A stretch of 51,151 nt of DNA, taken from IMG/VR virus record IMGVR_UViG_3300046170_000002, positions 1 through 51,151 of that record. One strand, given 5' to 3'. This document shows, in pieces, positions 1 to 51,151 of this stretch. The notes under the pieces were generated by a model. The model did not search any database. It had not been told where the DNA came from and saw only the letters and a list, made by a program, of their open reading frames with translations. Within the stretch, counting starts at the first letter, position 1. Every line of letters starts with the position of its first letter. This DNA is from a virus. Its lineage: Duplodnaviria > Caudoviricetes. A program made the position numbers and the translations under genes.

Positions 1-101
1 ACACCATCTTCTTTGATGACTGTAGCTGTTCTTACATGAATTGCTCTATGTTCTCCTACAACTTCTATTTTATCTTCTATTATTTCTTTTGTTATTGCCA
101 T
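1..101 (-). CDS. Small tail-fibre-associated protein, 3'-truncated by the window edge
   Basis: ATG at 101 with AGGAGA Shine-Dalgarno; reads MAITKEIIEDKIEVVGEHRAIHVRTATVIKEDG off the edge; lies directly downstream of the tail-fibre gene. Confidence 0.65.
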   Translation of the reverse strand, partial: MAITKEIIEDKIEVVGEHRAIHVRTATVIKEDG

Positions 102-153
102 TCTATTTTCTCCTATGTCCGTACCTAGAATCCACTAGGTATATTAGTTATTA

Positions 154-3100
154 TTATGCATCTGTAAAATATTGAAATCCTACTGAAACTGTATCAATTC
201 CAGATGCAAAAAGATTTGAATTTAAAGTGCTAGAACCTCCATTATCTTCACATACTGTAATAGTGAAATAATCATCCCCCTCAATCATTTCAGCTACTAA
301 ATATCCTGACGTACCCCAAGATAAGCCTCCTATTTTTACAGTTCCAAAAGACCTACCACTTAAACTATCTAAATTTGCTACTGTAAAAGGTAAAGAAATA
401 CGAGCATCACCCTGTGGGCTTGATTGAGAATCGCTTCTTATAATCCCTGTTATAGTTACTAATCTGCCTACTTTTGTGTATGCATATTTTGTATAACTAT
501 TTATTGTTACACTGCCACTTGTTGCTGGTGTAATAGTTGGTGAGTAAGTACCTTCTTCATAATCGTCAAGTTTGTTTGCTGAACCTGTACCGCCTAGATA
601 AGCACCACCACCAAGGTAAATATCTTTCCATGTATAAGAAGAAGAACCAAGGTCGGTGGCACCATTGGTAGCATCTCCTGAATTATCTGTTGCGTATACT
701 ATGCCTGTACCAAAAGACAAGCCTGAATGACCTGAAGATGTACTGTGTATTTTTAAGTTATTACTACTAACAACACCAATACTTCCAACTGTTGAGCCAT
801 CTTTTTTGAAAGTAGCAATATCACCATCAGAGCTTTTTCTATTTAATATCATTACTCCTGATGATTGGTCGCTACAAGCAAATATCTCTCCATTTACTGT
901 ATAAGAAGAACCTACTGTGCTTGTTGTATTAATATTGTTATAAACACTGCCAGTATGAGAAACCAACAAGTTGCCTGAAGAATCAATCCTAGCAACCTCA
1001 CTATCTGCCATATCAAAAATAGTAGCTGTTTGACTGTTTAATCTTAAATTACCATTTGAACCTGTGATATCAGCAGAAGCTCCAAAGCCTGTGTCTGTTA
1101 AAGTTATAATTGGGTCGTTAGCAGCAGATAAATGTAATAATGTTGAAGGACTATCGGTTCCAATTCCAACATTTCCTGCACTTATATGGTTTGCTGTACC
1201 ATCTGTATAAAAAGCAATTTTTTCTACACCACCATCATACATATGGAATCTACCACCATCCGTAGATTTTTCACCCATAGAAATTATATTATTTGTATTA
1301 CCATTTGCCTGAATTGATATTCCTGAGGCTGCAGAACTAACAGAACTAGATTTAACAGTTAAGGGTGAAGTAGGACTAGTCGTTCCAATTCCAAGCGATT
1401 CAGCACTTGCATCCCAGTATAGAGCTTGGCTAGTTCCTGTATCATCGTAGAAGGAGATGTCTCCTGTATCTGCAATATTAAAAAATCTCTTTCCATCAAT
1501 ATATGTAGCAAATCCAGATGACGCTTGTACGTTATCAGGGTCTATTTCAAGCCATGTTTGGGCGTTTGCAGTTCTTAGTTTTGTTGAGCCAGACACACCC
1601 GTATCTATTAATTGTAGTTGTGCAATACCAGCCTCTACAGTCAAACCATCACTTGTAACTGTACCTGTTACGTCTATGCCTGAAGAATCAATTATCATTC
1701 TCTCAGTTCCACCAGTATCAAATCTAATCTTATCTTCGTCTGAACTTTCTTCTACTTGTACTTTAGTATCTCCATCAGCATCTTCTAAAAGCAATGCAGA
1801 ACTAACAGTAGTGTTTACCCATGTTATACATTCTACTGCTGTTCCTGTTGGAGGAGCTTCAGAGAATGTTAAAGTTGTTCCAGATATAGAATAAGTATCT
1901 TTATGTTGAAGAACACCATCAATAGTAACTACCGTAGCATTTTCATTAACGGGTGCAGAAGTAAGTGTAAGTGTTGTATCACTACCATCTCCTGTCATAG
2001 TATTTAAAATAGGAGCAGTACCACCACCACCAATTGAACCCCAAGAGTCTGTATAGCCTTCAAAGCCACTTGTAGTTGTGTTATATCTAAAGTAACCTGC
2101 TGCAGGACTTCCGGGTCTTTGAGCTGTTGTACCTACTGGGACATGCACAGCATCTGTATTAGCTCCTAAGTCTAATGAGACATCTGGAGTAGTTTGATTG
2201 ATACCAACTCTATTAGTACTAACATCTGCAAACAATACACCACTGTCAACATTTAAATCTCCAGAGAATGTAGCAGCGTTAAAAGTTGTAGGTACTATAT
2301 TAGCAGTACCATTAAAGCTTACACCACCAATAGTTCTTGCAGTCTCTAAAGCTGTTGCAGTAGCTGCATTACCTGTAGTATCTTGATTCAGTGTACCGAT
2401 TGTAAAGTCTAAAGTATTGTCATCGTCTTGGTAAGCTACTGTAATGTTTGTTTCAGTATTACTTGATACCATTGCACCAACTGTATCAGCTATAACTTCT
2501 GATAAGTCTATGTTAGCTGTACCATCAAAAGATACACCATGAATAGTTCTAGCTGTTTCTAATGCTGTAGCTGTTGCAGCGTTACCAGTTGTATCTTGGT
2601 TAAGTGTGCCAATTACAAAGTCTAATGTATTGTCAGCATCATCGTAAGTAACTGTTATGTTTGTTTCTGTGTTGCTAGATACCATTGCTCCAACAGTATC
2701 TGATATAGTTTCTGCTAGAGTTATACCACCTATAGTGATTGCATCAGCTTCTAAAGTTCCATCAATGTCAGCATCACCTGATATGTCTAAGGTAGCTGCA
2801 TCTAATTCACCACTAATGGTTATGTTTCTACCACCTGTAATGTCTTTGTTAGCATCTGTGATAATAGCTTTACTTGCTATAACAGTTCCGTTAGTTATAC
2901 CATCTATTAAGTTAATGTCTCCTGCACTCGCTGTAACGCCATCTAAGATGTTTAATTCATTAGTTGTAGCAGTTACTCCATCTAATAAATTTAATTCAGC
3001 AGCAGTGCTTGTAACGCCATCTAGGATATTTAGTTCTGCTGCAGTTGATGTAACTCCATCAAGTATGTTTAACTCTGCTGCTGTACTTGTAACACCGTCA

Positions 3101-3955
3101 AGGATGTTTAACTCTGCTGTAGTGCTTGTAACACCATCCATGAGATTAAGTTCTGCAGTTGTAGCTGTAACTCCATCAAGGATATTAAGTTCATCTGTAG
3201 TTACTGTAGCACCATCTAGTATTTCTAACTCTGCTTCAGAGATATCAGCACTGCCAATTACAAAGCTTGTACCTGTAATTGTAGTACCTGTAATAGCTGC
3301 AGCACTTGAACCACCAATAATAGCACCATCAATAGTACCACCGTTAATGTCTGCTGTATCAGCTACAAGGCTGTCAATGTTTGCAGTACCATCTATGTAA
3401 AGGTTTCTCCACTCTTGTGAAGAACTACCTAAGTCATAACTGTCATCATCATCTGGGATAATGTTTGAGTCTACGTCAGCACCGAAATACTACGTTATCA
3501 GTAGCTGCATCACCCATAGTAATTGTACCACCGTTAAAAGTTGTAGTACCTGTAACTGTTAGATTACCACCTACTGCTACATTACCTGTAGTTGTAATAG
3601 TATCTGTATATGTATCTTTAAATCTTAAACTTGTTGTACCTAAATCTATATCACTATCTGTAACAGGTATAATAGCACCATCAGCTATGTATAGTTGTTG
3701 TACAGGTGCTGAAGATACTTCAACATAAAATTCTATGTAGTTATTAGTAGTATCTATTAAGACTTTATTGTTTGGAGAAGTTTCACCAGCATCACCAATT
3801 AATCCTATAACTGGTCCACTAGCTGCTGTACCATCATGGCTGTGACCAGATGTATTACTAAATGCGTTTACTAATTGGTTATATTCGTTATTGAATAAAG
3901 CAGCAGTAATTGTATCTCCGTCTGCAAAAGTACTTTGTCTTGTATATCCTGCCAT
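154..3955 (-). CDS. Long tail fibre protein (~1266 aa), split by one extra base at 3484-3487
   Basis: ORF 3476-3955 (MAGYTRQSTFADGDTI..., fibre N-terminal anchor) joins the frame of ORF 154-3141 if TTTC is read as one Phe codon (VVFGADVDSNIIP...); no stops in between; GNVGIGT-type fibre repeats. Confidence 0.85.
2295..2715 (-). repeat. Tandem duplication of a ~70-aa block (DTVGAMVSSNTETNITV...ALETARTIxGVSFxGTANI)
   Basis: Two near-identical copies in the fibre translation. Confidence 0.85.
2900..3222 (-). repeat. Tandem 39-nt (13-aa) repeat LDGVTSTAAELNI, about 8 copies
   Basis: Visible directly in the translation of the tail fibre. Confidence 0.85.
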
Positions 3956-5871
3956 TATGCACTCTCCAATGTTTCTATTCTAGTTTTTAAATCATCAATT
4001 ATTGTTTGTTGATTGTCCACTTTGTCGGACAACTCTTGTATAGCTTTAGTTAAAAGAGGTACAAGTTTGCTTTGGTCAATGCCTTGATATTCAGGATTGC
4101 CTTCATCATCAACTGCATCTTTTTCACCTGTAATAGCTTCAGGAACTATGTCTTGTACTTCATGTGCTAAGAAACCATCAACTGTATTATCTGCATCAGC
4201 TATAAAGTTAAATCTAGCTGGTTTTAATTGTGCAACTCTATCAAGAGCATTAAATGTGTAATCTACATTTTCTTTTAATCTGTAGTCTGAAGATGTGTTG
4301 TAAGAGGTTGCACTGGTTGTTACGCTTATAGTTCCTACACTAGCAGCATCTCGCAAAAAACTAACAACATTACCATTACTGTTTTCTCTTTTAAAGTAAG
4401 CAGCTATATCATTAAATCTTGATGAAACTATAAAACCATCATTACCAACACCAACACCTTGTTGTCCGTCCGATAATAGTGTTGCAGGAGTTTGAGTAGT
4501 ACCCACCATCAAGTTGCCTGAAGAATCAATCCTAGCTCTTTCTGCAAAAGTATTAGTACCACTACGATTTTCAAAAATAATTAAATTACAAGTAGCTGTA
4601 CCTGCTGCTCCATAAGCCTTTAATGCAACATTCCCTCCATACTGGTCTCCTGCATTACCACCTAAATATATTGAAGCACCAGAACTGCTATTATCTGCAA
4701 AAGTAGGAGTAGTTGTAGATTCACTATTAACAACACTAGCAGTTATAAACATTCCTTGTGAACCTGATGGTGCAAGAGACCTACTTATTACAGGAGTTGT
4801 ACTTGCACTTGCTCCAACATGGAAAACACCTCTAACATCAAGTTTTGATGTAGGACTACTCGTTCCAATTCCAACGTTGCCTGAATTATCTAAACGAAGT
4901 TTTTCTGACCAAGTTAAAGCTGCACCTGCTCCAGAAGTATTATTACCTGCTGTTGCTATAGAATAACTTCCATTTACAGAACTAATTACCTGACGAGCAG
5001 CATAACCATTGCCAATGTACTTTTCACCAGAGTTGTAATACCAGTTTTGAGATAAGTACCCTGTTCCTGCGTGTTCCGCTAAAACTGTTTGGCTTTTCAT
5101 TTGTAAAATATTAGTTACAGTATTCCAAGAACTAGGGGTTCCACCAATTCCAATATTGCCTGAACCATCAATACGCATTCTTTCTGTTGAGTTAGTAGAT
5201 ACAGCTAATGTTGCAGAAGCTGGTGAGTAAATTTTTGGAGTTGTGCCGCCAACAGAACCATTACCATTTGACGGTGAAAAATTATTTGCATGAACTGTAC
5301 CATCTTGTCTAAGTGTTACAGCATCTGAAGCATTTGCAGTAGTTGAACCTGTAATAACATTACCTGAAGAATCAATGGAGAGTCTTGTTGCTGCTGCTGT
5401 TTTATCGTATATACCAAAACTACTTCCAACTGATAATGCCCAATCTCTAGTTGCATTATCTAAACTAACAAATGTATAAGCACCAGTTGTTTCAAATTTT
5501 GCAACATCAGTTGAAGATGAAGAAACATGAAGGGTATTTGCAGGACTAGTCGTTCCAATTCCAACATTGCCTGAAGAATTAATACGCATGGCTTCGCCTG
5601 AACCAAAAGTACCATTATTGACGTTAAATTGTAATCCTTTACCAGCACCGCCTTGCATAACAGCTAAATCTGATTTAAAACCAAACATAGAACGACTACC
5701 TGCTACACCTATTGTTGTTTCTGCATTTGCATCTCCTACAGTTAATTCATGTGCAGGACTACTCGTTCCAATTCCAACATTTTCACTACTATCAATAGTT
5801 ATAGCTGTCGCATTACTATTATCTACAATACCCGTACTTAAAAGAGTTCTTGTTACTTTTGTTATTGCCAT
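3955..5871 (-). CDS. Tail fibre/spike with C-terminal intramolecular chaperone (peptidase S74-like)
   Basis: Repeated RIDSSGNVGIGTxSP motifs; TSSDYRLKENV...GFLAHEVQ...IDQSKLVPLL followed by a coiled coil. Confidence 0.85.
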   Translation of the reverse strand: MAITKVTRTLLSTGIVDNSNATAITIDSSENVGIGTSSPAHELTVGDANAETTIGVAGSRSMFGFKSDLAVMQGGAGKGLQFNVNNGTFGSGEAMRINSSGNVGIGTTSPANTLHVSSSSTDVAKFETTGAYTFVSLDNATRDWALSVGSSFGIYDKTAAATRLSIDSSGNVITGSTTANASDAVTLRQDGTVHANNFSPSNGNGSVGGTTPKIYSPASATLAVSTNSTERMRIDGSGNIGIGGTPSSWNTVTNILQMKSQTVLAEHAGTGYLSQNWYYNSGEKYIGNGYAARQVISSVNGSYSIATAGNNTSGAGAALTWSEKLRLDNSGNVGIGTSSPTSKLDVRGVFHVGASASTTPVISRSLAPSGSQGMFITASVVNSESTTTPTFADNSSSGASIYLGGNAGDQYGGNVALKAYGAAGTATCNLIIFENRSGTNTFAERARIDSSGNLMVGTTQTPATLLSDGQQGVGVGNDGFIVSSRFNDIAAYFKRENSNGNVVSFLRDAASVGTISVTTSATSYNTSSDYRLKENVDYTFNALDRVAQLKPARFNFIADADNTVDGFLAHEVQDIVPEAITGEKDAVDDEGNPEYQGIDQSKLVPLLTKAIQELSDKVDNQQTIIDDLKTRIETLESA

Positions 5872-5877
5872 TTGTTT

Positions 5878-7473
5878 TTATCTCCTGCCTGAAGGTATGT
5901 AATCTACATAAAAGCCATTAATTGTATAAGGTGCTTTTGTGTCCTCACTAATTATTGTAAAATTGTTACTTGTCCCACTTCCTTGTAACGGAACTCTTAT
6001 CAACGGATTAGAAGCTCCACCAAATACGTTAATATTAAATACAGCATCACTAAACTTAGAAGGAGGGTCTATAGTTCCTAAATCAAATAAATCTGCTGGT
6101 TGTGGTATGTCTGTACTACTATAGTCAAATCTAACTTGAACATCAGGTTCTACGACTCCTTCAGCCGATGCAGAAACTCTAAGATAGTGTAAAGTTTTTA
6201 AAGTTCCTAAATCACCATAATCATAATTAGGAGTTTCGTATCTTGCTAAAACTTCACTACCGTTAAAGTTATTACCTGTATCATGTGAATAAATATATCC
6301 GTCTGTATCTCCATGATAATATTTTTCTATACCGTTTGTATTAAATCCAGAACCTATAGCTGTAACTTCTATTCCTCTAGTCTCTGACCATTGAAATCCA
6401 TCAGGTCTTAATGTGCCTATGATTCCTCTTTGAGTTGTATTATCAGCTCCTGTATTTGTATAAAATAATCTGTACTGTGATTTTTCTCTTAATACTACAC
6501 TACTAATAGTGTATAAATTTATATTGTTTGCTAAGTCTGTAACAGTTGGTTGTATAGCTTTACTAACTGTACCTAACTCAACGTCACCAATTCTCGCTGT
6601 ACCAGCAACTGTTCTTAGTCCATCTGGTGCTAAGAATATTAAGTCACCACCAATCTCTTGAATACTATAACCACTTAAACAACCTACGTTTTCTGCAACA
6701 GGTACAACTGCTACAGTTTGACTATTGTTTATGTTTATAAGTTTGTGAATACTATTTTCACAAAATATAAATAAGTCTTGACGGAAACCTCTAACTCCTA
6801 CAACTTTGTCTGAGATAGTTACAGCTCCTGCTCCAGTACCACCAAAGTCTAAAGGGTCATTGTAAACACTATAGTAAACTGTATTCTCGTTATCTTCTAC
6901 ACCAGCAGCTATTAAATGATGGTCATGTGAAGTTATAAAAGTAGCATGTTTAGTTCCTGTTACTGTTATTTCTTCTGTAAAATATGTTCTAGCACTTAAA
7001 GCTCCAGCACCTTCCATTCTAAAACTAAAAGGTTTATTAGCTCCATCAGCTATGACTATTGTTCCATAGTCTTGTGCAGCACCTTCAAACATTGCAAATT
7101 GTACTTGCCCTTGTCCAGTTCTAGCTGTAACACTTTTTCCTGTAAAGGTTGAGTAGTTATCTCCACTACTATGAGATAATTTATTTATCTGTAAGTAAGT
7201 AGTTCCGTCTTGTGTAAAGTATATATTAGTACCTGCACAAACAACAACTCCATCTGCATAAGGCATAACACCTAATATATTAGTGGTACTTCCTGTTGGT
7301 TGATTAGTTCCAAACTTTTCATAACCATTAATACGTCTATAACCACCCTCTATAGAGACTTCAAAGTTTCTAAGTTCTGTAGCTACTCCGGGAGTTCTTA
7401 GTAAGTCTATTGCGTTTGCAGAGTTTACTAAACCTCCAGCACATGCTACTGTAAATGGTTGTGAACGTGCCAT
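5878..7473 (-). CDS. Tail nozzle / tubular protein B (T7 gp12 / P22 gp10-like)
   Basis: 531 aa beta-rich protein between adaptor and fibres, the standard podovirus order. Confidence 0.7.
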   Translation of the reverse strand: MARSQPFTVACAGGLVNSANAIDLLRTPGVATELRNFEVSIEGGYRRINGYEKFGTNQPTGSTTNILGVMPYADGVVVCAGTNIYFTQDGTTYLQINKLSHSSGDNYSTFTGKSVTARTGQGQVQFAMFEGAAQDYGTIVIADGANKPFSFRMEGAGALSARTYFTEEITVTGTKHATFITSHDHHLIAAGVEDNENTVYYSVYNDPLDFGGTGAGAVTISDKVVGVRGFRQDLFIFCENSIHKLININNSQTVAVVPVAENVGCLSGYSIQEIGGDLIFLAPDGLRTVAGTARIGDVELGTVSKAIQPTVTDLANNINLYTISSVVLREKSQYRLFYTNTGADNTTQRGIIGTLRPDGFQWSETRGIEVTAIGSGFNTNGIEKYYHGDTDGYIYSHDTGNNFNGSEVLARYETPNYDYGDLGTLKTLHYLRVSASAEGVVEPDVQVRFDYSSTDIPQPADLFDLGTIDPPSKFSDAVFNINVFGGASNPLIRVPLQGSGTSNNFTIISEDTKAPYTINGFYVDYIPSGRR

Positions 7474-7476
7474 ATT

Positions 7477-8244
7477 TTAAAAGTAAGTTCTATCGTCTGT
7501 CATATACTTTGGAGCTGGATTCATAAGATTAGATTTCATATACTTCATACCTTTCTTATAATCATCCAATGCGAAAGCTGCTTGTTGTGGGCTTTCTTTA
7601 AACTGCCAAATGTAATAACGAACTCTAGCTGTTATTATATTACTGTATTGCTCTGGTAAAGTGATTGTATCATCATATGTTGATAACGCAGTCGGTCTTA
7701 CAAAAGCATAAAAGTGTATATTATAAACCTTATCAGGTATTGGACTTAATCCAAACTTTCTATTGTCAGGAGACTTGATAACAAATCTAGGCTCTCCATG
7801 GTTTTGAGTATCTGCATCATCTGCATTCTCACTGTCTCTGTAGTATCTTGTCCAGTCTGTATTCGTAAGAAACTTTAAACCTTTAGAGACATAAGGTGTT
7901 GTTTCTCCACTTACGTTGATTGTTGTAACATAAAAGTCATCCCAATCTATTGATGCGTAGTCTGTAGCAATACTAGAACTACCATCTTTTAAAGTGTACC
8001 ATCTTTGTCCTGCTACAGTAGGTACAGTTACGTTTCCATAGAAAGGGTCAGTAGCTCCACTTACGTTTGCAGCAAAGAAAGGTAATTGTGGTTCTTCGTT
8101 GGCTATATCAAAAATTGCTTTGTTTATACTATCTTTTACAAACTTTTGAAGACCTACAGCAGTTGCAAAGTTTGCAGACGTTAAAGGTATTTCATTAAGT
8201 TCTCTTAATACTTCGTTAGTTATGTCAAGATATGTAGTAGCCAT
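7477..8244 (-). CDS. Head-tail adaptor / tubular protein A (T7 gp11-like)
   Basis: MATTYLDITNEVLRELNE N-terminus and LSPIPD motif; position after the capsid gene. Confidence 0.7.
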   Translation of the reverse strand: MATTYLDITNEVLRELNEIPLTSANFATAVGLQKFVKDSINKAIFDIANEEPQLPFFAANVSGATDPFYGNVTVPTVAGQRWYTLKDGSSSIATDYASIDWDDFYVTTINVSGETTPYVSKGLKFLTNTDWTRYYRDSENADDADTQNHGEPRFVIKSPDNRKFGLSPIPDKVYNIHFYAFVRPTALSTYDDTITLPEQYSNIITARVRYYIWQFKESPQQAAFALDDYKKGMKYMKSNLMNPAPKYMTDDRTYF

Positions 8245-8390
8245 TATTTTTTATGTACCTTTTGAATTGGAAAGTTTGCTTCTAAACTTGCACCTTTATG
8301 TTTTACAAACTTACCTGTGTGTTTCATTAATTTAAACGTACCATTTTTTTGTTTCATCCAATGGTGTCCTTTTGGTGCTTTAACTTTCAT
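8244..8390 (-). CDS. Small basic protein (48 aa, MKVKAPKGHHWMK...)
   Basis: Internal ATG of ORF 8244-8444, just after the stop of the upstream small ORF. Confidence 0.55.
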   Translation of the reverse strand: MKVKAPKGHHWMKQKNGTFKLMKHTGKFVKHKGASLEANFPIQKVHKK

Positions 8391-8391
8391 A

Positions 8392-8520
8392 TTAACAAGG
8401 TTTTCCTTTTGGACATTCACCATTCTTGTACATAGGTTGTCCACCTTTTTTATAAGAACTTCTTACTTCTCCACCAGCAGATTTTTTCTTACGTTTTTTC
8501 ATGTTACTTCCACAATGCAT
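8392..8520 (-). CDS. Small basic protein (42 aa, MHCGSNMKKRKKKSAGGEV...), not in the ORF track
   Basis: AGGAGA Shine-Dalgarno, ATG at 8520, TAA at 8392-8394. Confidence 0.6.
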   Translation of the reverse strand: MHCGSNMKKRKKKSAGGEVRSSYKKGGQPMYKNGECPKGKPC

Positions 8521-8534
8521 ATTTATCTCCTATT

Positions 8535-8563
8535 AAAAAGTGGAGGGTCAATTAAGACCCCCC
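8535..8563 (-). terminator. Intrinsic terminator after the major capsid gene
   Basis: GGGGGGTC-TTAATT-GACCCTCC hairpin followed by ACTTTTT on the minus strand. Confidence 0.75.
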
Positions 8564-8572
8564 GAGTGACAA

Positions 8573-9547
8573 TTAGTCAATTACATAGAATGCACTACAT
8601 AAAGCATCATCTCTAAGTACTTTCGCACCATAGACATGTAAGCCTCTTACTATATCACCAAATGATGATGGGTCTCTCAACACTTCAGTTGAAAGAATAG
8701 TATTAGCAGTAGCAGTTGATGAAATGTGACCAGCCATACATTTACCAGTAGCGTTAGATGTAGCAGCAACGTTGTTAGATTTGTACATGTCAAATCCTCT
8801 TAGTTTACCACTTGATACTAAACCATTTCTGATAGAGCCTTGTCCAGCGTTAAAGTCAACAGACATTAACTTAGAGTCAGCTTTAGCTAATTCTTCATAG
8901 AATGAAGGAGGAGCTACGAACCATCTACCTTCTTCAGGTACATTTTGTTCGTCTAATAGTTTAGCAAATCTTGCCATAAGGTCAATTGCATCTACACCAG
9001 TTCCGTCTGAACCTAATAGGTCTACAGAGTTAGTAGCGTGTCCTAATGTTGCATCAGCAGTTGCACTGTCTGAACCAATAATGTGGTCAGGTGATGAAGC
9101 TGAACATCCAGCAAACATAGTTGCTAGAACAGCAGCATCATATGCATCTTTAAGAGCATACGCAGCAGATGATGAAGCTACTTCTTTGAAGTTGACATGT
9201 GACATTTTAGTTTCAATATCATCTACGATGAATTTGAAAGCTTTAGCACTATCAACAACAAGAGTTGTTTCAGCATCAGTTAGTTTAGTTGCAGTTGTGT
9301 CAGAACCTCTTGTATAGTCAGATACAGAGATTACTGGTTCACCAATGATTTTTACAGAGTCTCCGTAAGCAGATATCTCACCGGCATAGTCGGTGTTAGT
9401 AATAGCTTCAACTACACTTGCCTTTCTGAAAAAGTTAAGAACTTTCTTAGAGTATATGGAAGGTAGGAAGAAACTATTAGTTTGTCCACTAACGGAGTTT
9501 GCAAAGTTTGCATCGGTATCAGTTGAGGGTTCAAAATATTGAGCCAT
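8573..9547 (-). CDS. Major capsid protein
   Basis: 324 aa; FLPSIYSKK, NTDYAGEI, GDSVKI, DIVRGLHVYG motifs of podovirus HK97-fold capsids; follows the scaffold and precedes a terminator. Confidence 0.9.
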   Translation of the reverse strand: MAQYFEPSTDTDANFANSVSGQTNSFFLPSIYSKKVLNFFRKASVVEAITNTDYAGEISAYGDSVKIIGEPVISVSDYTRGSDTTATKLTDAETTLVVDSAKAFKFIVDDIETKMSHVNFKEVASSSAAYALKDAYDAAVLATMFAGCSASSPDHIIGSDSATADATLGHATNSVDLLGSDGTGVDAIDLMARFAKLLDEQNVPEEGRWFVAPPSFYEELAKADSKLMSVDFNAGQGSIRNGLVSSGKLRGFDMYKSNNVAATSNATGKCMAGHISSTATANTILSTEVLRDPSSFGDIVRGLHVYGAKVLRDDALCSAFYVID

Positions 9548-9571
9548 GATATATTCCTTTAGTTATAATAG

Positions 9572-10444
9572 TTATTTTACGATTCTGCCTTCTTGCATTG
9601 CATCTGATATCTCTTTTTCAAATTTATCAAATTCAGCAACACTCATTGCAGCAATCTCCTTTTCAGACCAAACCTTTTGTTGATTAGGTTCTATACTTTT
9701 TGTTTTAGTAGAAACCATATCAGCAGCAGATTTTCTAGTCTGTTTAGAAGATGACTCAGTCTTTGTAGGTTCAATTCCAAAATCCTTTTTAAACAAGTCT
9801 AAAGCACGTGAAGCTAGGTCAGCATCATTATCATTATCATATACCCAAGCTTGGATAGATGAATGTTGTTCTTTTGCCCAACCATGAAAATCATCACTGT
9901 TTCTAATATCTTCAAAATCAGGATGTCTTTCTATTAACCTTTTTTCTGCAGCTTCTCGTATTAAATTGTTTTCACGTTCTTGGAGTTTACTAAGGCGTTC
10001 TTCTAGAACTTTTGCTTTAGTCTCCGATTGCATATGAGCAACAGTTTCTACGACATCATAAACATCTGGATATTCATTCTTAAATTGTTCTAAGTCTTCT
10101 GGAGATTTAGGAGCTTTGTAGGTTGGTCTGCTATTAGCAGCTTCTTCTAAAAGTTCTTGTTCTCTAGATTTAAACTCATTAAGTTTGTTATCATAATGTT
10201 TTTTTAAATCATCATATCTTTTTTTATAATCTGGTTTCTTATAAGGAGTATCCAGATTTTCTGTTTTAACATTATCTGTAGATGTAACTTCAGTAATGTC
10301 ATCACTATCAAAGAGTTTATTCTTTTCAGAAGGCTCTTCAAAATATAATTGATTAGCAGGGGTAAAAGGTTTATCTTCTACGTGGTAATCTTTCTTTGCG
10401 TTATAAGGATTCGCTTGTTCTTCCTGTTGGACTGTATTAGTCAT
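9572..10444 (-). CDS. Capsid scaffolding protein
   Basis: Acidic coiled-coil protein, YKKRYDDLK and HPDFEDI motifs, C-terminal AMQEGRI; directly upstream of the capsid gene. Confidence 0.8.
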   Translation of the reverse strand: MTNTVQQEEQANPYNAKKDYHVEDKPFTPANQLYFEEPSEKNKLFDSDDITEVTSTDNVKTENLDTPYKKPDYKKRYDDLKKHYDNKLNEFKSREQELLEEAANSRPTYKAPKSPEDLEQFKNEYPDVYDVVETVAHMQSETKAKVLEERLSKLQERENNLIREAAEKRLIERHPDFEDIRNSDDFHGWAKEQHSSIQAWVYDNDNDADLASRALDLFKKDFGIEPTKTESSSKQTRKSAADMVSTKTKSIEPNQQKVWSEKEIAAMSVAEFDKFEKEISDAMQEGRIVK

Positions 10445-10461
10445 TTTCTATTCTCCTACTC

Positions 10462-10573
10462 AGGGCTTGTTTCACAAGGTAGCTCTATGTCGACTAGAGG
10501 GCTTGTTTGTAAAGGTAGCCTTTCGGTTATTAAAATGATAAAGGGCTGAGTAATTAATTCAGGTAGCTTTATC
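10462..10573 (-). promoter_or_regulatory. Three copies of a GCTACCT...AGCCCT hairpin motif in the scaffold leader
   Basis: Copies at about 10462-10483, 10498-10520 and 10537-10573. Confidence 0.6.
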
Positions 10574-10584
10574 GTTATAGTTGT

Positions 10585-11244
10585 TTAGCTTTGGATGTAG
10601 CTTTTAGAACCACCAATAGTACGCTTTGTTAATTCATCTTGAACAGTAGGGTCATCCTGAACTATTCCTGATTGACTTAACATAGGTTTTATTTTAGTTT
10701 CTTCTTCTGGCATTCCACCTTCTGCTAAACCTTGTCTTTCATCTGCAGCAGCTTCAGCATCTTTCATCATAGACATTAAAGCGTCTTCTCCGATTTCTTC
10801 TACAGCTTTTGCAGTAAAGACAAATTCTCCATCAGATAACCTAGCAGGTATACTGTCAGAGACTCCTGAACCCGGACCATTAACAGGACCAGACCCAGTA
10901 AATTCTTGAGCAACATCTATTATCTTATCAAATAACATAGATAATTCCTCGTCTTGTTCTAGTTTGGAAGTTAGCATATCTTCTTCTTCTTCGCTTAATG
11001 CTTCTTCCATTATAAATCTTGTGTAGTTATCTTCCATGTCATCATCTGATTCCATTTCAGATTTCATTGGTGGTGTCATAACCATTAACATTTGGTCATC
11101 CATTGACCCACCTTCAGCTTTTTTCTTTCTGTACATACCACCCATATACTTAGGCTCTCTGTCTTCTGCAGCTTTTTTCATTGGTTCAGTTTTATTACCG
11201 TCTTTATCTAAATCTAAATAATCTGGTTTTTCTAACATTGACAT
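10585..11244 (-). CDS. Head-region protein with GPGSGVSDSIPARLSDGEFV domain
   Basis: Motif recurs in phage virion and tape-measure proteins; acidic; located between portal and scaffold. Confidence 0.6.
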   Translation of the reverse strand: MSMLEKPDYLDLDKDGNKTEPMKKAAEDREPKYMGGMYRKKKAEGGSMDDQMLMVMTPPMKSEMESDDDMEDNYTRFIMEEALSEEEEDMLTSKLEQDEELSMLFDKIIDVAQEFTGSGPVNGPGSGVSDSIPARLSDGEFVFTAKAVEEIGEDALMSMMKDAEAAADERQGLAEGGMPEEETKIKPMLSQSGIVQDDPTVQDELTKRTIGGSKSYIQS

Positions 11245-11477
11245 TATATTTCCTCTTTTCTATTAATTGCTTCTTTAACCTGTAGGTCCAACTGCCCTAG
11301 GCGTTCCAGAGAATTCAGCTTCCCCTGCAACCGGTACATTTCCAATTCCGATGTTGCCACCACCAGTGCCTGTAACTCCAAGTTCTTGAGGTTGTTCAGG
11401 TGTTCCTTGAACGCCTCCCATAGGTCTTTGTTCCCCGTCAGGAGATTGAGCCTGTTCGCTATTCGTTTGTCCAGCAT
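11244..11477 (-). CDS. Small helical protein overlapping the portal C-terminus
   Basis: 77 aa with EMYRLQGK motif typical of the small gene that follows podovirus portals; stop overlaps the next ATG. Confidence 0.6.
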   Translation of the reverse strand: MLDKRIANRLNLLTGNKDLWEAFKEHLNNLKNLELQALVVATSELEMYRLQGKLNSLERLGQLDLQVKEAINRKEEI

Positions 11478-13488
11478 TTTGCATTCCTATTATTTGTGCC
11501 ATCATAGCTGCTTCTTCAGGGTCGTTGAGTATTTCATCAGGGTCTAAGTCTAAGCTATAAGCAAGTTCACTAACGAGTTTAGAAATCTTAACAAAAGGAG
11601 CAACAGCAGGATTTTGAGCAGTTTGTAAAAACATAGTAAGTCTTTGACTTCTAACTTCTTTTTGCATCAAGCTATTAGTACCTGTAGCTTTAACTTCTAA
11701 ATCACCTTTTACATCCAACTCGTCCTCTAGAAATTGCATGTTCCACTGGAAATAAGCTTCTCCAAGTGGCTTCAATAAAAAGTCATCAAGATTTTTGATA
11801 ACTGTTTTAATATTTAAACTTGAAGCACCTAGTAACATTGACATGCCAGAAGCAGTCCTTGTCATACTCTGTACTCCTGTTTGTCCGTGTGAATAACTAG
11901 GTATACCTGTTTGTTCATCTGCAAGTTGTCTAAACTTGTCAAACATCATTAAGTTTTCTTGTGATGTATTAGGAAACTTTAAACCGTGTATAGCTTGTCC
12001 GGGCATTCCAGCTTGTCTTCTAAAAACTTTACCCGGATATATTTCCATTGATTGTCCACCAACTAAAGCAGACTCGTCTACATCAAACACTAGAGAACCA
12101 GACATTGCTAAGTTATCTATAGCCATTCTTGCATGACCGTTCATAATCTGTTGTGAATCATCCATGTTTTCTGCTACACCAATACCAAAAAAGTTGTATG
12201 GGTTTCTTTCGTATGGGAAAGCATGATAAGGTATTCTATAAGGTGTAAATGGATTTAGTACTGCTCTTAATAAATAAGTACCACATGTCCATATATTTAC
12301 CTGTACTTCATCTAAGTCATCAACGCTGTCGGGTAAGTCAATTCCTACTTCTCTTGCATACTCTGCATCCATTATTCCCCAGTACTCTAAGACTTCGTAG
12401 TTAGTACCTACTTCTTCATCATATCTTGAGTCATCTTTTAACTGGCTTTCAAAATCTTTTTCTACGTAATTAGCACCCATTTGAATAGCATTACGTATTG
12501 CATCTTCGTCAAAGTAAGGCATGTTTCTTAACTGTCTTAGTTGACTTCTATTCATTTTGTGTCTATGAATTACATATTCACATTCTTCCATGTTAGTAGC
12601 ATTGGGGTCTGGATAAAAATCCCAACAACTTACAAACTCTATTCTAGGTACTCTAACTTCTAAAGGGTTATAGGTTCTGTTACCTTCTTCATCTGTATCC
12701 CATTTGTGAAGTTTTTTGTTAAAGTTAAATGGTCCTTTTACAATCCCTGTGCCTAGCAAAGCAGATTCTAAAAGAGCATTTCTCATTTCAGCATTACCAT
12801 TAGATTCTTCTATCTGGTCATGGATAAGTTTTTCCATTCTTCTTGCAGCTTTTTGTGCAGGAGATACTTCTAAAACTTGAGGGTCTGGACTAGCTCCGTC
12901 TTTTAATATACCTAAACTTTCTGCTTGGTCTTCAAGACTATCTTCAAAAATACCATTGTAATATGTAGCTCCGGGCTTTAAAGTTTTACCATCACCTTCG
13001 TAACCAACATCATATGGATTTACATTAGTGCCTTCTCTATTACCAATATCATCAGGCATTTCACCTTCAGTTGTTTCTAATCCGGGAATAGGATTACTTG
13101 TATCTAAATGTGCGTAGTCTGTTTCGCCTTCAGGTATTTTAGTTTCTGAAATTCCTATCGGAAATTTACCTGTACCAAAAATAACATCTACAAGTTGTCC
13201 AAAGGCTGCAAGTACTTTAGTCTTAGTAACTTTTACAAATACTCTAGACTTTTCAGATTCTCTAAACTTAATACTTTTAGCGTATAAGCCTCTATAGTTT
13301 TCGTATGCTTTTAACCAACGAGTCTCGTCAGTTTGTCTAGCGTCTTCAGCAATTGCAAATCTATCTTTAATAGTTCCTATAAGATTTCTTTGTTGGTCTT
13401 CTTCAAGAGTAAGCTGTACTCCAGACTCACCTTCAACTTCTTCGTAGATACTATCAGCGTTTAGAAATGTATTTGTATTCTCTGCCAT
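11275..13488 (-). CDS. Portal protein
   Basis: 737 aa after terL; LLGTGIVKG, DFYPDP, FFGIGVAE, TRTASGMSML motifs. Confidence 0.85.
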   Translation of the reverse strand: MAENTNTFLNADSIYEEVEGESGVQLTLEEDQQRNLIGTIKDRFAIAEDARQTDETRWLKAYENYRGLYAKSIKFRESEKSRVFVKVTKTKVLAAFGQLVDVIFGTGKFPIGISETKIPEGETDYAHLDTSNPIPGLETTEGEMPDDIGNREGTNVNPYDVGYEGDGKTLKPGATYYNGIFEDSLEDQAESLGILKDGASPDPQVLEVSPAQKAARRMEKLIHDQIEESNGNAEMRNALLESALLGTGIVKGPFNFNKKLHKWDTDEEGNRTYNPLEVRVPRIEFVSCWDFYPDPNATNMEECEYVIHRHKMNRSQLRQLRNMPYFDEDAIRNAIQMGANYVEKDFESQLKDDSRYDEEVGTNYEVLEYWGIMDAEYAREVGIDLPDSVDDLDEVQVNIWTCGTYLLRAVLNPFTPYRIPYHAFPYERNPYNFFGIGVAENMDDSQQIMNGHARMAIDNLAMSGSLVFDVDESALVGGQSMEIYPGKVFRRQAGMPGQAIHGLKFPNTSQENLMMFDKFRQLADEQTGIPSYSHGQTGVQSMTRTASGMSMLLGASSLNIKTVIKNLDDFLLKPLGEAYFQWNMQFLEDELDVKGDLEVKATGTNSLMQKEVRSQRLTMFLQTAQNPAVAPFVKISKLVSELAYSLDLDPDEILNDPEEAAMMAQIIGMQNAGQTNSEQAQSPDGEQRPMGGVQGTPEQPQELGVTGTGGGNIGIGNVPVAGEAEFSGTPRAVGPTG

Positions 13489-13491
13489 ATA

Positions 13492-15129
13492 TTAATAACC
13501 AAAAGTTGAATCAGAAGGACTAAACATATCTGATTTTATTCTTAACATCCTATCTTGTGGATGGTCCATTCTAGGTCTACTCATTAACAAATACCTTAGT
13601 GCATCATATGCGTGGTCTGCTGCATGAGTATCCACATCTTCAGGATTAGACTTAGAAAGAGGCAAAGCCTGTATTTCTTTTATTAAATTGACACATGTGT
13701 TAAATATTTGCAACCTAGGTCTTCCTGTATTATTATTCTTTCTCAGGTACTCATGTATTTGAGTCTTACCTGCTAATCTATTCTTATCAGCTCGTCTTAG
13801 TTTATGTCCTTTATTAACTAATATTTCACCAATCGTAGGACCTGTATAACCTGTCCTAGACCATGCTGCTGTATCAAGTACCCCAGCTATGGATTTTATC
13901 TCTTCCATTTCCATCTCTGTAATGGTGTCTCCGAGTGCTTCTCCTGTCAGACCTTTTTTGTATAATTCTCTATATATAATAATGGTCTTATCTTCAGGGT
14001 CGATAGCAGCCCAAAGACAGCAACTTTCTGCAGCATAACCGTAGTCTACTGCTTTAACTCTTTCCCACCACCCCGGTAATTCAAAAGGTGGTATGACGTG
14101 TGTTTCTGTCTCAAACTCTGCGAATGCTGCTCCTTCTGAGATATCCCAGTTACCTTCCAACAACTGTTTACGTTGTATGGCTGGTAAGGATTGTAGCATC
14201 CTTTCGTATTCACCGTCTTCAGCAAGGTGAGGATTATCCTGTAACAATGCTGGTATAAACTTTCTACTGAGACCGTCCTTACCTTCAAAACTTGTATTCT
14301 GTTCTGCTGGTTCTACGTATCTCTTTTTAACCCAAGCAGCACCAACACCACCGGGGTTAGCTGTACATCTTAGATAAGTCTTAATGTCTGGATTAGTAGT
14401 TCTCAAACGAGAAGCTAAATAGTTCCATCCAAACTCTGTGGGTAAGTGAGTTATCTCATCAAACCCTATCCAACTGTACGCTTGTCCTTGATAACGATAA
14501 ACATCTGCATCTCGTTCCAAGAACCCAAACTCAATCTTTGCTCCACTTGGGAACTGCCATAACTTTTCTACTTCTTTAAACTTAGCACCTTTAAAGGCTA
14601 TCGGATAAAGCTCTCGAGACTTATCTATAAGTTCTCTTAGTTCTGGCATAGACCTTCTAAGTATCAAAGCTCTATGCTCTGTTATGTGGCAGTATCGCAA
14701 CGGGTCTATTAACATTGCAAAACTTTTACCACCACCTGCTGCACCACCGTAAAGAACATCTTTCTCACCTGCAGCTAGAAAGTCTGTCTGTGGTCCTTCG
14801 TTTGGCATAAAAGCCACATGAGAACCAGTCGTATCTAAATGTTGTTGTATAGCATCAGGAAGCTCTTTTGCTTCTGATTCTGTTATAACATTAGATGTTA
14901 AAACTTTCTCTTCTTTGTCAAGTTCTTTCTTGACTCTAGCTAAACTTCTTGTTAGCTTTTTAACTTTCTTACTTTTCTTGTTAAGTTTATTCTTTGCTTG
15001 TAAAGCTAACTTAATGTCAGAAAGTTCTGAATTTTTTGGTCTACCGGGTCTAAGCCTTGGTGTACCGTCTTTCTTTAGTATATAACTCCCATCTGGGTTT
15101 GTCAAGTACTTTTTAGAATTATCTTCCAT
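13492..15129 (-). CDS. terL: Terminase large subunit
   Basis: Walker A YGGAAGGGKS, Walker B IGFDE, TANPGG, nuclease VDYGY and DHAYDALRY. Confidence 0.95.
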   Translation of the reverse strand: MEDNSKKYLTNPDGSYILKKDGTPRLRPGRPKNSELSDIKLALQAKNKLNKKSKKVKKLTRSLARVKKELDKEEKVLTSNVITESEAKELPDAIQQHLDTTGSHVAFMPNEGPQTDFLAAGEKDVLYGGAAGGGKSFAMLIDPLRYCHITEHRALILRRSMPELRELIDKSRELYPIAFKGAKFKEVEKLWQFPSGAKIEFGFLERDADVYRYQGQAYSWIGFDEITHLPTEFGWNYLASRLRTTNPDIKTYLRCTANPGGVGAAWVKKRYVEPAEQNTSFEGKDGLSRKFIPALLQDNPHLAEDGEYERMLQSLPAIQRKQLLEGNWDISEGAAFAEFETETHVIPPFELPGWWERVKAVDYGYAAESCCLWAAIDPEDKTIIIYRELYKKGLTGEALGDTITEMEMEEIKSIAGVLDTAAWSRTGYTGPTIGEILVNKGHKLRRADKNRLAGKTQIHEYLRKNNNTGRPRLQIFNTCVNLIKEIQALPLSKSNPEDVDTHAADHAYDALRYLLMSRPRMDHPQDRMLRIKSDMFSPSDSTFGY

Positions 15130-15364
15130 ATACCTTGTCTACGTGTTTTTTCAATCCGGGTCTAGACATCTTTCTTCCTGTCTCTGCCTCTAACCAATCT
15201 ACTCCAATACCTAGACTAATTTCTCCGTGAAAGACTGCTTCAGATACTTCTTTTAACACCTTTAGTTCTTCTTCTATAGGTTTAAGAAAAGAATCAGTGT
15301 CTTCATCCATTTCATATCCAAAAGGTATGGTTGATGAAGTTCTTGTTATATAACCATCTTTCAT
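15119..15364 (-). CDS. Small putative DNA-binding protein (TIPFGY motif)
   Basis: 81 aa; PFGY plus helical segment resembling the DNA-binding part of serine recombinases; coupled to terL. Confidence 0.5.
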   Translation of the reverse strand: MKDGYITRTSSTIPFGYEMDEDTDSFLKPIEEELKVLKEVSEAVFHGEISLGIGVDWLEAETGRKMSRPGLKKHVDKVYGR

Positions 15365-15612
15365 TTTACTTTTCTGTAAGCTCTTGTTTTTCTTGCAGTT
15401 TTCTTTGGTTGCTTACTGTGCTGCTTTCCTTTTTTGGTGTCTTCTCGTTTCTTTCTAGTTGTTCTTGCGTATTCTTCTTTAGATAGTGCCTTAATAGCCT
15501 TCTCTGGGAGATACCTTTCCCCAGTCTCTGACGATTTTTTACCACTCTTGGTACGCCATTTTTGCTTTGTCCAAGCTCTAAGACTTCTTTGAGACTTTTT
15601 TAGACTTGACAT
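15361..15612 (-). CDS. Small Lys/Arg-rich protein
   Basis: 83 aa, WTKQKWRTKSGK...ERYLP; very basic. Confidence 0.65.
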   Translation of the reverse strand: MSSLKKSQRSLRAWTKQKWRTKSGKKSSETGERYLPEKAIKALSKEEYARTTRKKREDTKKGKQHSKQPKKTARKTRAYRKVK

Positions 15613-15796
15613 TCTTCTTTGGTTTGGTTGTTAAACATTGTTTAAATATTTTTGCATAACATTTCTTTGCTTTATCCATCATCTTAATCATAAATTCTTT
15701 AATCCTTTTCATTTTATTTATAGCCTCCCCCTTTGGCTTTGTATTGTTTTGCAAGGAGCTGGGCTTTTCTAGCAGACCATTGACCGGCTTTACCAC
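15578..15796 (-). CDS. Small basic protein (start probably at MKRIKEF)
   Basis: Fills the gap between two basic ORFs; start uncertain. Confidence 0.4.
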   Translation of the reverse strand: MVKPVNGLLEKPSSLQNNTKPKGEAINKMKRIKEFMIKMMDKAKKCYAKIFKQCLTTKPKKNVKSKKVSKKS

Positions 15797-15905
15797 CTTT
15801 GGTACCGGCTTTAATGCTGTTGAAAAGCCTCTTACGCATAGTTGGCTTGGTATAATTACCAGCTTTATTTACAGTTGACTTACTCTTTTTCTTTGTTGGC
15901 ATCAT
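15714..15905 (-). CDS. Small Lys/Arg-rich protein
   Basis: GQWSARKAQLLAKQYKAKGGGYK; GGAGG Shine-Dalgarno. Confidence 0.65.
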   Translation of the reverse strand: MMPTKKKSKSTVNKAGNYTKPTMRKRLFNSIKAGTKGGKAGQWSARKAQLLAKQYKAKGGGYK

Positions 15906-16071
15906 TGCCTCCTTTATTAAATATTAAATCCCAGTTATCTCTATACGTTTTAGAGTGTATATTAACTCTAGGTGCAGAACCTTTACCACCGTCTGAAGGT
16001 TTGTAAAGTCTACCCTTATTCTTTTTACTAGACATAAGGACAGGTTTCTCGTTGCTTCCTAGTTGTGGCAT
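15880..16071 (-). CDS. Small basic hypothetical protein
   Basis: 63 aa, GKGSAPR...NWDLIF; tightly packed in the operon. Confidence 0.55.
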   Translation of the reverse strand: MPQLGSNEKPVLMSSKKNKGRLYKPSDGGKGSAPRVNIHSKTYRDNWDLIFNKGGNDANKEKE

Positions 16072-16072
16072 T

Positions 16073-16363
16073 CTACCACTTTACCTTGTCAGCCCAATAA
16101 GCTGCTGACATCTTTCCTTTAGCAATGTTCTTACCGTGTCTTGCTTTAAAAGACTTTCTCTTTGCTTTCATTCTGGCTGATTCACCTGCTTTAGGTTTAC
16201 CAGCAGTCTTGGCACCCTTTTGACCAAACCTAATAGTTTTAATCTTATCACCTTCTTTAGCCACAACAATGTGTGATTTAGTCTTGTGACCCGGAGTTCT
16301 TTTAGGTTTGTTAAACCCTGAAACTCCTGCTCGTTTTAATCTACTATCTCTTTCTTTTGGCAT
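16073..16363 (-). CDS. Small Lys/Arg-rich protein
   Basis: 96 aa, KTIRFGQKG...SFKARH...SAAYWA. Confidence 0.65.
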   Translation of the reverse strand: MPKERDSRLKRAGVSGFNKPKRTPGHKTKSHIVVAKEGDKIKTIRFGQKGAKTAGKPKAGESARMKAKRKSFKARHGKNIAKGKMSAAYWADKVKW

Positions 16364-16551
16364 TAGTGTACCTTCCTTTCTTCTAATTGTATATCGTGTT
16401 GTAATTCTTGTATCTCCCCAAGAACCAACAATCCGTATTGTATTGCTATTCTATTTGCTTCAGCGACTGTATCAGCTTTAATGTATGGACCTATTGCAGC
16501 TCCATCTTCATTAACATGCTCAGTTATCCAAAGCCTAGTCATAGTCTGCAT
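16363..16551 (-). CDS. Hypothetical protein
   Basis: 62-aa ORF coupled to both neighbours. Confidence 0.5.
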   Translation of the reverse strand: MQTMTRLWITEHVNEDGAAIGPYIKADTVAEANRIAIQYGLLVLGEIQELQHDIQLEERKVH

Positions 16552-16963
16552 CCTCTGCTTCTATGATTACCGGTGCTTTATCAGGCATAAGAAAGATACC
16601 ACCACTGTTCATGTTGTGATTAATATCTACTTTATCTACTCTACTAACACCAACTCTATCTAATAACGTCTGTGCAGCAGTAAGTTTATTAGCTGCTTGT
16701 ACTATAGGTTTCTTAGATTCCATTATCTCTACAAGTTTAAAAGCTGCTTTAGGGGCTGAGTTAGCTAGTATCTCTTGAGTGAGTTCTAGTATCTCAGACT
16801 TTAAAGTCTTTACAACATGATGGTAATGGGAAGAATAACCAGCAAGTTCTGCTGCTTTCTTTGCATCACCACTAGTATTGACTAGGTGTTCTAGGAAAGA
16901 CTTCTGCTTATCTGTTAATTCTCTTTTAGTTGTTGTGTTATCTACACTTGGTAATATAGCCAT
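16535..16963 (-). CDS. terS: Terminase small subunit (probably leaderless, start MAILPSV)
   Basis: LTDKQKSFL...AKKAAELAGYS helix-turn-helix and LLDRVG; first gene of the late operon; ATG 7 nt below a -10 box. Confidence 0.7.
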   Translation of the reverse strand: MAILPSVDNTTTKRELTDKQKSFLEHLVNTSGDAKKAAELAGYSSHYHHVVKTLKSEILELTQEILANSAPKAAFKLVEIMESKKPIVQAANKLTAAQTLLDRVGVSRVDKVDINHNMNSGGIFLMPDKAPVIIEAEDADYD

Positions 16964-16969
16964 GCATCT

Positions 16970-16998
16970 AGTATACACATCGATTCTAAACTTGTCAA
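16970..16998 (-). promoter_or_regulatory. Sigma70 promoter for the packaging/head operon
   Basis: TTGACA (16998-16993), 17 nt, TATACT (16975-16970). Confidence 0.85.
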
Positions 16999-17023
16999 GC
17001 TTTAAAGTTTTTTTATGAAAGCC

Positions 17024-17052
17024 TTGACAAAAGTGGAATGCGTTGTTATACT
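17024..17052 (+). promoter_or_regulatory. Divergent sigma70 promoter firing into non-coding DNA
   Basis: TTGACA (17024-17029), 17 nt, TATACT (17047-17052). Confidence 0.8.
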
Positions 17053-17953
17053 AAACGTAGTGTCCCCTCCCGGGTCAACATATACCCACAACACCCTCAT
17101 CAAACAATTGACTGCCTAGTAGACAGGAACTTATTGTGGGCGAAATAAATACCTTTAAAGTCTTTAAAGATTTTAGAGTTTTAGTGTCGGGGCGTTAACT
17201 AGTTCTAGTTAATGACCATTATTCTAGAAAATGTATAACCATGCTATAGATATATAGGGTAGAGGGTATGGTCTCCTGCCTCCCCCTTAATAGATTTGAG
17301 ATTGCCTAAATTGGACATCTTCAAAACTCTATAACTTGTAAGGCTTCGGAGTCTTTGGGCTTTACCAGACTCTGTTCTTTTGGTAGCGTTCTCTTTATCT
17401 CTGTAAACATCTACAGAGCCTTACATTCAGAAGCTTCAGAGGATTCTTGAAGTTCTTAACGCCTTTCATCTTTAGCAAGACTATTGTCAAACAGATTCCA
17501 TGTTGCTCTGAAGTTTCTGCATTCATAGCCTCACATTCTTGTCAAACTTTTCACCTCTGCTTGACACTCTCTCAGTGGGCTTTTGTTCTATCTTTGTCAA
17601 CACTTATTATATCTGCATGGTATTTTCCATTGCAATTATCCTTTAAGAAACTCCAATCGTTAGACTAGAATGTAGTATTCACTCGGTTAAAGTTCACTCC
17701 TCTTCACTATCTGATTCAATACTCTAAAGCTTTAAAGTCAATCCTCCTAAGTCCTTGTTCCATTTTAGCCTGAGAAACTCAACTCTATAGTTTCACTCCT
17801 AATTCTATTAAAATCATAACATCTCCAAATATTTTCTAGTTTACAATGACATAAAGACTTTAAAGTGACAAATGTTTACAGTATTTCCTCGAAGACTCGG
17901 AAATCTATAAAACTTTTGTTCCCAAAACCTCACAAAACTCAAGCATTTGCAAC

Positions 17954-17982
17954 TTGAAAATCTTCATGTTTTTGTGTATTCT
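17954..17982 (+). promoter_or_regulatory. Sigma70-like promoter for the first two early genes
   Basis: TTGAAA, 17 nt, TATTCT; GGAGA Shine-Dalgarno and ATG 18001 follow. Confidence 0.6.
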
Positions 17983-18000
17983 TTAATATATGGAGATAAC

Positions 18001-18183
18001 ATGATTTTAATAGATTACTCAAACAATGAAACTATAGAGTTTCAAACAATTTCTCAGGCTAAAATGTTCACTGCAGACTTACTCGAAGTTGACATTAAAG
18101 CTTTAGGAATCAGATGTGAAGACTCATCTGACTTTAACCTCCTAGAAGACTACATTCTAGGGCTAACTCATTCCATTTCTTAA
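18001..18183 (+). CDS. Early hypothetical protein (60 aa, MILIDYSNNET...)
   Basis: GGAGA Shine-Dalgarno; lies in the right arm of the inverted repeat. Confidence 0.7.
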   Translation: MILIDYSNNETIEFQTISQAKMFTADLLEVDIKALGIRCEDSSDFNLLEDYILGLTHSIS

Positions 18184-18194
18184 AGGAGAATATT

Positions 18195-18467
18195 ATGGAA
18201 AATACATTTGATATAAACGCTTTTGACAAAGATAGAACTTCAAGCCCAGCTTCGTTCAAACAATGTCAAGCTATCGGCTACAAGTTTGCCAAGAAAGGTT
18301 CAGCTATGAACTGGAAACTTCAGAAGCAAATTACAGGCTGTCTGTATAGTCTTGCTAAAGATGAAAGACTAAACTTCAAGAAAGCTCATCAGCTTCTTCA
18401 GGGTAAGTCTCTTCCGAAGGTTTACCTCGATAAAATCGACCACTACCTAAAAGAAAAGGTCAGCTAA
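18195..18467 (+). CDS. Early basic hypothetical protein (90 aa, PASFKQ motif)
   Basis: AAGGAG Shine-Dalgarno; lies in the right arm of the inverted repeat. Confidence 0.75.
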   Translation: MENTFDINAFDKDRTSSPASFKQCQAIGYKFAKKGSAMNWKLQKQITGCLYSLAKDERLNFKKAHQLLQGKSLPKVYLDKIDHYLKEKVS

Positions 18468-18475
18468 AACCTCAA

Positions 18476-18511
18476 AGACTCTCTCGCCTTACAAGTGAGA
18501 GAGTTTCTTTA
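18476..18511 (+). terminator. Intrinsic terminator closing the two-gene cassette
   Basis: ACTCTCTC...GAGAGAGT stem followed by TTCTTT. Confidence 0.65.
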
Positions 18512-18675
18512 TGTCTGCATAAAATCTCAAATCTAATCTTAATAGTGAAATTACTTTGTAATTGCTCTTTATGAGGGCAGTCGACCACACCAAAGAAGTT
18601 AAATAAGTTAATTAAGTTAAGATAAAACTCGAGCTTTAAGTTTAAGTCGGTTGGGCTGGTAATTGAGGGCAAATC

Positions 18676-18810
18676 TGTGGATAACTTATCTAAATTTATG
18701 TATATCTTATGTATATCCTGTTAATTACTTGTGGATAAGTATAAATTATCTGTGGATATCCTGTGAATTTAAGTTTAAATTTAAGTTTGAATTTAAGTAT
18801 AATTTTAAGG
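18676..18810. promoter_or_regulatory. DnaA-box array plus AT-rich 12-mer repeats (oriC-like or injection-stop-like)
   Basis: TGTGGATAA at 18676 and 18730, TGTGGATAT at 18751; AATTTAAGTwTr x3 at 18766-18801. Confidence 0.65.
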
Positions 18811-18868
18811 TTGTGTTTAAGTCCTAGCAAACTTAAAGTATAAGTATATCTTAAGTTTGTTAAGACGC

Positions 18869-18896
18869 TTGACTTTTGCCAACGCTTCGCTAAAAT
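18869..18896 (+). promoter_or_regulatory. Early sigma70 promoter
   Basis: TTGACT, 16 nt, TAAAAT; shares upstream CTTAAGTTTGTTAAGA with the promoter at 19272. Confidence 0.65.
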
Positions 18897-18950
18897 GGGT
18901 GTCGGCTCAGCAGGGAACAAACCCCCGCTTAATTTTTAAAACAATCGGAG

Positions 18951-19238
18951 ATGATTATGAAAACGAAATGTAAAAACCCAAATGGTAAATCTAATATGCA
19001 AGTCATTCAAGACTCAAAATTGAGTGCTTTAAAATTTAATAGCCTTGACAAAGTTGAACGGTATATCAATGAGTTAGGCTATGTTTTCAAAGTAAGAAAT
19101 TCTGTTAAAGAAGATAGGTCTGTAATTTATAGACATAAGTTTCCTAAAAATGGACATGTGTTTCTTAAATCAACCTATGACTTTTTGAATGACAACACTA
19201 TGGAAATGGGAACAGTTTGGACGATTAGCAAATTTTAA
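18951..19238 (+). CDS. Early hypothetical protein
   Basis: 95-aa ORF with GGAG Shine-Dalgarno. Confidence 0.65.
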   Translation: MIMKTKCKNPNGKSNMQVIQDSKLSALKFNSLDKVERYINELGYVFKVRNSVKEDRSVIYRHKFPKNGHVFLKSTYDFLNDNTMEMGTVWTISKF

Positions 19239-19271
19239 ATATAAATATATACTTAAGTTTGTTAAGAACCC

Positions 19272-19300
19272 TTGACACCGACCGAGAAAGTTGCTATAAT
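19272..19300 (+). promoter_or_regulatory. Strong early sigma70 promoter
   Basis: Perfect TTGACA, 17 nt, TATAAT with extended -10 TG. Confidence 0.9.
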
Positions 19301-19354
19301 TTGTCGGTCAGCAACCAACCGAGACTTCAAAGTCTCATAAATATAGGAGATATT

Positions 19355-19468
19355 ATGGAAGAACGAGACCACTTAGAATTTTTAGATTTTATGACCGAAC
19401 AGGAATTAAAAGCTGAAACAATTGAAGCTAATAATGAATTAGCTGAAGATATTAACCCAATAGTATAG
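19355..19468 (+). CDS. Small acidic early peptide (37 aa, MEERDHLEF...)
   Basis: AGGAGA Shine-Dalgarno; 12 Asp/Glu versus 2 Lys/Arg. Confidence 0.6.
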   Translation: MEERDHLEFLDFMTEQELKAETIEANNELAEDINPIV

Positions 19469-19477
19469 GAGATAAAC

Positions 19478-19675
19478 ATGGCAGATATTAGATTACACAA
19501 AGTAACTAAAATTGAAATTAAAAAAGTAGACAAAGGTAATGGATATCTTTGTAGAGATATTGTTATTTATAACAAAGAATGGAATAGTGATTTAGGAGAC
19601 TATATAACTATGGAAACAACTTTAGATTTGTTTTTAGAAAATAAGTCTGCAACTAAATTAGTCTACGAGAAATAA
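19478..19675 (+). CDS. Early hypothetical protein
   Basis: 65 aa with AGGAGA Shine-Dalgarno. Confidence 0.65.
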   Translation: MADIRLHKVTKIEIKKVDKGNGYLCRDIVIYNKEWNSDLGDYITMETTLDLFLENKSATKLVYEK

Positions 19676-19792
19676 ATCCGAGAAGATGTAAGGCATAAAT
19701 TATTAAATTAAAAACTGCTTTCTTGAAGATATATAGTGCTAGGTATCACTAAAAAGTGCCTACAATATTAACTAAAAATATGGAGATATATT

Positions 19793-20200
19793 ATGGCGAA
19801 AATCGTCTATGGAAAAAGAAATACTACAACCGTTGATTCAATATATGACTACGGAAGTATAAGTGAAAAAGCTATTTGGAACTATGCAAATAGTCTAGGT
19901 GTAAATATTATTAGAGTTAGAGCTAGTAAAGAAAGATATGAAACTACTACAGGAGATACTTTCAATGGGTATCATTCAGGTAAAGTATCTATCTATCAAC
20001 AAAAGCCTAAACCAAATAAACCTTTACATTTTGTAAGAAGAACACCACTTGGTAAAGACAACAAAGGTATGCAAATACTTGAAGTTGCTGATAATATTGA
20101 TACACAACAAGTTTTAAAAACTTTACAAGACTATGAGTATTATACAACCAATGGTTTCTTTGCTAGGTTGGGTATAACATTCAGAAGAATGTTTGCTTAA
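19793..20200 (+). CDS. Early hypothetical protein
   Basis: 135 aa with GGAGA Shine-Dalgarno. Confidence 0.7.
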   Translation: MAKIVYGKRNTTTVDSIYDYGSISEKAIWNYANSLGVNIIRVRASKERYETTTGDTFNGYHSGKVSIYQQKPKPNKPLHFVRRTPLGKDNKGMQILEVADNIDTQQVLKTLQDYEYYTTNGFFARLGITFRRMFA

Positions 20201-20347
20201 AAGATTTAGTGTTTAACGAGCCTATCATAAAATCCTTAAGTGGTCATAGGTTGAGAGTTGGAGTAAGTGCTAGAAACCGTTTTCCAACACACTAAGAGTG
20301 CTAGGTATCACTTTAAAGTGCCTCTTTTAACTTAATGGAGATAAAAT

Positions 20348-20524
20348 ATGTTTGATGAAATATTAGAATGTGTCATCTGTGAAGGTGATATAGAACAAAA
20401 GAAAACAGAAGATGGTAAAGTATATTGGAATCAAGGAGAAAACGCAGAACCTTATGCAGAAGGTAGATGTTGTTCTTATTGTCATTCAGTATTTGTTTTA
20501 CCTACAAGAATGGAGAGAATATAA
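20348..20524 (+). CDS. Small Cys-rich zinc-finger-like protein (58 aa), not in the ORF track
   Basis: MFDEILECVICEG...GENAEPYAEGRCCSYC; GGAGA Shine-Dalgarno. Confidence 0.7.
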   Translation: MFDEILECVICEGDIEQKKTEDGKVYWNQGENAEPYAEGRCCSYCHSVFVLPTRMERI

Positions 20525-20850
20525 TGCCAAAAAAACAAGTAGGATTTCAGAATCCAAAATACGAAACATATAGATTTATATTTAATTATATATGGGAAGA
20601 TAACGAAGAACTTATACAGCTTTCAACTCATAGTTGTACATTTAATAATGAGAGAGAAGAAGTAAAGATGTTAGAGTATCCTAAACAACAAGCTATGGAA
20701 TTGTTTAAGATAATGGCTACTGCACACTTCTTTAAAGGTAATGCACATAAAAGAATACTTGACTACAATGTAAGTTGTATCATGGAGATATCCTCTAAGA
20801 GTTTAAACAACTCAGCAAGAGGTCATAAAATATATATTGAGGAGGTATAA
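20524..20850 (+). CDS. Early hypothetical protein (start MPKKQVGF)
   Basis: TAATG overlap with the upstream gene. Confidence 0.6.
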   Translation: MPKKQVGFQNPKYETYRFIFNYIWEDNEELIQLSTHSCTFNNEREEVKMLEYPKQQAMELFKIMATAHFFKGNAHKRILDYNVSCIMEISSKSLNNSARGHKIYIEEV

Positions 20851-20851
20851 C

Positions 20852-21013
20852 ATGGGATACGAAGATTTAGCAAATGTAAATAGAGTGATAGAGTTTATAC
20901 ATGAGTATAAGAACTGTGGCTTAAAAGAATCTGGAAGATTAAATGATTTAAATATTGGAGAAGCTATCTCTTATTTAGAAGAGATAAGACAAGAAATAAT
21001 AGATAATATATAG
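20852..21013 (+). CDS. Early hypothetical protein (53 aa, MGYEDLANV...), not in the ORF track
   Basis: GGAGG Shine-Dalgarno; fills the gap exactly. Confidence 0.6.
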   Translation: MGYEDLANVNRVIEFIHEYKNCGLKESGRLNDLNIGEAISYLEEIRQEIIDNI

Positions 21014-21021
21014 GAGAAATT

Positions 21022-21729
21022 ATGAGCTATAAACTATTGAGTTTTAACAACCCTAAAGTTTTGAAGGGTGAGAAGATAAGTAATTACTTAACTGCTATTA
21101 TGCATTTGAGTCCAATCAACACCAAGATATGTCCTTATCAGGACGTTGCAGGGTGCAAGGAAGCCTGTCTAAATACAGCAGGTAGGGGTGGCATTATAAA
21201 AAAGGGTGAAACCACTAATGTCATACAAGAAGCTAGAAAGCGTAAGACTAAATTGTATTTGGAGGACAGAGAAACCTTCATGACTTACCTTATTACAGAC
21301 GTTATGAAGTTTGTAAGATACTGTGAAAAGAAAGATAAGCTTCCTTGCATAAGATTGAATGGCACTAGTGATATACAATGGGAGACTATTAAGATAGACG
21401 GACAAAATATCTTTGATATCTTTCCGACTGTACAATTCTATGATTACACAAAGATACCTACAAGAAAAGTAGACCAACATAAAAACTATCACTTGACATG
21501 GAGCTACTCAGAAGCTAATATGAAGTACGCCAATCTGTTTGACAAGATTGCTTATAACATAGCAGTTGTATTCAATGGTAATATGCCTATACATTTCAAG
21601 GGTAGAGAGGTAGTCAATGGAGATGAAAGTGATTTAAGATTTTTAGATAAGAGCAATGTGATTGTTGGTCTGAAAGCAAAGGGCAAAGCACGTAAAGATA
21701 CTAGTGGCTTTGTAATACAAACTACATAG
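21022..21729 (+). CDS. GP88-like phage protein (Cys-triad, radical-SAM-like fold suspected)
   Basis: ICP...GCKEACL, IRLNGTSDI, FYDYTK, GDESDLRFLD, GLKAKG motifs. Confidence 0.65.
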   Translation: MSYKLLSFNNPKVLKGEKISNYLTAIMHLSPINTKICPYQDVAGCKEACLNTAGRGGIIKKGETTNVIQEARKRKTKLYLEDRETFMTYLITDVMKFVRYCEKKDKLPCIRLNGTSDIQWETIKIDGQNIFDIFPTVQFYDYTKIPTRKVDQHKNYHLTWSYSEANMKYANLFDKIAYNIAVVFNGNMPIHFKGREVVNGDESDLRFLDKSNVIVGLKAKGKARKDTSGFVIQTT

Positions 21730-21737
21730 GAGATAAT

Positions 21738-21875
21738 ATGAAAATAATAGGTTGGAAATTAGTTGCTTATTGGGAAGATGATACTAAAGAAGATGTATCT
21801 CTTGACATGCCTTATTGGGTAACTAAAAGAATAGATAATTTTTTAGATGAATTAGAGGAGGAAAATGATGAGTAA
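21738..21875 (+). CDS. Small acidic hypothetical protein (45 aa), not in the ORF track
   Basis: AGGAGA Shine-Dalgarno; MKIIGWKLVAYWEDD... Confidence 0.55.
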   Translation: MKIIGWKLVAYWEDDTKEDVSLDMPYWVTKRIDNFLDELEEENDE

Positions 21876-22068
21876 TATACACAACGAACAAACACAAGAA
21901 CAAATATATGAAAAAATATATGAACAAGTTTTAGAAGATGATTCTAAAGGCTTATTAGAAACTGAAATAAGAGACATGCAACTTATATATAATTTGCACC
22001 CTGATGATGATAGAGAAGAAATACTATGCTTCATAGCTGAAAGTATTTATTATAACCAACACAACTAA
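21865..22068 (+). CDS. Acidic hypothetical protein
   Basis: GGAGG Shine-Dalgarno; 67 aa. Confidence 0.6.
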   Translation: MMSNIHNEQTQEQIYEKIYEQVLEDDSKGLLETEIRDMQLIYNLHPDDDREEILCFIAESIYYNQHN

Positions 22069-22077
22069 GGAGAAAAT

Positions 22078-22314
22078 ATGAAAACTAAAATATTAAAAAG
22101 TAAAGTACTTGTTGACATGAGTGTTAGTGAGTATGATACTATGTTTAAATATATAGGTAAACTTGAAAGTATGTTAAATACTTTACATGAGACAAATGAT
22201 TTGTGGTTGTCTGATGTTCATAATTTAAGCAGTCTTAAATGGGAATTGGTAGAGATGTTAGATGCTGAATGGGATTCAAGTACTTATAGATATGTAAAGA
22301 GAGGTAATAAATAA
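22078..22314 (+). CDS. Hypothetical protein
   Basis: AAGGAG Shine-Dalgarno; 78 aa. Confidence 0.6.
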   Translation: MKTKILKSKVLVDMSVSEYDTMFKYIGKLESMLNTLHETNDLWLSDVHNLSSLKWELVEMLDAEWDSSTYRYVKRGNK

Positions 22315-22315
22315 T

Positions 22316-22663
22316 ATGAAAGCAATACTAATAAATCCATATGATGCAACAATAAAAACAACTGAATACACAGGAGACTATAGAGAAATCTATGACCTTA
22401 TAGGGTGTAGAAGTTTTGACTGTGTTCGTATCTATGAGACACAAGATATGTATATTGATGATGAAGGTTTACTTATGGATAATCAAAGATACTTTACTAT
22501 GAATGATAGAGTATATGCAGGTAAGGCTTTATTACTATCTCACAATGATGAGGGAGAAACAACAGGTACAAATTTAGATTTACAAATGGTTGAAGATATG
22601 GTAGAATGGTTACCTGAAGGACACAAAGAAACTCCTTACATGGAGTTCGTAGCATGGAAATAA
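22316..22663 (+). CDS. DUF3846-like protein
   Basis: MKAILINP...YIDDEGLL...YAGKALL pattern. Confidence 0.6.
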   Translation: MKAILINPYDATIKTTEYTGDYREIYDLIGCRSFDCVRIYETQDMYIDDEGLLMDNQRYFTMNDRVYAGKALLLSHNDEGETTGTNLDLQMVEDMVEWLPEGHKETPYMEFVAWK

Positions 22664-22664
22664 T

Positions 22665-22928
22665 ATGAACGCAAAACAAATTAAGAAACTTAGAAAGCTA
22701 GTCAAACCTATACAGGTTGAGTGGCTACAAACTTTATTGCCTGATGAACAAGCCATGACTATTACAGTTGATAATGTTGAGGGATTACTTCCTGAACAAA
22801 CACATGCTTTTGGTCAAGGGCAATTACATATGTCATACATGACAGACAAGTGGATAATGAAATACTTAAAACAATATCCAAACATAACAACATACAAAGA
22901 ACTGATGGAGGTATCAGACAATGGATGA
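22665..22928 (+). CDS. Hypothetical protein
   Basis: 87 aa in a tightly packed operon. Confidence 0.6.
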   Translation: MNAKQIKKLRKLVKPIQVEWLQTLLPDEQAMTITVDNVEGLLPEQTHAFGQGQLHMSYMTDKWIMKYLKQYPNITTYKELMEVSDNG

Positions 22929-23193
22929 ATACGTAATAGATGTAGTAATTAATGGAGAAGCAGATAGTCTTAAGACTTGGTGTAGCTCTGTGTATTCTGC
23001 TGTTGATAGTATGATAGGTATAGACATGGTTGAGGATATCAAAACAATCACAAGAACTTTAGATGGTAAAGTATGGGATGTAAAAGATATGGACATTGAC
23101 TACTTAAGAAACTTAAAAGAAAACATAGACGAGTCTGTATTGTCTGATGCTTTTAAAACAATAGAGGACTTAGCTCATGACTCAACACACTGA
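22921..23193 (+). CDS. Acidic hypothetical protein
   Basis: GGAGG Shine-Dalgarno; 90 aa. Confidence 0.6.
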   Translation: MDEYVIDVVINGEADSLKTWCSSVYSAVDSMIGIDMVEDIKTITRTLDGKVWDVKDMDIDYLRNLKENIDESVLSDAFKTIEDLAHDSTH

Positions 23194-23374
23194 TAGAGTA
23201 CAGAAACAAAAAGAAAGATTAGAACAAGAAAGACTTGATAACTCTATAAAATTTATAGAGGTTAGATTTGCAGAGGGTAAGTGGACAACAGAAACTACAG
23301 GATATAATAGTGGTAGAGTTGTCACTAAATATAATGATAAAAGAAAAAAGGATAAGATAGAAAATGAAATTTAA
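23177..23374 (+). CDS. Hypothetical protein
   Basis: GAGG Shine-Dalgarno; 65 aa. Confidence 0.55.
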   Translation: MTQHTDRVQKQKERLEQERLDNSIKFIEVRFAEGKWTTETTGYNSGRVVTKYNDKRKKDKIENEI

Positions 23375-23513
23375 TATTAAAGATATAAACTATATAGGAA
23401 TAATTATTGCTTTGTTGATTGCTTTGATTGGATTAAATATAGATACAAAAAATAAACAAGATGAAAGATGTTGGAATATGTTAAAAGAAATAGCAAACAG
23501 TACGGAGATATAA
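23364..23513 (+). CDS. Small single-pass membrane protein (49 aa), not in the ORF track
   Basis: MKFNIKDINYIGIIIALLIALIGLNI...; overlaps both neighbours in coupling geometry. Confidence 0.5.
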   Translation: MKFNIKDINYIGIIIALLIALIGLNIDTKNKQDERCWNMLKEIANSTEI

Positions 23514-23719
23514 TGGAAACTAAATTTAAAAAATTAACTGAAGATGAGTATAGAAACTTTGAAGCTTGGATAAGAGAGAACGGTAAAGAACTATATGAAA
23601 ACAAAATAGCTTACGAAGTTAGGTGGGGCAAAGATGATGACACTTATACTGTAAGACTATGTGATGAAAGTAGTTATACATTAAATGATATAATGCTTGA
23701 CATCGAGGACAAAAGCTGA
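23513..23719 (+). CDS. Hypothetical protein (start METKFKK)
   Basis: GGAGA Shine-Dalgarno and TAATG coupling. Confidence 0.55.
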   Translation: METKFKKLTEDEYRNFEAWIRENGKELYENKIAYEVRWGKDDDTYTVRLCDESSYTLNDIMLDIEDKS

Positions 23720-23725
23720 TACAAT
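23697..23725 (+). promoter_or_regulatory. Sigma70 promoter for the replication operon
   Basis: TTGACA, 17 nt, TACAAT with extended TG. Confidence 0.8.
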
Positions 23726-23805
23726 GTGCAACATGACATCGAGCAACCAAAGAACTTTAAGCCCTCTATCTCCAAATGTAAACGATTTGGTTTGGCTTCA
23801 GTCCA

Positions 23806-23836
23806 TGACTCCGAGAGTAGTCAGCTCGAAACTCTC
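23806..23836 (+). promoter_or_regulatory. H-type pseudoknot in the SSB mRNA leader
   Basis: S1 TGACT/AGTCA, S2 GAGAGT/ACTCTC, loops of 2, 0 and 7 nt. Confidence 0.6.
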
Positions 23837-23878
23837 TCAATTTTTAACGAACTATTAACTAAACCGTAGGAGGTAAAT

Positions 23879-24292
23879 ATGATAGTAGAAGGAACTGCGT
23901 ATTGGGCAAGTATTAAAGAGCCTAATACCACATTTGAACCTATGTACACAGTCAACTTAGTTGTTGATGAAGAGACTGCAAGTGACTTTGCAACTCGTGG
24001 ACATACCATTAAGCAGATGGACGAAGGTTCTGCTATAGTAATCAAACGTAAAGTCAATGGACCAAATGGAATGGTCAGGGTTGCACCTAGATTACTAGAC
24101 CAAAACAAACAGGAAGTTAATCTTGCTGTAGGTAATGGTTCTAAGGTCAGAGTCCAATACAATGAATACGATTGGGAGTATGCAGGTAAGGCAGGGAAAG
24201 GTCTTGACTTACAAGCTGTTCAGATTGTAGACTTGGTAGAGTATAAATCATCTGATGGCTCTGAATTTTTTGACGATGACGAGGAATTTTAA
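23879..24292 (+). CDS. Single-stranded DNA-binding protein (T7 gp2.5-like)
   Basis: VGNGSKV...LQAVQIVDLVEY and acidic tail ending in Phe (FFDDDEEF). Confidence 0.85.
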   Translation: MIVEGTAYWASIKEPNTTFEPMYTVNLVVDEETASDFATRGHTIKQMDEGSAIVIKRKVNGPNGMVRVAPRLLDQNKQEVNLAVGNGSKVRVQYNEYDWEYAGKAGKGLDLQAVQIVDLVEYKSSDGSEFFDDDEEF

Positions 24293-24293
24293 T

Positions 24294-24557
24294 ATGATTA
24301 TTACTATTAAAAATGATGACGGTGAATCAGTCTATGATGTTTCAAAGATTGAAGATGAGCAGAAAAGAGCAGGTGCTAATGTATCTATCAGTAAGATAGG
24401 TACTTTGAATGTGTTGGTCGAAGCTTTGAACTATGCTTCACAAGGTCATCAAAATAATCTTGAAGCTGTGCTAAAGGAAAGTCCTGAAGCAGTAGTTGAA
24501 CAAGATGATAAAGAAGAAACTTCAACCGAAGAGGAATCTTTAAACGAGGTATCTTAA
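24294..24557 (+). CDS. Acidic hypothetical protein (start MIITIKND)
   Basis: ATG just after the SSB stop; GAGG Shine-Dalgarno. Confidence 0.55.
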   Translation: MIITIKNDDGESVYDVSKIEDEQKRAGANVSISKIGTLNVLVEALNYASQGHQNNLEAVLKESPEAVVEQDDKEETSTEEESLNEVS

Positions 24558-24607
24558 TATAACTCGGCTAGGTGTAAAAGCCTAGCCACATTTCTAATGG
24601 AGATAGA

Positions 24608-26272
24608 ATGCAACAAGAAAGAACTCAATTTATTAAACACAAATTACCCTGCCCTAAATGTAGTAGCAGTGATGCTGTATCTCTCAATGAGAATGGCTCT
24701 GCTAAATGCTTTAGTTGTAATACATTCTTTACAGACTATGAGAATGAATCAACAGGAAAGGTAATTGAAATGACAAGTAAACCCAAACCCGATAACACAT
24801 TTCTTACATCATACACTGGTGCTTATGGTGCTTTGACTGACAGAGGTATCTCTGAAAACACAGCAACTAAGTTTGGTGTTAAGATAGTCAAGGATAGAAA
24901 CAATAATGTTGCCCAACATATTTACCCATACTTTAATGGTAATGAAGTTGTTGGTACTAAGACAAGGTTTGTATCTAACAAAGGCTTCACATGTAATGGA
25001 ACATTCGAGGACACAGGTTTGTTTGGAGAACAACTGTGTGGAAACACAGGTGGTAAGTACCTGACTATTACCGAAGGAGAGTGTGATGCTATGGCAGTAC
25101 ATGAACTCTTCCAAGGTAAGTGGTCGGTAGTATCTTTAAAGCGTGGGGCTTCCTCTGCTGTTAGAGATATACGAGAGAGTATTGAATTTGTAGAATCATT
25201 TGATAATGTAGTTCTATGTTTTGATAATGACAAGGCAGGTAAAGATGCAGCTAAAGCTGTAGCTAAAATACTTAAGCCTAACAAAACTAGAATCATGTCA
25301 TTCCCAAATGGATTCAAAGATGCAAACGAAATGCTTAAACAGAAGAAGTTCCAAGAGTTTACCCAAGCTTGGTGGAACTCTAAAACATACACTCCTTCAG
25401 GTATCATGGAGCTATCATCTCAAAAGAATGATTGGCTACATAGAGAAGAGAAAGAGAGTATTGCATATCCTTGGGAGGGACTGAACAAGAAACTCTATGG
25501 TATGCGTAAAGGAGAACTGGTAACACTTACAGGTGGTACAGGTCTCGGTAAGTCTAGTGTGACAAGAGAACTAGAACACTGGCTTATTAAGAATACAGAA
25601 GACAATGTAGGTATCGTAGCACTTGAAGAGAACTGGCTAAGAACTGCTGATGGTATTTTATCTATCGAAGCTAACGACAGGATATACTTATCAGAGAAGC
25701 GTAAGAATTATACAGACGATGACCTCATGAGTTTGTTTGATAAGACTATACCTGAAGGTAGAGTGTTTATCCATTCTCATTTAGGTGCTACTGACATTGA
25801 TGATATCTTTGCCAAGCTTAGATATATTATTGTAGGATGTGAATGTAAATGGGTCGTAGTTGACCACTTACATATGCTTGTCAATGTTCTTCATGAAGGT
25901 GATGAAAGACGTGGTATTGATATGCTAATGAATAGATTACGTAGTCTTGTTGAAGAGACTGGTGTAGGTATGATATTAGTATCTCACTTACGTAGAGCAG
26001 CAGGTGATAAAGGACATGAGCAAGGTATCGAAGTATCATTGTCCCACCTTAAAGGCTCACAAGGTATAGCACAGCTATCGGATTGTGTAATTGCACTGGA
26101 AAGAAATCAACAGGCAACTAATCCGGAAGAAGCTAACACCACAAAAGTAAGGGTACTAAAGTCTAGATATACAGGGGACACAGGATTAGCTTGTGGTCTC
26201 CGATATAATTCTGATACAGGTAGACTTTTTGAAGTATCAGAGGAGGAAACATTTGACAATGAACAATTCTAA
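24608..26272 (+). CDS. DNA primase-helicase (T7 gp4-like)
   Basis: Zn finger CPKC...CFSC, TOPRIM ITEGECDA and FDND, Walker A GGTGLGKS, VVDHL, LKSRYTG. Confidence 0.95.
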   Translation: MQQERTQFIKHKLPCPKCSSSDAVSLNENGSAKCFSCNTFFTDYENESTGKVIEMTSKPKPDNTFLTSYTGAYGALTDRGISENTATKFGVKIVKDRNNNVAQHIYPYFNGNEVVGTKTRFVSNKGFTCNGTFEDTGLFGEQLCGNTGGKYLTITEGECDAMAVHELFQGKWSVVSLKRGASSAVRDIRESIEFVESFDNVVLCFDNDKAGKDAAKAVAKILKPNKTRIMSFPNGFKDANEMLKQKKFQEFTQAWWNSKTYTPSGIMELSSQKNDWLHREEKESIAYPWEGLNKKLYGMRKGELVTLTGGTGLGKSSVTRELEHWLIKNTEDNVGIVALEENWLRTADGILSIEANDRIYLSEKRKNYTDDDLMSLFDKTIPEGRVFIHSHLGATDIDDIFAKLRYIIVGCECKWVVVDHLHMLVNVLHEGDERRGIDMLMNRLRSLVEETGVGMILVSHLRRAAGDKGHEQGIEVSLSHLKGSQGIAQLSDCVIALERNQQATNPEEANTTKVRVLKSRYTGDTGLACGLRYNSDTGRLFEVSEEETFDNEQF

Positions 26273-27992
26273 AATAATATTTGACATAGAAGCTGATGGG
26301 TTAAATCCTAATAATGTATGGTGTATTGTAGCCAAAGAACTAAATGGCACCTCACATACATTTGATAACACACAGATAGAAGAAGGTATTAAATTCTTAC
26401 AAGAAGCTGACACACTCATAGGTCACAACATTATAGGCTATGATATACCTGTACTAGAAAAACTTTATAGTGCTAAGTTTAATTGTAAGATAGAAGATAC
26501 ACTTGTTATGTCAAGACTATTCAATCCTGTTCGTGAGAACGGACATAGTTTGAAAGCTTGGGGTTGGCGTGTTGGTTGTTTAAAACAAGAACAACCTGAA
26601 GACTTTGATTCCTATACTCCTGAAATGTTAGAGTATTGTATTCAAGATGTTAAACTAAATGAAGCTGTGTATAATTACCTTATTAATGAGGGTAAAATAT
26701 TCAGTAAAGAATGTATAGATTTAGAACATCGTGTAGCTAAGATAATGAAAGAGCAAGAGAAGACTGGTTTCTTTTTTAATACTCAACAAGCTATGGAACT
26801 TCTTGCTGAACTAAAAGCAAAGCAACTTGCTGTTGAAGATGAAGTACATAATACTTTCAAGCCTAAGTTAGTTGATGATAAATTAGTTACACCTTATGTC
26901 AGAAAAGATGGTGAGTTATCTAAACGTGGATTGACTGATGAAGAATATCGTAACTGTATTAAAACTCAAAACGTTGAACCTTTTATGAGACTGAAGTTAG
27001 TTGACTTTAATCTTGGTAGTCGTAAACAAATTGGAGAATACTTAATTGATTTTGGTTGGGTTCCTAAAAAGTTTACACCAACAGGACAACCTATTGTAGA
27101 TGAAGGTACTCTCAAAAAGATTGAACACATCAGAGAAGCTAAGTTGATTGCAGACTTTTTACTATATCAGAAGCGTATAGCACAAGTCACATCTTGGATA
27201 GATGAACTTAAAGATGATAGAGTTCATGGCAGTGTAATACCTAACGGTACTATCACAGGTAGAATGACACATAGGAATCCTAACATGGCACAAGTACCTA
27301 ATGCAGGTAGTCCATATGGTAAAGAGTGTCGTTCATGTTGGACTATCCCTGATGGATACAAACTTGTAGGTATAGATGCTAGTGGATTAGAACTTAGAAT
27401 GTTAGCACATTACATGGATGACTCTGATTATATTGAAGAAGTTATCAACGGTGATATACATACGACTAATCAAAACCTTGCAGGTCTAAAGACTAGAGAC
27501 CAAGCCAAGACATTTATATATGCTTTGGTATATGGTGCAGGTGATGCTAAGATAGGTTCAGTTGCAGGTGGTGGATTAAAGAAAGGTAAAGAACTCAAAC
27601 AAACTTTCTTCAAGAACTTACCATCACTTAGAACTTTAAAAGATAAAGTACAGAAAGCTTCTGAACGAGGATTCCTCAAAGGATTAGATGGTCGTAAGAT
27701 ATATGTACGTAGCCAACATGCTGCACTCAATACTTTATTACAGGGTGGTGGTGCTATAGTTATGAAGAAAGCTATGTGTATATTACAAGAACTTATAAAC
27801 TTAAATTCTCTTGATGCTAAGTTTGTAGCTAACATTCATGACGAATGGCAGATACAAGTAAAAGAATCTCAAGCTGAATTTGTAGGACAACTAGGAGTTG
27901 AAGCTATTGAGAAAGCAAGTCAACACTTTAACATGCGTTGTCCTTTAACAGGAGAATATAAAATAGGAGAGAATTGGTATGAAACTCATTAA
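26259..27992 (+). CDS. polA: DNA polymerase family A (T7 gp5-like, Tyr at the 762-equivalent position)
   Basis: Exonuclease FDIEADG, GHNIIGYD; motif A DASGLELR, motif B RDQAKTFIYALVYG, motif C IHDEW. Confidence 0.95.
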   Translation: MNNSKIIFDIEADGLNPNNVWCIVAKELNGTSHTFDNTQIEEGIKFLQEADTLIGHNIIGYDIPVLEKLYSAKFNCKIEDTLVMSRLFNPVRENGHSLKAWGWRVGCLKQEQPEDFDSYTPEMLEYCIQDVKLNEAVYNYLINEGKIFSKECIDLEHRVAKIMKEQEKTGFFFNTQQAMELLAELKAKQLAVEDEVHNTFKPKLVDDKLVTPYVRKDGELSKRGLTDEEYRNCIKTQNVEPFMRLKLVDFNLGSRKQIGEYLIDFGWVPKKFTPTGQPIVDEGTLKKIEHIREAKLIADFLLYQKRIAQVTSWIDELKDDRVHGSVIPNGTITGRMTHRNPNMAQVPNAGSPYGKECRSCWTIPDGYKLVGIDASGLELRMLAHYMDDSDYIEEVINGDIHTTNQNLAGLKTRDQAKTFIYALVYGAGDAKIGSVAGGGLKKGKELKQTFFKNLPSLRTLKDKVQKASERGFLKGLDGRKIYVRSQHAALNTLLQGGGAIVMKKAMCILQELINLNSLDAKFVANIHDEWQIQVKESQAEFVGQLGVEAIEKASQHFNMRCPLTGEYKIGENWYETH

Positions 27993-28302
27993 AGAAAAAT
28001 CATCCAGTAGAAAAGGAGACCTAGCAGAATACTATGCTGTAACTTGGTTATGGGATAATGGATACGAAGTATTTAGAAACTGTGGATGTGATGGGTTCAT
28101 TGACTTAGTAGTCAGAGACCCTGAAGGTATGGTACAATTAGTCGATGTTAAAACAGCAGGTATAAAAAGAAGAAAAAATAAACGTGCTATTTGGCAATCA
28201 AAATCAACAAGAACTCCGGAACAAGTAAAGGCAGGTGTAAGGTTTTTACTATTCATTCCTGAGACAAGAAAATTAAGGTGGGTAAATCATCGTGGAAAAT
28301 AA
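27979..28302 (+). CDS. PD-(D/E)xK family endonuclease
   Basis: KGDLAE...GYEVF...IDLV...VDVKT. Confidence 0.65.
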   Translation: MKLIKEKSSSRKGDLAEYYAVTWLWDNGYEVFRNCGCDGFIDLVVRDPEGMVQLVDVKTAGIKRRKNKRAIWQSKSTRTPEQVKAGVRFLLFIPETRKLRWVNHRGK

Positions 28303-29098
28303 AAAAGAGATTGACAAAACTGAATTAGATAGCTATAATAAATTTACGTCTGAGTCAGGACATTGGTATACTCAAGAGGGTGAACCAATGTATACTATCA
28401 TCGGTGCTAATGGTAAGGAAAGAAACACAACTCTTAGAGATGCTAAGAAAGAAAACTTAGTTCCTTCTGTTACTACCATACTAGGTATGATAGCTAAACC
28501 TTCATTAGAAAACTGGAAAATAAATCAAGCACTTAACTCGGCTCTTACTTTAGAGAGATACGAGGGAGAATCTCTTGACTCTTTTTCTTACAGATGTAAA
28601 CATGATTCTAAAAAGATAGGTATGGAAGCTGCCAAACAAGGTACTAAAATACACTATCAAATTGAGAAAGGTTTCTTAGGTCTAGGTCAAACAAAACCTT
28701 ACAAGAAAATCAAAGCTTGGTTAGATGAAAACTATCCTGATGAAGAATGGATTGCAGAAGATTCTTTCTGTGCTGATTCAGGGTATGGTGGTAAGATAGA
28801 TTTATATTCTAAGTCTGGTATCTTTGTAGACTTTAAAACTAAGGATAACTTAGAAGGCAAAGACCCATCTAAATTAGTGTATGACGAACATGGTATGCAG
28901 TTGTCTGCTTATGCACAGGGTTGTGGCTTTGATAATCCACAGAGAGTTTCTATCTTTGTTGATAGGAAAGATACAGGATTAATTTCTTGTCATATATGGG
29001 ATGATGAATCTCACGACAGACATTTGAATATGTTTAATAGTATCTTAACATATTGGAAGCTAGTTAAGAACTACGATTCTTCTATTGATAATGCCTAG
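28292..29098 (+). CDS. PD-(D/E)xK exonuclease (RecB/Cas4-like)
   Basis: PSVTTILG, GTKIH, GKIDL, VDFKT, QLSAYA. Confidence 0.8.
   Translation: MENKKEIDKTELDSYNKFTSESGHWYTQEGEPMYTIIGANGKERNTTLRDAKKENLVPSVTTILGMIAKPSLENWKINQALNSALTLERYEGESLDSFSYRCKHDSKKIGMEAAKQGTKIHYQIEKGFLGLGQTKPYKKIKAWLDENYPDEEWIAEDSFCADSGYGGKIDLYSKSGIFVDFKTKDNLEGKDPSKLVYDEHGMQLSAYAQGCGFDNPQRVSIFVDRKDTGLISCHIWDDESHDRHLNMFNSILTYWKLVKNYDSSIDNA
28311..28339 (+). promoter_or_regulatory. Internal sigma70 promoter upstream of the endonuclease and nrdAB genes
   Basis: Perfect TTGACA, 17 nt, TATAAT inside the exonuclease 5' end. Confidence 0.8.
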
Positions 29099-29528
29099 AA
29101 GAGTACCAAGAAAACCTAGACCTAAAAAGACTGGAGTACCGAAAGGATATGATAGTATTTGGGAATATGAAATACATCAGACTCTTCTTAAAGATTGGAA
29201 ACATCATTGGGATAACATAGACTATATTGTTAAGCATAAGTATGAGCCTGACTTTGTTAAGATAATAGATAACAAAACTATTTTAATTGAAGCTAAAGGT
29301 AGGTTTTGGGATTACGCAGAGTTTAGTAAGTACATACATATAAGGGAGGCTTTGCCTGAAGATTATGAATTAGTATTTTTATTTCAAAAACCTTTTGCAC
29401 CTATGCCTCAAGCAAAGAAAAGAAAAGACGGAACTAAAAGAACTCATGCTGAATGGGCAGAGAAAAATAATTTTAAATGGTATAACGAAGAGAGTTTACC
29501 AAAGGAGTGGAGAAGCAGTGAATTATAA
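29091..29528 (+). CDS. Endonuclease I / Holliday junction resolvase (T7 gp3-like)
   Basis: YDSIWE, YEPDF, IEAKGRF, THAEWAEK. Confidence 0.8.
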   Translation: MPRRVPRKPRPKKTGVPKGYDSIWEYEIHQTLLKDWKHHWDNIDYIVKHKYEPDFVKIIDNKTILIEAKGRFWDYAEFSKYIHIREALPEDYELVFLFQKPFAPMPQAKKRKDGTKRTHAEWAEKNNFKWYNEESLPKEWRSSEL

Positions 29529-29790
29529 ATTCAACGAAGATAAAATATTAAATGAACTAAAAGCTTACGTAGGTAATACGTATGACCAACACTATGCTAA
29601 TGGTAAGTACCAAGCAACTGATATGATAATTGATTCAGGATATGGAGAAGGATTCTGTCTTGGAAACATTATGAAGTATGCTATGAGGTTTGGAAAGAAA
29701 GACGGAAAGAACAATTTAGACTTGTATAAAATTATACATTATGCTATAATAGCTATTTACGTAAACAACAAGGAACAAGATAATGGTTGA
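29518..29790 (+). CDS. DUF3310-like protein (T7 gp1.7 nucleotide kinase-related)
   Basis: QHY...GFCLGNIMKYAMRFGKK...DLYKIIHY; GTG start. Confidence 0.7.
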   Translation: MNYKFNEDKILNELKAYVGNTYDQHYANGKYQATDMIIDSGYGEGFCLGNIMKYAMRFGKKDGKNNLDLYKIIHYAIIAIYVNNKEQDNG

Positions 29791-31678
29791 AGATAAAATA
29801 GGAACTAAGCCTTACTTAGGAATTGAAATAGACTACGACAAAGAAAAAACATTTGATAAATTTAGTTTAGATACACTCAAAGATAGATATTTTTGGGAAG
29901 GAGAAACACATGCACAAGAAGCATTCGCAAGAGCCTCGGTCTTCGGAGCAACATACAAGAACGAGACAGATTTTGAACTGGCTCAAAGACTTTACAACTA
30001 CGCTTCCTCTCGTTGGTTCATGTTCAGCACTCCTATACTTAGTAACGGGGGTACAAGTCGTGGGCTTCCTATCAGTTGCTTCCTCAATTATGTTCCTGAC
30101 AGTAGGGGTGGTTTATCTGCTCACTATGATGAGAATATATGGTTGGCAAGTTCAGGTGGAGGCATCGGTGGATATTGGGGCGATATTAGGAGCAACGGTA
30201 TTTCAACTACTCATGGCAGTCGTTCTACTGGAAGCATTCCTTTCATCCACGTTGTAGACTCACAGATGTTAGCCTTTAATCAAGGCACAACAAGACGTGG
30301 TAGCTATGCAGCTTACATGGATATAAGCCACCCTGAGATTGAAGAGTTTATAAACATGAGAAAAGAATCAGGTGGAGATATAAACAGAAAGAATCTTAAC
30401 ATACATAACGGTATAAACATTACTAATTCTTTTCTTGAAGCAGTACAGAACGATGAAGACTGGAGATTGATAGACCCTAAAAGCAATGAAGCTGTTAAGA
30501 TAGTTAATGCTAGAGACTTATGGTGGCAGATTATACATGCTAGAGCAGAAACAGGTGAGCCTTACATGGTTAATATTGATGCATGTAATAATGCTTTACC
30601 TCAAAAACAAAAAGACTTAGGTCTTAAAATAAGACAAAGTAATTTATGTTCAGAGATTACTTTACCAACTGATGAAGAACGAACAGCAGTATGTTGTTTA
30701 TCATCCGTAAACTTAGAACACTTTGATGACTGGTCAAAAGATGACTTGTTCATTGAGGATTTAATAACCATGCTTGACAATGTTTTACAGCACTACATTG
30801 ACAATGCAATAGACACAACACAGTTAGGAGAATACAGTGCAAATTTTAAACGCTTTCAAAAATATGTTAAAGAAGGCAAGGAAGGCTTTACCAAGAGTGC
30901 CTACTCAGCGTATCGAGAAAGGAGTCTCGGTCTCGGTGCTATGGGTTTCCATGCTTATCTTCAATCTAGGTCACTTCCTTTCGAAGGGATTTACGCAACT
31001 GGGTTTAACTTTAAGGCATTTACTTACATTAAAGGAAAGGCAAAGGAAGCAACTAAAGAGTTGGCTATTCAAAGGGGTGAGGCTCCTGATATCCACGGCA
31101 GTGGTAAGCGTAATGCTAATCTCCTTGCTATTGCTCCTAATGCTAGTAGTGGGATTATCTGCAGTGGTACTTCTCCTAGTATTGAACCTTACAGGGCTAA
31201 CTGCTATACTCACAAAACTTTATCCGGAAGCTATCAAGTAAAAAATAAATATCTTGAAAAGCTTTTTAAAGGTAAAGGTTTAAAAGGTAAAGAGTTAGAA
31301 AACATTTGGAAAGATATATCAGCCAACGAAGGTTCAGTCCAACACTTAGATTTTCTTACTGATGATGAGAAAGAAATATTTAAAACAGCAAATGAGATAA
31401 ATCAAATATGGATTGTTGAACATGCTGCAAAAAGACAGGAGTTTGTGTGTCAAGCACAATCTGTCAACCTATTCTTTACTATACCTAAAAGTACAGAACC
31501 ACAAGAAGTGCATGATGATTATATGCAGTATGTGAATGATGTACATTGGTATGGTATGAATAAATTAAAATCGTTGTATTACTTTAGAACTAATGCAGCA
31601 AGAAACGTAGAGAATGTAAACACAAAAGTTCCAAGGATTCGTTTAGATGATGTGGAATGTATCGCCTGTGAAGGGTAA
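29783..31678 (+). CDS. nrdA: Ribonucleotide reductase class I alpha subunit, no ATP cone
   Basis: GLPISCF, QSNLCSEI, AIAPNASS, SLYY, C-terminal CIACEG. Confidence 0.95.
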   Translation: MVEDKIGTKPYLGIEIDYDKEKTFDKFSLDTLKDRYFWEGETHAQEAFARASVFGATYKNETDFELAQRLYNYASSRWFMFSTPILSNGGTSRGLPISCFLNYVPDSRGGLSAHYDENIWLASSGGGIGGYWGDIRSNGISTTHGSRSTGSIPFIHVVDSQMLAFNQGTTRRGSYAAYMDISHPEIEEFINMRKESGGDINRKNLNIHNGINITNSFLEAVQNDEDWRLIDPKSNEAVKIVNARDLWWQIIHARAETGEPYMVNIDACNNALPQKQKDLGLKIRQSNLCSEITLPTDEERTAVCCLSSVNLEHFDDWSKDDLFIEDLITMLDNVLQHYIDNAIDTTQLGEYSANFKRFQKYVKEGKEGFTKSAYSAYRERSLGLGAMGFHAYLQSRSLPFEGIYATGFNFKAFTYIKGKAKEATKELAIQRGEAPDIHGSGKRNANLLAIAPNASSGIICSGTSPSIEPYRANCYTHKTLSGSYQVKNKYLEKLFKGKGLKGKELENIWKDISANEGSVQHLDFLTDDEKEIFKTANEINQIWIVEHAAKRQEFVCQAQSVNLFFTIPKSTEPQEVHDDYMQYVNDVHWYGMNKLKSLYYFRTNAARNVENVNTKVPRIRLDDVECIACEG

Positions 31679-31687
31679 GGAAAAATT

Positions 31688-32663
31688 ATGAGCTTATTAA
31701 CAACTAGAGATTATTATAAACCGTTTGAATACCCATGGATGTATGAGTATTACAAACTACAAAATCAAATGCATTGGATGCCTGAATCAGTTCCATTGCA
31801 CACTGATGTAAAAGATTGGCAGGATGTCACACCTGAAGAAAAACATTTACTGACACAGATATTTAGATTATTTACTCAATCAGATGTAGATGTAGGTGCA
31901 GGATATGTTGACAAGTATATGCCTATCTTTAAGAAACCTGAAGCAAGAATGATGATGTCATCCTTTGCTAACATGGAATCTATACACCAAGATGCTTACA
32001 GTTTATTGTTAGACACTGTAGGTATGCCTGAAATAGAATACAAAGCTTTTGCTGAGTACGAAGAAATGTCTGACAAACATGATTACGTTGGGGAGTTTAA
32101 ACCTTTAAAATCTGATAAAAGAACTATAGCTAAAACACTAGCAGTTTATTCAGCCTTCACAGAAGGGTTGCAGTTATTCTCTAGTTTTGCAATCCTCTTA
32201 AACTTCCCAAGATTTCGGTAAGATGAAAGGTATGGGACAGATAGTTACTTACTCTATCCGTGATGAGTCTATGCACGTTGAAGCTATGACTAAACTATTC
32301 CGTGAGTTTATCCAAGAGAACATAGAGATATGGACAGATGAATTTAAGGGAGAACTCTATCAGATATGTAGAGACATGGTAGAACTAGAAGACAAGTTCT
32401 TAGACTTAGTATTTGAGATGGGAGACCTTCAAGGACTAACCAAGAAAGATATGTATGCTTACAATAGATACATAGCCGACAGAAGATTACTACAGCTAGG
32501 ACTTAAAACTAATTATGACCAAAAAGAAAATCCACTAGGATGGATTGATGAAGTCATGGGTGTTGAACATCAAAACTTCTTTGAAGGTAGAGCTACAACA
32601 TATATGAAAGCAGGTCTTCGTGGTAAGCAAGACTCTATTACTTTTACGGAGATAGAGAAATGA
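31688..32663 (+). CDS. nrdB: Ribonucleotide reductase class I beta subunit (~324 aa), split by one extra base at 32213-32216
   Basis: ESIHQDAY, TEGLQLFSSF, RDESMH, NFFE; removing one base restores FPRFGKMKG. Confidence 0.9.
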
Positions 32664-32890
32664 GAACTAAAAGAGAAGAAGCAAAACTTCTAGGTTATGA
32701 ATTACTATATAATAGAGCAGGTAATTTAATTACTGAAAGAACTTCAACAGATATAAGAGAACTTAAAAAGTATTTTAGTGTAGAAGAATATGCTACATTA
32801 CAGACAGTTTTACGAGAAGCTACAAAAAAACTAGATGAAGTACATAATTATATCGAAGCTAACTTAAATGCTAGGAAATTCACAGATTAA
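32660..32890 (+). CDS. Hypothetical protein, last gene of the plus-strand arm
   Basis: 76 aa, ATGA overlap with nrdB. Confidence 0.6.
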   Translation: MRTKREEAKLLGYELLYNRAGNLITERTSTDIRELKKYFSVEEYATLQTVLREATKKLDEVHNYIEANLNARKFTD

Positions 32891-33003
32891 AGAAAATTGA
32901 CATCATGAGGCTACGTGTATTGACATATCTTACAGTAGTTAATACACTTGCTTCAGATTGTACAACTTTTAAATACACAAGCTCTCCGTGTGTCTTACAG
33001 GAT

Positions 33004-34740
33004 TTATGTAATTGTGTAGATAATTATCTCGTCTTTCTTCCCTTTTACCTTAATTGGGTCTAAATATCTAGTAGGTATGGTAGATTTCATAGCTGTGGTG
33101 TACCCAATTACTATATCCTCTCCTACTTCTTTAGTAGAACTCTCTAGCCTTGCAGCTAGATTAACAGCATCACCAATAGCAGAGTAATCAAACCTTGTAT
33201 CACTTCCCATATTACCGACTACTGCCTCTCCTGTATTTATACCTATACCTATTTCAATACCTAGTTTGGCTTCTGCCATATCTCGGTGGATTTGTAATGC
33301 TGCTTGGATGGCTTTGGTCTCATGTTCTTCAACATCTATTGGTGCATTAAAGATAGCCATCATTGCATCACCAATATATTTATCCACCATACCGTCATAC
33401 TTTTTAACTGCATCAGCTTGTATCGTCAAAGCTTTGTTCATAATCTCTGTAACTTCTTCAGGCTCTAATCGTTCTGATAAACTTGTAAAGCCTCTAACGT
33501 CTGTAAATAAAAACGTACATCGTCTTCGTTCTCCTCCTAACTTCAGAAGCTCTGGATTATCTTGTAGTTGTTTGACTTGTCTTGGGTCAAGGTAATGTTC
33601 AAATTGTTTCTTGATTTGTTGTCTAAGTTTGTATTGAGTTCTAAAGTTTAAATAGAATTGTAAGGTAGCAATAAGTGTCATACTTATTAGAGACCATGTA
33701 AAGTCTATCAAGATATTATAGCTTACAAAGTGATACTCCATATATCCCATAAAAGAGAACAAACCTAAGAATGATATAACACCCTTAGTGATACCTAGAT
33801 ACTTTATTAGAAGAGCTGTGAGTAAGCCTGAGACTATTAATAATAATAGTTCAACAAACAACCTATAGTCTGGTATCTGTGGTGTATCCATCAACATACT
33901 TTCTGATAGAGCTGCTTGTATTTTATGTGGTTCTAATAGACCTATAGGTGTTGCAAGTTGTGGTGATATACCCTTGGCTGTAAAACCTACGAACACAAAC
34001 TTACCTGCAACATTCATCTCAGTTAGTGTTGTTTGTGGTGTATCTACCCAACTAATCCATTTACGACCAAGGCTATCTGTGGCAATGGGTGGAATGCCTC
34101 TAACTCTAACCTGTTCAATTCCATTCAGATTTGTGACAATCTGATAAGTACGACCACCTCCTAGTATTTTTAAAACTTCTGTTCCAAACGAAGCAACCCA
34201 CCCATTATTAGTTTGTTGTAGTAAAGGGTATACGCCTTACTAAATTATCTACATCTACTGGTGCAGATATAGCACCTTGACTAGCTGATTGTTTTAAAGG
34301 TTCTATGTTCTCTAAAAAGCCTTGAGCTTTTGGTAAAGATACTATTGGTCCTTTGATAACTGTACCAACTGTCTTTGGATAGTTACTATTAGTTTACTTC
34401 TGGCATAGCTATAACACTTGGAGAGCTTTGTAAAGCTTTAGAGAAACTCATCATCTCCACCCATTCTATCTGCATGTGGGAATAACATAACCCATCCAAC
34501 ACCTAAAGCACCTGCGTTTATTATATCGTTATGAATCTTTGCAAGTGTTTCTCTAGGCAGGGGATATCCACCTTGTTCATCTAGGAAAGTTTCGTCTATG
34601 TTGAGGATTGTAAAGTATCCGGTAGGTTCTGGAGTTGTGACAAGAGCATCAAAGGTTTTGAGTCTTAGTACTTCTAGTGGTACACTGTTGAAGAGGAGAG
34701 GCAAAGTTAATAGAGTTAATAAGGTGATTGCCCACTTCAT
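33004..34740 (-). CDS. Membrane CHASE2-type class III adenylate cyclase (~577 aa), interrupted by three extra bases
   Basis: N-terminal TM, ILNIDE...YPLPR and DVDNLVRRIP sensor motifs, three TMs, cyclase motifs FTDVRGFT, DKYIGDA, DYSAIGDAVNLAARLES; extra bases at 34443-34446, 34391-34394, 34225-34228. Confidence 0.85.
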
Positions 34741-34741
34741 G

Positions 34742-35848
34742 TTAGTCTCCTTGCGTTATAGTTATGGTAGAGTTACCACCACCGTTGACAACTATCTGTG
34801 TACTCTTACCATTTTGTATCATTACAATAGTGTAAGCATTTGATTTATCTAAATCTAATTTAATAGTATCTTCTAAAGCTTTATAAAATGTTATGACGTT
34901 ATCAGTCATAAAAGTATTTATCTGAGTCTCACTATCGTACCCAATCTTAGTACCTTTTAAATCTATATCAGTTTTTAAAATTGTTGAAGTTTGGTCTAGC
35001 TCATTGACATCTTCTATAATGTCTAACAAGTCTTCAAGAAAGTTTACATCTAAATAATTAATGTCTAACTCTGTAAACTCTAAACTGTCTTCTGCAAGAT
35101 AGTCTGTTTCTAAATCATCAAACTCAAGGAAGTCAACATCAAGACTACTAACATTACTCCCTCCATCTTCTCCTTCATTTTGTTCTACTTCCCTAGGTGT
35201 ATTTACAATTAACATGTTATCAATTAACTCTAGGGTCAAGTCAAGGATAACGGGATTCGTTGGTTTAGTTTCAAACATAGAAACTGTTGTAGCTTGGTAA
35301 GGCTTGTTAAGAACTACCTGTCCCATAGCTGTTGCGACAACTATCTCTCCACTTGGAAGACCGTCATCGTCTGGTAATAATATAACTAAACTTCTACCTA
35401 ACTCATCTACAGTTACAGTAAAGTCTGTACCACGAATACCAATCGTAGCACTTGGAGTTTGTATAGATATATTTTCTTTATCTATTGATGCTAACTTACC
35501 TGTAATAAATCTTGCAGTACCACTTGCAAATTGTAAAGCCATCTTAGATTTAGAAGGGTCTGGGTCATAGATAAATTCATCTATAATTAATTCAGAATGT
35601 TCAGTAAGTCTAACTTGACTGTCATCTAAAAAAGTAATGCCCAATCTCCCGTTAGAAGTTTGGACATTATCGTAGCTGTTGATGTCTAATGCTAGAGAAG
35701 CTTGAAAAGTTTTGTCTCTTACGACTCTACCTGTTCCGTTTAGTTCAGTTATATTGCCTATATTAGCAACCGACTGCTGTTCCCCCATCGTTTTGAATGA
35801 CACAAATAGTGCCACTAGAACCATCAGATGTAATTTGTAACCAGTCAT
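34742..35848 (-). CDS. FecR-domain periplasmic protein with acidic C-terminal region (start may be 35824)
   Basis: Signal-like N-terminus; ITFLDDSQVRLTEHSEL...GTARF...TPSATIGIRGTDF. Confidence 0.8.
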   Translation of the reverse strand: MTGYKLHLMVLVALFVSFKTMGEQQSVANIGNITELNGTGRVVRDKTFQASLALDINSYDNVQTSNGRLGITFLDDSQVRLTEHSELIIDEFIYDPDPSKSKMALQFASGTARFITGKLASIDKENISIQTPSATIGIRGTDFTVTVDELGRSLVILLPDDDGLPSGEIVVATAMGQVVLNKPYQATTVSMFETKPTNPVILDLTLELIDNMLIVNTPREVEQNEGEDGGSNVSSLDVDFLEFDDLETDYLAEDSLEFTELDINYLDVNFLEDLLDIIEDVNELDQTSTILKTDIDLKGTKIGYDSETQINTFMTDNVITFYKALEDTIKLDLDKSNAYTIVMIQNGKSTQIVVNGGGNSTITITQGD

Positions 35849-36479
35849 TGTCTAAAGTACTCAGTTGTTGTATGTTAAATGTTCTAGAATTGCCTGTTTG
35901 ATTTAACTTAAAGTAACCACCTGCATAGCCTTGACCTGTAAAGTTTAGAGTATTATCGTCACCATCTACATTTACATCATTTGTTGCATCAGCGTTATTG
36001 ATATTAAAATCAAAAGTGTTACCATCTCCACTAATAATCCAATCAATATCTGCGTTACTTGCTAAAGATGTTGTAGCTAAATCAAGTGTAAAAGTGTTTG
36101 TACCACCTGTTACATCTACATTAACATTAGAACCATCAGCACCATAAGTATTAGTAGGGTCTATCTGTACATTAAACACGTTAGTAGAACCATCAAACTC
36201 CCAAAAACCTACAAAGTTATCAGCAGTAATATCTCCTAAGAACTTATTGTTTGAACCTATTTGATTAATATCAATAGTTTGTGTACCACCATCTAAGTCT
36301 AGTGCAGTCATAGTACCAGCAATTGCATCTGCTCCACCTATGATGTTACCTGAACCTAACTGTTCAGCATCTAGATTAAACGTAGCACCTGATTGGTCTA
36401 TGTATATTTCGTTGTCAGCCCCGTATAGCAGCGATGCACTCGTCATCACAACTAGGCTTAATAATTTTATTTTGTTCAT
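35763..36479 (-). CDS. Secreted curlin-like beta-solenoid protein
   Basis: Signal peptide; Asn/Asp/Gly/Gln-rich repeats NEIYIDQSG, IDINQIGSNN, LNQTGNS; adjacent to csgG. Confidence 0.65.
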   Translation of the reverse strand: MNKIKLLSLVVMTSASLLYGADNEIYIDQSGATFNLDAEQLGSGNIIGGADAIAGTMTALDLDGGTQTIDINQIGSNNKFLGDITADNFVGFWEFDGSTNVFNVQIDPTNTYGADGSNVNVDVTGGTNTFTLDLATTSLASNADIDWIISGDGNTFDFNINNADATNDVNVDGDDNTLNFTGQGYAGGYFKLNQTGNSRTFNIQQLSTLDNDWLQITSDGSSGTICVIQNDGGTAVGC

Positions 36480-37273
36480 ATTTCCAATAGCCTCTCTCTA
36501 TTCCAATATTGATTATATTTAATACTCCAGTCTCTACAGCTTTTTGTAAAGCTATTGAAACACTTTCGTTCTCTGATATACCACCCTCTATTTCTACTAG
36601 CTCTGTGCCAGTCTCAATAAAACGAAATACATCCTGAGAAACACTTGTAGATAAAATGCTTTTGGATACTAATGTTTCCATAAGAACTTCACCAGGTAGA
36701 TACAGATACTAACCTTAAAGATATAGTAACTGTGTCTTCCCTAAACTGTTTACTTGTACCTATACCTAAGTACCTTGCACCAGAACCTCCAGATTTTAAA
36801 TTAGCTTCATAACTAATTACTCCACCTTGGACTAACAACCCTGCAAATAATAGTGGTTGCATCTTATTATCTTCTTTAAAATCTTTACGTGTACTACGTA
36901 TGAGTTGTCTTTCTTTTGTTAGGTCATCTAAACCTACACTTTCTACAACTCTAAAAAACTTTCCACCTGCTGTATGCTTAAAAGCTCTAATAAGAAAAGC
37001 TTCAGGTGCTTGTGTTACAGCAGTACTAAACAAAGCAAAGGTACTATTACTTCTTCTCTGACCTGTTAAATCTCTAAAGCTATTAGGGTATATAGCTATC
37101 GTTGGTCTTATTTGTGCTGGTGGTAAATTCCTTAACTCTTCTGATTGTAAATCTAATGTAGAACTAGACTGGACTTTTTTAGTTAAAACTAAATCTCCAC
37201 TCTCTTGTACTACTGCACAACTAGAAAGTAAAGTTACCAACAGGCAAAGATATAGTCGTTGTATTGCCATCAC
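36415..37273 (-). CDS. csgG: Curli secretion pore CsgG-like lipoprotein, split by one extra base at 36694-36697
   Basis: Lipobox LLSSC; FRDLTGQRR, FSTAVTQ, LTKERQLIR, GGSGARYLGIG, LRLVSVSTGEVL after correction, GYW near the end. Confidence 0.9.
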
Positions 37274-37715
37274 TGTCCGTTATAGTTAAAGTTATTATTC
37301 CGTCTTCTACGTTATAAACAATTGTATTGCCTTCTAAAGTTAATGTACCACTATCAGAAGGAACCTCACCAAACAAGTTTTCTACTAACTGTCTTGATAG
37401 TTGTGAGTATATTCTTGACTCTAAGTTTCTTATAAATCTTGCTAGAGTTGTATTTTCTTTATCTCTTTCTATCTGGTCTTGTAAAGCTTTTATCTCTGCT
37501 TTAAGAGCTGCCTTACGGTTGAACTCTTGGTTTTGGATGGTAAGATAATGTGAGCTAGTGTTCACACCGTTAAAGCTAGGACTCTTAAACTTAAATACTA
37601 TCTCATCTGCAATACTTCCTACAGACCAAAACATAATTAACATAGTCCAAAAGAACATACAAAACTTGCAGTTCCTTGAAGCTTTTTCACTTTTAAATGT
37701 TGGTTTTAATTTCAT
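37221..37715 (-). CDS. csgF: Curli assembly component CsgF-like
   Basis: Signal peptide then EIVFKFKSPSFNG; FIRNLESRIYSQLSRQL; directly upstream of csgG. Confidence 0.8.
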   Translation of the reverse strand: MKLKPTFKSEKASRNCKFCMFFWTMLIMFWSVGSIADEIVFKFKSPSFNGVNTSSHYLTIQNQEFNRKAALKAEIKALQDQIERDKENTTLARFIRNLESRIYSQLSRQLVENLFGEVPSDSGTLTLEGNTIVYNVEDGIITLTITDSDGNTTTISLPVGNFTF

Positions 37716-37894
37716 AATGCTTTATCGTTTATCCAAAACATAAATAACATAAATCCAAATACTGCTACTTGTACAATAGAAGCTACAGTAATTTGTTTCA
37801 TCGGATGTATATCTACAATTTTTTCTATCCAAGATTCACTTGGAGAAAGATTAACTACTTGTAATATTTTCTTATCAATCTTTTCGTTGGTCAT
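37712..37894 (-). CDS. Small membrane protein
   Basis: 60 aa, C-terminal hydrophobic helix; overlaps both neighbours. Confidence 0.55.
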   Translation of the reverse strand: MTNEKIDKKILQVVNLSPSESWIEKIVDIHPMKQITVASIVQVAVFGFMLFMFWINDKAL

Positions 37895-38222
37895 CTCTGT
37901 CTGCTTTTGCTATCTTATCACTGTTAATTAATTGTGGCACACCTAGTATAGTTTTAATCATAGTATCTTGTCTTATAATTTCATTATCTAAGCTTCTTAC
38001 TCTATCTATTAATGCAACAAGTATGCCATGTTGTGAATCTAACTTAGTACCTAATCTATCTTCTAAGTTAGCTAACGAACCATTTAGTTTATCATCAAGA
38101 GTATCTAGTTTTGTTTCCATACCATCAATAATTCTGTTGATTAATTTCCAAACAAACATACCTAAACCTACAGCAGCAGCTATAGGAAAACCTAACTCTT
38201 GTATAACTTGAACTACATCCAT
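37875..38222 (-). CDS. Membrane-anchored coiled-coil protein
   Basis: N-terminal TM (LGFPIAAAVGLGMFVW) then coiled coil; coupled to the holin stop. Confidence 0.65.
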   Translation of the reverse strand: MDVVQVIQELGFPIAAAVGLGMFVWKLINRIIDGMETKLDTLDDKLNGSLANLEDRLGTKLDSQHGILVALIDRVRSLDNEIIRQDTMIKTILGVPQLINSDKIAKADRDDQRKD

Positions 38223-38695
38223 TAGTCTTTAGAAGTGTTAGAAGCTCCAAAGTAAAATGATATTACAGCACTTGCCAAGCCACCAAGGTATCCAAGTACA
38301 AGGTTTATAAGAGCTTCAGAGTTCTGCTCTGGTGGTTGTAGAGTGACAAGGAATATGTATCCCATGAATCCACCTACAACAGCTATGCCCATAATACGGG
38401 CTGTCCAGTCTTTACTGAACTTATTTCTAGCGTCTTGTCCATCTTGTGTCTCTAACTTAAATACATCTACTTCAAGCTCTTTCATCTGTACTTCAAAGTC
38501 TTGTTCAGCTTTTTTAAGTTCTAACATTTGTTCAGGTGTAGCTTCAGCTAATCCTTTTTCTATAGCCTTTGGAGTATTAGGAACACCTAACACTTCTGAT
38601 ATCATGTTAGCTGCCATTCCTCCCATCGGTCCACCCAAGGCAGTTCCTAATGTAGGTGCAACAGCTCCAACTATGTTTTTTAATAATGCTTTCAT
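38222..38695 (-). CDS. Putative holin (GTA-holin-like)
   Basis: Gly-rich N-terminal helix, two C-terminal TMs ending FYFGAS; immediately after lysozyme. Confidence 0.6.
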   Translation of the reverse strand: MKALLKNIVGAVAPTLGTALGGPMGGMAANMISEVLGVPNTPKAIEKGLAEATPEQMLELKKAEQDFEVQMKELEVDVFKLETQDGQDARNKFSKDWTARIMGIAVVGGFMGYIFLVTLQPPEQNSEALINLVLGYLGGLASAVISFYFGASNTSKD

Positions 38696-38696
38696 T

Positions 38697-39146
38697 TCAG
38701 GCTCCTAATACCATTTCTTGTAATTCTTTACTACGTCTACCAACTTGTCCATACCAACGACTATCTTCCATTTGCACAGCCATTTCTTTCCAGTCATGGT
38801 TTCTACAAGCTTTTAACATGTTACGAAACTTGGAAAGCCTAGAGCCTCCTAAGTTAAAACACATATTTACTAATACTCTTTGTATTACTTCTGGAAGTTC
38901 ATCCCAATCTTCGTGGCTTCCAAAGACATGTATAGCTTCCATGTAGTGTTTGTCAAAGTCATCTTCATAATACATATCTACAACTTCTTGAGATACAGAT
39001 GTGCCAACTGCCCAATCATATTCAGGGTCTTCGGGTTGGCAAAGATGTCCAACTCCTAGAGTTTTATATCCTAAACTATCTTCATAGATGTTTAGTACTT
39101 CACCTTCGTGTCTTTTAATTTGTTCTTTACATAGTTCTATGTTCAT
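38697..39146 (-). CDS. Endolysin, T4-lysozyme-like (GH24)
   Basis: HEG...YEDSLGYKTLGVGH with E-x8-D-x5-T catalytic spacing; MCFNLG, DSRWYGQVGRR. Confidence 0.9.
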   Translation of the reverse strand: MNIELCKEQIKRHEGEVLNIYEDSLGYKTLGVGHLCQPEDPEYDWAVGTSVSQEVVDMYYEDDFDKHYMEAIHVFGSHEDWDELPEVIQRVLVNMCFNLGGSRLSKFRNMLKACRNHDWKEMAVQMEDSRWYGQVGRRSKELQEMVLGA

Positions 39147-39147
39147 A

Positions 39148-42100
39148 TTATAATCCTATTTCTTTATATGGTCGGATAAATTTATTTATTACAGACTGTT
39201 TATATCCACCAGCTTTTAAAGCATCTACTGCTTCTGTTACAGTAATATCTTTATCTTCTAATAAATCTTTTATCATTGTTAAACTTACAAATCTTTCATC
39301 TACAGTTTCATCTAACTTTTCTAAATGTTTTCTATCTAAATAACTCTTTCTTAATTTCTGACCTCTTTTACTAGAAGCATTGTCAATAGTTTTGATTAAA
39401 GCTTTTGCTATTCCACCAGCAACATAAGGCTTTCTTAAACCTAGTCCTTCCATTTGTGATTTAAGTTCTCTATCTTCAATGTCTTGTGCAGCTTCTGAGG
39501 TTGCGTTAAAAGGTTTACCTGTAACTCTACTTTGCATTTCGTCAGGTTCATCTGTAACATTAGATACATTTTTAACTATACCACCTTTGTTAAATAAAGG
39601 TTTAAAAGAATCTTTTTTTCTTCTACCTGTAATTGGTCCAGAGCCAAATAAATTACCAATGCTAGGAGTATCTTCTGTTAATAAAGATTTACCTTGGTCA
39701 AATTTTCTAGCTTTTGTTCTTAAATCTTTTCTAGTTCCCGGACCAAATATTATATCATAGAAAGATTGATAAGGTAAATTAGTAGCTGCTATTTCTGCGA
39801 ATCCTCTTCTATATGCAATAGCATCTATAACATCTTGAGGTAATGGTCCTGCACCCATTCTTAAAAAAGAAGTAACTAATCCAGATTTTTTAGCATCACT
39901 TGCATCTGTAAATCTATTTACATAATCTAATGGACCCATTCCTCCCCACCTTCTCCAAGCATCTCCTATAACTTGACCAGTTGGTAAATCTTCTCCTGTT
40001 TGATAATCTTGTAAAGATTTTCCTTGACTTCTAATTAAATTACTTACGTGAGCAACTCCAGTCATTAATAAAGTAGTAGGTAATACTTTAGGTAACCCTA
40101 CTTGTAAAGGATATGTTTTCATTTCTCTTACAAATCTTTTTAAAATAGTATTACTAAAAACAGTAGGATATCCAGCAAACTGTGTTAATAAAGAACCAGC
40201 AGGACTTGAAAACCATAAAGGTCTATTAGCTTCTGCAGCACTTGGATTTAATATTACTTCTTTAGTAAATCTATTAGCTCCTCCTAAAATATTTTCTTGA
40301 TAAAAATTTTGTTGAAAACTTTGAAATTCTTTTTGAGCATCATTTACTGGATTAAATAATCCTTTAGAAGCATTGGGATTAAATTCTCCTTTAGAGTCTA
40401 AAGAATTTTTATACCATTGTAAAGATGTTTCTTTATTTATACCAAGCTCTTCTAATTGACCTTCATAATATTTAAGTAATTTTTTATCTTTTATTATTTT
40501 TGTACCTATAGAATGATTATATAAATCTCTAATTCTATTTCTAATCATCATTTTACCTGTAGTAAAAGAAGCTAATTGAACAGCTTTAGTCCACTGTGTT
40601 AATAAATTAGATTTAAAAAATGCATTTTGAGCTTCTTTAACTGTAAAGATTCCACGAAAAAATTGACTATCGTGCAAAGCTTCACCAGCAAGTCCAGCTA
40701 TTCTTTCTTGAACAGATTGTTCTAAAGCCAATCCTGTCTGATAAAGTTCTTGCCATTGATAATCTTCTAAATCTTTAAAACCTTTTTGAAGTCCTACAGC
40801 TTTTGCTTCTTTAACAGTTTTAATATCTGCAGTGCCAATTCTTTTAATAGCTTTAATACTTCTATCTACTATATTAGTTCCTTCTTTCTTTAAACCATTA
40901 CCAATAAGACTTAAAGTTTCTGGAACTTCATGAGTTCCTACACGACTTAAAAGAATAAAAGGTTCAGTAATACTAGATAAAGTAGCAAAGGGTAAATGAG
41001 CCATTTGCTGTGAAAGTTTTCCCCAATCAGAAGCTGCTCTAGCAAATTTACTTTTACCTATTAATGAATCTTTATATTGTTCTATACCAGTAACTTGTTT
41101 AAAAAGTGTTCTAATTTTATCACCAACTTTATTAGCTTCATCTCCTCCACCTAACTCATCAATAATTTTAGATACTTCTTTTTCATCAAACTCTCTTAAA
41201 GTATTTCCAAAATATTTTTTACGAGCCATAGATTGTGAAATATCAGTAGTATATTGCTCTAAAATATCTTGAACATCACCTTCTAAAAATTCATCTAAAT
41301 CATTATCTTTTAAATTTCTAAATCTTCTAGCTTGAAAATATCCATGAGAATCACCTACACCTTTTTGTCGTAAATCAAAAGGAGTATATCTATACTGTAA
41401 CATGTCTTGAATAATAGCATCAGCTTTTAATTGTTTAGCTTTATCAAGTTCTAAAGATGTTAAATCTTTTACCTCAGTTACTTTTACAGATTTACCTTCT
41501 TTAATAATTCTTCTTTTACCAGCAGCTTCAGTAGCAAAATTTCTACCAAAACTAGTAATGTCTGTTCCTAAATCATCATACCTACTAACTTCAATAGACT
41601 TACCAGCATCGTCTAATATTTCATTTCCTTCAGCATCCTTAACTTTAAACATTTCTCGTTCATTAGTAGGGTCAGCATGTCCAGATTTAATTAATAAGTT
41701 TTTAAATTTACTATCTTCACCTAATCCAAAATCTTTTTCAATACTAGAATAATTAAAAAATCTAGGGAAGTACGCACCTTTATTTGTTGTGTCTGGTCTA
41801 AATAATCCTAAATCATTAGCTTCATCAAATATATCATTTAAAATTTTTCTTGTTCCAATATACGCAGTAGCTAAATCTTCATCTATTAATATATCGTTAT
41901 AAGATTTACCTATTAATTTATTTACAGATTCATCTCCTTGTTCAAGAAATGTTCTGCCTAGTTGCTCATCTCTTAATAAAAACTTTAATGAATTATTTTG
42001 TTCTTCTAATAATTTATTTCTATATCCAGTTCTATATAAATTATTAAATGATTTAGCAAGACCATAATGATATTTACCAAATAATCTACCAAGGTATTCA

Positions 42101-43422
42101 CCATATGTCCATTGTGTTTCTGATTCAGAACCATTTAAAAGAATAGCATTTTTTTTACTTCGTTTCCCTTCTGTAACTAAACCAACATCATAATCATATC
42201 TAAGTTTTCTTAAAAAGTTTTCTAAAGTTGGAGACTGTTCTACTAACTCTAAAAATTCTGTAGTAGGTTTACCTATACTTTTTGATAATGCCCAGTTCAA
42301 ATCATGAACTTTTTTGTCTTTAAATTTTTCTAATCTTTTACCAACATCAGCAAATGGTTTACCTGTTTCAGGATTTAATGGTACTCCATCTTCATTGAAC
42401 TTTACTAAATCATCATTAACATTAAAGAAAATATCTTCACTTTGTTCATCATCAAACTTATAAAGTATTGCATCGTTTTCATATTTAGCTAATTCTAACT
42501 CTCTACTGTTAGGACCAACAAAATCAATATTGTCTTCATTTACAAACTTAAATTCTTTATCTACAAATTTAGAATGATACTTACCACTAGCAGCACCAAT
42601 GGCTCCACCCACACCAGCACCGAAACCTGCCCCTACTCCAGCCATTGCAAGAACTTGACCATAGTCTATATCTTGACCCAAGCCTAAATCAATATCCATG
42701 TCTTGCATAAAATAATTATGTAATCCACCCCAAGCCATTCCTTCTGCAGCACCATATAAACCATAAGACTTTGCAGTTTCTTTAGTTATAGCATCTTGTA
42801 ATTTAGCTTTAGTTAATCTTTTTACACCTTGTCTAGCAGCCTCACCAATAGCAGCTCTACCAGCTACTGTAGCTCCTCCAGACGGTATAGCAAAAAGACC
42901 TGTTAAGATATTAAGAGGGTCTAATAAAACATCTCCTGCTACGTCTTTAACCATTCCAAACTTTTCTTTAAATCCTCTAAGTTCAGAATTATTAAAAGCA
43001 TCACGTAAATATACGTAATCTTCTTTTTGGTCTTCTGACCACTTACCTGTTTGAAAAGAACGTACTACAGCACTACCTAAACTATAATCAGCATCTCTTA
43101 AATATTCAAATATATTTTCATTACTGCCAATACCATCTAAAAATCTTTCAGCCCTTACAGCAAACTCAGGGTCATTCGCAAGTTGAGTTAAGCTTTTTTT
43201 ACCAGTAGCAGAAGAAGTAATTGTTTTAACAGGAGCAATATCTTTTTGAATTTGACTATCTAATTCAGCCATTTGTTGATAGCCGATAGGATTGTCATCT
43301 AATGAAGGTTTATTTATTTCACCAAAGAATGAAGCTAAATTATTTTCTCTTTCTTTTGTAGGGTCTTCTAAGTTTTTATTACGCATCAGTTCTTGATACG
43401 CTTGGAATGTATATCTAGACAT
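39148..43422 (-). CDS. Large internal virion (ejection) protein
   Basis: 1424 aa, Gly/Ala-rich hydrophobic segment, position in the internal-protein cluster. Confidence 0.65.
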   Translation of the reverse strand: MSRYTFQAYQELMRNKNLEDPTKERENNLASFFGEINKPSLDDNPIGYQQMAELDSQIQKDIAPVKTITSSATGKKSLTQLANDPEFAVRAERFLDGIGSNENIFEYLRDADYSLGSAVVRSFQTGKWSEDQKEDYVYLRDAFNNSELRGFKEKFGMVKDVAGDVLLDPLNILTGLFAIPSGGATVAGRAAIGEAARQGVKRLTKAKLQDAITKETAKSYGLYGAAEGMAWGGLHNYFMQDMDIDLGLGQDIDYGQVLAMAGVGAGFGAGVGGAIGAASGKYHSKFVDKEFKFVNEDNIDFVGPNSRELELAKYENDAILYKFDDEQSEDIFFNVNDDLVKFNEDGVPLNPETGKPFADVGKRLEKFKDKKVHDLNWALSKSIGKPTTEFLELVEQSPTLENFLRKLRYDYDVGLVTEGKRSKKNAILLNGSESETQWTYGEYLGRLFGKYHYGLAKSFNNLYRTGYRNKLLEEQNNSLKFLLRDEQLGRTFLEQGDESVNKLIGKSYNDILIDEDLATAYIGTRKILNDIFDEANDLGLFRPDTTNKGAYFPRFFNYSSIEKDFGLGEDSKFKNLLIKSGHADPTNEREMFKVKDAEGNEILDDAGKSIEVSRYDDLGTDITSFGRNFATEAAGKRRIIKEGKSVKVTEVKDLTSLELDKAKQLKADAIIQDMLQYRYTPFDLRQKGVGDSHGYFQARRFRNLKDNDLDEFLEGDVQDILEQYTTDISQSMARKKYFGNTLREFDEKEVSKIIDELGGGDEANKVGDKIRTLFKQVTGIEQYKDSLIGKSKFARAASDWGKLSQQMAHLPFATLSSITEPFILLSRVGTHEVPETLSLIGNGLKKEGTNIVDRSIKAIKRIGTADIKTVKEAKAVGLQKGFKDLEDYQWQELYQTGLALEQSVQERIAGLAGEALHDSQFFRGIFTVKEAQNAFFKSNLLTQWTKAVQLASFTTGKMMIRNRIRDLYNHSIGTKIIKDKKLLKYYEGQLEELGINKETSLQWYKNSLDSKGEFNPNASKGLFNPVNDAQKEFQSFQQNFYQENILGGANRFTKEVILNPSAAEANRPLWFSSPAGSLLTQFAGYPTVFSNTILKRFVREMKTYPLQVGLPKVLPTTLLMTGVAHVSNLIRSQGKSLQDYQTGEDLPTGQVIGDAWRRWGGMGPLDYVNRFTDASDAKKSGLVTSFLRMGAGPLPQDVIDAIAYRRGFAEIAATNLPYQSFYDIIFGPGTRKDLRTKARKFDQGKSLLTEDTPSIGNLFGSGPITGRRKKDSFKPLFNKGGIVKNVSNVTDEPDEMQSRVTGKPFNATSEAAQDIEDRELKSQMEGLGLRKPYVAGGIAKALIKTIDNASSKRGQKLRKSYLDRKHLEKLDETVDERFVSLTMIKDLLEDKDITVTEAVDALKAGGYKQSVINKFIRPYKEIGL

Positions 43423-45859
43423 TTTCTTTTAGGAATTTAGCAAATCGTTTAGCTCTATTATCTGTTTGTTCATACCATAAAGAATCTACTGCTTCATCAT
43501 GAGCATCTTGTCCATCTCCTCTTTCAATAGCATCAAACATTTTAACAAATTTTAATCCTTTTGTTTCTCCTAATTGAAAAAAGAAAGATGTAAACATTGG
43601 TAAAGCTTCAGGATTATTTAATAATTCAGGATTTTTTTCATTTAAAACTCTTCTAGCTGTATCTATAGCAATCTTTCTATCTGAACTATACCACTCTTGA
43701 ATTGTTTCTGTAGGAACATAATCACCTTTTTTGTATTGCTTTAATTCTTCTCCTACTAATTTATGACCAATACCAGAAGTTAAGTTTCCTGTAGTATCTG
43801 AATAAACTTTTGTTCTATATCCTTCATCATCTAATAATTTTACATCTATTAAATTATCAGCATTATTAATTTGATATCTAAATAATTTTTCTTTTTTCTT
43901 TTCAATAGTTTCTTCAGGAGCATTTTGTTCTTCTAAGTCTGCTATTTCTGTTTTAAGATTAGCTTCTTTTCTTTTAACTGTAGGGCTAGTTATAAGTTCT
44001 TTAAACAAATCTATTCTTTTAGTAAAGTCAGTAGGCTTAGAATCTGTTGCACCTTTAATAGCTTCTACTGCTCCAAACATAGCTTGACCGGTTAATGGAG
44101 TAGCAACTCTTGCACCTGAAGGTAATCCAGAAAGTGTCATTCCTACACCAGCTTTCCATTTTTCCCAAGATGTCATGCCTCTCATAGCTTTATAATCTTC
44201 AACATTTAAGTTATCCGGATGAGAAATATTTGAAAATAAATCTTCTATTAATATTTCTTTTTTTGCATTAGATAATTTAGACTTATCAATATTTTCATAA
44301 TGAGAATCAAATATTAAAATTTTATTTTTTCTGTCTAGTTTTTCCCAATTCTTATCTTGTTCAAATCTGCCAGTATCTGATTCACTAGGAGTTTTAATAC
44401 CATCATTAAATAAACTAGGTATTAATCCAGAAAATCTATCATAGCTATATCCTTTTTGTATATTACCTACAATACCTGTACCATCATATCTTTCTTTTCC
44501 TCGTTCATACCAAGCTTTTTCAACTTTAAAACCTTCAGAACCCATAACCATAATAGAAAAATTTCTTTTATAAACATCATCAGATATTAAGTTTTTAAAA
44601 TTTTGCATATCAGATTCAGTAGCTTTATTACCGTACAGCATTTCAAATTTACTTTCATATATAGCTTCAGCTAGTTTAGGTTTTTCACCTACTAATTTTT
44701 CAAAAGCTAAAGTATCTCTAATAAAAGCTTTACCCTCAATAGGATTAGTTCCTACATCTTCCCAGAAATCTTCAAACCTTCCTTTCTTACCTGACATCTG
44801 TAATAGCTCTGCTAATTGTGGGTTGTCTTTACTGTTATATACACTTCTAGTATTTTGATTAGCACTAAAACTTGTAATAAATGTTGAAAGTGCTTCTTGA
44901 CCTTGCTGGTCTTCATTAGCTTGATTGATTACATCTCGTTCACTACCTTTAATATCTTTCATATACTCTTGTATAGAGTTTGTCATGTTTGCACTAATAT
45001 CTAATTCAGCAATAACATCATCTAAGTTTCCATAAAAGTCTTCACGTTTAATTTCTTTAAATAAATTTATGCCTCCTTCTTCTTCTTGCCTTTTTCCAAT
45101 TTTTCTAAAGGCATGTTTTAAACCTTCAAAGACTCCTACATTTCTATATTTTTGTTTTTGTTTATTAAATATATTTTTTTCATAAGCTGTTAATTGATGA
45201 GGTGTTAATTGCATTGCTCTTTCTAATGCATCAGCTTGAGATAAAAATTCTCCACTAGGAGTTCTTGTTAAACCTTTAATTGCTTCATTAAATTTTTGAT
45301 ATTTGTTTCCTTCTAAATAATGACTTACTATATTATTTAATGCAACTTCTTTTGCTCCGTTGTATAATTTTTTATCATTTTTAAATGTTTGTAAGTTATC
45401 AAAAATATTTCCTTGTTCAATAACTGTATCTAAAGAACCTTTTAATTTTTGTTCTAAAATATCTCTGTAGGGGCTGTTCATATATGCTTTTGTTTTTTCA
45501 TCGAGAGACATAGTAGCCCATTCTTGGTCTGGACCTGCTAAACTTTTAAGGTCTTCTTCATTAAAACCTGCTGATATAATGTTAGCCATTCCACTAACTC
45601 TTTTAGATTGCTGTTCATTATTAGAATACTCAAAAATACCCATATCATCTGCTTCTTTTTCTCTTTTTTTGTAAGCATTTTTAAATATCTGTTGACCTAC
45701 TCCTATTACAGCAAGAGCTTTACCAATCCTTGCAGATTTTTTTTGTTCTTTTGCTGCTTCTCTATTAATAGATTCTTGTCTAGATAATAAAGATGAACCA
45801 AGTTCTTCTAAACTTTTATCTTGATAACTACTCATTATATCACTAAAATTATCTGCCAT
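43415..45859 (-). CDS. Internal virion protein with C-terminal lysozyme domain
   Basis: 814 aa; DEGYRTKVYSDTTGNLTSGIGH...FFFQLG...DSLWYEQTDNRA. Confidence 0.75.
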   Translation of the reverse strand: MADNFSDIMSSYQDKSLEELGSSLLSRQESINREAAKEQKKSARIGKALAVIGVGQQIFKNAYKKREKEADDMGIFEYSNNEQQSKRVSGMANIISAGFNEEDLKSLAGPDQEWATMSLDEKTKAYMNSPYRDILEQKLKGSLDTVIEQGNIFDNLQTFKNDKKLYNGAKEVALNNIVSHYLEGNKYQKFNEAIKGLTRTPSGEFLSQADALERAMQLTPHQLTAYEKNIFNKQKQKYRNVGVFEGLKHAFRKIGKRQEEEGGINLFKEIKREDFYGNLDDVIAELDISANMTNSIQEYMKDIKGSERDVINQANEDQQGQEALSTFITSFSANQNTRSVYNSKDNPQLAELLQMSGKKGRFEDFWEDVGTNPIEGKAFIRDTLAFEKLVGEKPKLAEAIYESKFEMLYGNKATESDMQNFKNLISDDVYKRNFSIMVMGSEGFKVEKAWYERGKERYDGTGIVGNIQKGYSYDRFSGLIPSLFNDGIKTPSESDTGRFEQDKNWEKLDRKNKILIFDSHYENIDKSKLSNAKKEILIEDLFSNISHPDNLNVEDYKAMRGMTSWEKWKAGVGMTLSGLPSGARVATPLTGQAMFGAVEAIKGATDSKPTDFTKRIDLFKELITSPTVKRKEANLKTEIADLEEQNAPEETIEKKKEKLFRYQINNADNLIDVKLLDDEGYRTKVYSDTTGNLTSGIGHKLVGEELKQYKKGDYVPTETIQEWYSSDRKIAIDTARRVLNEKNPELLNNPEALPMFTSFFFQLGETKGLKFVKMFDAIERGDGQDAHDEAVDSLWYEQTDNRAKRFAKFLKENV

Positions 45860-45860
45860 G

Positions 45861-46469
45861 TTAAACTCCTGTTTTACCTAATAAACTTTTACCCTGTTGT
45901 AATTCAGGTTTAGGTTTTTGTAAAATACTTTCACGTAATTTTGAACTATCTAATTTATCTAATTGCTCTTTAATATCTTTACCTACTGATGTAGGTTGTG
46001 CATTTAAAACTTTAGCATCTTGAAATGTACCACCTTCTTCTATAAAAGATTTAGATTCATTAATTACTCTATTTGAAGTATTTTCATCTATATCTTCATC
46101 TATTGATTCATCTGCATCTATAACTGGTTCTACACCTGCTTTTTCTGCAATAGCCATAAGCATATACATAGTAGGCTCTAAAAGATTTAGCATCATATCT
46201 GGATTAAATTTACCTTTGTTAAATCCTTCTCTCAAAACAACTTGAGATATTGTATTTACAGGAATGCCATTTGACATTAAACCTATAACATTTTGAAGTC
46301 TATTAGGTTCTAATAAATCTAAAAATATTTTCTCTCTTGCTTCTTTAACAGAAGCATATTTAGAAGGTTGTTCCCAAGGATAACTTTGTTCAGGAGAATT
46401 AGTTAAAGATTGACCTGCTATAGGTTTTTCAAATAATACTTCTTGTAAATTTTGAGGTGTTGCTGCCAT
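45861..46469 (-). CDS. Virion-associated hypothetical protein
   Basis: PIAGQSLT...YPWEQP motif; within the internal-protein cluster. Confidence 0.6.
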   Translation of the reverse strand: MAATPQNLQEVLFEKPIAGQSLTNSPEQSYPWEQPSKYASVKEAREKIFLDLLEPNRLQNVIGLMSNGIPVNTISQVVLREGFNKGKFNPDMMLNLLEPTMYMLMAIAEKAGVEPVIDADESIDEDIDENTSNRVINESKSFIEEGGTFQDAKVLNAQPTSVGKDIKEQLDKLDSSKLRESILQKPKPELQQGKSLLGKTGV

Positions 46470-46478
46470 AATAATTCC

Positions 46479-47348
46479 TTAAGTTAATATACCTGTATAT
46501 GCATTTTCTAATTTAAAAATATCATCATCAGTTGGGTTAGGGTTATTAAAATCCATATACATTAAATTTGGGTTTTGTTGTTTCATTAAAGTAGTCTGTG
46601 CAACATCTGCAAAATAAGAAGCTGTTGCTTTTCTTTGCTGTTGTTGTGCAAACCTTTCAGCATCTTCAGTAGCTATTATATCACTTCCTGCCAATTGAAT
46701 AGGGGCTATTTTTTTATATGCACTAAATTCTCTACTACTTCTTAGCCTTTCTTTAAATTTTAATTTTTCTCCAGTTACTGCATCAACTTTACTTTCTTTA
46801 GAAAAAAGTTTAGGTTTATCGCTTGTAAACATTTCTTCTCCTGCTTTTCTAAAGTCTGTATCTAAAAACTTAGTAGGTTTTTTACCTACTGTTATAGTTT
46901 CATCCATAGTAGAACCTATCATATTTTTATCAAAAGTTAATGACTGAGCTTCAACATCTGCTGGTTTAATAAATCCATTAGTTACATCACTTACAAAGTT
47001 TCTAAAACTAGAACCTCCAGTTCCTGCTCCACCAAACACTTCTCCAACTTTATTCATTCCCATTTCTACTGCATCAGTCACTCTATTAAAAACTCTACCT
47101 ACTCCTTTGCCTACAAACCCTGCAGCAGTTTGAATACCTTGAGCTATAGGTGCAAGGAAAGAAGAACCTCCTGCTATACTATTTATCCATGTTCCCATAC
47201 CCGGAAGTATAAAAGATAAAGCAACAGAGCCTAATGGACCTAATTTACCAAAAGCTTTAGCAACTTTACCTAAACCACTTTTAAGTCTTTTACCTATTTT
47301 TTTAAAGCCTCTTCCTATTTTCTTACCTATTTTTCTTAATTTTCCCAT
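46479..47348 (-). CDS. Putative internal virion / membrane-inserting ejection protein
   Basis: Basic amphipathic N-terminus followed by a Gly-rich hydrophobic segment. Confidence 0.55.
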   Translation of the reverse strand: MGKLRKIGKKIGRGFKKIGKRLKSGLGKVAKAFGKLGPLGSVALSFILPGMGTWINSIAGGSSFLAPIAQGIQTAAGFVGKGVGRVFNRVTDAVEMGMNKVGEVFGGAGTGGSSFRNFVSDVTNGFIKPADVEAQSLTFDKNMIGSTMDETITVGKKPTKFLDTDFRKAGEEMFTSDKPKLFSKESKVDAVTGEKLKFKERLRSSREFSAYKKIAPIQLAGSDIIATEDAERFAQQQQRKATASYFADVAQTTLMKQQNPNLMYMDFNNPNPTDDDIFKLENAYTGILT

Positions 47349-47360
47349 AATAAATTCCTT

Positions 47361-50342
47361 TTAATCTAACCAACCGTCTAATATTGTTGATATAGAACGT
47401 AAGCTATCGTCCCATACGTCTTGTTTACCTACACCAGCTTCATTTCCTAAAGCAGCAATAAGCAATGAAGCTTTACGTTGTTGGTCATTATCCCACCTTT
47501 TAAAGTCATGGTCTGCCTCATCTCTTAATTCTTGCCATAAAAAGTTATTAGCAGAAGCAGTAAGACCAAAAGCATTCTGTGCGTTCTGTTGATTAACTGC
47601 ATTAAAAGCAGCAGTATCAGCAGTATTAGCTTTACGCCTCCACTCTACGTTTGACTGTGCAATTACTGTTTCATTCTGTGTATTAAATTGTTCTCTAGCA
47701 AAATCTTGCTGTGCATTAAATTTAGATACATCAGTTTTTAATTGAGATTCAGCTAGTTCAGCTTGTAACTCATTACCAACTCTTCTAGCTTCTGCAGCAT
47801 TATTTTGAGAAGCATTAAATTGTTCCATTGAATTTAACTGACTTGTATTAAATTGTTTGTTTTGTTCTTCAAGACTAGCCATAAACTGATTAGTTTGATT
47901 TTGACTAGTAGCATTAAACTGTGCTTGAGCATTTAAAGCAGACTGGTCAGATAAAAGTCTTTGTTGTTCTAATTGACTTTTCATCATACTTGCTTGTTGC
48001 TCATTATTAAGATTAGCCATGTCCATAGATAAAAAGTTTTGAGCATTACTAATTGCTAACTTAGTTCTTTGGTCTGCAGTAGCCATATCCATAGAAGCTA
48101 AAGCTGTAGCATTTTGCATTGCAGCTTGTTGTTCTGCATTCATGTTGGTAATAGATACTGTTTGCATAAACTTACTATTAGCTAATTCAACTTGTTGAGC
48201 TGAATTAAATTTAGTCATGTCCATATTTGCTTGGATATTAGCTCTTTGCATTGCAGTTTGTTGGTCAACATTAAGTTGAGCTAATCCCATTTGTTGAGCT
48301 AACTCACCATTTTTAATATTAACTTGCATTTGCTTATTAAGATTTGCAAGTTCTGTTTGTTGAGCAGCACTAAGATTTTCTGACCCAGCTTGATTAAGAG
48401 CTGATAAGTTTGCAAGTTTCATTTGCTGGTCATTAGATAAATTAGCTAAGTCCATTTGCTGTTTAAATCCAGCATTCTTAGATAAGAAATCTGCAGCAGT
48501 TTGCATTTCTGCCATACGTTCTTGATTGACTGCAGCTTGGTTAGCTCCTTCAACTTGTGCTTCTATCTGAAGCTCTGCCATATTTAACTGTTGTTCGTTA
48601 CCAAGATTTTGCATGTTTGTCTGCTGTTGGTTTTGAACATTAGTTATTGCAGCTTGTTGTTGATTCTGTAAGTTAGCTAATCTTGTTTGTTGTTGTTGTT
48701 CAGCAGTAGTCATTACAGCTTGTTGTGTAAATTGACTTTGCATTGTTCTCATTTGTTGAGACATCTGTGCAGTTTGACTTGCAGCATCTTGACGATTTGC
48801 TAAGTTCTGCATTCTTAATTGTTGTTCTTGAGTAGCTTGTTGTAAGTTTGCTTGTTGTTGATTACTTAAATTTTGAGCTGCTCTAGCTTGTAAAGCTTGT
48901 GCGTTATTTTGTGCCATTGGCATAGCACTTTGAATAATAGCATTAAATAATGAATCTCTACCTACAGTAGAAACACTAAGACCTCTTTGTGCCATTCCAG
49001 CATTAACAGCGTCTACAGCAGGTTTAGCCCACATAGGAATCTCACCGTCTTCCATACCACCTAATAAACTTTCCATCTGTGAAGATACTAAAGCTTCTGT
49101 AGGTAATGCAGCAATAGCAGCATTAACTTCTACAGGATTCTCATCTACTTGAGCTGTCATTGTTGCAGGGTCTTCTACAATAGCAGCAGCTATATCTTGT
49201 GGTATATTAGCAACTTCAGCTACCATAGATGCAGCAGCACCTTTAGCTTCAGTACCTTTTACTGCTCTTTGTTGTGCAGCTTCATAACCAGCAGTTCCAA
49301 TAACTTGTGCAGCTTGTCCAGCATTAGCAGGTTGACCTGTAATAGCTTCTCTTTCTTGAGCTTCAGCATCAGCAGTTCCAGCAAGTTGAATTTTAGCACC
49401 TGTTACGTTTGGAGCAAAAGCACCTGCAGATAAAACACCTTCTACATTTTTAGCTTTGGCAGCATTCATTACACTTGTTTCTATTTCAGCAGCTACTGCA
49501 GGTCCTGATAAAGTTCTTATTTCAGTTACACGAGCTTTTGCATCTGGGGATAATGTTCCTGTTTTAGCATCTACAGCTACTTGAGTCCCTGATACAGTTG
49601 TAGTAGGTGCTTGAGCTGCAGCAGCTACTTGTGTTTTAGGTCCTGTATCTCTAGCAGTACCTGTAGACACAGCTTCTGTTGCAGTAAACTCAACACGGTC
49701 AGCTACACCTCTTTCAGTGTCTTCCATTTGAGGTACATCTTCTCTTGCGATTTCAGTATCTTCTCTACCTATTGTAGCAGGTGTTGAAATTTGTGGAGTA
49801 TCAGCAGGAAGTACTCCTTGTGCTGTTAACTCTGCAGATGTTCCAGTTCTAGCAACTCTTTCTTCTCTAGCTGTATCTGTTGCAGTTTGAGTTGTAGTGC
49901 TTGTCTGGTCTATTGGGTCTTGAAGGTCTGGAGTAAATCCGGGTTTATTTACTGGGTCTCCTACTGGTCCTTCTTTTGGAGGAAGAATACCTCCATCTCT
50001 TGGAGGCATTATCGGAGTTTCTACTGGTCCACCCGGAGGAGTTACAGGAGGTCTTTCAATTGGTCCACTTGCACCACCACCCGGTCCACCTATTGATGGT
50101 GGTTGAATTGGTTTATCATTTGGAGGACCTTTAACTGGTCCACCCGGAGGAGCTACTGGTCCACCTTTCTTAGGAGGTAATCCCGGTCTTTCGTTGTCCT
50201 CAACAGTTGTAATACCGTCTCTAACTTTTTTACCTTTTCTATAACTTACTCTACCACCTTTAGACATATCTAATCTATTATCGGTAGTATATTTTTTAGT
50301 ATATTTTTTATTTCTTTTCTTTTGTTGTTTATTTTTTTTCAT
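47361..50342 (-). CDS. Large internal virion protein with Pro-rich N-terminus and Gln/Asn/Ala-rich coiled region
   Basis: 993 aa with long Q/N/A repeats, as in DNA-conduit ejection proteins. Confidence 0.6.
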   Translation of the reverse strand: MKKNKQQKKRNKKYTKKYTTDNRLDMSKGGRVSYRKGKKVRDGITTVEDNERPGLPPKKGGPVAPPGGPVKGPPNDKPIQPPSIGGPGGGASGPIERPPVTPPGGPVETPIMPPRDGGILPPKEGPVGDPVNKPGFTPDLQDPIDQTSTTTQTATDTAREERVARTGTSAELTAQGVLPADTPQISTPATIGREDTEIAREDVPQMEDTERGVADRVEFTATEAVSTGTARDTGPKTQVAAAAQAPTTTVSGTQVAVDAKTGTLSPDAKARVTEIRTLSGPAVAAEIETSVMNAAKAKNVEGVLSAGAFAPNVTGAKIQLAGTADAEAQEREAITGQPANAGQAAQVIGTAGYEAAQQRAVKGTEAKGAAASMVAEVANIPQDIAAAIVEDPATMTAQVDENPVEVNAAIAALPTEALVSSQMESLLGGMEDGEIPMWAKPAVDAVNAGMAQRGLSVSTVGRDSLFNAIIQSAMPMAQNNAQALQARAAQNLSNQQQANLQQATQEQQLRMQNLANRQDAASQTAQMSQQMRTMQSQFTQQAVMTTAEQQQQTRLANLQNQQQAAITNVQNQQQTNMQNLGNEQQLNMAELQIEAQVEGANQAAVNQERMAEMQTAADFLSKNAGFKQQMDLANLSNDQQMKLANLSALNQAGSENLSAAQQTELANLNKQMQVNIKNGELAQQMGLAQLNVDQQTAMQRANIQANMDMTKFNSAQQVELANSKFMQTVSITNMNAEQQAAMQNATALASMDMATADQRTKLAISNAQNFLSMDMANLNNEQQASMMKSQLEQQRLLSDQSALNAQAQFNATSQNQTNQFMASLEEQNKQFNTSQLNSMEQFNASQNNAAEARRVGNELQAELAESQLKTDVSKFNAQQDFAREQFNTQNETVIAQSNVEWRRKANTADTAAFNAVNQQNAQNAFGLTASANNFLWQELRDEADHDFKRWDNDQQRKASLLIAALGNEAGVGKQDVWDDSLRSISTILDGWLD

Positions 50343-50360
50343 TTAAATACCTATAAGTAT

Positions 50361-50389
50361 ATTCTACTTGACTTCAAAGAGTTTGTCAA
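50361..50389 (-). promoter_or_regulatory. Sigma70 promoter for the internal-protein / lysis / csg operon
   Basis: TTGACA (50389-50384), 17 nt, TAGAAT (50366-50361). Confidence 0.75.
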
Positions 50390-50606
50390 GCTTTTCTCCG
50401 ATTTTATCTATCCTATCCATGAGGATTCCCATGTCATCTTTAACTTCGTTTTTGGTTACATACTCTCTAGCTATCTCTTCACGAGTCTTGTTTAAGAGTA
50501 TGTCAAGGCGTTTAGCCTCTTCTGTGTTTTGTCTAATGCTGTAAAGCACTGGTGCTAACACCAAAGTTATAAATATATTCCAAAATAAATAAGGTGTTAG
50601 TTCCAT
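50364..50606 (-). CDS. Small membrane-anchored coiled-coil protein (start MELTPYLFW)
   Basis: N-terminal TM then LLNKTREEIAREYVTK coiled coil. Confidence 0.6.
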   Translation of the reverse strand: MELTPYLFWNIFITLVLAPVLYSIRQNTEEAKRLDILLNKTREEIAREYVTKNEVKDDMGILMDRIDKIGEKLDKLFEVK

Positions 50607-50613
50607 AGTGTTT

Positions 50614-50958
50614 TTATCCGATTGTTTTAGTAACGGATGTTGGTGTGATAAGTAATGCGATTTGAGCATCTAAGCTAGACTTCATAGCTGTTACAGCATC
50701 ACTACCCATAGCTGTTTCAACCCAGCCTTGTACGTCTGAAGCAGATAAATCTGCAAAAGCTGTAAAGCTTGACAAGTCTGAAGTATCTACAGATTGTGTT
50801 CCGTATGATGTAGCAGTCCAGTTGTTACCATCAGCATCCTGATTAGCATCGTCTTCTGCTGTTAATCTCCAATGCACGTTATAAACAACGTCTGCATTAC
50901 TATCTAGTGTTGGGTAAGTATCAACTGTTGAAACGTCCCAAGTATATCCAATTGCCAT
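50614..50958 (-). CDS. Tail-fibre-associated protein
   Basis: 114 aa following a fibre gene; AAGGAG Shine-Dalgarno; VVYNVHWRLTA and VQGWVE motifs. Confidence 0.6.
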   Translation of the reverse strand: MAIGYTWDVSTVDTYPTLDSNADVVYNVHWRLTAEDDANQDADGNNWTATSYGTQSVDTSDLSSFTAFADLSASDVQGWVETAMGSDAVTAMKSSLDAQIALLITPTSVTKTIG

Positions 50959-50959
50959 A

Positions 50960-51151
50960 TTATTCTCCTTTTAGTTTGTTAATTTCAGATTGTAAGGCTT
51001 CAATCTGTGCTTGTTGTTCTTTCATTCCTTTTACAAGGTGGACTACCAATTTGCTGTAATCCATCTGATACATTTCTTCTTCAGAACCTGATACTGCATT
51101 TGGTACTATGTCCATAACTTCTTGAGCTATTAAACCTTCGTCAGCTTGTCC
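50960..51151 (-). CDS. C-terminal end of a further tail fibre with intramolecular chaperone (5'-truncated)
   Basis: GLIAQEVMDIVPNAV...MDYSKLVVHLVKGMKEQQAQIEAL; stop at 50960-50962. Confidence 0.8.
   Translation of the reverse strand, partial: GQADEGLIAQEVMDIVPNAVSGSEEEMYQMDYSKLVVHLVKGMKEQQAQIEALQSEINKLKGE

Follow-up and report, generated by a model that had tools for sequence, protein, structure and literature searches.

The window (the whole stretch of DNA analysed, 51,151 nt) is a whole tailed-phage record and represents an HMO-2011-type marine podophage with a double-stranded DNA genome. A PHROG scan of its 61 ORFs named terminase, portal, major head protein, tail fibres, primase-helicase and PolA. 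The replication genes comprise the T7-like primase-helicase, PolA (a family-A polymerase) and a gp2.5-like SSB, and this annealing protein is accompanied by an exonuclease. Among the same 61 ORFs, the scan named no transfer gene, and neither a match to a Rep nickase nor an RNA polymerase gene was found. Together with related phages, the HMO-2011 type forms what has been called a dominant marine viral group of wide distribution (PMC9038755); that article makes no mention of terminal repeats, permuted genomes, termini, promoters, a replication origin or early genes. A further article (PMC12753301) deals with other phage types, and the term "inverted repeat" was absent among the matches listed for the HMO-2011 and pelagiphage literature.

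The locus is bordered by the small-terminase gene on one side and an origin-like cluster on the other, and the following features were identified in and around it.

16970-16998, minus strand: leftward near-consensus promoter for the late operon with the small-terminase gene, divergent from the next feature
17024-17052, plus strand: rightward near-consensus promoter TTGACA-17-TATACT with a TG, directed into the left arm
17291-17870, minus strand: left arm of the inverted repeat, a non-coding mirror of the promoter region, ORF1, ORF2 and the terminator, defined by arm alignments
17836-17845, minus strand: left-arm motif TGTAAAC(T/C)AG, left side of the internal loop, conserved in alignments
17848-17872, unstranded: left strand of the apex-proximal helix, pairing with 17944-17968 (which contains the claimed -35 box and spacer)
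17871-17934, unstranded: apex with a small conserved hairpin (ATTTCC...GGAAAT) and a variable second hairpin, from folds and alignments
17935-18535, plus strand: right arm, the coding copy with ORF1, ORF2 and the terminator, from alignments
17954-17982, plus strand: promoter-like match TTGAAA-17-TATTCT (9/12)
17976-17984, plus strand: right side of the internal loop, U/T-rich, just 5' of the ORF1 ribosome site; seen in folds, with size and place varying in relatives
18001-18183, plus strand: ORF1, 60 aa, acidic, with GGAG at 17992-17995
18195-18467, plus strand: ORF2, 90 aa, a predicted five-helix protein
18476-18506, plus strand: intrinsic-terminator-like hairpin closing the ORF1-2 unit, its local stem lost in the left-arm mirror
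18676-18809, plus strand: origin-like cluster with DnaA boxes at 18676, 18730 and 18751 and AT-rich 12-mer tandem repeats at 18766-18809
18738-18767, minus strand: candidate leftward promoter TTCACA-18-TATACT (10/12), which could give minus-strand RNA across the repeat
18802-18830, minus strand: second candidate leftward promoter (9/12), a consensus match only

ORF1 and ORF2 were intact in all 47 relatives. Searches of PHROG, Pfam and ESM Atlas placed neither of them in a known family, the structural model of ORF2 (pLDDT 81.1) had no PDB match at E ≤0.001, and tblastn found no ORF2 match in cultured phages. Region 17000-19500 likewise had no blastn match in the collection of cultured phages, and an Rfam search of 16800-19100 returned no family match at E ≤1 and thus no described RNA family.

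The small fold-back upstream of ORF1 forms the tip of a much larger structure, an imperfect inverted repeat that spans about 1.2 kb (17291-18535). Opposite-strand self-alignment recovered 17324-18506 with 69.8% identity over 1243 columns (E 7e-100), laxer scoring extended it to the full interval, and no other large inverted repeat was found in the window. Each arm measures about 600 nt, and the repeat takes in ORF1, ORF2 and the terminator, so it is not intergenic; the origin-like cluster lies 140 nt to its right. The left arm is non-coding and carries frame-breaking indels, and its G and T content is raised when read on the minus strand. Its longest ATG-initiated ORF had a median length of 25.5 aa, attained at least 60 aa in four of 48 genomes and reached 89 aa in none, and sequence changes polarised mostly to this arm. 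The length of the apex varied among relatives, with indels and compensated stem changes in the alignments.

The fold-back had been described in the first-pass annotation as a single-strand promoter of the Frpo type, in which a TTGAAA-17-TATTCT promoter is largely paired through its -35 box and spacer and held open over its -10 box. The structural part of this description was borne out: TTGAAA (17954-17959) and TATTCT (17977-17982) are present 17 nt apart, GTATTCTTT (17976-17984) faces TTCTAGTTT (17834-17842) as a 9x9 internal loop, the minus strand reads TTGTAAACTAGAA in this loop, and pairing resumes at AATAT / TGGAGAT. The fold-back is real and conserved. As single-stranded DNA, the 191-nt core (17815-18005) folded at -26.6 kcal/mol on the minus strand (z -4.22, equalled by 0 of 200 shuffles) and at -21.3 kcal/mol on the plus strand (z -2.86, 1 of 200), and the 9x9 loop was seen in the minimum-energy structures of both strands. 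The longer interval 17600-18220 folded at -122 kcal/mol (z -20.3) on the plus strand and -130.3 kcal/mol (z -15.8) on the minus strand, with 0 of 20 shuffles equal in either case.

The promoter itself fared less well. TTGAAA-17-TATTCT matches the consensus at only nine of 12 positions and its -10 box is not conserved; at this threshold 13 matches occurred in 2.3 kb, compared with 7.0 ± 2.8 in shuffles, indicating that a 9/12 promoter alone is not above chance. A site of at least 10/12 stood at the claimed place in two of 48 genomes. The proposed surrogate -10 hexamer on the left-arm strand, TAAACT, still ends in T in no more than 13 of the 30 aligned relatives and is spaced 15 nt from TTTAAA. 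Conservation of the bubble position had been named as a check, and the 9x9 arrangement was found only in the window and in L007, with a bulge of 3-8 nt or a few mismatches elsewhere. What did hold is that every alignment shown has an unpaired patch immediately 5' of the ribosome site of ORF1, although its size and place were not constant. The supposed promoter with a pre-melted -10 box is probably not a promoter. The loop marks the place where a conserved left-arm motif always lacks a partner, beside an A/U-rich run that precedes the ORF1 ribosome site. This motif, TGTAAAC(C/T)AG, was present in 29 of 30 aligned relatives, including four that read TTAACC; a second TGTAAAC stands at 17874-17880, and neither copy has a right-arm counterpart.

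The repeat was recovered as a palindromic self-alignment under strict scoring in 54 of 60 related contigs, and five further contigs showed arm similarity with z values of 34-67 against shuffles. It is thus present in all 59 related contigs with enough upstream DNA, the sixth exception among the 60 having no upstream DNA. HTVC115P, the closest cultured relative examined, has no such repeat, and the tail and head of its record share no inverted repeat; the repeat was likewise missing from all cultured relatives that were examined. A location of the physical genome ends at the repeat was without support, in that five long related records were all classed as linear with the repeat internal, and contig ends of relatives did not pile up at one place.

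The two arms have evolved together. Arm-arm identity inside one genome was 0.76-0.90, compared with 0.65-0.76 across genomes, and in distant genomes the two arms were more alike (0.80-0.85) than the same arm was between genomes (0.68-0.72). Columns changed in both arms between two genomes exceeded the expectation under independence (for example, 171 versus 120.7), and were scattered singly with no long tracts. In the apex helix of 15 pairs, 92.9% of cells were paired versus 84.0% in shuffles, and ten of the 15 pairs had changed on both sides versus 4.6 ± 1.3; neither value was reached in 500 shuffles. Base pairs were thus retained through compensatory and G.U changes, as is expected of a structured or antisense RNA. 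Since the left-arm mirror keeps pace with the genes, a single strand, whether DNA or RNA, is able to form one giant hairpin. Pairing is nevertheless not strictly kept, as isolated transversion mismatches are common (328, versus 157 and 29 transitions of the two kinds), a spectrum that also fits selection against plus-strand pairing. The places of mismatches were only weakly shared between clades (r 0.01-0.39), so no fixed architecture is conserved. RNAalifold recovered one helix from a 411-column apex alignment, because indels spoil the alignment, and a minority-variant count on the joint alignment was saturated and hence uninformative.

The differences between the arms were strand-specific. 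Most were G.U or G.T wobbles on the minus strand, which is the template of ORF1-2 (1314 on the minus versus 595 on the plus strand). The minus strand led in 32 of 48 genomes, at least two-fold in 22 genomes versus one for the plus strand; the bias was absent or reversed in 12 of the 48 (L011, L013, L014, L015, L018, L019, L023, L024, L026, L050, L053 and L060). It was concentrated where pairing is helical (872 minus versus 135 plus), as opposed to mismatch-rich context (244 versus 353). G+T in stems was 0.657 in the left arm versus 0.336 in the right arm, compared with 0.506 and 0.468 in loops, and the four-fold sites of flanking genes reached 0.53-0.56 only. Regional mutation or deamination bias was rejected as the cause of the strand bias, which is missing from the loops and four-fold sites; at 0.53-0.56, the four-fold sites show that a regional mutation bias cannot explain the stem figures.

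This bias bears on an account in which the repeat works, or merely persists, as duplex DNA. It would be an inverted duplication beside the origin and packaging region, homogenised by gene conversion through phage recombination proteins, and might form a cruciform, offer a site for recombination or replication, or present a protein-binding array, with the strand bias as a side effect. The position between the small-terminase gene and the origin-like cluster suits such a role, as do the gp2.5-like annealing protein and the exonuclease, the long perfectly identical blocks in L004 and L010, pairing that is general with no fixed architecture, and an enrichment of CTTTAAAG palindromes in the repeat region (11 versus 2.5 expected). 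A six-fold, stem-specific strand bias is not predicted by this account, because neither gene conversion nor a duplex function distinguishes G.T from A.C. Moreover, co-changed columns are single and scattered rather than in tracts, and conversion from the coding arm should at times restore left-arm ORFs, at odds with the short ORFs found there. We regard this explanation as quite improbable.

The minus strand, which the first-pass annotation had named as the folding strand, is also the one kept foldable by evolution, both by wobble counts and by RNA folding, in which it was the more stable strand in 42 of 48 genomes. A comparison of two genomes separated RNA from DNA energies. L005 has 61 minus-strand wobbles and L004 has five; under RNA energies their minus strands were equally stable (-631.7 and -613.8 kcal/mol), whereas under DNA energies L005 was 23% weaker (-313.7 versus -407.2 kcal/mol). 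The plus strand of L005 fell to -407.1 kcal/mol as RNA. The stability of wobble-rich hairpins is thus kept by RNA but not by DNA energies, which leans to RNA, and we favour RNA over single-stranded DNA as the molecule that would fold.

The model of the first-pass annotation can be widened to the whole repeat, such that the minus strand folds as single-stranded DNA into a kilobase-sized element resembling Frpo or a single-strand origin. The strand might, for example, become single as the lagging-strand template when a fork moves leftward out of the neighbouring DnaA-box origin, and the resulting quasi-duplex of true template and surrogate non-template could let host RNA polymerase transcribe ORF1-2 or make a primer. 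The foldable strand is the ORF1-2 template and so has the polarity needed, the repeat covers the full unit from promoter region to terminator, and a leftward fork from the origin-like cluster would indeed be expected to expose the minus strand. The unpaired patch lies where a -10 box would sit, with a conserved motif on the left-arm strand. Among DNA mismatches, too, G.T does the least harm, and even with DNA energies the minus strand of L005 exceeded the plus strand in stability by 40%. Against this, tailed phages deliver duplex DNA, we know of no single-stranded entry stage in tailed dsDNA phages, and this phage encodes its own primase-helicase. The hexamers are weak and unconserved compared with the near-consensus real promoters of the family, with the surrogate -10 box and the loop as variable as described above, and the 23% loss of stability in a wobble-rich hairpin occurs under DNA energies and not at all under RNA energies. 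DnaA boxes were present at the equivalent offset in 25 of 48 genomes, but the other 23 keep the repeat without them. This possibility appears unlikely.

A minus-strand RNA could come from a promoter to the right of the repeat. Besides the two candidates in the window, 26 of 48 genomes have a minus-strand site of at least 10/12 that lies +835 to +1042 from the centre, and the other 22 have none. Leftward sites of 9-10/12 also occur in L008, L033 and L047 as consensus matches only, and leftward matches of this grade are to be read against a shuffle background of 6.5-9 per 2.3 kb. On the left side, a rightward promoter of 11-12/12 stands at the equivalent place, about 850 nt to the left, in all 48 genomes. 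No terminator-like site was found between the promoter at 17024-17052 and 18476.

RNA-library contigs, which are unstranded, covered the left arm alone in one of four runs, with a 641-nt contig at 17255-17895 and another at 17086-17236. The right arm had zero cover in all four runs, and two runs were blank over 17112-19218. Three of the four runs gave almost no cover of 17112-18917 and were not counted as evidence. A fold-back joint of 17630 to 18194 was also seen at depth 2 in run X18, and is likely a library or assembly artefact. Separately, the conserved leader at 17055-17310 was rejected as a structured RNA (z -0.86 and +0.71).

These promoters and contigs allow a plus-strand alternative, in which RNA from the promoter at 17024-17052 carries the left arm as a leader of about 900 nt antisense to ORF1-2. 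Acting either within its own transcript or, once cleaved off at the apex, in trans, the leader would mask both ribosome sites and thereby limit or time the first early genes, with A.C mismatches and the unpaired patch keeping self-repression partial. Such a leader would account for the strong promoter facing the left arm in every genome and the open path to 18476, for ribosome-site blocks that are among the best-paired columns, and for contigs whose extent agrees with an RNA beginning near 17059 and stopping at the apex. The transversions group with plus-strand A.C and plus-strand G.U is rare, as if a weakening of plus-strand pairing were selected. However, selected plus-strand pairing predicts that G.U is tolerated and A.C removed, and the reverse was seen in the stems. 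If pairing were only harmful, deletion of the left arm would cure it, yet all 59 contigs retain the arm. The contigs are unstranded, and the points where they end may reflect breaks in the assembly where sequence is variable or shared. We consider the leader unlikely.

We tentatively prefer a strand-specific, minus-strand fold-back element that acts as a single-stranded nucleic acid, most likely RNA, in the form of a self-masked antisense hairpin. The left-arm mirror is held complementary to the first early operon on the strand antisense to ORF1-2. In this reading, a leftward transcript would begin in the interval that separates the origin-like region from the next early promoter, run through the antisense of ORF2 and ORF1 and then the G/U-rich mirror arm, and fold into a long hairpin of about 600 bp with bulges. 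Antisense RNA directed at the first early genes could in this way be kept stable and self-masked, and the hairpin may thereby control these genes and perhaps also transcription into the neighbouring origin. Several observations count against the antisense hairpin. RNA-library contigs covered the left arm alone, where a stable hairpin would be expected to show both arms or neither; the leftward promoter candidates reach no more than 9-10/12; the strongest conserved promoter (48/48) would make plus-strand RNA; and the strand bias fails in 12 of 48 genomes.

Among the closest known systems is the Frpo/ssi element of conjugative plasmid leading regions, described as intergenic, 50-350 bp long, with recognisable -35 and -10 boxes and acting on DNA that enters as a single strand (PMC11541004). 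Both are strand-specific imperfect hairpins whose folding strand is the template of the downstream genes, with an unpaired patch near a -10-like sequence and a place beside the first genes expressed. The phage repeat differs in spanning 1.2 kb with two genes and a terminator, in its weak, unconserved hexamers and in being carried by a tailed dsDNA phage. Of the Frpo-like interpretation, the foldable template strand and the unpaired patch stand, but the promoter hexamers, the constancy of the loop, the type of element and the size do not: the element lies in a tailed dsDNA phage and not in a conjugative leading region, it exceeds an intergenic 50-350 nt, and its hexamers are not conserved. Its wobble load, too, fits RNA better than DNA energies.

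In the single-strand origins of rolling-circle plasmids, as in the complementary-strand origin of M13, an imperfect palindrome whose orientation matters lies beside an origin, and host RNA polymerase acts on the folded single-stranded DNA. They are non-coding, 150-300 nt long, and belong to replicons with a Rep nickase. The phage repeat shares the orientation-specific imperfect palindrome by an origin but differs in its T7-like primase-helicase and family-A polymerase, with no match to a Rep nickase. The early promoters of phage N4 are DNA hairpins with stems of 5-7 bp that are read by a virion RNA polymerase; the likeness is a DNA hairpin proposed as a podovirus promoter element, whereas here the scanned ORFs include no RNA polymerase gene.

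At the RNA level, lambda OOP, P22 sar and the T7 RNase III hairpins control early genes by antisense pairing or by internal-loop hairpins where early transcripts start. These are 60-80 nt long and come from the gene's own opposite strand, and unlike the phage repeat are not known to have a mirror copy that masks the antisense. Hairpin-RNA and young microRNA loci of plants and animals are born by inverted duplication of a target gene and depend on Dicer and Argonaute. Like the phage repeat, they have an inverted non-coding copy near the target, tolerate G.U pairs and bulges, and keep pairing as the arms decay; they differ in being eukaryotic, and in the phage the target genes themselves form one arm. 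We know of no Dicer/Argonaute-type pathway in the likely hosts.

This lineage keeps about 600 bp of non-coding DNA whose sole visible property is to mirror the first early operon with strand-specific pairing, and the mirror and its strand-specific signature point to control by a very long fold-back. That the repeat is a kilobase-scale "mirror cassette" in a dsDNA phage, either a Frpo-like ssDNA unit or a self-masked 600-bp antisense hairpin RNA, is possible but doubtful. If the ssDNA reading were true, single-strand promoters would not be confined to conjugation; if the RNA reading were true, the repeat would be a bacterial-virus parallel to hairpin-RNA loci arising from inverted target duplication. 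Either would be a type of gene control not described for phages. The repeat offers a concrete element on which the strand, its RNA or DNA nature and its effect on two early proteins can be tested. The bias of G.U versus A.C between arms is a sequence-only signature of which strand folds, and is useful for finding similar elements.

The record, 51,151 bp, classed as linear and 97% complete (CheckV), belongs to a podovirus-like phage according to PHROG scans of its 61 ORFs. Its large terminase was nearest to those of the Pelagibacter phages HTVC115P, HTVC104P and HTVC103P (66–67% identity), versus 47–49% identity to other HMO-2011-type phages. The fold-back sits where the leftward late and rightward early blocks diverge, and a local minimum of cumulative GC skew lies at the same place (~18,000).

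Gene blocks assigned by PHROG
8573–9547, leftward late block, major head protein
11275–13488, leftward late block, portal/adaptor
13492–15129, leftward late block, large terminase
16535–16978, leftward late block, small terminase
Leftward late block, tail fibres
From 18001, rightward early/replication block, gp2.5-like SSB, T7-like primase-helicase, family-A polymerase, exonuclease, endonuclease and ribonucleotide reductase

Two adjoining ORFs (31688–32221 and 32223–32663) represent the ribonucleotide reductase small subunit, the former matching the first half of phrog_86 and the latter the second. Matches to phrog_35576 (33004–34017 and 34438–34740, with a gap of ~420 nt) and phrog_20175 (36415–36681 and 36689–37273) are also apparently split.

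The first-pass annotation had described a promoter, TTGAAA-17-TATTCT, whose −10 box is held open in a 9x9 internal loop of folded single-stranded DNA, as in Frpo. The letters quoted are all present, and the loop appears in the minimum-energy ssDNA structures of both strands of the 191-nt core. The minus strand, named as the folding strand, was borne out as such (−26.6 kcal/mol, z −4.22, 0/200 shuffles as good, versus −21.3 kcal/mol, z −2.86 and 1/200 for the plus strand). The promoter itself is an unremarkable 9/12 match, and 13 promoter-like sites were found in 2.3 kb versus 7.0 ± 2.8 in shuffles. A site of at least 10/12 occupies that place in two of 48 genomes (L005 and L006, related IMG/VR loci), and the −10 letters vary freely among relatives. 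Conservation lent the promoter and bubble mechanics no support, and the setting differs from that of Frpo, whose defining features were taken from part of the account in PMC11541004. The observation is real and lies within something much larger and stranger.

Nested inverted-repeat blocks extend out to 17635 and 18191, and 17600–18220 folds with z −20 (plus strand) and z −16 (minus strand). When the right side was aligned with the reverse complement of the left, the repeat spanned ~17291 to ~18535; strict self-alignment gave 17324–18506 (69.8% identity, 1243 columns, E 7e-100). No other large inverted repeat was found in the window, and our literature search found no mention of such a repeat in these phages. 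The left arm repeats the right-arm series in mirror image, with GGAGAT and ATG retained and the copy broken by indels and stops.

Features of the right arm
18001–18183, plus strand, ORF1 with its ribosome site
18195–18467, plus strand, ORF2
18476–18506, plus strand, terminator-like hairpin

A search with ORF2 recovered 60 IMG/VR loci, and a small-terminase search 246 relatives (80 retained). The palindromic self-alignment was present in 54/60 loci under strict scoring (614–1373 columns, 64.7–76.5% identity); five of the remaining six had arm similarities of z 34–67 against 100 shuffles, and the sixth, L056, comes without upstream DNA. HTVC115P, a cultured relative, shares some motifs with the window's clade and has no inverted repeat. 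ORF1 and ORF2 are intact in 47/47 distinct relatives and both proteins are well conserved. Across 48 genomes the median length of the longest left-arm ATG ORF is 25.5 aa, with at least 60 aa reached in four and 89 aa in none; even in L004 and L010, whose arms are 90% identical, the left arm is cut by 3–8 nt insertions, several with stop codons. Residues 1–8 of ORF2 (MENTFDIN; 18195–18218) are invariant in 18/18 aligned relatives and the DNA encoding them is almost invariant, which hints at constraint on nucleic acid as well as protein.

The two arms co-evolve and resemble each other more within a genome than between genomes. Within-genome arm–arm identity was 0.76–0.90 (48 distinct genomes), and the window's right arm was 0.65–0.76 identical to the left arms of other genomes; in the most distant genomes, the two arms were 0.80–0.85 alike, versus 0.68–0.72 for the same arm between genomes. 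Columns in which both arms had changed between genome pairs exceeded the prediction of independence (L005 versus L047, 171 versus 120.7 expected, with a new identical pair in 85 of them). Such columns were scattered among one-sided changes, without long tracts. A duplex-DNA or gene-conversion explanation is the least probable reading that we considered. The apex-proximal helix, which includes the −35 and spacer of the proposed promoter, was paired in 92.9% of cells versus 84.0 ± 0.9 in shuffles (30 relatives), with 10 of 15 pairs changed on both sides versus 4.6 ± 1.3; each value was reached by 0/500 shuffles, and slid-partner controls scored far lower. Mismatch positions were poorly shared between clades (r 0.01–0.39). 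The arms keep their general complementarity without a fixed architecture.

Each transition between the arms reads as a wobble (G.T/G.U) on one strand and as an A.C mismatch on its complement. Across 48 genomes, transition differences gave 1314 minus-strand wobbles versus 595 on the plus strand, the minus strand being ahead in 32 genomes, tied in 4 and behind in 12; a lead of at least 2-fold was held by the minus strand in 22 genomes and by the plus strand in one. The bias is restricted to helical context: minus- versus plus-strand counts were 872 versus 135 in stems, 157 versus 29 as isolated mismatches, and 244 versus 353 in mismatch-rich patches. In minus-strand letters, differing stem columns were 66% G+T in the left arm and 34% in the right, and differing loop columns 51% and 47%. 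Regional mutation bias was ruled out as the source of the stem figures because four-fold sites of the flanking genes are only 53–56% G+T on their coding strands. With an outgroup clade used to polarise them, most changes mapped to the left arm (L005 had 40 A>G or C>T, 6 G>A or T>C and 31 transversions). The bias was absent or weakly reversed in one clade (L011, L013, L018, L019, L023, L024, L026 and L050) and in L014, L015, L053 and L060, and isolated transversions were frequent (328). Selection against plus-strand pairing could also give this mismatch spectrum.

Under RNA energies, the 1240-nt repeat folded more stably on the minus strand in 42/48 genomes (mean difference between strands 79 kcal/mol, largest 236); DNA-parameter energies of that strand were computed for 48/48.

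Predicted fold energies (kcal/mol) of two relatives
L005, 61 minus-strand wobbles: RNA, minus −631.7, plus −407.1; DNA, minus −313.7, plus −224.1
L004, 5 minus-strand wobbles: RNA, minus −613.8, plus −600.2; DNA, minus −407.2, plus −384.9

RNA energies put the two minus strands level, and DNA energies make that of L005 23% weaker; wobble conversion is therefore free in RNA terms and costly in DNA terms. This favours RNA over DNA and proves nothing. We tentatively prefer, as one possibility, a minus-strand fold-back that would act as RNA, a long self-masked antisense hairpin. An ssDNA element of the Frpo or single-strand-origin type is unlikely: the minus-strand core does fold as ssDNA, but the wobbles come at a cost under DNA energies.

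Every printed alignment has a mismatch/indel patch that separates the ribosome site from the conserved ATCTTTATG block; a script located the ribosome site in 37/48 genomes, with 11 dropped and two of the 37 (L057, L058) mis-anchored. The ~9-nt loop block occurs only in the window and L007, its place being taken by 3–5 nt gaps in L016, L040, L043, L044 and L046 and mostly paired in L008, L009 and L061. The loop may hold open the A/U-rich run that precedes the ribosome site of ORF1. The constant feature lies in the left arm, where the minus-strand motif TGTAAAC(T/C)AG is present in 29/30 aligned relatives (13 TAAACT, 12 TAAACC, 4 TTAACC; L045 is the exception). Closer to the apex by 35 nt is a second TGTAAAC, and neither copy is present in the right arm. 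The motif had been proposed as a surrogate −10, a role in which it fails: its last T occurs in only 13/30 relatives and its spacing from TTTAAA is 15 nt. A site for binding or processing seems the better description.

Promoters flanking the repeat
16998–16970, minus strand, leftward near-consensus promoter left of the repeat, back to back with the next
17024–17052, plus strand, rightward near-consensus promoter with TG extension, left of the repeat
18869–18896, plus strand, second strong rightward promoter, right of the repeat

The back-to-back pair gives the strongest promoter signals around the repeat. The rightward member matches 11–12/12 at the same place in 48/48 genomes, and HTVC115P has the same pair (bases read by eye). 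No terminator-like site was found between this promoter and 18476, and plus-strand transcription very probably runs into the left arm. Partial repression of ORF1–2 by a plus-strand leader would draw on such transcripts; given the minus-strand excess of wobbles, we regard it as less likely again than the ssDNA element. A leader acting as a structured RNA was rejected (z −0.86 and +0.71, the 17150–17290 block included). For the preferred minus-strand RNA, possible sources are minus-strand promoter-like sites near the second rightward promoter, of at least 10/12 at +835 to +1042 in 26/48 genomes and 9–10/12 in the window, L008, L033 and L047; matches of this quality are common by chance. Within the left arm, the L033–L046 clade has a strong leftward promoter-like site 346–379 nt left of the repeat centre (TTGACA-17/18-TAGAAT, TATAAT or TATGAT, 11–12/12), and a 10/12 leftward site lies at −264 to −286 in the window (17635–17606), L007 and L009. 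The −10 of the leftward late promoter (16975–16970) overlaps the GTG listed as the small-terminase start (16978), and an in-frame ATG at 16963 falls about at the transcription start, an arrangement that suggests a leaderless mRNA.

Parts of the stretch occur in 20 public sequencing runs, including six RNA libraries, four of which were used for RNA cover as unstranded contigs. In run X19, a 641-nt contig corresponds exactly to 17255–17895 (depth 8.1, 8 differences) and a second to 17086–17236; right-arm cover was zero over 18015–18315 and 0.31 over 18316–18616. An RNA library can therefore contain the left arm and lack the right, although the contigs are unstranded and the X19 contig ends may be assembly breaks. 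X15 and X17 had zero cover from 17112 to 18616 with both flanks covered, and X18 had traces only. One X18 contig (depth 2) joins the arms on opposite strands, 17630 / 18194, with the joint at the conserved TTTCTTAAAGGA block; template switching or misassembly at the repeat is the probable cause.

An origin-like cluster (18590–18830) lies right of the repeat. It contains 9-mer repeats (18592–18625), the window's only two perfect DnaA boxes (18676 and 18730), a one-mismatch box (18751) and AT-rich 12-mer tandem repeats (18766–18809), the boxes and 12-mers lying 140–270 nt from the inverted repeat. Perfect boxes occur at the same offset in 25/48 genomes; the other 23 keep the repeat without boxes there. 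The non-coding and nearly invariant block 17150–17290, which separates the rightward promoter from the left arm, includes the palindrome TTAACTAG-TT-CTAGTTAA and GGGTAGAGGGTATGG, and the HTVC115P intergenic region has similar motifs; this block is a possible packaging or regulator site. Copies of the 8-bp palindrome CTTTAAAG number 11 in the window versus 2.5 expected (0/100 shuffles), six of them clustered within 1.1 kb at 16799–17865.

Follow-up and report, generated by a model that had tools for sequence, protein, structure and literature searches.

Base pairing of one strand, the minus strand, is very probably under selection in an imperfect palindrome of about 1.25 kb in the phage record IMGVR_UViG_3300046170_000002, which was analysed over its full length of 51,151 nt (the window). 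The palindrome, called the rod below, consists of a left arm (17287-17885) and a right arm (17934-18542) that are 77% Watson-Crick complementary in the window. The mismatches that persist between the arms are those tolerated by the folded minus strand, namely G.U or G.T wobbles, tandem sheared G.A pairs, and G.G.

The minus strand of the right arm is antisense to two plus-strand genes of unknown function, A (18001-18183, 60 aa) and B (18195-18467, 90 aa), and that of the left arm is a non-coding mirror of these genes plus their terminator. The rod tip (17886-17933) is associated with a small apical hairpin at about 17883-17906. The base of the right arm contains the intrinsic terminator of genes A and B (plus strand, 18476-18516); the stem sequences of this terminator differ among the relatives and the hairpin followed by a T-run is retained, i.e., the stem covaries. 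On the left side, a sigma-70-like promoter towards terS (minus strand, 16970-16998, TTGACA-17-TATACT, 11 of 12 positions matched) has a -35 element (TTGTCAAG on the plus strand) that is kept in the flank alignment of 53 loci. A second sigma-70-like promoter (plus strand, 17024-17052, 11 of 12 positions with TG) points rightwards into the leader and the rod, and its cTTGACAAAA...TA.AaT is conserved across the 53 loci. The highly conserved leader block (plus strand, 17188-17285) contains two hairpins, at about 17193-17214 and 17238-17273, with G.U pairs on the plus strand and one loop of variable length. All 26 leader sequences have G.U at pair 205-234; at pair 211-228, 22 have U.G and 4 have U.A. 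Several lineages carry an insertion of 10-12 nt in the leader loop.

An alignment of the left arm (17287-17885) with the right arm (18542-17934) comprised 634 columns, with 444 matches, 130 mismatches, and 60 gap columns. The excess of G.A and G.T mismatches on the minus strand that had been proposed in the earlier note was recovered from this alignment: G.A mismatches numbered 38 on the minus strand and 13 on the plus strand (binomial p = 6e-4), although the plain G.A excess is near what is expected from the overall purine richness of the minus strand, and G.T mismatches numbered 22 and 10 (p = 0.05, marginal on its own). Taken together, purine.purine mismatches occurred 69 times on the minus strand and 29 times on the plus strand (p = 7e-5). 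The same picture emerged from a global alignment of 593 pairs, 456 of them Watson-Crick, in which the minus-to-plus ratios were 39:13 for G.A and 27:11 for G.T, and G.G was found 14 times as against two C.C. Tandem 5'-GA-3'/3'-AG-5' motifs were present eight times on the minus strand and never on the plus strand; they make up eight of the ten adjacent G.A/G.A doublets on the former. Two of the eight are those formed by TC at 17427-28 opposite TC at 18398-99 and by 17400-01 opposite 18427-28, which had been singled out before, and the two substitutions given as examples of wobbles (TAAAGCC/TAAAACC and CTGTTTG/CTGTCTG) are indeed both A.C when read on the plus strand and become G.T on the minus strand. 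It is the orientation of the tandem motifs, together with the evidence from relatives, that carries the case, not the plain G.A excess.

The minus strand of the rod in the window folds better than the plus strand, both as RNA (minimum free energy of -547.3 vs -467.6 kcal/mol) and with DNA parameters (-291.7 vs -265.6 kcal/mol). When the mismatches were randomly mirrored between the strands, the RNA energy of the minus strand minus that of the plus strand averaged -11.9 kcal/mol (sd 15.5), compared with -79.7 observed; the observed difference was reached in none of 34 randomizations (z = -4.4). The minus strand was the more stable RNA in 37 of 41 folded loci, the plus-strand RNA being up to 234 kcal/mol less stable in some lineages, and with DNA energies it was the more stable strand in all 12 loci tested (e.g., -311.4 vs -221.8 kcal/mol). 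In two loci, L004 and L010, the plus and minus strands are equally stable as RNA.

Of 60 related viral contigs, 57 contain the complete palindrome; in the remaining three, contig ends interrupt it. No match for the window DNA or the gene B protein was obtained in public phage records. The nearest cultured relatives are the Pelagibacter phages HTVC115P, HTVC104P, and HTVC103P (TerL 66-67%); in HTVC115P, with the record ends joined, no palindrome was found (score of 91 vs a shuffled maximum of 97). Column-wise covariation analysis of whole palindromes aligned with MAFFT yielded just 204 majority pairs with many misaligned cells, and a second multiple alignment aligned the left arm poorly; therefore, per-genome arm alignments were used for the pair counts. 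Orthologous copies of the rod are 54-86% identical to that of the window, and arm complementarity within each genome is 75-88%. Double changes at paired sites greatly exceeded the expectation under independence (18 vs 2.7, 31 vs 8.9, and 27 vs 4.4), and most of them preserve a Watson-Crick pair, 196 compensated doubles leading from one Watson-Crick pair to another. Base pairs are thus maintained among the relatives by compensatory change, as is expected of a structured RNA. The left arm evolves faster than the right one and yet tracks it (left-only vs right-only changes of 39:5 and 70:5).

The asymmetry recurs across the relatives. Counted over 26 representatives of clusters formed at 90% identity, the minus-to-plus totals were 697:282 for G.T, 517:301 for G.A, and 234:57 for G.G, with a minus-strand excess in 20, 22, and 21 clusters and a plus-strand excess in 5, 4, and 3, respectively. 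Some clades lack the G.T asymmetry (the L011 group with 5:9, L053 with 6:7, and L059 with 6:8), and it is reversed in L060 (12:19). The comparison of A.A with T.T on the minus strand (335 vs 319) was uninformative. Over 53 loci, tandem GA/AG motifs were counted 99 times on the minus strand and 7 times on the plus strand, and 99 GA/AG stood against 10 in the AG/GA orientation. Among the 67 tandem G.U pairs on the minus strand, 33 are UG/GU, 34 are GG/UU, and none is GU/UG, the least stable of the three orientations, for which a share of 0.20 was expected; minus-strand G.U pairs thus occur in the orientations that RNA thermodynamics favours, as in structured RNAs. That selection acts on the folded minus strand, as the earlier note had argued, is borne out by this recurrence over the 26 clusters and by the adherence to the orientation rules, the relatives giving stronger support for the interpretation of that note than the window by itself.

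Polarized substitutions separate selection from mutation bias. At unpaired rod sites, read on the plus strand, T>C and A>G occurred 37 and 36 times and G>A and C>T 29 and 25 times; at paired sites, the counts were 79 vs 19 and 34 vs 14. Watson-Crick pairs were converted into minus-strand G.U 113 times and into plus-strand G.U 33 times. Since the strand bias exists at paired but not at unpaired sites, mutation bias is excluded, and the pattern points to selection of minus-strand pairing. Neutral decay of an ancient inverted duplication, with mutation biased between the strands through deamination or oxidation linked to replication or transcription, would agree with the negative GC skew of the rod plus strand, which resembles that of the region to its left, and with the left arm, in which a search among the relatives for mirror genes gave only fragments and no intact genes (the longest open segments resembling A or B, start codons disregarded, being 79 aa and 44 aa in L031 and 103 aa in L060). 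This explanation is scarcely credible and is already contradicted by the data: complementarity of 75-88% persists while orthologues diverge to 54% identity, the paired sites covary, the unpaired sites show no strand bias, GC skew is near zero in the non-coding flanks, and four-fold degenerate sites in the flanking genes are weakly biased, with a C/G asymmetry of 1.5- to 1.7-fold that follows the coding strand. The rejection of neutral decay in the earlier note therefore stands, and so does that of a simple plus-strand mRNA hairpin, the plus strand holding A.C and pyrimidine.pyrimidine mismatches and folding less stably. A more elaborate version, in which the left arm acts as a long 5' leader or as a trans-acting antisense RNA on the A/B mRNA and controls origin-proximal genes in the manner of plasmid copy-number control or the P1 c4 RNA, is quite improbable. 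The conserved rightward promoter and the structured plus-strand leader would suit it, as would the position of genes A and B next to the putative origin described below and the contigs from RNA libraries that, in two unstranded runs, cover 17086-17895 without the right arm. Selection for plus-strand pairing, however, predicts the opposite asymmetry: in that pairing, the 697:282 ratio is the one by which A.C outnumbers G.U, a ratio that rises to 61:5 in L005, and in nearly all folded loci the plus-strand RNA has the weaker fold.

Improbable, though somewhat less so, is an explanation without any minus-strand fold, in which the palindrome is kept by homogenization (template switching or gene conversion) or by a need for a cruciform, and selection acts only against plus-strand RNA pairing, freeing A/B translation and terminator formation; the disruptive A.C, C.U, and C.C of the plus strand would then merely be read as G.U, G.A, and G.G on the opposite strand. 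Homogenization of inverted-repeat arms by template switching is a process described in PMC8604942 and PMC7202029. Plus-strand transcription through the left arm is plausible in view of the promoter and leader, and the asymmetry is strongest opposite the coding part, where minus- and plus-strand G.U amount to 7% and about 1%, compared with 5.3% and 3.3% elsewhere. Moreover, 84 of the 196 compensated doubles are of the transversion type, for which no wobble intermediate is possible. The orientation rules, however, are intelligible only if the minus strand really pairs; were the motifs plus-strand UC/CU or CA/AC loops, their orientation should be irrelevant. The return flux is also high, with 100 reversions of minus-strand G.U and 136 changes of mismatches to Watson-Crick pairs, and loci L004 and L010 tolerate a plus strand as stable as the minus strand. 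The compensated doubles are scattered and not tract-like, because only 24 of the 196 lie within 2 nt of another and 172 stand alone, whereas the imperfect inverted repeats known as quasipalindromes, whose arms likewise stay similar through template switching (PMC7202029 and PMC8604942), predict multi-nucleotide tracts and neither strand-specific mismatch classes nor motif orientation. The rod thus lacks the tract homogenization without strand preference that marks a neutral quasipalindrome. A duplex-DNA cruciform as the sole function was rejected because it predicts no strand asymmetry.

The gene A reading frame is retained in relatives, with differences at codon positions 1, 2, and 3 of 873, 602, and 999; for gene B, whose first eight residues are invariant, these counts are 1851, 1221, and 4355, a pattern that reveals the protein code. 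The gene B product is predicted to be a five-helix protein (AlphaFold2 model, mean pLDDT of 83.6). Neither protein matched a Pfam or PHROG family, gene B gave no Foldseek match in the PDB at E<=0.001, and the atlas neighbours of the A and B proteins were all annotated as 'hypothetical protein', with scores <0.9. Watson-Crick pairing is about 80% at every codon position.

The flank to the right of the rod is, judged by its motifs, a putative replication origin. Iteron-like repeats, (T)TGAGGGC, are located on the plus strand within 18572-18670, with copies at 18572-18578 and 18663-18670, and the same stretch holds a conserved GTCGACCA and CTCGAG; one to three GGTTGAGGG-type repeats are found in nearly all relatives listed. 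Three 9-mers in the same orientation on the minus strand (18676-18759) are taken by us to be DnaA-box-like; those at 18676 and 18730 are the sole perfect matches to the generally known consensus in the 51-kb window, and that at 18751 has one mismatch. Two to four boxes occur at the equivalent place in 22 of 50 relatives examined, and 23 have no box in the flank. AT-rich 12-nt tandem repeats (18764-18811) form a candidate DNA unwinding element, and the cumulative GC skew reaches its minimum at 18.1-18.7 kb. The flank thus appears to combine the boxes, direct repeats, and AT-rich element of a DnaA-dependent iteron-type origin. The phage encodes a DNA polymerase A, a gp2.5-like single-strand binding protein, and endonuclease I; a helicase or primase family was not detected among its genes.

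The minus strand could fold either as RNA or as single-stranded DNA. The orientation rules for tandem G.A and G.T apply to DNA too and so do not separate the two. Favoured over single-stranded DNA, though tentatively and with slightly less than an even chance of being right, is an RNA of about 1.3-1.7 kb transcribed leftwards from the origin side. In its 5' half, this transcript would run antisense to genes A and B; the left arm would make up the 3' half and fold back on the 5' half, giving an imperfect duplex of about 600 bp. Possible roles of such a hairpin RNA are to silence the two genes near the origin or set their timing, or to act as a stable double-stranded RNA. The paired fraction is more uniform among lineages once minus-strand G.U is counted (86.0%, sd 2.7) than with Watson-Crick pairs alone (81.3%, sd 3.8). 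Furthermore, G.U-rich lineages keep their RNA stability per nucleotide (-0.512 in L005 vs -0.487 in the near-perfect L004) but are about 20% weaker than near-perfect ones as DNA (-0.255 vs -0.321). Contigs from RNA libraries cover the non-coding left arm, one of them with 641 nt at 17255-17895, in unstranded data in which DNA carry-over is possible. As the RNA runs consist of contigs only, they give no strand, start, or end, and uncovered stretches (e.g., the right arm in X3 and X7 and the left arm in X4) do not count as evidence. Against a leftward RNA, the clear transcription signals (the promoter at 17024-17052, the G.U hairpins of the leader, and the terminator after gene B) are all rightward, and a leftward transcript would have to cross both the A/B terminator and the putative origin. 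A positionally conserved leftward promoter to the right of the rod was not found in the 39 loci with an anchor; the best 10-nt bin of leftward matches comprised 13 of the 39, in the AT-rich part, where plus-strand matches were equally common.

That the rod forms in single-stranded DNA is possible but unlikely. The parental minus strand would be the lagging-strand template of a leftward fork and would, by the geometry of the locus, be transiently exposed over about one Okazaki length; the folded rod could be a signal for priming or primosome loading, a fork pause that biases replication rightwards, or a site of programmed breakage. This reading requires no leftward promoter. The origin-like motifs are situated 30-330 nt rightwards of the rod, in the region where the cumulative GC skew is lowest, and the replication proteins of the phage, with no helicase or primase family detected among them, would be in keeping with it, as is the greater stability of the minus strand with DNA energies in all loci tested. 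Ranked by frequency, the minus-strand mismatches also come in an order (G.A, G.T, A.A, G.G, T.T, C.T, A.C, C.C) that roughly matches the stability series of DNA mismatches. Yet a change from A.T to G.T is costly in DNA, and it is the commonest wobble route (gained wobbles were mostly A:U to G.U, 23 vs 11 by C>U); the G.T-rich lineages lose stability as DNA and not as RNA. Single-strand binding proteins would oppose the folding of a hairpin with 12-25% mismatches, and the origin was assigned from motifs. Known single-strand initiation hairpins are 40-300 nt long, as against 1.25 kb for the rod.

Searches of Rfam 15 with positions 16000-20000, both strands, gave no match at E<=1, ribozyme families included, and literature searches revealed no RNA family or single-stranded DNA signal of this size and design; to our knowledge, none is known from bacteria or phages. 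Several systems share some of its features. Single-stranded DNA hairpin signals, such as the single-strand origins of rolling-circle plasmids, ssi or primosome sites, RSF1010 ssiA/ssiB, F Frpo, the N4 hairpin promoters, and mitochondrial OriL, resemble the rod in being imperfect and strand-specific, here on the strand exposed by a fork from the nearby putative origin. The rod also lies beside origin-like motifs, as such signals do, but they are compact (tens to about 300 nt), whereas the arms of the rod are about 600 nt each; the rod is five to thirty times longer, one of its arms is coding, and its G.T-rich variants are poorly explained by DNA energetics. The counter-transcripts CopA of R1, RNA I of ColE1, and those of pT181 and P1 c4 are stem-loops of 50-150 nt with a defined promoter. 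Similarly, genes A and B adjoin iterons and DnaA-like boxes, and a minus-strand RNA would be antisense to them; the rod, however, is a 1.25-kb structure and not a short stem-loop, its antisense part is paired with a mirror in cis, and no conserved leftward promoter, i.e., on the strand opposite to the genes, was found. Eukaryotic hairpin-RNA loci and young microRNA genes are born by inverted duplication of a target gene, and they share with the rod a gene sequence plus its inverted copy and a strand choice visible in G.U asymmetry. In the phage rod, by contrast, one of the arms is the working gene, the bacterial host has no Dicer pathway, and deep divergence has been accompanied by co-evolution of the arms and not by their decay.

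Rod-shaped coding RNAs are also known from hepatitis delta virus and the Obelisks. The likeness lies in a rod of about 1.2 kb that is about 75-88% paired, with open reading frames on one arm and a non-coding partner on the other, and, for delta virus, in a better-folding strand that is the complement of the coding sense, as in the phage rod. Unlike these autonomous circular RNAs, and viroid-like ones in general, which usually carry self-cleaving ribozymes, the phage rod belongs to the 51-kb genome of a double-stranded DNA phage, is flanked on both sides in 57 DNA contigs, and matched no ribozyme family. That it is the DNA template of a delta- or Obelisk-like rod RNA of about 1.2 kb, launched from the phage genome and selected on the strand of non-coding sense, is very improbable; if true, the infected cell might contain such a rod as a separate double-stranded RNA entity that persists or is active by itself, and viroid-like rods would be linked with DNA phages.

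In conclusion, a real minus-strand fold would mean that an abundant marine phage group has, next to its putative replication origin, an imperfect duplex of about 600 bp composed of two working genes and a co-evolving non-coding mirror. This would be either a long hairpin RNA, the first from a phage, or a new strand-specific DNA structure close to an origin. The 57 natural variants of the rod provide a ready series of compensatory mutations, and the rod is a clean natural case of two constraints, protein code and base pairing, acting on the same 600 bases.

The stretch at 17287-17885 pairs with 18542-17934 when the left stretch is locally aligned to the reverse complement of the right, giving 634 columns (444 matching, 130 mismatched, and 60 gapped). 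Two small ORFs lie on the plus strand in the right arm of this imperfect palindrome (the rod): A (18001-18183) is 60 aa long and B (18195-18467) 90 aa. The same arm includes a terminator-like hairpin (18476-18506). On the minus strand, the left arm is a copy of the right arm interrupted by stops and frameshifts.

An earlier note, made from the sequence alone, claimed that G.A and G.T mismatches between the arms accumulate on the minus strand. This is borne out in the window, where minus- and plus-strand counts in the local alignment are 38:13 for G.A (p=6e-4), 22:10 for G.T (p=0.05), and 69:29 for purine.purine mismatches. A global alignment of the arms, tabulated per strand, yielded 39:13 for G.A and 27:11 for G.T, with 14 G.G against 2 C.C. 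The minus strand has eight 5'-GA-3'/3'-AG-5' motifs, two of them at the tandem TC/TC sites mentioned in the note; the plus strand has none. Eight of the ten adjacent G.A/G.A doublets are in the GA/AG orientation (expected share from dinucleotide frequencies 0.34, p=0.004), which is a stable sheared tandem in RNA and in DNA. The RNA fold of the minus strand reaches -547.3 kcal/mol versus -467.6 kcal/mol for the plus strand, and random mirroring of each mismatch to the other strand gave differences that averaged -11.9 (sd 15.5; n=34), compared with -79.7 for the actual sequence. With DNA parameters, the values are -291.7 for the minus and -265.6 for the plus strand.

A search of viral contigs with protein B retrieved 60 related loci (numbered L), 57 of which contain the whole palindrome; the remaining three (L032, L056, and L062) end at contig ends. 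Together with the window (WIN), this set comprises 58 sequences, 53 of them distinct. The orthologous palindromes are 54.0-86.4 % identical to that of the window, and the arms within each genome show 75.5-88.2 % Watson-Crick complementarity. Paired sites at which both arms have changed number 18 versus 2.7 expected under independence for WIN-L007, 31 versus 8.9 for WIN-L014, and 27 versus 4.4 for L008-L025, the majority being replacements of one Watson-Crick pair by another. Over 13 comparisons, 196 compensated doubles were counted (112 transition-type and 84 transversion-type), of which 24 lie at most 2 nt from another double. Judged by sequence comparison, the rod is conserved and its arms are co-evolving.

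The right-arm genes A and B are real: differences at codon positions 1, 2, and 3 amount to 1851, 1221, and 4355 for B and to 873, 602, and 999 for A, and the N-terminus of B is invariant. Approximately 80 % Watson-Crick pairing is found opposite each codon position. Changes confined to the left arm outnumber those confined to the right arm in pairwise comparisons (39 vs 5 and 70 vs 5), and the left arms of related loci hold only fragments of mirror genes, a complete one being found in none. A 4-nt change in the left arm (17344-17355 vs 18480-18489), conserved from the window to L031, places minus-strand CGAA opposite AGAG; it destroys the mirror of the gene B terminator hairpin but leaves the flanking rod pairs intact. 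In the window, the tip of the rod carries a CCTCGAAGACTCGG hairpin (17883-17906) that behaves like a movable module, reappearing right of gene B as a terminator-like hairpin in L022, L027-L029, and L047-L052.

The strand asymmetry extends to the relatives. Clustering at 90 % identity gave 26 representatives with 11,397 Watson-Crick pairs among 14,139 aligned, in which minus:plus counts are 697:282 for G.T, 517:301 for G.A, 234:57 for G.G, and 335:319 for A.A. Clusters with the higher count on the minus strand exceed those with the lower count by 20 to 5 (G.T), 22 to 4 (G.A), and 21 to 3 (G.G); at 80 % identity (17 clusters), the sign counts are 12:5, 13:4, and 12:3. The G.T extremes are L005 (61:5), L006 (62:7), L061 (60:11), and L040 (49:6). 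Exceptions to the G.T excess are the L011 group, L014 (12:14), L053, L059, and L060; in L060 the palindrome is kept and the asymmetry is reversed in all three classes (G.T 12:19, G.A 8:15). The L011 group also keeps the palindrome, shows no asymmetry (5:9), and has approximately 454 aligned pairs versus approximately 590 elsewhere. Of 41 loci folded as RNA, 37 have the minus strand as the more stable, with a margin of up to 234 kcal/mol; with DNA parameters it is the more stable in all 12 loci so treated. Among 67 minus-strand tandem G.U pairs, 33 are UG/GU, 34 GG/UU, and none GU/UG, which among tandem wobbles in RNA is both the rarest and the least stable; the share of GU/UG expected from dinucleotide content is 0.20 (P=2e-7 assuming independent events, an assumption not fully met).

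At four-fold degenerate sites of the flanking genes, C exceeds G and T exceeds A on the coding strand (skews of -0.20 and -0.12, and of -0.26 and -0.21). As this holds for either gene direction, the bias is modest and tied to the coding strand, not to replication. Changes in the rod were polarised in nine triples of related rods by assigning singleton states to terminal branches; the counts cover cleanly assignable sites only, 1,360 sites at which the partner base differs between lineages having been dropped. Outside pairing there is no mutational strand bias, with plus-strand T>C and A>G at 37 and 36 and G>A and C>T at 29 and 25. At Watson-Crick paired sites, the same changes number 79 vs 19 and 34 vs 14. 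This internal control is decisive and excludes mutation bias as the cause. Watson-Crick pairs became minus-strand G.U 113 times and plus-strand G.U 33 times, and 100 reversions led from minus-strand G.U to Watson-Crick. Comparison with L004, L003, and the window identifies the L005-clade wobbles as derived; most were gained through minus-strand A>G (23) or C>U (11), versus a single change of the plus-strand type. The data show that minus-strand pairing is under selection, as the note had proposed.

By gene content the window is a tailed phage, with portal, major head, and tail-fibre genes and an estimated completeness of 97 % (IMG/VR virus record, 51,151 bases). Its TerL (13492-15129, minus strand) is 66-67 % identical to those of Pelagibacter phages HTVC115P, HTVC104P, and HTVC103P, and TerS lies at 16535-16978 on the minus strand. 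DNA polymerase A, ribonucleotide reductase, a gp2.5-like single-strand binding protein, an exonuclease, and endonuclease I are also encoded; the ORFs scanned yielded no match to a helicase or primase family. Genes lie on the minus strand left of approximately 17.0 kb and on the plus strand from 18.0 kb to approximately 32.9 kb. Minus-strand ORFs in 33004-34017, 34742-35848, and 36689-37715 have an adenylate/guanylate cyclase catalytic domain (E 1e-20), a FecR domain, and CsgG-/CsgF-like (curli secretion) domains. The ribonucleotide reductase small subunit apparently occupies two adjoining ORFs (31688-32221 and 32223-32663), the first corresponding to the beginning of the family profile and the second to its positions 178-281 (of 281); the split may be genuine or may stem from a frameshift or a sequencing error.

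On the left flank of the rod, a divergent promoter pair (16970-16998, minus; 17024-17052, plus) is common to 53 loci, as is a strongly conserved block (17188-17285), possibly a structured 5' leader or small RNA, without a match in Rfam. The block has a loop that varies in length, and its two hairpins contain plus-strand wobbles (G.U in 26 of 26 and U.G in 22 of 26), which makes a rightward leader RNA likely. The block is conserved in all 26 aligned relatives, far above the rod, and is followed by an invariant GGTCTCCTGCC.

To the right of gene B, a hairpin with a T-run occurs in every lineage, its stem sequences differing between lineages. Beyond it lie another small hairpin, the conserved sequences GTCGACCA and CTCGAG, and direct repeats of the GGTTGAGGG type in one to three copies. 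In 22 of 50 relatives examined, two to four DnaA-box-like 9-mers in a single orientation come next; in some others, e.g., L022, L027, and L028, they are replaced by repeated motifs such as TTGTCAC...AATGTTAC. The window has such 9-mers at 18676, 18730, and 18751 (approximately 21 and 54 nt apart), the first two being the only perfect DnaA-box matches in its 51 kb, then AT-rich 12-mers (18764-18811), an inverted repeat (18821-18866), and the next rightward promoter (18869-18896). The cumulative GC-skew minimum falls at 18.1-18.7 kb. On these motifs, we read 18560-18900 as a candidate replication origin.

Selection on minus-strand pairing comes from the data, while the chemical nature of the folded strand is what we infer, and tentatively we take it to be RNA. 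Counting G.U evens the paired fraction across lineages (86.0 %, sd 2.7, versus 81.3 %, sd 3.8, for Watson-Crick alone), and G.U-rich rods match near-perfect rods in RNA stability per nucleotide, with a loss of approximately 20 % under DNA energies. RNA is further favoured by A:U to G.U being the commonest route to wobbles, by true minus-strand mismatches being A-rich and C-poor, and by unstranded RNA-library contigs covering the non-coding left arm. Against it, the search for a leftward promoter at a conserved position found none, rightward signals flank the rod on both sides, and a leftward RNA would need to cross the terminator and the candidate origin. A fold in single-stranded DNA requires no promoter, and with a leftward fork from the adjoining candidate origin the minus strand would be the lagging-strand template; we consider this somewhat less probable than RNA. 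The other explanations, namely arm homogenisation with selection against plus-strand pairing, plus-strand RNA pairing, and neutral decay, are improbable even when taken together.

No match to the rod was obtained in Rfam, and no description of such a structure was found in the literature searched; in the main text of a pelagiphage preprint (10.1101/2019.12.14.876532), the terms 'inverted', 'palindrom', 'hairpin', and 'origin of' are all absent. Since the rod lacks the defining features tested for each of its nearest analogues, we place it outside any named family and class it as a variant of structured single-strand elements.

Follow-up and report, generated by a model that had tools for sequence, protein, structure and literature searches.

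The phage genome studied here contains, next to the terminase small subunit gene, an imperfect inverted repeat in which a non-coding left arm mirrors a complete cassette of two genes and a terminator in the right arm. Judged from the sequences compared, the pairing between the arms appears to be maintained and not to be that of a decaying duplicate, as each relative that carries the two genes has a mirror matching its own copy. The mismatches between the arms are biased by strand, and the fold-back goes with one swappable cassette of genes and not with genome architecture.

The window, i.e. the whole 51 kb stretch of DNA analysed, is a 97%-complete contig of a dsDNA podovirus and a relative of Pelagibacter phage HTVC115P. 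The scan for tRNA and tmRNA genes found none in the window. The relatives compared included 57 testable ones; 53 distinct sequences were folded, and 25 representatives were used in the finer analyses.

Structure and surroundings of the inverted repeat

The reverse complement of the left arm (17287–17878) aligned colinearly with the right arm (17941–18542), the alignment comprising 456 matching and 101 mismatched positions and 80 gap columns. Identity was 82% over the aligned bases and 72% when gaps were counted, the longest exact block was 22 nt, and the local alignment score was 305 where 20 shuffles gave at most 29, which bears out the colinear inverted repeat of about 600 nt originally predicted. 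Apart from this one, no inverted repeat in the window exceeded 37 nt. The arms are separated by an apical loop of 62 nt (17879–17940), which shows 100% identity in several relatives despite the arms being only about 80% alike. The loop includes a small conserved hairpin (17885–17905) with the compensatory variants ATTTCC/GGAAAT, ATTTTC/GAAAAT and ATTATC/GATAAT.

Pairing was uniform along the right arm up to about position 18505 (0.6–0.88 paired per 10-nt bin) and at most 0.3 beyond it, and in most relatives this stop coincides with the end of the terminator stem. The 60 nt closest to the apex are paired and conserved in both arms. Among the representatives, pairing reached 0.87 at the Shine-Dalgarno sequence and 0.84 at the AUG of ORF1, and 0.76–0.81 at the ribosome site of ORF2. 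The longest exact arm-to-arm blocks across the representatives were 13–26 nt. An upper limit on helix length was considered and rejected, as these blocks fit random spacing in most representatives; the spacing of exact blocks was under-dispersed only in L087, L143, L136 and L141.

Following an upstream region, the right arm encodes on the plus strand ORF1 (18001–18183), a conserved small protein of 60 aa, and ORF2 (18195–18467), a conserved small helical protein of 90 aa, both preceded by GGAG-type ribosome sites. An intrinsic terminator of the unit (18476–18512, plus strand) consists of a stem at 18476–18506, covarying among relatives, and a run of seven to eight T. The two ORFs with their ribosome sites and the terminator were thus present as predicted, but the promoter also predicted in this arm was less certain: the promoter-like site at 17954–17982 is weak (9/12) and not conserved in L093-like relatives.

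ORF1 was matched on the plus strand at 57 of the 60 loci, and no premature stops were present in the 25 translated representatives. Its AF2 model (pLDDT 92.4) has the topology beta-beta-alpha-beta-alpha. Searches of PDB, Pfam, PHROG and NCBIfam gave no significant match for ORF1, and the best Foldseek match in PDB (E 0.45) was not above background; the Foldseek rows also included RNA-polymerase-binding YkzG and T7 Gp2 at E 1.1–3.8, at background level. In public metagenomes the ORF2 family is represented by 158 unnamed protein clusters, and 20 columns are invariant among 24 sequences. The AF2 model of ORF2 consists of five helices (pLDDT 83.8). Pfam, PHROGs and NCBIfam gave no significant match for ORF2, the best hit of the PDB sequence profile search had an E of 0.5, and the structure searches stayed at background (Foldseek against PDB, best E 2.4; VIA-align, best Z 4.8).

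The mirror of this cassette in the left arm is interrupted by stops and indels in every genome, as the original prediction had it for the window. The longest left-arm ORFs are 20–80 aa, their position is not conserved across the 25 representatives, and an intact left-arm gene was absent in every relative. Primary sequence conservation of the left arm is low (0.16–0.6), while the ends of the arm and the apical hairpin are conserved.

To the left of the element, terS (16535–16963, minus strand) was identified by weak matches to Terminase_2 and phrog_2538, and its true start is likely the ATG at 16963. A sigma-70-like promoter of terS and the late operon (16970–16998, minus strand; TTGACA-17-TATACT, 11/12) has hexamers conserved in the aligned relatives, with a conserved CCATG 7 nt past the -10 hexamer, and the terS/late-operon mRNA is probably leaderless. 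On the plus strand, promoter P1 (17024–17052; TTGACA-17-TATACT with TG, 11/12, extended -10) is the first in a series of near-consensus promoters, and was present in 25/25 representatives with an invariant -35 and a conserved -10. No near-consensus promoter was found between P1 and ORF1, and by its sequence P1 should drive plus-strand transcription through the island described below, the left arm and the right arm. As this strong and invariant promoter is situated ahead of the left arm, the switch between late and early strands falls at the divergent promoters (about 16970–17052), away from the middle of the repeat; the element had been placed at the switch itself, and is instead inside the plus-strand unit downstream of P1. 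The conserved island (17151–17290, plus strand; conservation 0.8–0.92) forms two small hairpins in RNAalifold, with plus-strand G.U stems in 25/25 and 21/25 sequences and a compensated loop insertion. It is retained even in relatives with other cassettes.

Conservation and covariation of the arms

The left arm was present in all 57 testable relatives, and was 79–93% complementary to the right arm of the same genome over about 560 nt. The own-arm alignment scores in the relatives were 149–567, compared to a shuffle maximum of 34, and the complementarity held also where the identity of ORF2 to the window falls to 50–55%. The orthologous right arms of distant relatives are about 67–70% alike, i.e. 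less similar to each other than each is complementary to its own left arm. Neutral decay of a single old inverted duplication, which would make the left arm a plain pseudogene, accords with the stops and indels found in every genome but not with this difference, nor with the strong covariation and the mismatch spectrum described below, and is regarded as highly improbable.

In 11 non-overlapping pairs of close relatives, 147 of the 266 right-arm differences were exactly complemented in the left arm, the expected number being 11.6. In 25 overlapping pairs the corresponding number was 255 of 499. An alignment of 14 sequences with 486 base pairs included 154 changes on both sides, compared to 83.8±5.4 in shuffled alignments (as many in 0/500) and 50–59 in slid ones, and 81.7% of its cells were paired compared to 39–45% in the slid controls. 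The original prediction had proposed that the left arm is retained for complementarity and not for coding, and that related phages should show the same rod with compensatory changes; relatives lacking the left arm or covariation would have spoken against it. All 57 testable relatives keep the left arm, and the arms covary in the sets of relatives compared.

The same contigs bear on the possibility that the fold-back is an assembly artefact, or that it represents genome ends joined together, whether terminal inverted repeats or hairpin telomeres. In favour of it, two contigs, L114 and L138, break within the region, and in GenBank the sequence of HTVC115P, a cultured relative, starts a little beyond terS. 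However, 57 contigs, 52 of them distinct in sequence, span the left arm, the apex and the right arm without a break, and an arm-to-arm likeness of only about 80% is not that of an amplification chimera; an assembly chimera is excluded on these grounds. Furthermore, the repeat is absent from HTVC115P, and among the replication genes of the window are those for a family A polymerase and a T7-like primase-helicase, while none for a protein-primed polymerase was detected. Artefact and joined ends are together considered extremely unlikely, and the suggestion that genome termini and the first-injected DNA lie at this junction received no support, the contigs being continuous through the element.

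The swappable cassette and the origin-like region

The left arm, apex, right arm and a neighbouring origin-like region together make up a cassette (17287 to about 19170) that can be swapped, and some close relatives have the whole of it replaced. In the loci with an alternative cassette, homology to the window ends at 17280–17288 in 11/11 examined, and restarts at about 19160–19170 in five of the 11; one of the alternative-cassette loci, L060, also matches the window at 17836–17967 and 19032–19087. With the same scoring, the repeat was found in 52/52 terS loci with an ORF2 homologue and in 0/12 without one. An unrestricted self-scan of the 12 alternative-cassette loci detected no strong fold-back (z -0.4 to 4.0). 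In L009 a restricted test of leader versus cassette gave a score of 107 against 60±7, which is suggestive only, and a weak fold-back hinted at in HTVC115P by a stricter alignment was rejected, the scores being within those of shuffles. As close relatives with other cassettes are without a strong fold-back, it is not essential to this type of phage.

Motif and repeat scans of the origin-like region (18560–18860) detected TTGAGGGC repeats, DnaA-box-like sites and AT-rich tandem repeats. The DnaA-box-like sites at 18676, 18730 and 18751, called by the DnaA box consensus, lie within 85 nt and include two perfect sites and one with a single mismatch. The two perfect TGTGGATAA sites are the only perfect copies in the window. 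The AT-rich repeats (18764–18822) are 12-nt tandem repeats. Cumulative GC skew reaches its minimum near 18 kb, but the skew is confounded with gene orientation. The iterons vary between clades, and the DnaA-like boxes are present only in the clade of the window.

The covariation could also be produced without any function of the element. In the 11 pairs, the right-arm changes were compensated equally often when they were transversions (58/109) and transitions (89/157), which makes templated copying an easier explanation than stepwise selection through wobble intermediates. The repeat might then be a self-maintaining quasi-palindrome, the coding arm being recopied either by templated correction, with strand switching in a minus-strand hairpin during replication, or by short-patch gene conversion, and coding selection fixing the direction of copying. 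Clustering of the compensated sites, as expected of long conversion tracts, was not significant (runs z -1.78 to +0.63 in the 11 pairs), and such weak clustering fits point-like templated events. The element also adjoins the origin-like region on what would be the lagging-template side of the minus strand, and the strong fold-back is dispensable in close relatives. Several observations nevertheless make such an origin rather improbable. A freshly copied arm with intact genes was present in 0/53 distinct sequences, identity does not exceed 93%, and indels persist. The exact blocks, at 13–26 nt, are on the short side for RecA-type exchange. In addition, about 600 nt of deletion-prone DNA has been held at constant length while ORF2 diverged to 50% identity, and the left-arm ends and the apical hairpin have been conserved.

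Strand bias, the folding molecule and known systems

The transitions from Watson-Crick to G.U pairs favoured the minus strand (minus versus plus, 57 versus 6 in L087, 55 versus 5 in L143 and 19 versus 8 in the window). Among changes in the left arm alone that toggle between Watson-Crick and G.U pairs, 198 were of the minus-strand and 36 of the plus-strand kind. Transversions were biased likewise in 24/25 representatives, e.g. 198 G.G versus 38 C.C. The bias was restricted to paired positions, and a compositional cause was ruled out by the GC skew of the unpaired left arm (+0.04, n=806) and by the four-fold sites. The latter are 85–91% A+T, indicating the probable direction of mutation pressure. 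Plus-strand G.U pairs made up 2.5% and 4.5% of their site classes and minus-strand G.U pairs 7.9% and 9.9%: right-arm G sites seldom carried the plus-strand wobble that mutation would easily produce (4.5%), and right-arm A sites more often carried the minus-strand wobble, which takes a mutationally hard change (7.9%). The mismatch spectrum is thus distinguishable from neutral decay, being strand-biased and contrary to mutation pressure.

The predicted RNA fold of the minus strand was steadier in 48 of the 53 sequences, by a margin of more than 10 kcal/mol in 46, and the minus strand was favoured also with DNA parameters (5/5 tested). The fold of the plus strand remains very stable (-467 kcal/mol). 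No strand bias was present in the L093-like and L135–L142 lineages, in which the left arms differ by short deletions, and L142 prefers the plus strand by 19.8 kcal/mol; these lineages count against the minus-strand reading proposed below. As the mismatch bias is strand-specific, a single strand is implied, which supports the proposed folding of one strand; that the minus strand would be the favoured one was not part of the original prediction. The likeness to a viroid or HDV-like rod was not sustained: Rfam gave no match at 16400–19600 (both strands, E≤1), and the locus is that of a dsDNA phage.

Unlike the repeat itself, its conservation, covariation, strand bias and tie to the cassette, which were observed, the identity of the folding molecule and the role of the hairpin are matters of interpretation. 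We tentatively favour, at somewhat below even odds, a fold-back of the minus strand under selection, either as single-stranded DNA or as RNA, with the pairing in the plus-strand mRNA deliberately weakened. The left arm would be a selected non-coding pairing partner of the first early cassette (ORF1, ORF2 and the terminator), and its sequence could drift only within the limits of pairing with its own right arm. Selection would act on base pairing in the minus strand, which is the template for the ORF1–ORF2 mRNA and would also be the lagging-strand template for a leftward fork from the adjacent origin-like region. Two constraints would then act together. The minus strand would fold back over about 560 nt, as single-stranded DNA of replication or as minus-strand RNA. 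The left arm would also be co-transcribed with ORF1–ORF2 from P1, and plus-strand mRNA pairing would therefore be weakened by substitutions that read as G.U, G.A or G.G on the minus strand and as A.C or C.C in the mRNA. To the right of the right arm, the scans detected no conserved promoter on the minus strand, so that a minus-strand RNA over both arms is without a candidate source. The hairpin may, in the manner of Frpo, stand in for the second strand and keep the cassette duplex or transcribable at times when the minus strand is unpaired with its complement; alternatively, it may be a structure acting at the neighbouring origin.

P1, the plus-strand G.U pairs of the island hairpins, the end of pairing at the terminator and an RNA-library contig all count against the minus-strand reading. 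They agree with a plus-strand RNA device, in which the left arm would be a long antisense leader limiting the translation or stability of ORF1–ORF2, either co-transcribed from P1 or released as a separate RNA, about 650 nt long and with its end at the apical hairpin. P1 is the only near-consensus promoter before ORF1, both ribosome sites are paired, and the plus strand folds stably. The contig, from run X2, covers exactly 17255–17895 at 98.8% identity and begins 16 nt past a conserved TGTATAAT-like motif (17232–17239). In X2 the right arm had zero depth, other runs included the right arm without the left in unstranded contigs, and contigs did not bridge the two arms; strand, start and level are not given by such contigs, and the parts left uncovered carry no weight. 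The full-length piece comes from a single run, is unstranded and possibly DNA. Also the wobbles speak against selection on the plus strand, where those tolerated and favoured by mutation are the rarest class and A.C and C.C mismatches are common. The plus-strand device is accordingly considered possible, but the less probable of the two.

If the minus-strand reading is true, these phages would be expected to have a hitherto undescribed single-stranded stage or RNA in their replication or early expression. To our knowledge, no single-stranded entry stage exists in tailed dsDNA phages. If the plus-strand reading is true, no cis-antisense lock described in a phage would come near the element in length. 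Under either reading, the control of early genes in phages that infect the dominant bacteria of the ocean becomes open to a concrete test. The element belongs to an abundant uncultured marine phage group, and about 600 nt that would be annotated as empty intergenic DNA are under structural constraint. It is an unusual natural case of a coding sequence and a non-coding partner co-evolving base by base over the length of genes, with a strand-specific signature, and we know of no phage example of such gene-length co-evolution. A full-text literature search gave nothing on an inverted repeat in pelagiphages, and in the accessible parts of their main texts two papers on these phage groups, PMC9038755 and bioRxiv 10.1101/2019.12.14.876532, make no mention of inverted repeats, palindromes or promoters.

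One of the closest designs is that of the Frpo and ssi elements, single-stranded DNA promoters of conjugative plasmids, the comparison being one of design and not of sequence. According to the accessible part of PMC11541004, Frpo is an imperfect hairpin in one DNA strand that mimics a duplex and is usable by host RNA polymerase before the complement exists, and the Frpo elements are regulatory regions of 50–350 bp upstream of genes. As in Frpo and ssi, the better-folding strand is here the template strand of the hairpin genes (48/53 sequences; 5/5 with DNA parameters). In contrast to Frpo, the arms are about 560–600 nt and one arm consists of the genes themselves. A possible further difference is that the promoter hexamers of the stem are weak (9/12) or not conserved. 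It is conceivable, if speculative, that the element represents a class of 'mirror arms', enlarging the Frpo-like principle to a promoter, two genes and a terminator. One strand of a dsDNA phage, when single-stranded, would in such a class restore a whole early cassette to duplex form by folding into a hairpin, in a manner coupled to the origin nearby, with the sequence tuned to pair strongly on the template strand and weakly in the mRNA.

The antisense elements of phage P1 c4 RNA (icd-ant) and the hok fold-back resemble the present one in that a complementary element upstream in the same transcript could, presumably also here, mask ribosome sites. The c4 and hok elements pair over tens of nucleotides, whereas here a whole two-gene message is mirrored, and the wobble pattern does not fit a transcribed plus-strand leader of their type. 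In the inverted-duplication model (PMC3237417), plant hairpin-RNA and young microRNA loci arise from their target gene, and they likewise include a fold-back arm derived from, and complementary to, a coding gene. Both arms of the plant loci are non-coding, at a separate locus and drifting from the target over time, while in the phages one arm is a functional gene and the arms are adjacent and have co-evolved across the clade; no small-RNA machinery is implied for the phage fold-back. In bacterial quasi-palindromes, imperfect adjacent inverted repeats can become more complementary by templated synthesis in a hairpin, and such correction by template switching could give point-wise complementary changes like those seen here. 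The known quasi-palindromes corrected in this way are mutational hotspots of tens of nucleotides, whereas the present element is conserved and extends over 1.2 kb.

A long inverted repeat paired with a two-gene cassette

The original observation of a long inverted repeat was borne out: the reverse complement of 17287–17878 (left arm) is colinear with 17941–18542 (right arm) across an apical loop (17879–17940). The alignment comprises 456 matched and 101 mismatched positions plus 80 gap columns. The alignment score was 305 vs at most 29 in 20 shuffles, and the window holds no second long inverted repeat. The right arm includes ORF1 (18001–18183, 60 aa), ORF2 (18195–18467, 90 aa) and a terminator (18476–18512), all on the plus strand. 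The left arm is broken and non-coding, as had been claimed: stops and frameshifts interrupt the mirrored frames, and no ORF is conserved on either strand. No Rfam family matched the element. In the mirror of the terminator (17324–17363 against 18467–18506), the four bases matching the 5' stem half differ from those of the right arm in each of the 14 sequences aligned, forming a conserved 4 × 4 internal loop, and the mirror is itself unable to form the terminator hairpin. The predicted folds of ORF1 and ORF2 are confident, and structure searches found no significant relatives of either. Foldseek rows for the ORF1 model (pLDDT 92) included small proteins that bind RNA polymerase, at weak, non-significant values (YkzG, E 1.1; T7 Gp2, E 2.9–3.8), a modelled likeness that may serve as a lead only.

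IMG/VR scans yielded 80 loci with the terminase small subunit gene (terS) and 60 with ORF2 as the query. Of the latter, 57 have ORF1 on the plus strand and all 60 have ORF2, partial at contig ends. Two loci without a detected ORF1 or ORF2 and one too short leftward were excluded, leaving 57 testable loci, which represent 52 distinct sequences besides the window. The left arm is 79–93% complementary to its own right arm in all 57, over about 350–600 nt (scores 149–567 vs a shuffle maximum of 34). Premature stops were absent from ORF1 and ORF2 in 25 translated representatives, and each left-arm protein match contained stops or was a short fragment. Primary-sequence conservation is poor in the left arm (0.16–0.6) vs good in the right (0.65–0.9). 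The cultured phage HTVC115P has no fold-back.

This pattern is incompatible with a single old duplication decaying neutrally, a very improbable explanation given that the own-arm complementarity persists despite right arms only about 67–70% alike and ORF2 at 50–55% identity to that of the window. The many contigs carrying both arms and an arm-to-arm identity of 80% rule out an assembly chimera, and an origin of the repeat as an artefact or as genome termini is hardly credible. We firmly conclude that the left arm is kept as the pairing partner of the ORF1–ORF2 cassette.

Covariation and strand bias of the arms

The expected covariation between the arms was found. Close relatives compared as 11 non-overlapping pairs showed 266 right-arm differences, of which 147 were exactly complemented in the left arm (11.6 expected); in 25 overlapping pairs the count was 255 of 499. 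An independent count used 14 aligned minus-strand hairpins, with 486 pairs taken from each sequence's own arm alignment. Altogether 81.7% of the cells were paired (shuffles 76.9 ± 0.2%, slid controls 39–45%), 154 pairs had changed on both sides (83.8 ± 5.4 and 50–59) and the covariation score was 0.206 (0.132 and 0.063–0.075). None of the 500 shuffles matched the observed value on any of the three measures; relatedness alone can beat shuffles without structure, yet the slid controls, which preserve relatedness, scored far lower. The compensated sites were not significantly clustered, and compensation was equally frequent for transitions (89/157) and transversions (58/109), so what keeps the arms matched is either selection acting point by point or templated copying of short stretches. 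A quasi-palindrome that maintains itself without any function is considered improbable.

The mismatch spectrum, predicted to differ from that of neutral decay, is asymmetric: wobble pairs on the minus strand exceed those on the plus strand, against mutation pressure. The G.U-giving transitions numbered 57 on the minus v 6 on the plus strand, 58 v 5 and 55 v 5 in three relative loci (L087, L088 and L143), 34–41 v 2–5 in L115–L122 and 19 v 8 in the window. Left-arm-only changes among close relatives gave 198 minus-strand v 36 plus-strand G.U pairs, and transversions leaned to the minus strand in 24 of the 25 representatives (e.g. G.G 198 v C.C 38, minus-strand reading). With these representatives pooled, the mutationally easy change leaving a plus-strand wobble affected only 4.5% of right-arm G sites and 2.5% of T sites, and minus-strand-wobble changes 7.9% of A and 9.9% of C sites. 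Four-fold sites are 85–91% A+T and, measured against the coding strand, their skew is mild and the same on either genome strand, so C-to-T and G-to-A changes should be favoured by mutation. Partnerless left-arm bases are unskewed (GC skew +0.04, n = 806). Together the unpaired bases and four-fold sites disfavour a purely mutational or compositional cause.

The RNA fold was more stable on the minus strand in 48 of the 53 sequences, with a margin above 10 kcal/mol in 46 (window −546.5 v −466.8; L087 −624 v −402). The plus strand folded better in five, four by less than 5 kcal/mol and L142 by 19.8. DNA parameters favoured the minus strand in all five sequences tested. The bias is absent from the L093-like loci and L135–L142, in which left arms with few substitutions and many 2–9 nt deletions form perfect 6–20 bp helices split by bulges, a strand-neutral pattern.

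The strand bias speaks for the minus strand, and a selected minus-strand fold-back is our tentative reading, held at somewhat below even confidence. The stability order of mismatches differs between DNA and RNA. Facing a minus-strand G of the right arm, the left arm has U, A and G about equally (9.9, 10.2 and 8.7%), which is closer to the DNA order than to the RNA order and hints weakly at single-stranded DNA.

Promoters, origin-like region and cassette exchange

Two near-consensus, divergent promoters are located left of the element. The terS promoter (16998–16970, minus strand) has its −10 hexamer 7 nt ahead of the conserved terS ATG (16963), and the terS mRNA is therefore probably leaderless; the listed GTG start (16978) would fall upstream of the transcription start. 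The plus-strand promoter P1 (17024–17052) has an invariant −35 and a −10 that all 25 representatives conserve. It is followed rightward by a variable stretch, a very highly conserved island (17151–17290), the left arm, apical loop and right arm. The island is retained even in relatives with another cassette and includes two small conserved hairpins (17195–17230 and 17275–17300) whose plus-strand G.U pairs are invariant. The first stem is lengthened by a loop insertion in some relatives, and a TGTATAAT-like motif (17232–17239) lies between the hairpins.

No near-consensus promoter other than P1 was found ahead of ORF1; a promoter-like site in the right arm (17954–17982) scores 9/12 and is not universally conserved. 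Transcription of the left arm thus most likely runs on the plus strand, giving ORF1–ORF2 a leader of about 940 nt. It could then act as a plus-strand antisense leader or RNA, which we regard as rather unlikely, as the element lacks the wobble pattern of such an antisense element. In RNA-library run X2 a 641-nt contig spans exactly 17255–17895 with 8 differences, at zero right-arm depth, and runs X4, X10 and X11 have right-arm contigs with the left arm scant or absent. These contigs, which carry no strand, ends or level and may include DNA, are a weak hint of the left arm accumulating as RNA in its own right.

For the minus-strand fold-back, whose role is putative, two joint pressures are proposed, since P1 should place the left arm and ORF1–ORF2 on one plus-strand message. 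One would preserve the minus-strand fold-back, and the other would restrain the unavoidable plus-strand fold-back so that ORF1–ORF2 could be translated. Both would be satisfied by changes that give wobble or purine–purine pairs on the minus strand and A.C or C.C on the plus strand. One candidate for the folding molecule is the lagging-strand template at a fork that departs from the adjacent origin-like region; the other is a minus-strand RNA, for which no promoter was identified.

The origin-like region (18560–18860) adjoins the terminator on the right and contains TTGAGGGC repeats, 12-nt AT-rich tandem repeats and three DnaA-box-like sites: the only two perfect TGTGGATAA sites in the window and a third with one mismatch. 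The DnaA-box-like sites are restricted to the window's own clade. The region coincides with the cumulative GC-skew minimum, which is confounded with gene orientation, so it is a candidate origin only. GAGGGC/TTGAGGGC(G) repeats, which may be iterons, follow the cassette terminator in the window (18573–18578, 18663–18670), and likewise in relatives and in the alternative cassette that locus L009 carries (about 1040–1075). Identical copies of CTTAAGTTTGTTAAGA, a 16-nt motif containing a palindrome, occur at 18850–18865 and 19252–19267, each directly ahead of the −35 of a plus-strand promoter (18869 and 19272); they are conserved among relatives and, judged by sequence, look like an operator.

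Upstream sequence of at least 1500 nt was available for 64 distinct terS loci; of these, the repeat was present in 52 of 52 with an ORF2 homologue and, by the same scoring, in none of the 12 without one. In all 11 examined loci lacking ORF2, homology to the window spans terS, P1 and the island and ends at 17280–17288, restarting at about 19160–19170 in five. One locus without ORF2, L060, additionally matches 17836–17967 near the apex and 19032–19087. These break points mark the left arm, apex, right arm and origin-like region as a single exchangeable cassette (17287 to about 19170). L009, a close relative (terS 97% identical), has a different two-ORF cassette (58 + 114 aa; locus 400–2560, minus strand) at the same site, with the same layout of leader, two small ORFs, terminator and TTGAGGGCG repeats. 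In a restricted test its leader mirrored its own genes only weakly and in part (107 v 60 ± 7), and its fold-back was not significant in an unrestricted scan.

Phage context and known systems

IMG/VR rates the record (51,151 bases) as linear and 97% complete. The large terminase has 66–67% identity to Pelagibacter phages HTVC115P, HTVC104P and HTVC103P and 46–49% to HMO-2011-type phages. The window encodes a T7-like primase-helicase, family A DNA polymerase, ribonucleotide reductase and SU10-type portal, and no RNA polymerase gene was found in it. Late genes occupy the minus strand (154–16978 and 33004–50958), early and replication genes the plus strand (about 18000–32663). The ribonucleotide reductase small chain is divided between two adjoining plus-strand ORFs (31688–32221 and 32223–32663; profile positions 3–174 and 178–281). 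At the convergent strand switch, 33004–34017 and 34742–35848 (minus strand) encode cyclase-domain and FecR-domain proteins (adenylate/guanylate cyclase catalytic domain, E 1e-20), unusual cargo in a podovirus-like phage. The gene of a very basic 96-aa protein (16073–16363, minus strand) had by far the highest summed RNA-library contig depth (77–85, two runs), a value that pools many related phages and is no expression measure.

A term search of the main text of papers on these phage groups found no mention of inverted repeats, palindromes or promoters, and a full-text literature search for pelagiphage with 'inverted repeat' returned nothing. Among the closest working analogies are the Frpo/ssi single-stranded DNA promoters, from which the element differs in size and layout (PMC11541004). 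Plant fold-backs derived from inverted duplication of a target gene are another. Phage P1 has antisense elements co-transcribed with their target, and hok is inhibited by fold-back; both are likewise among the closest working analogies of the element.
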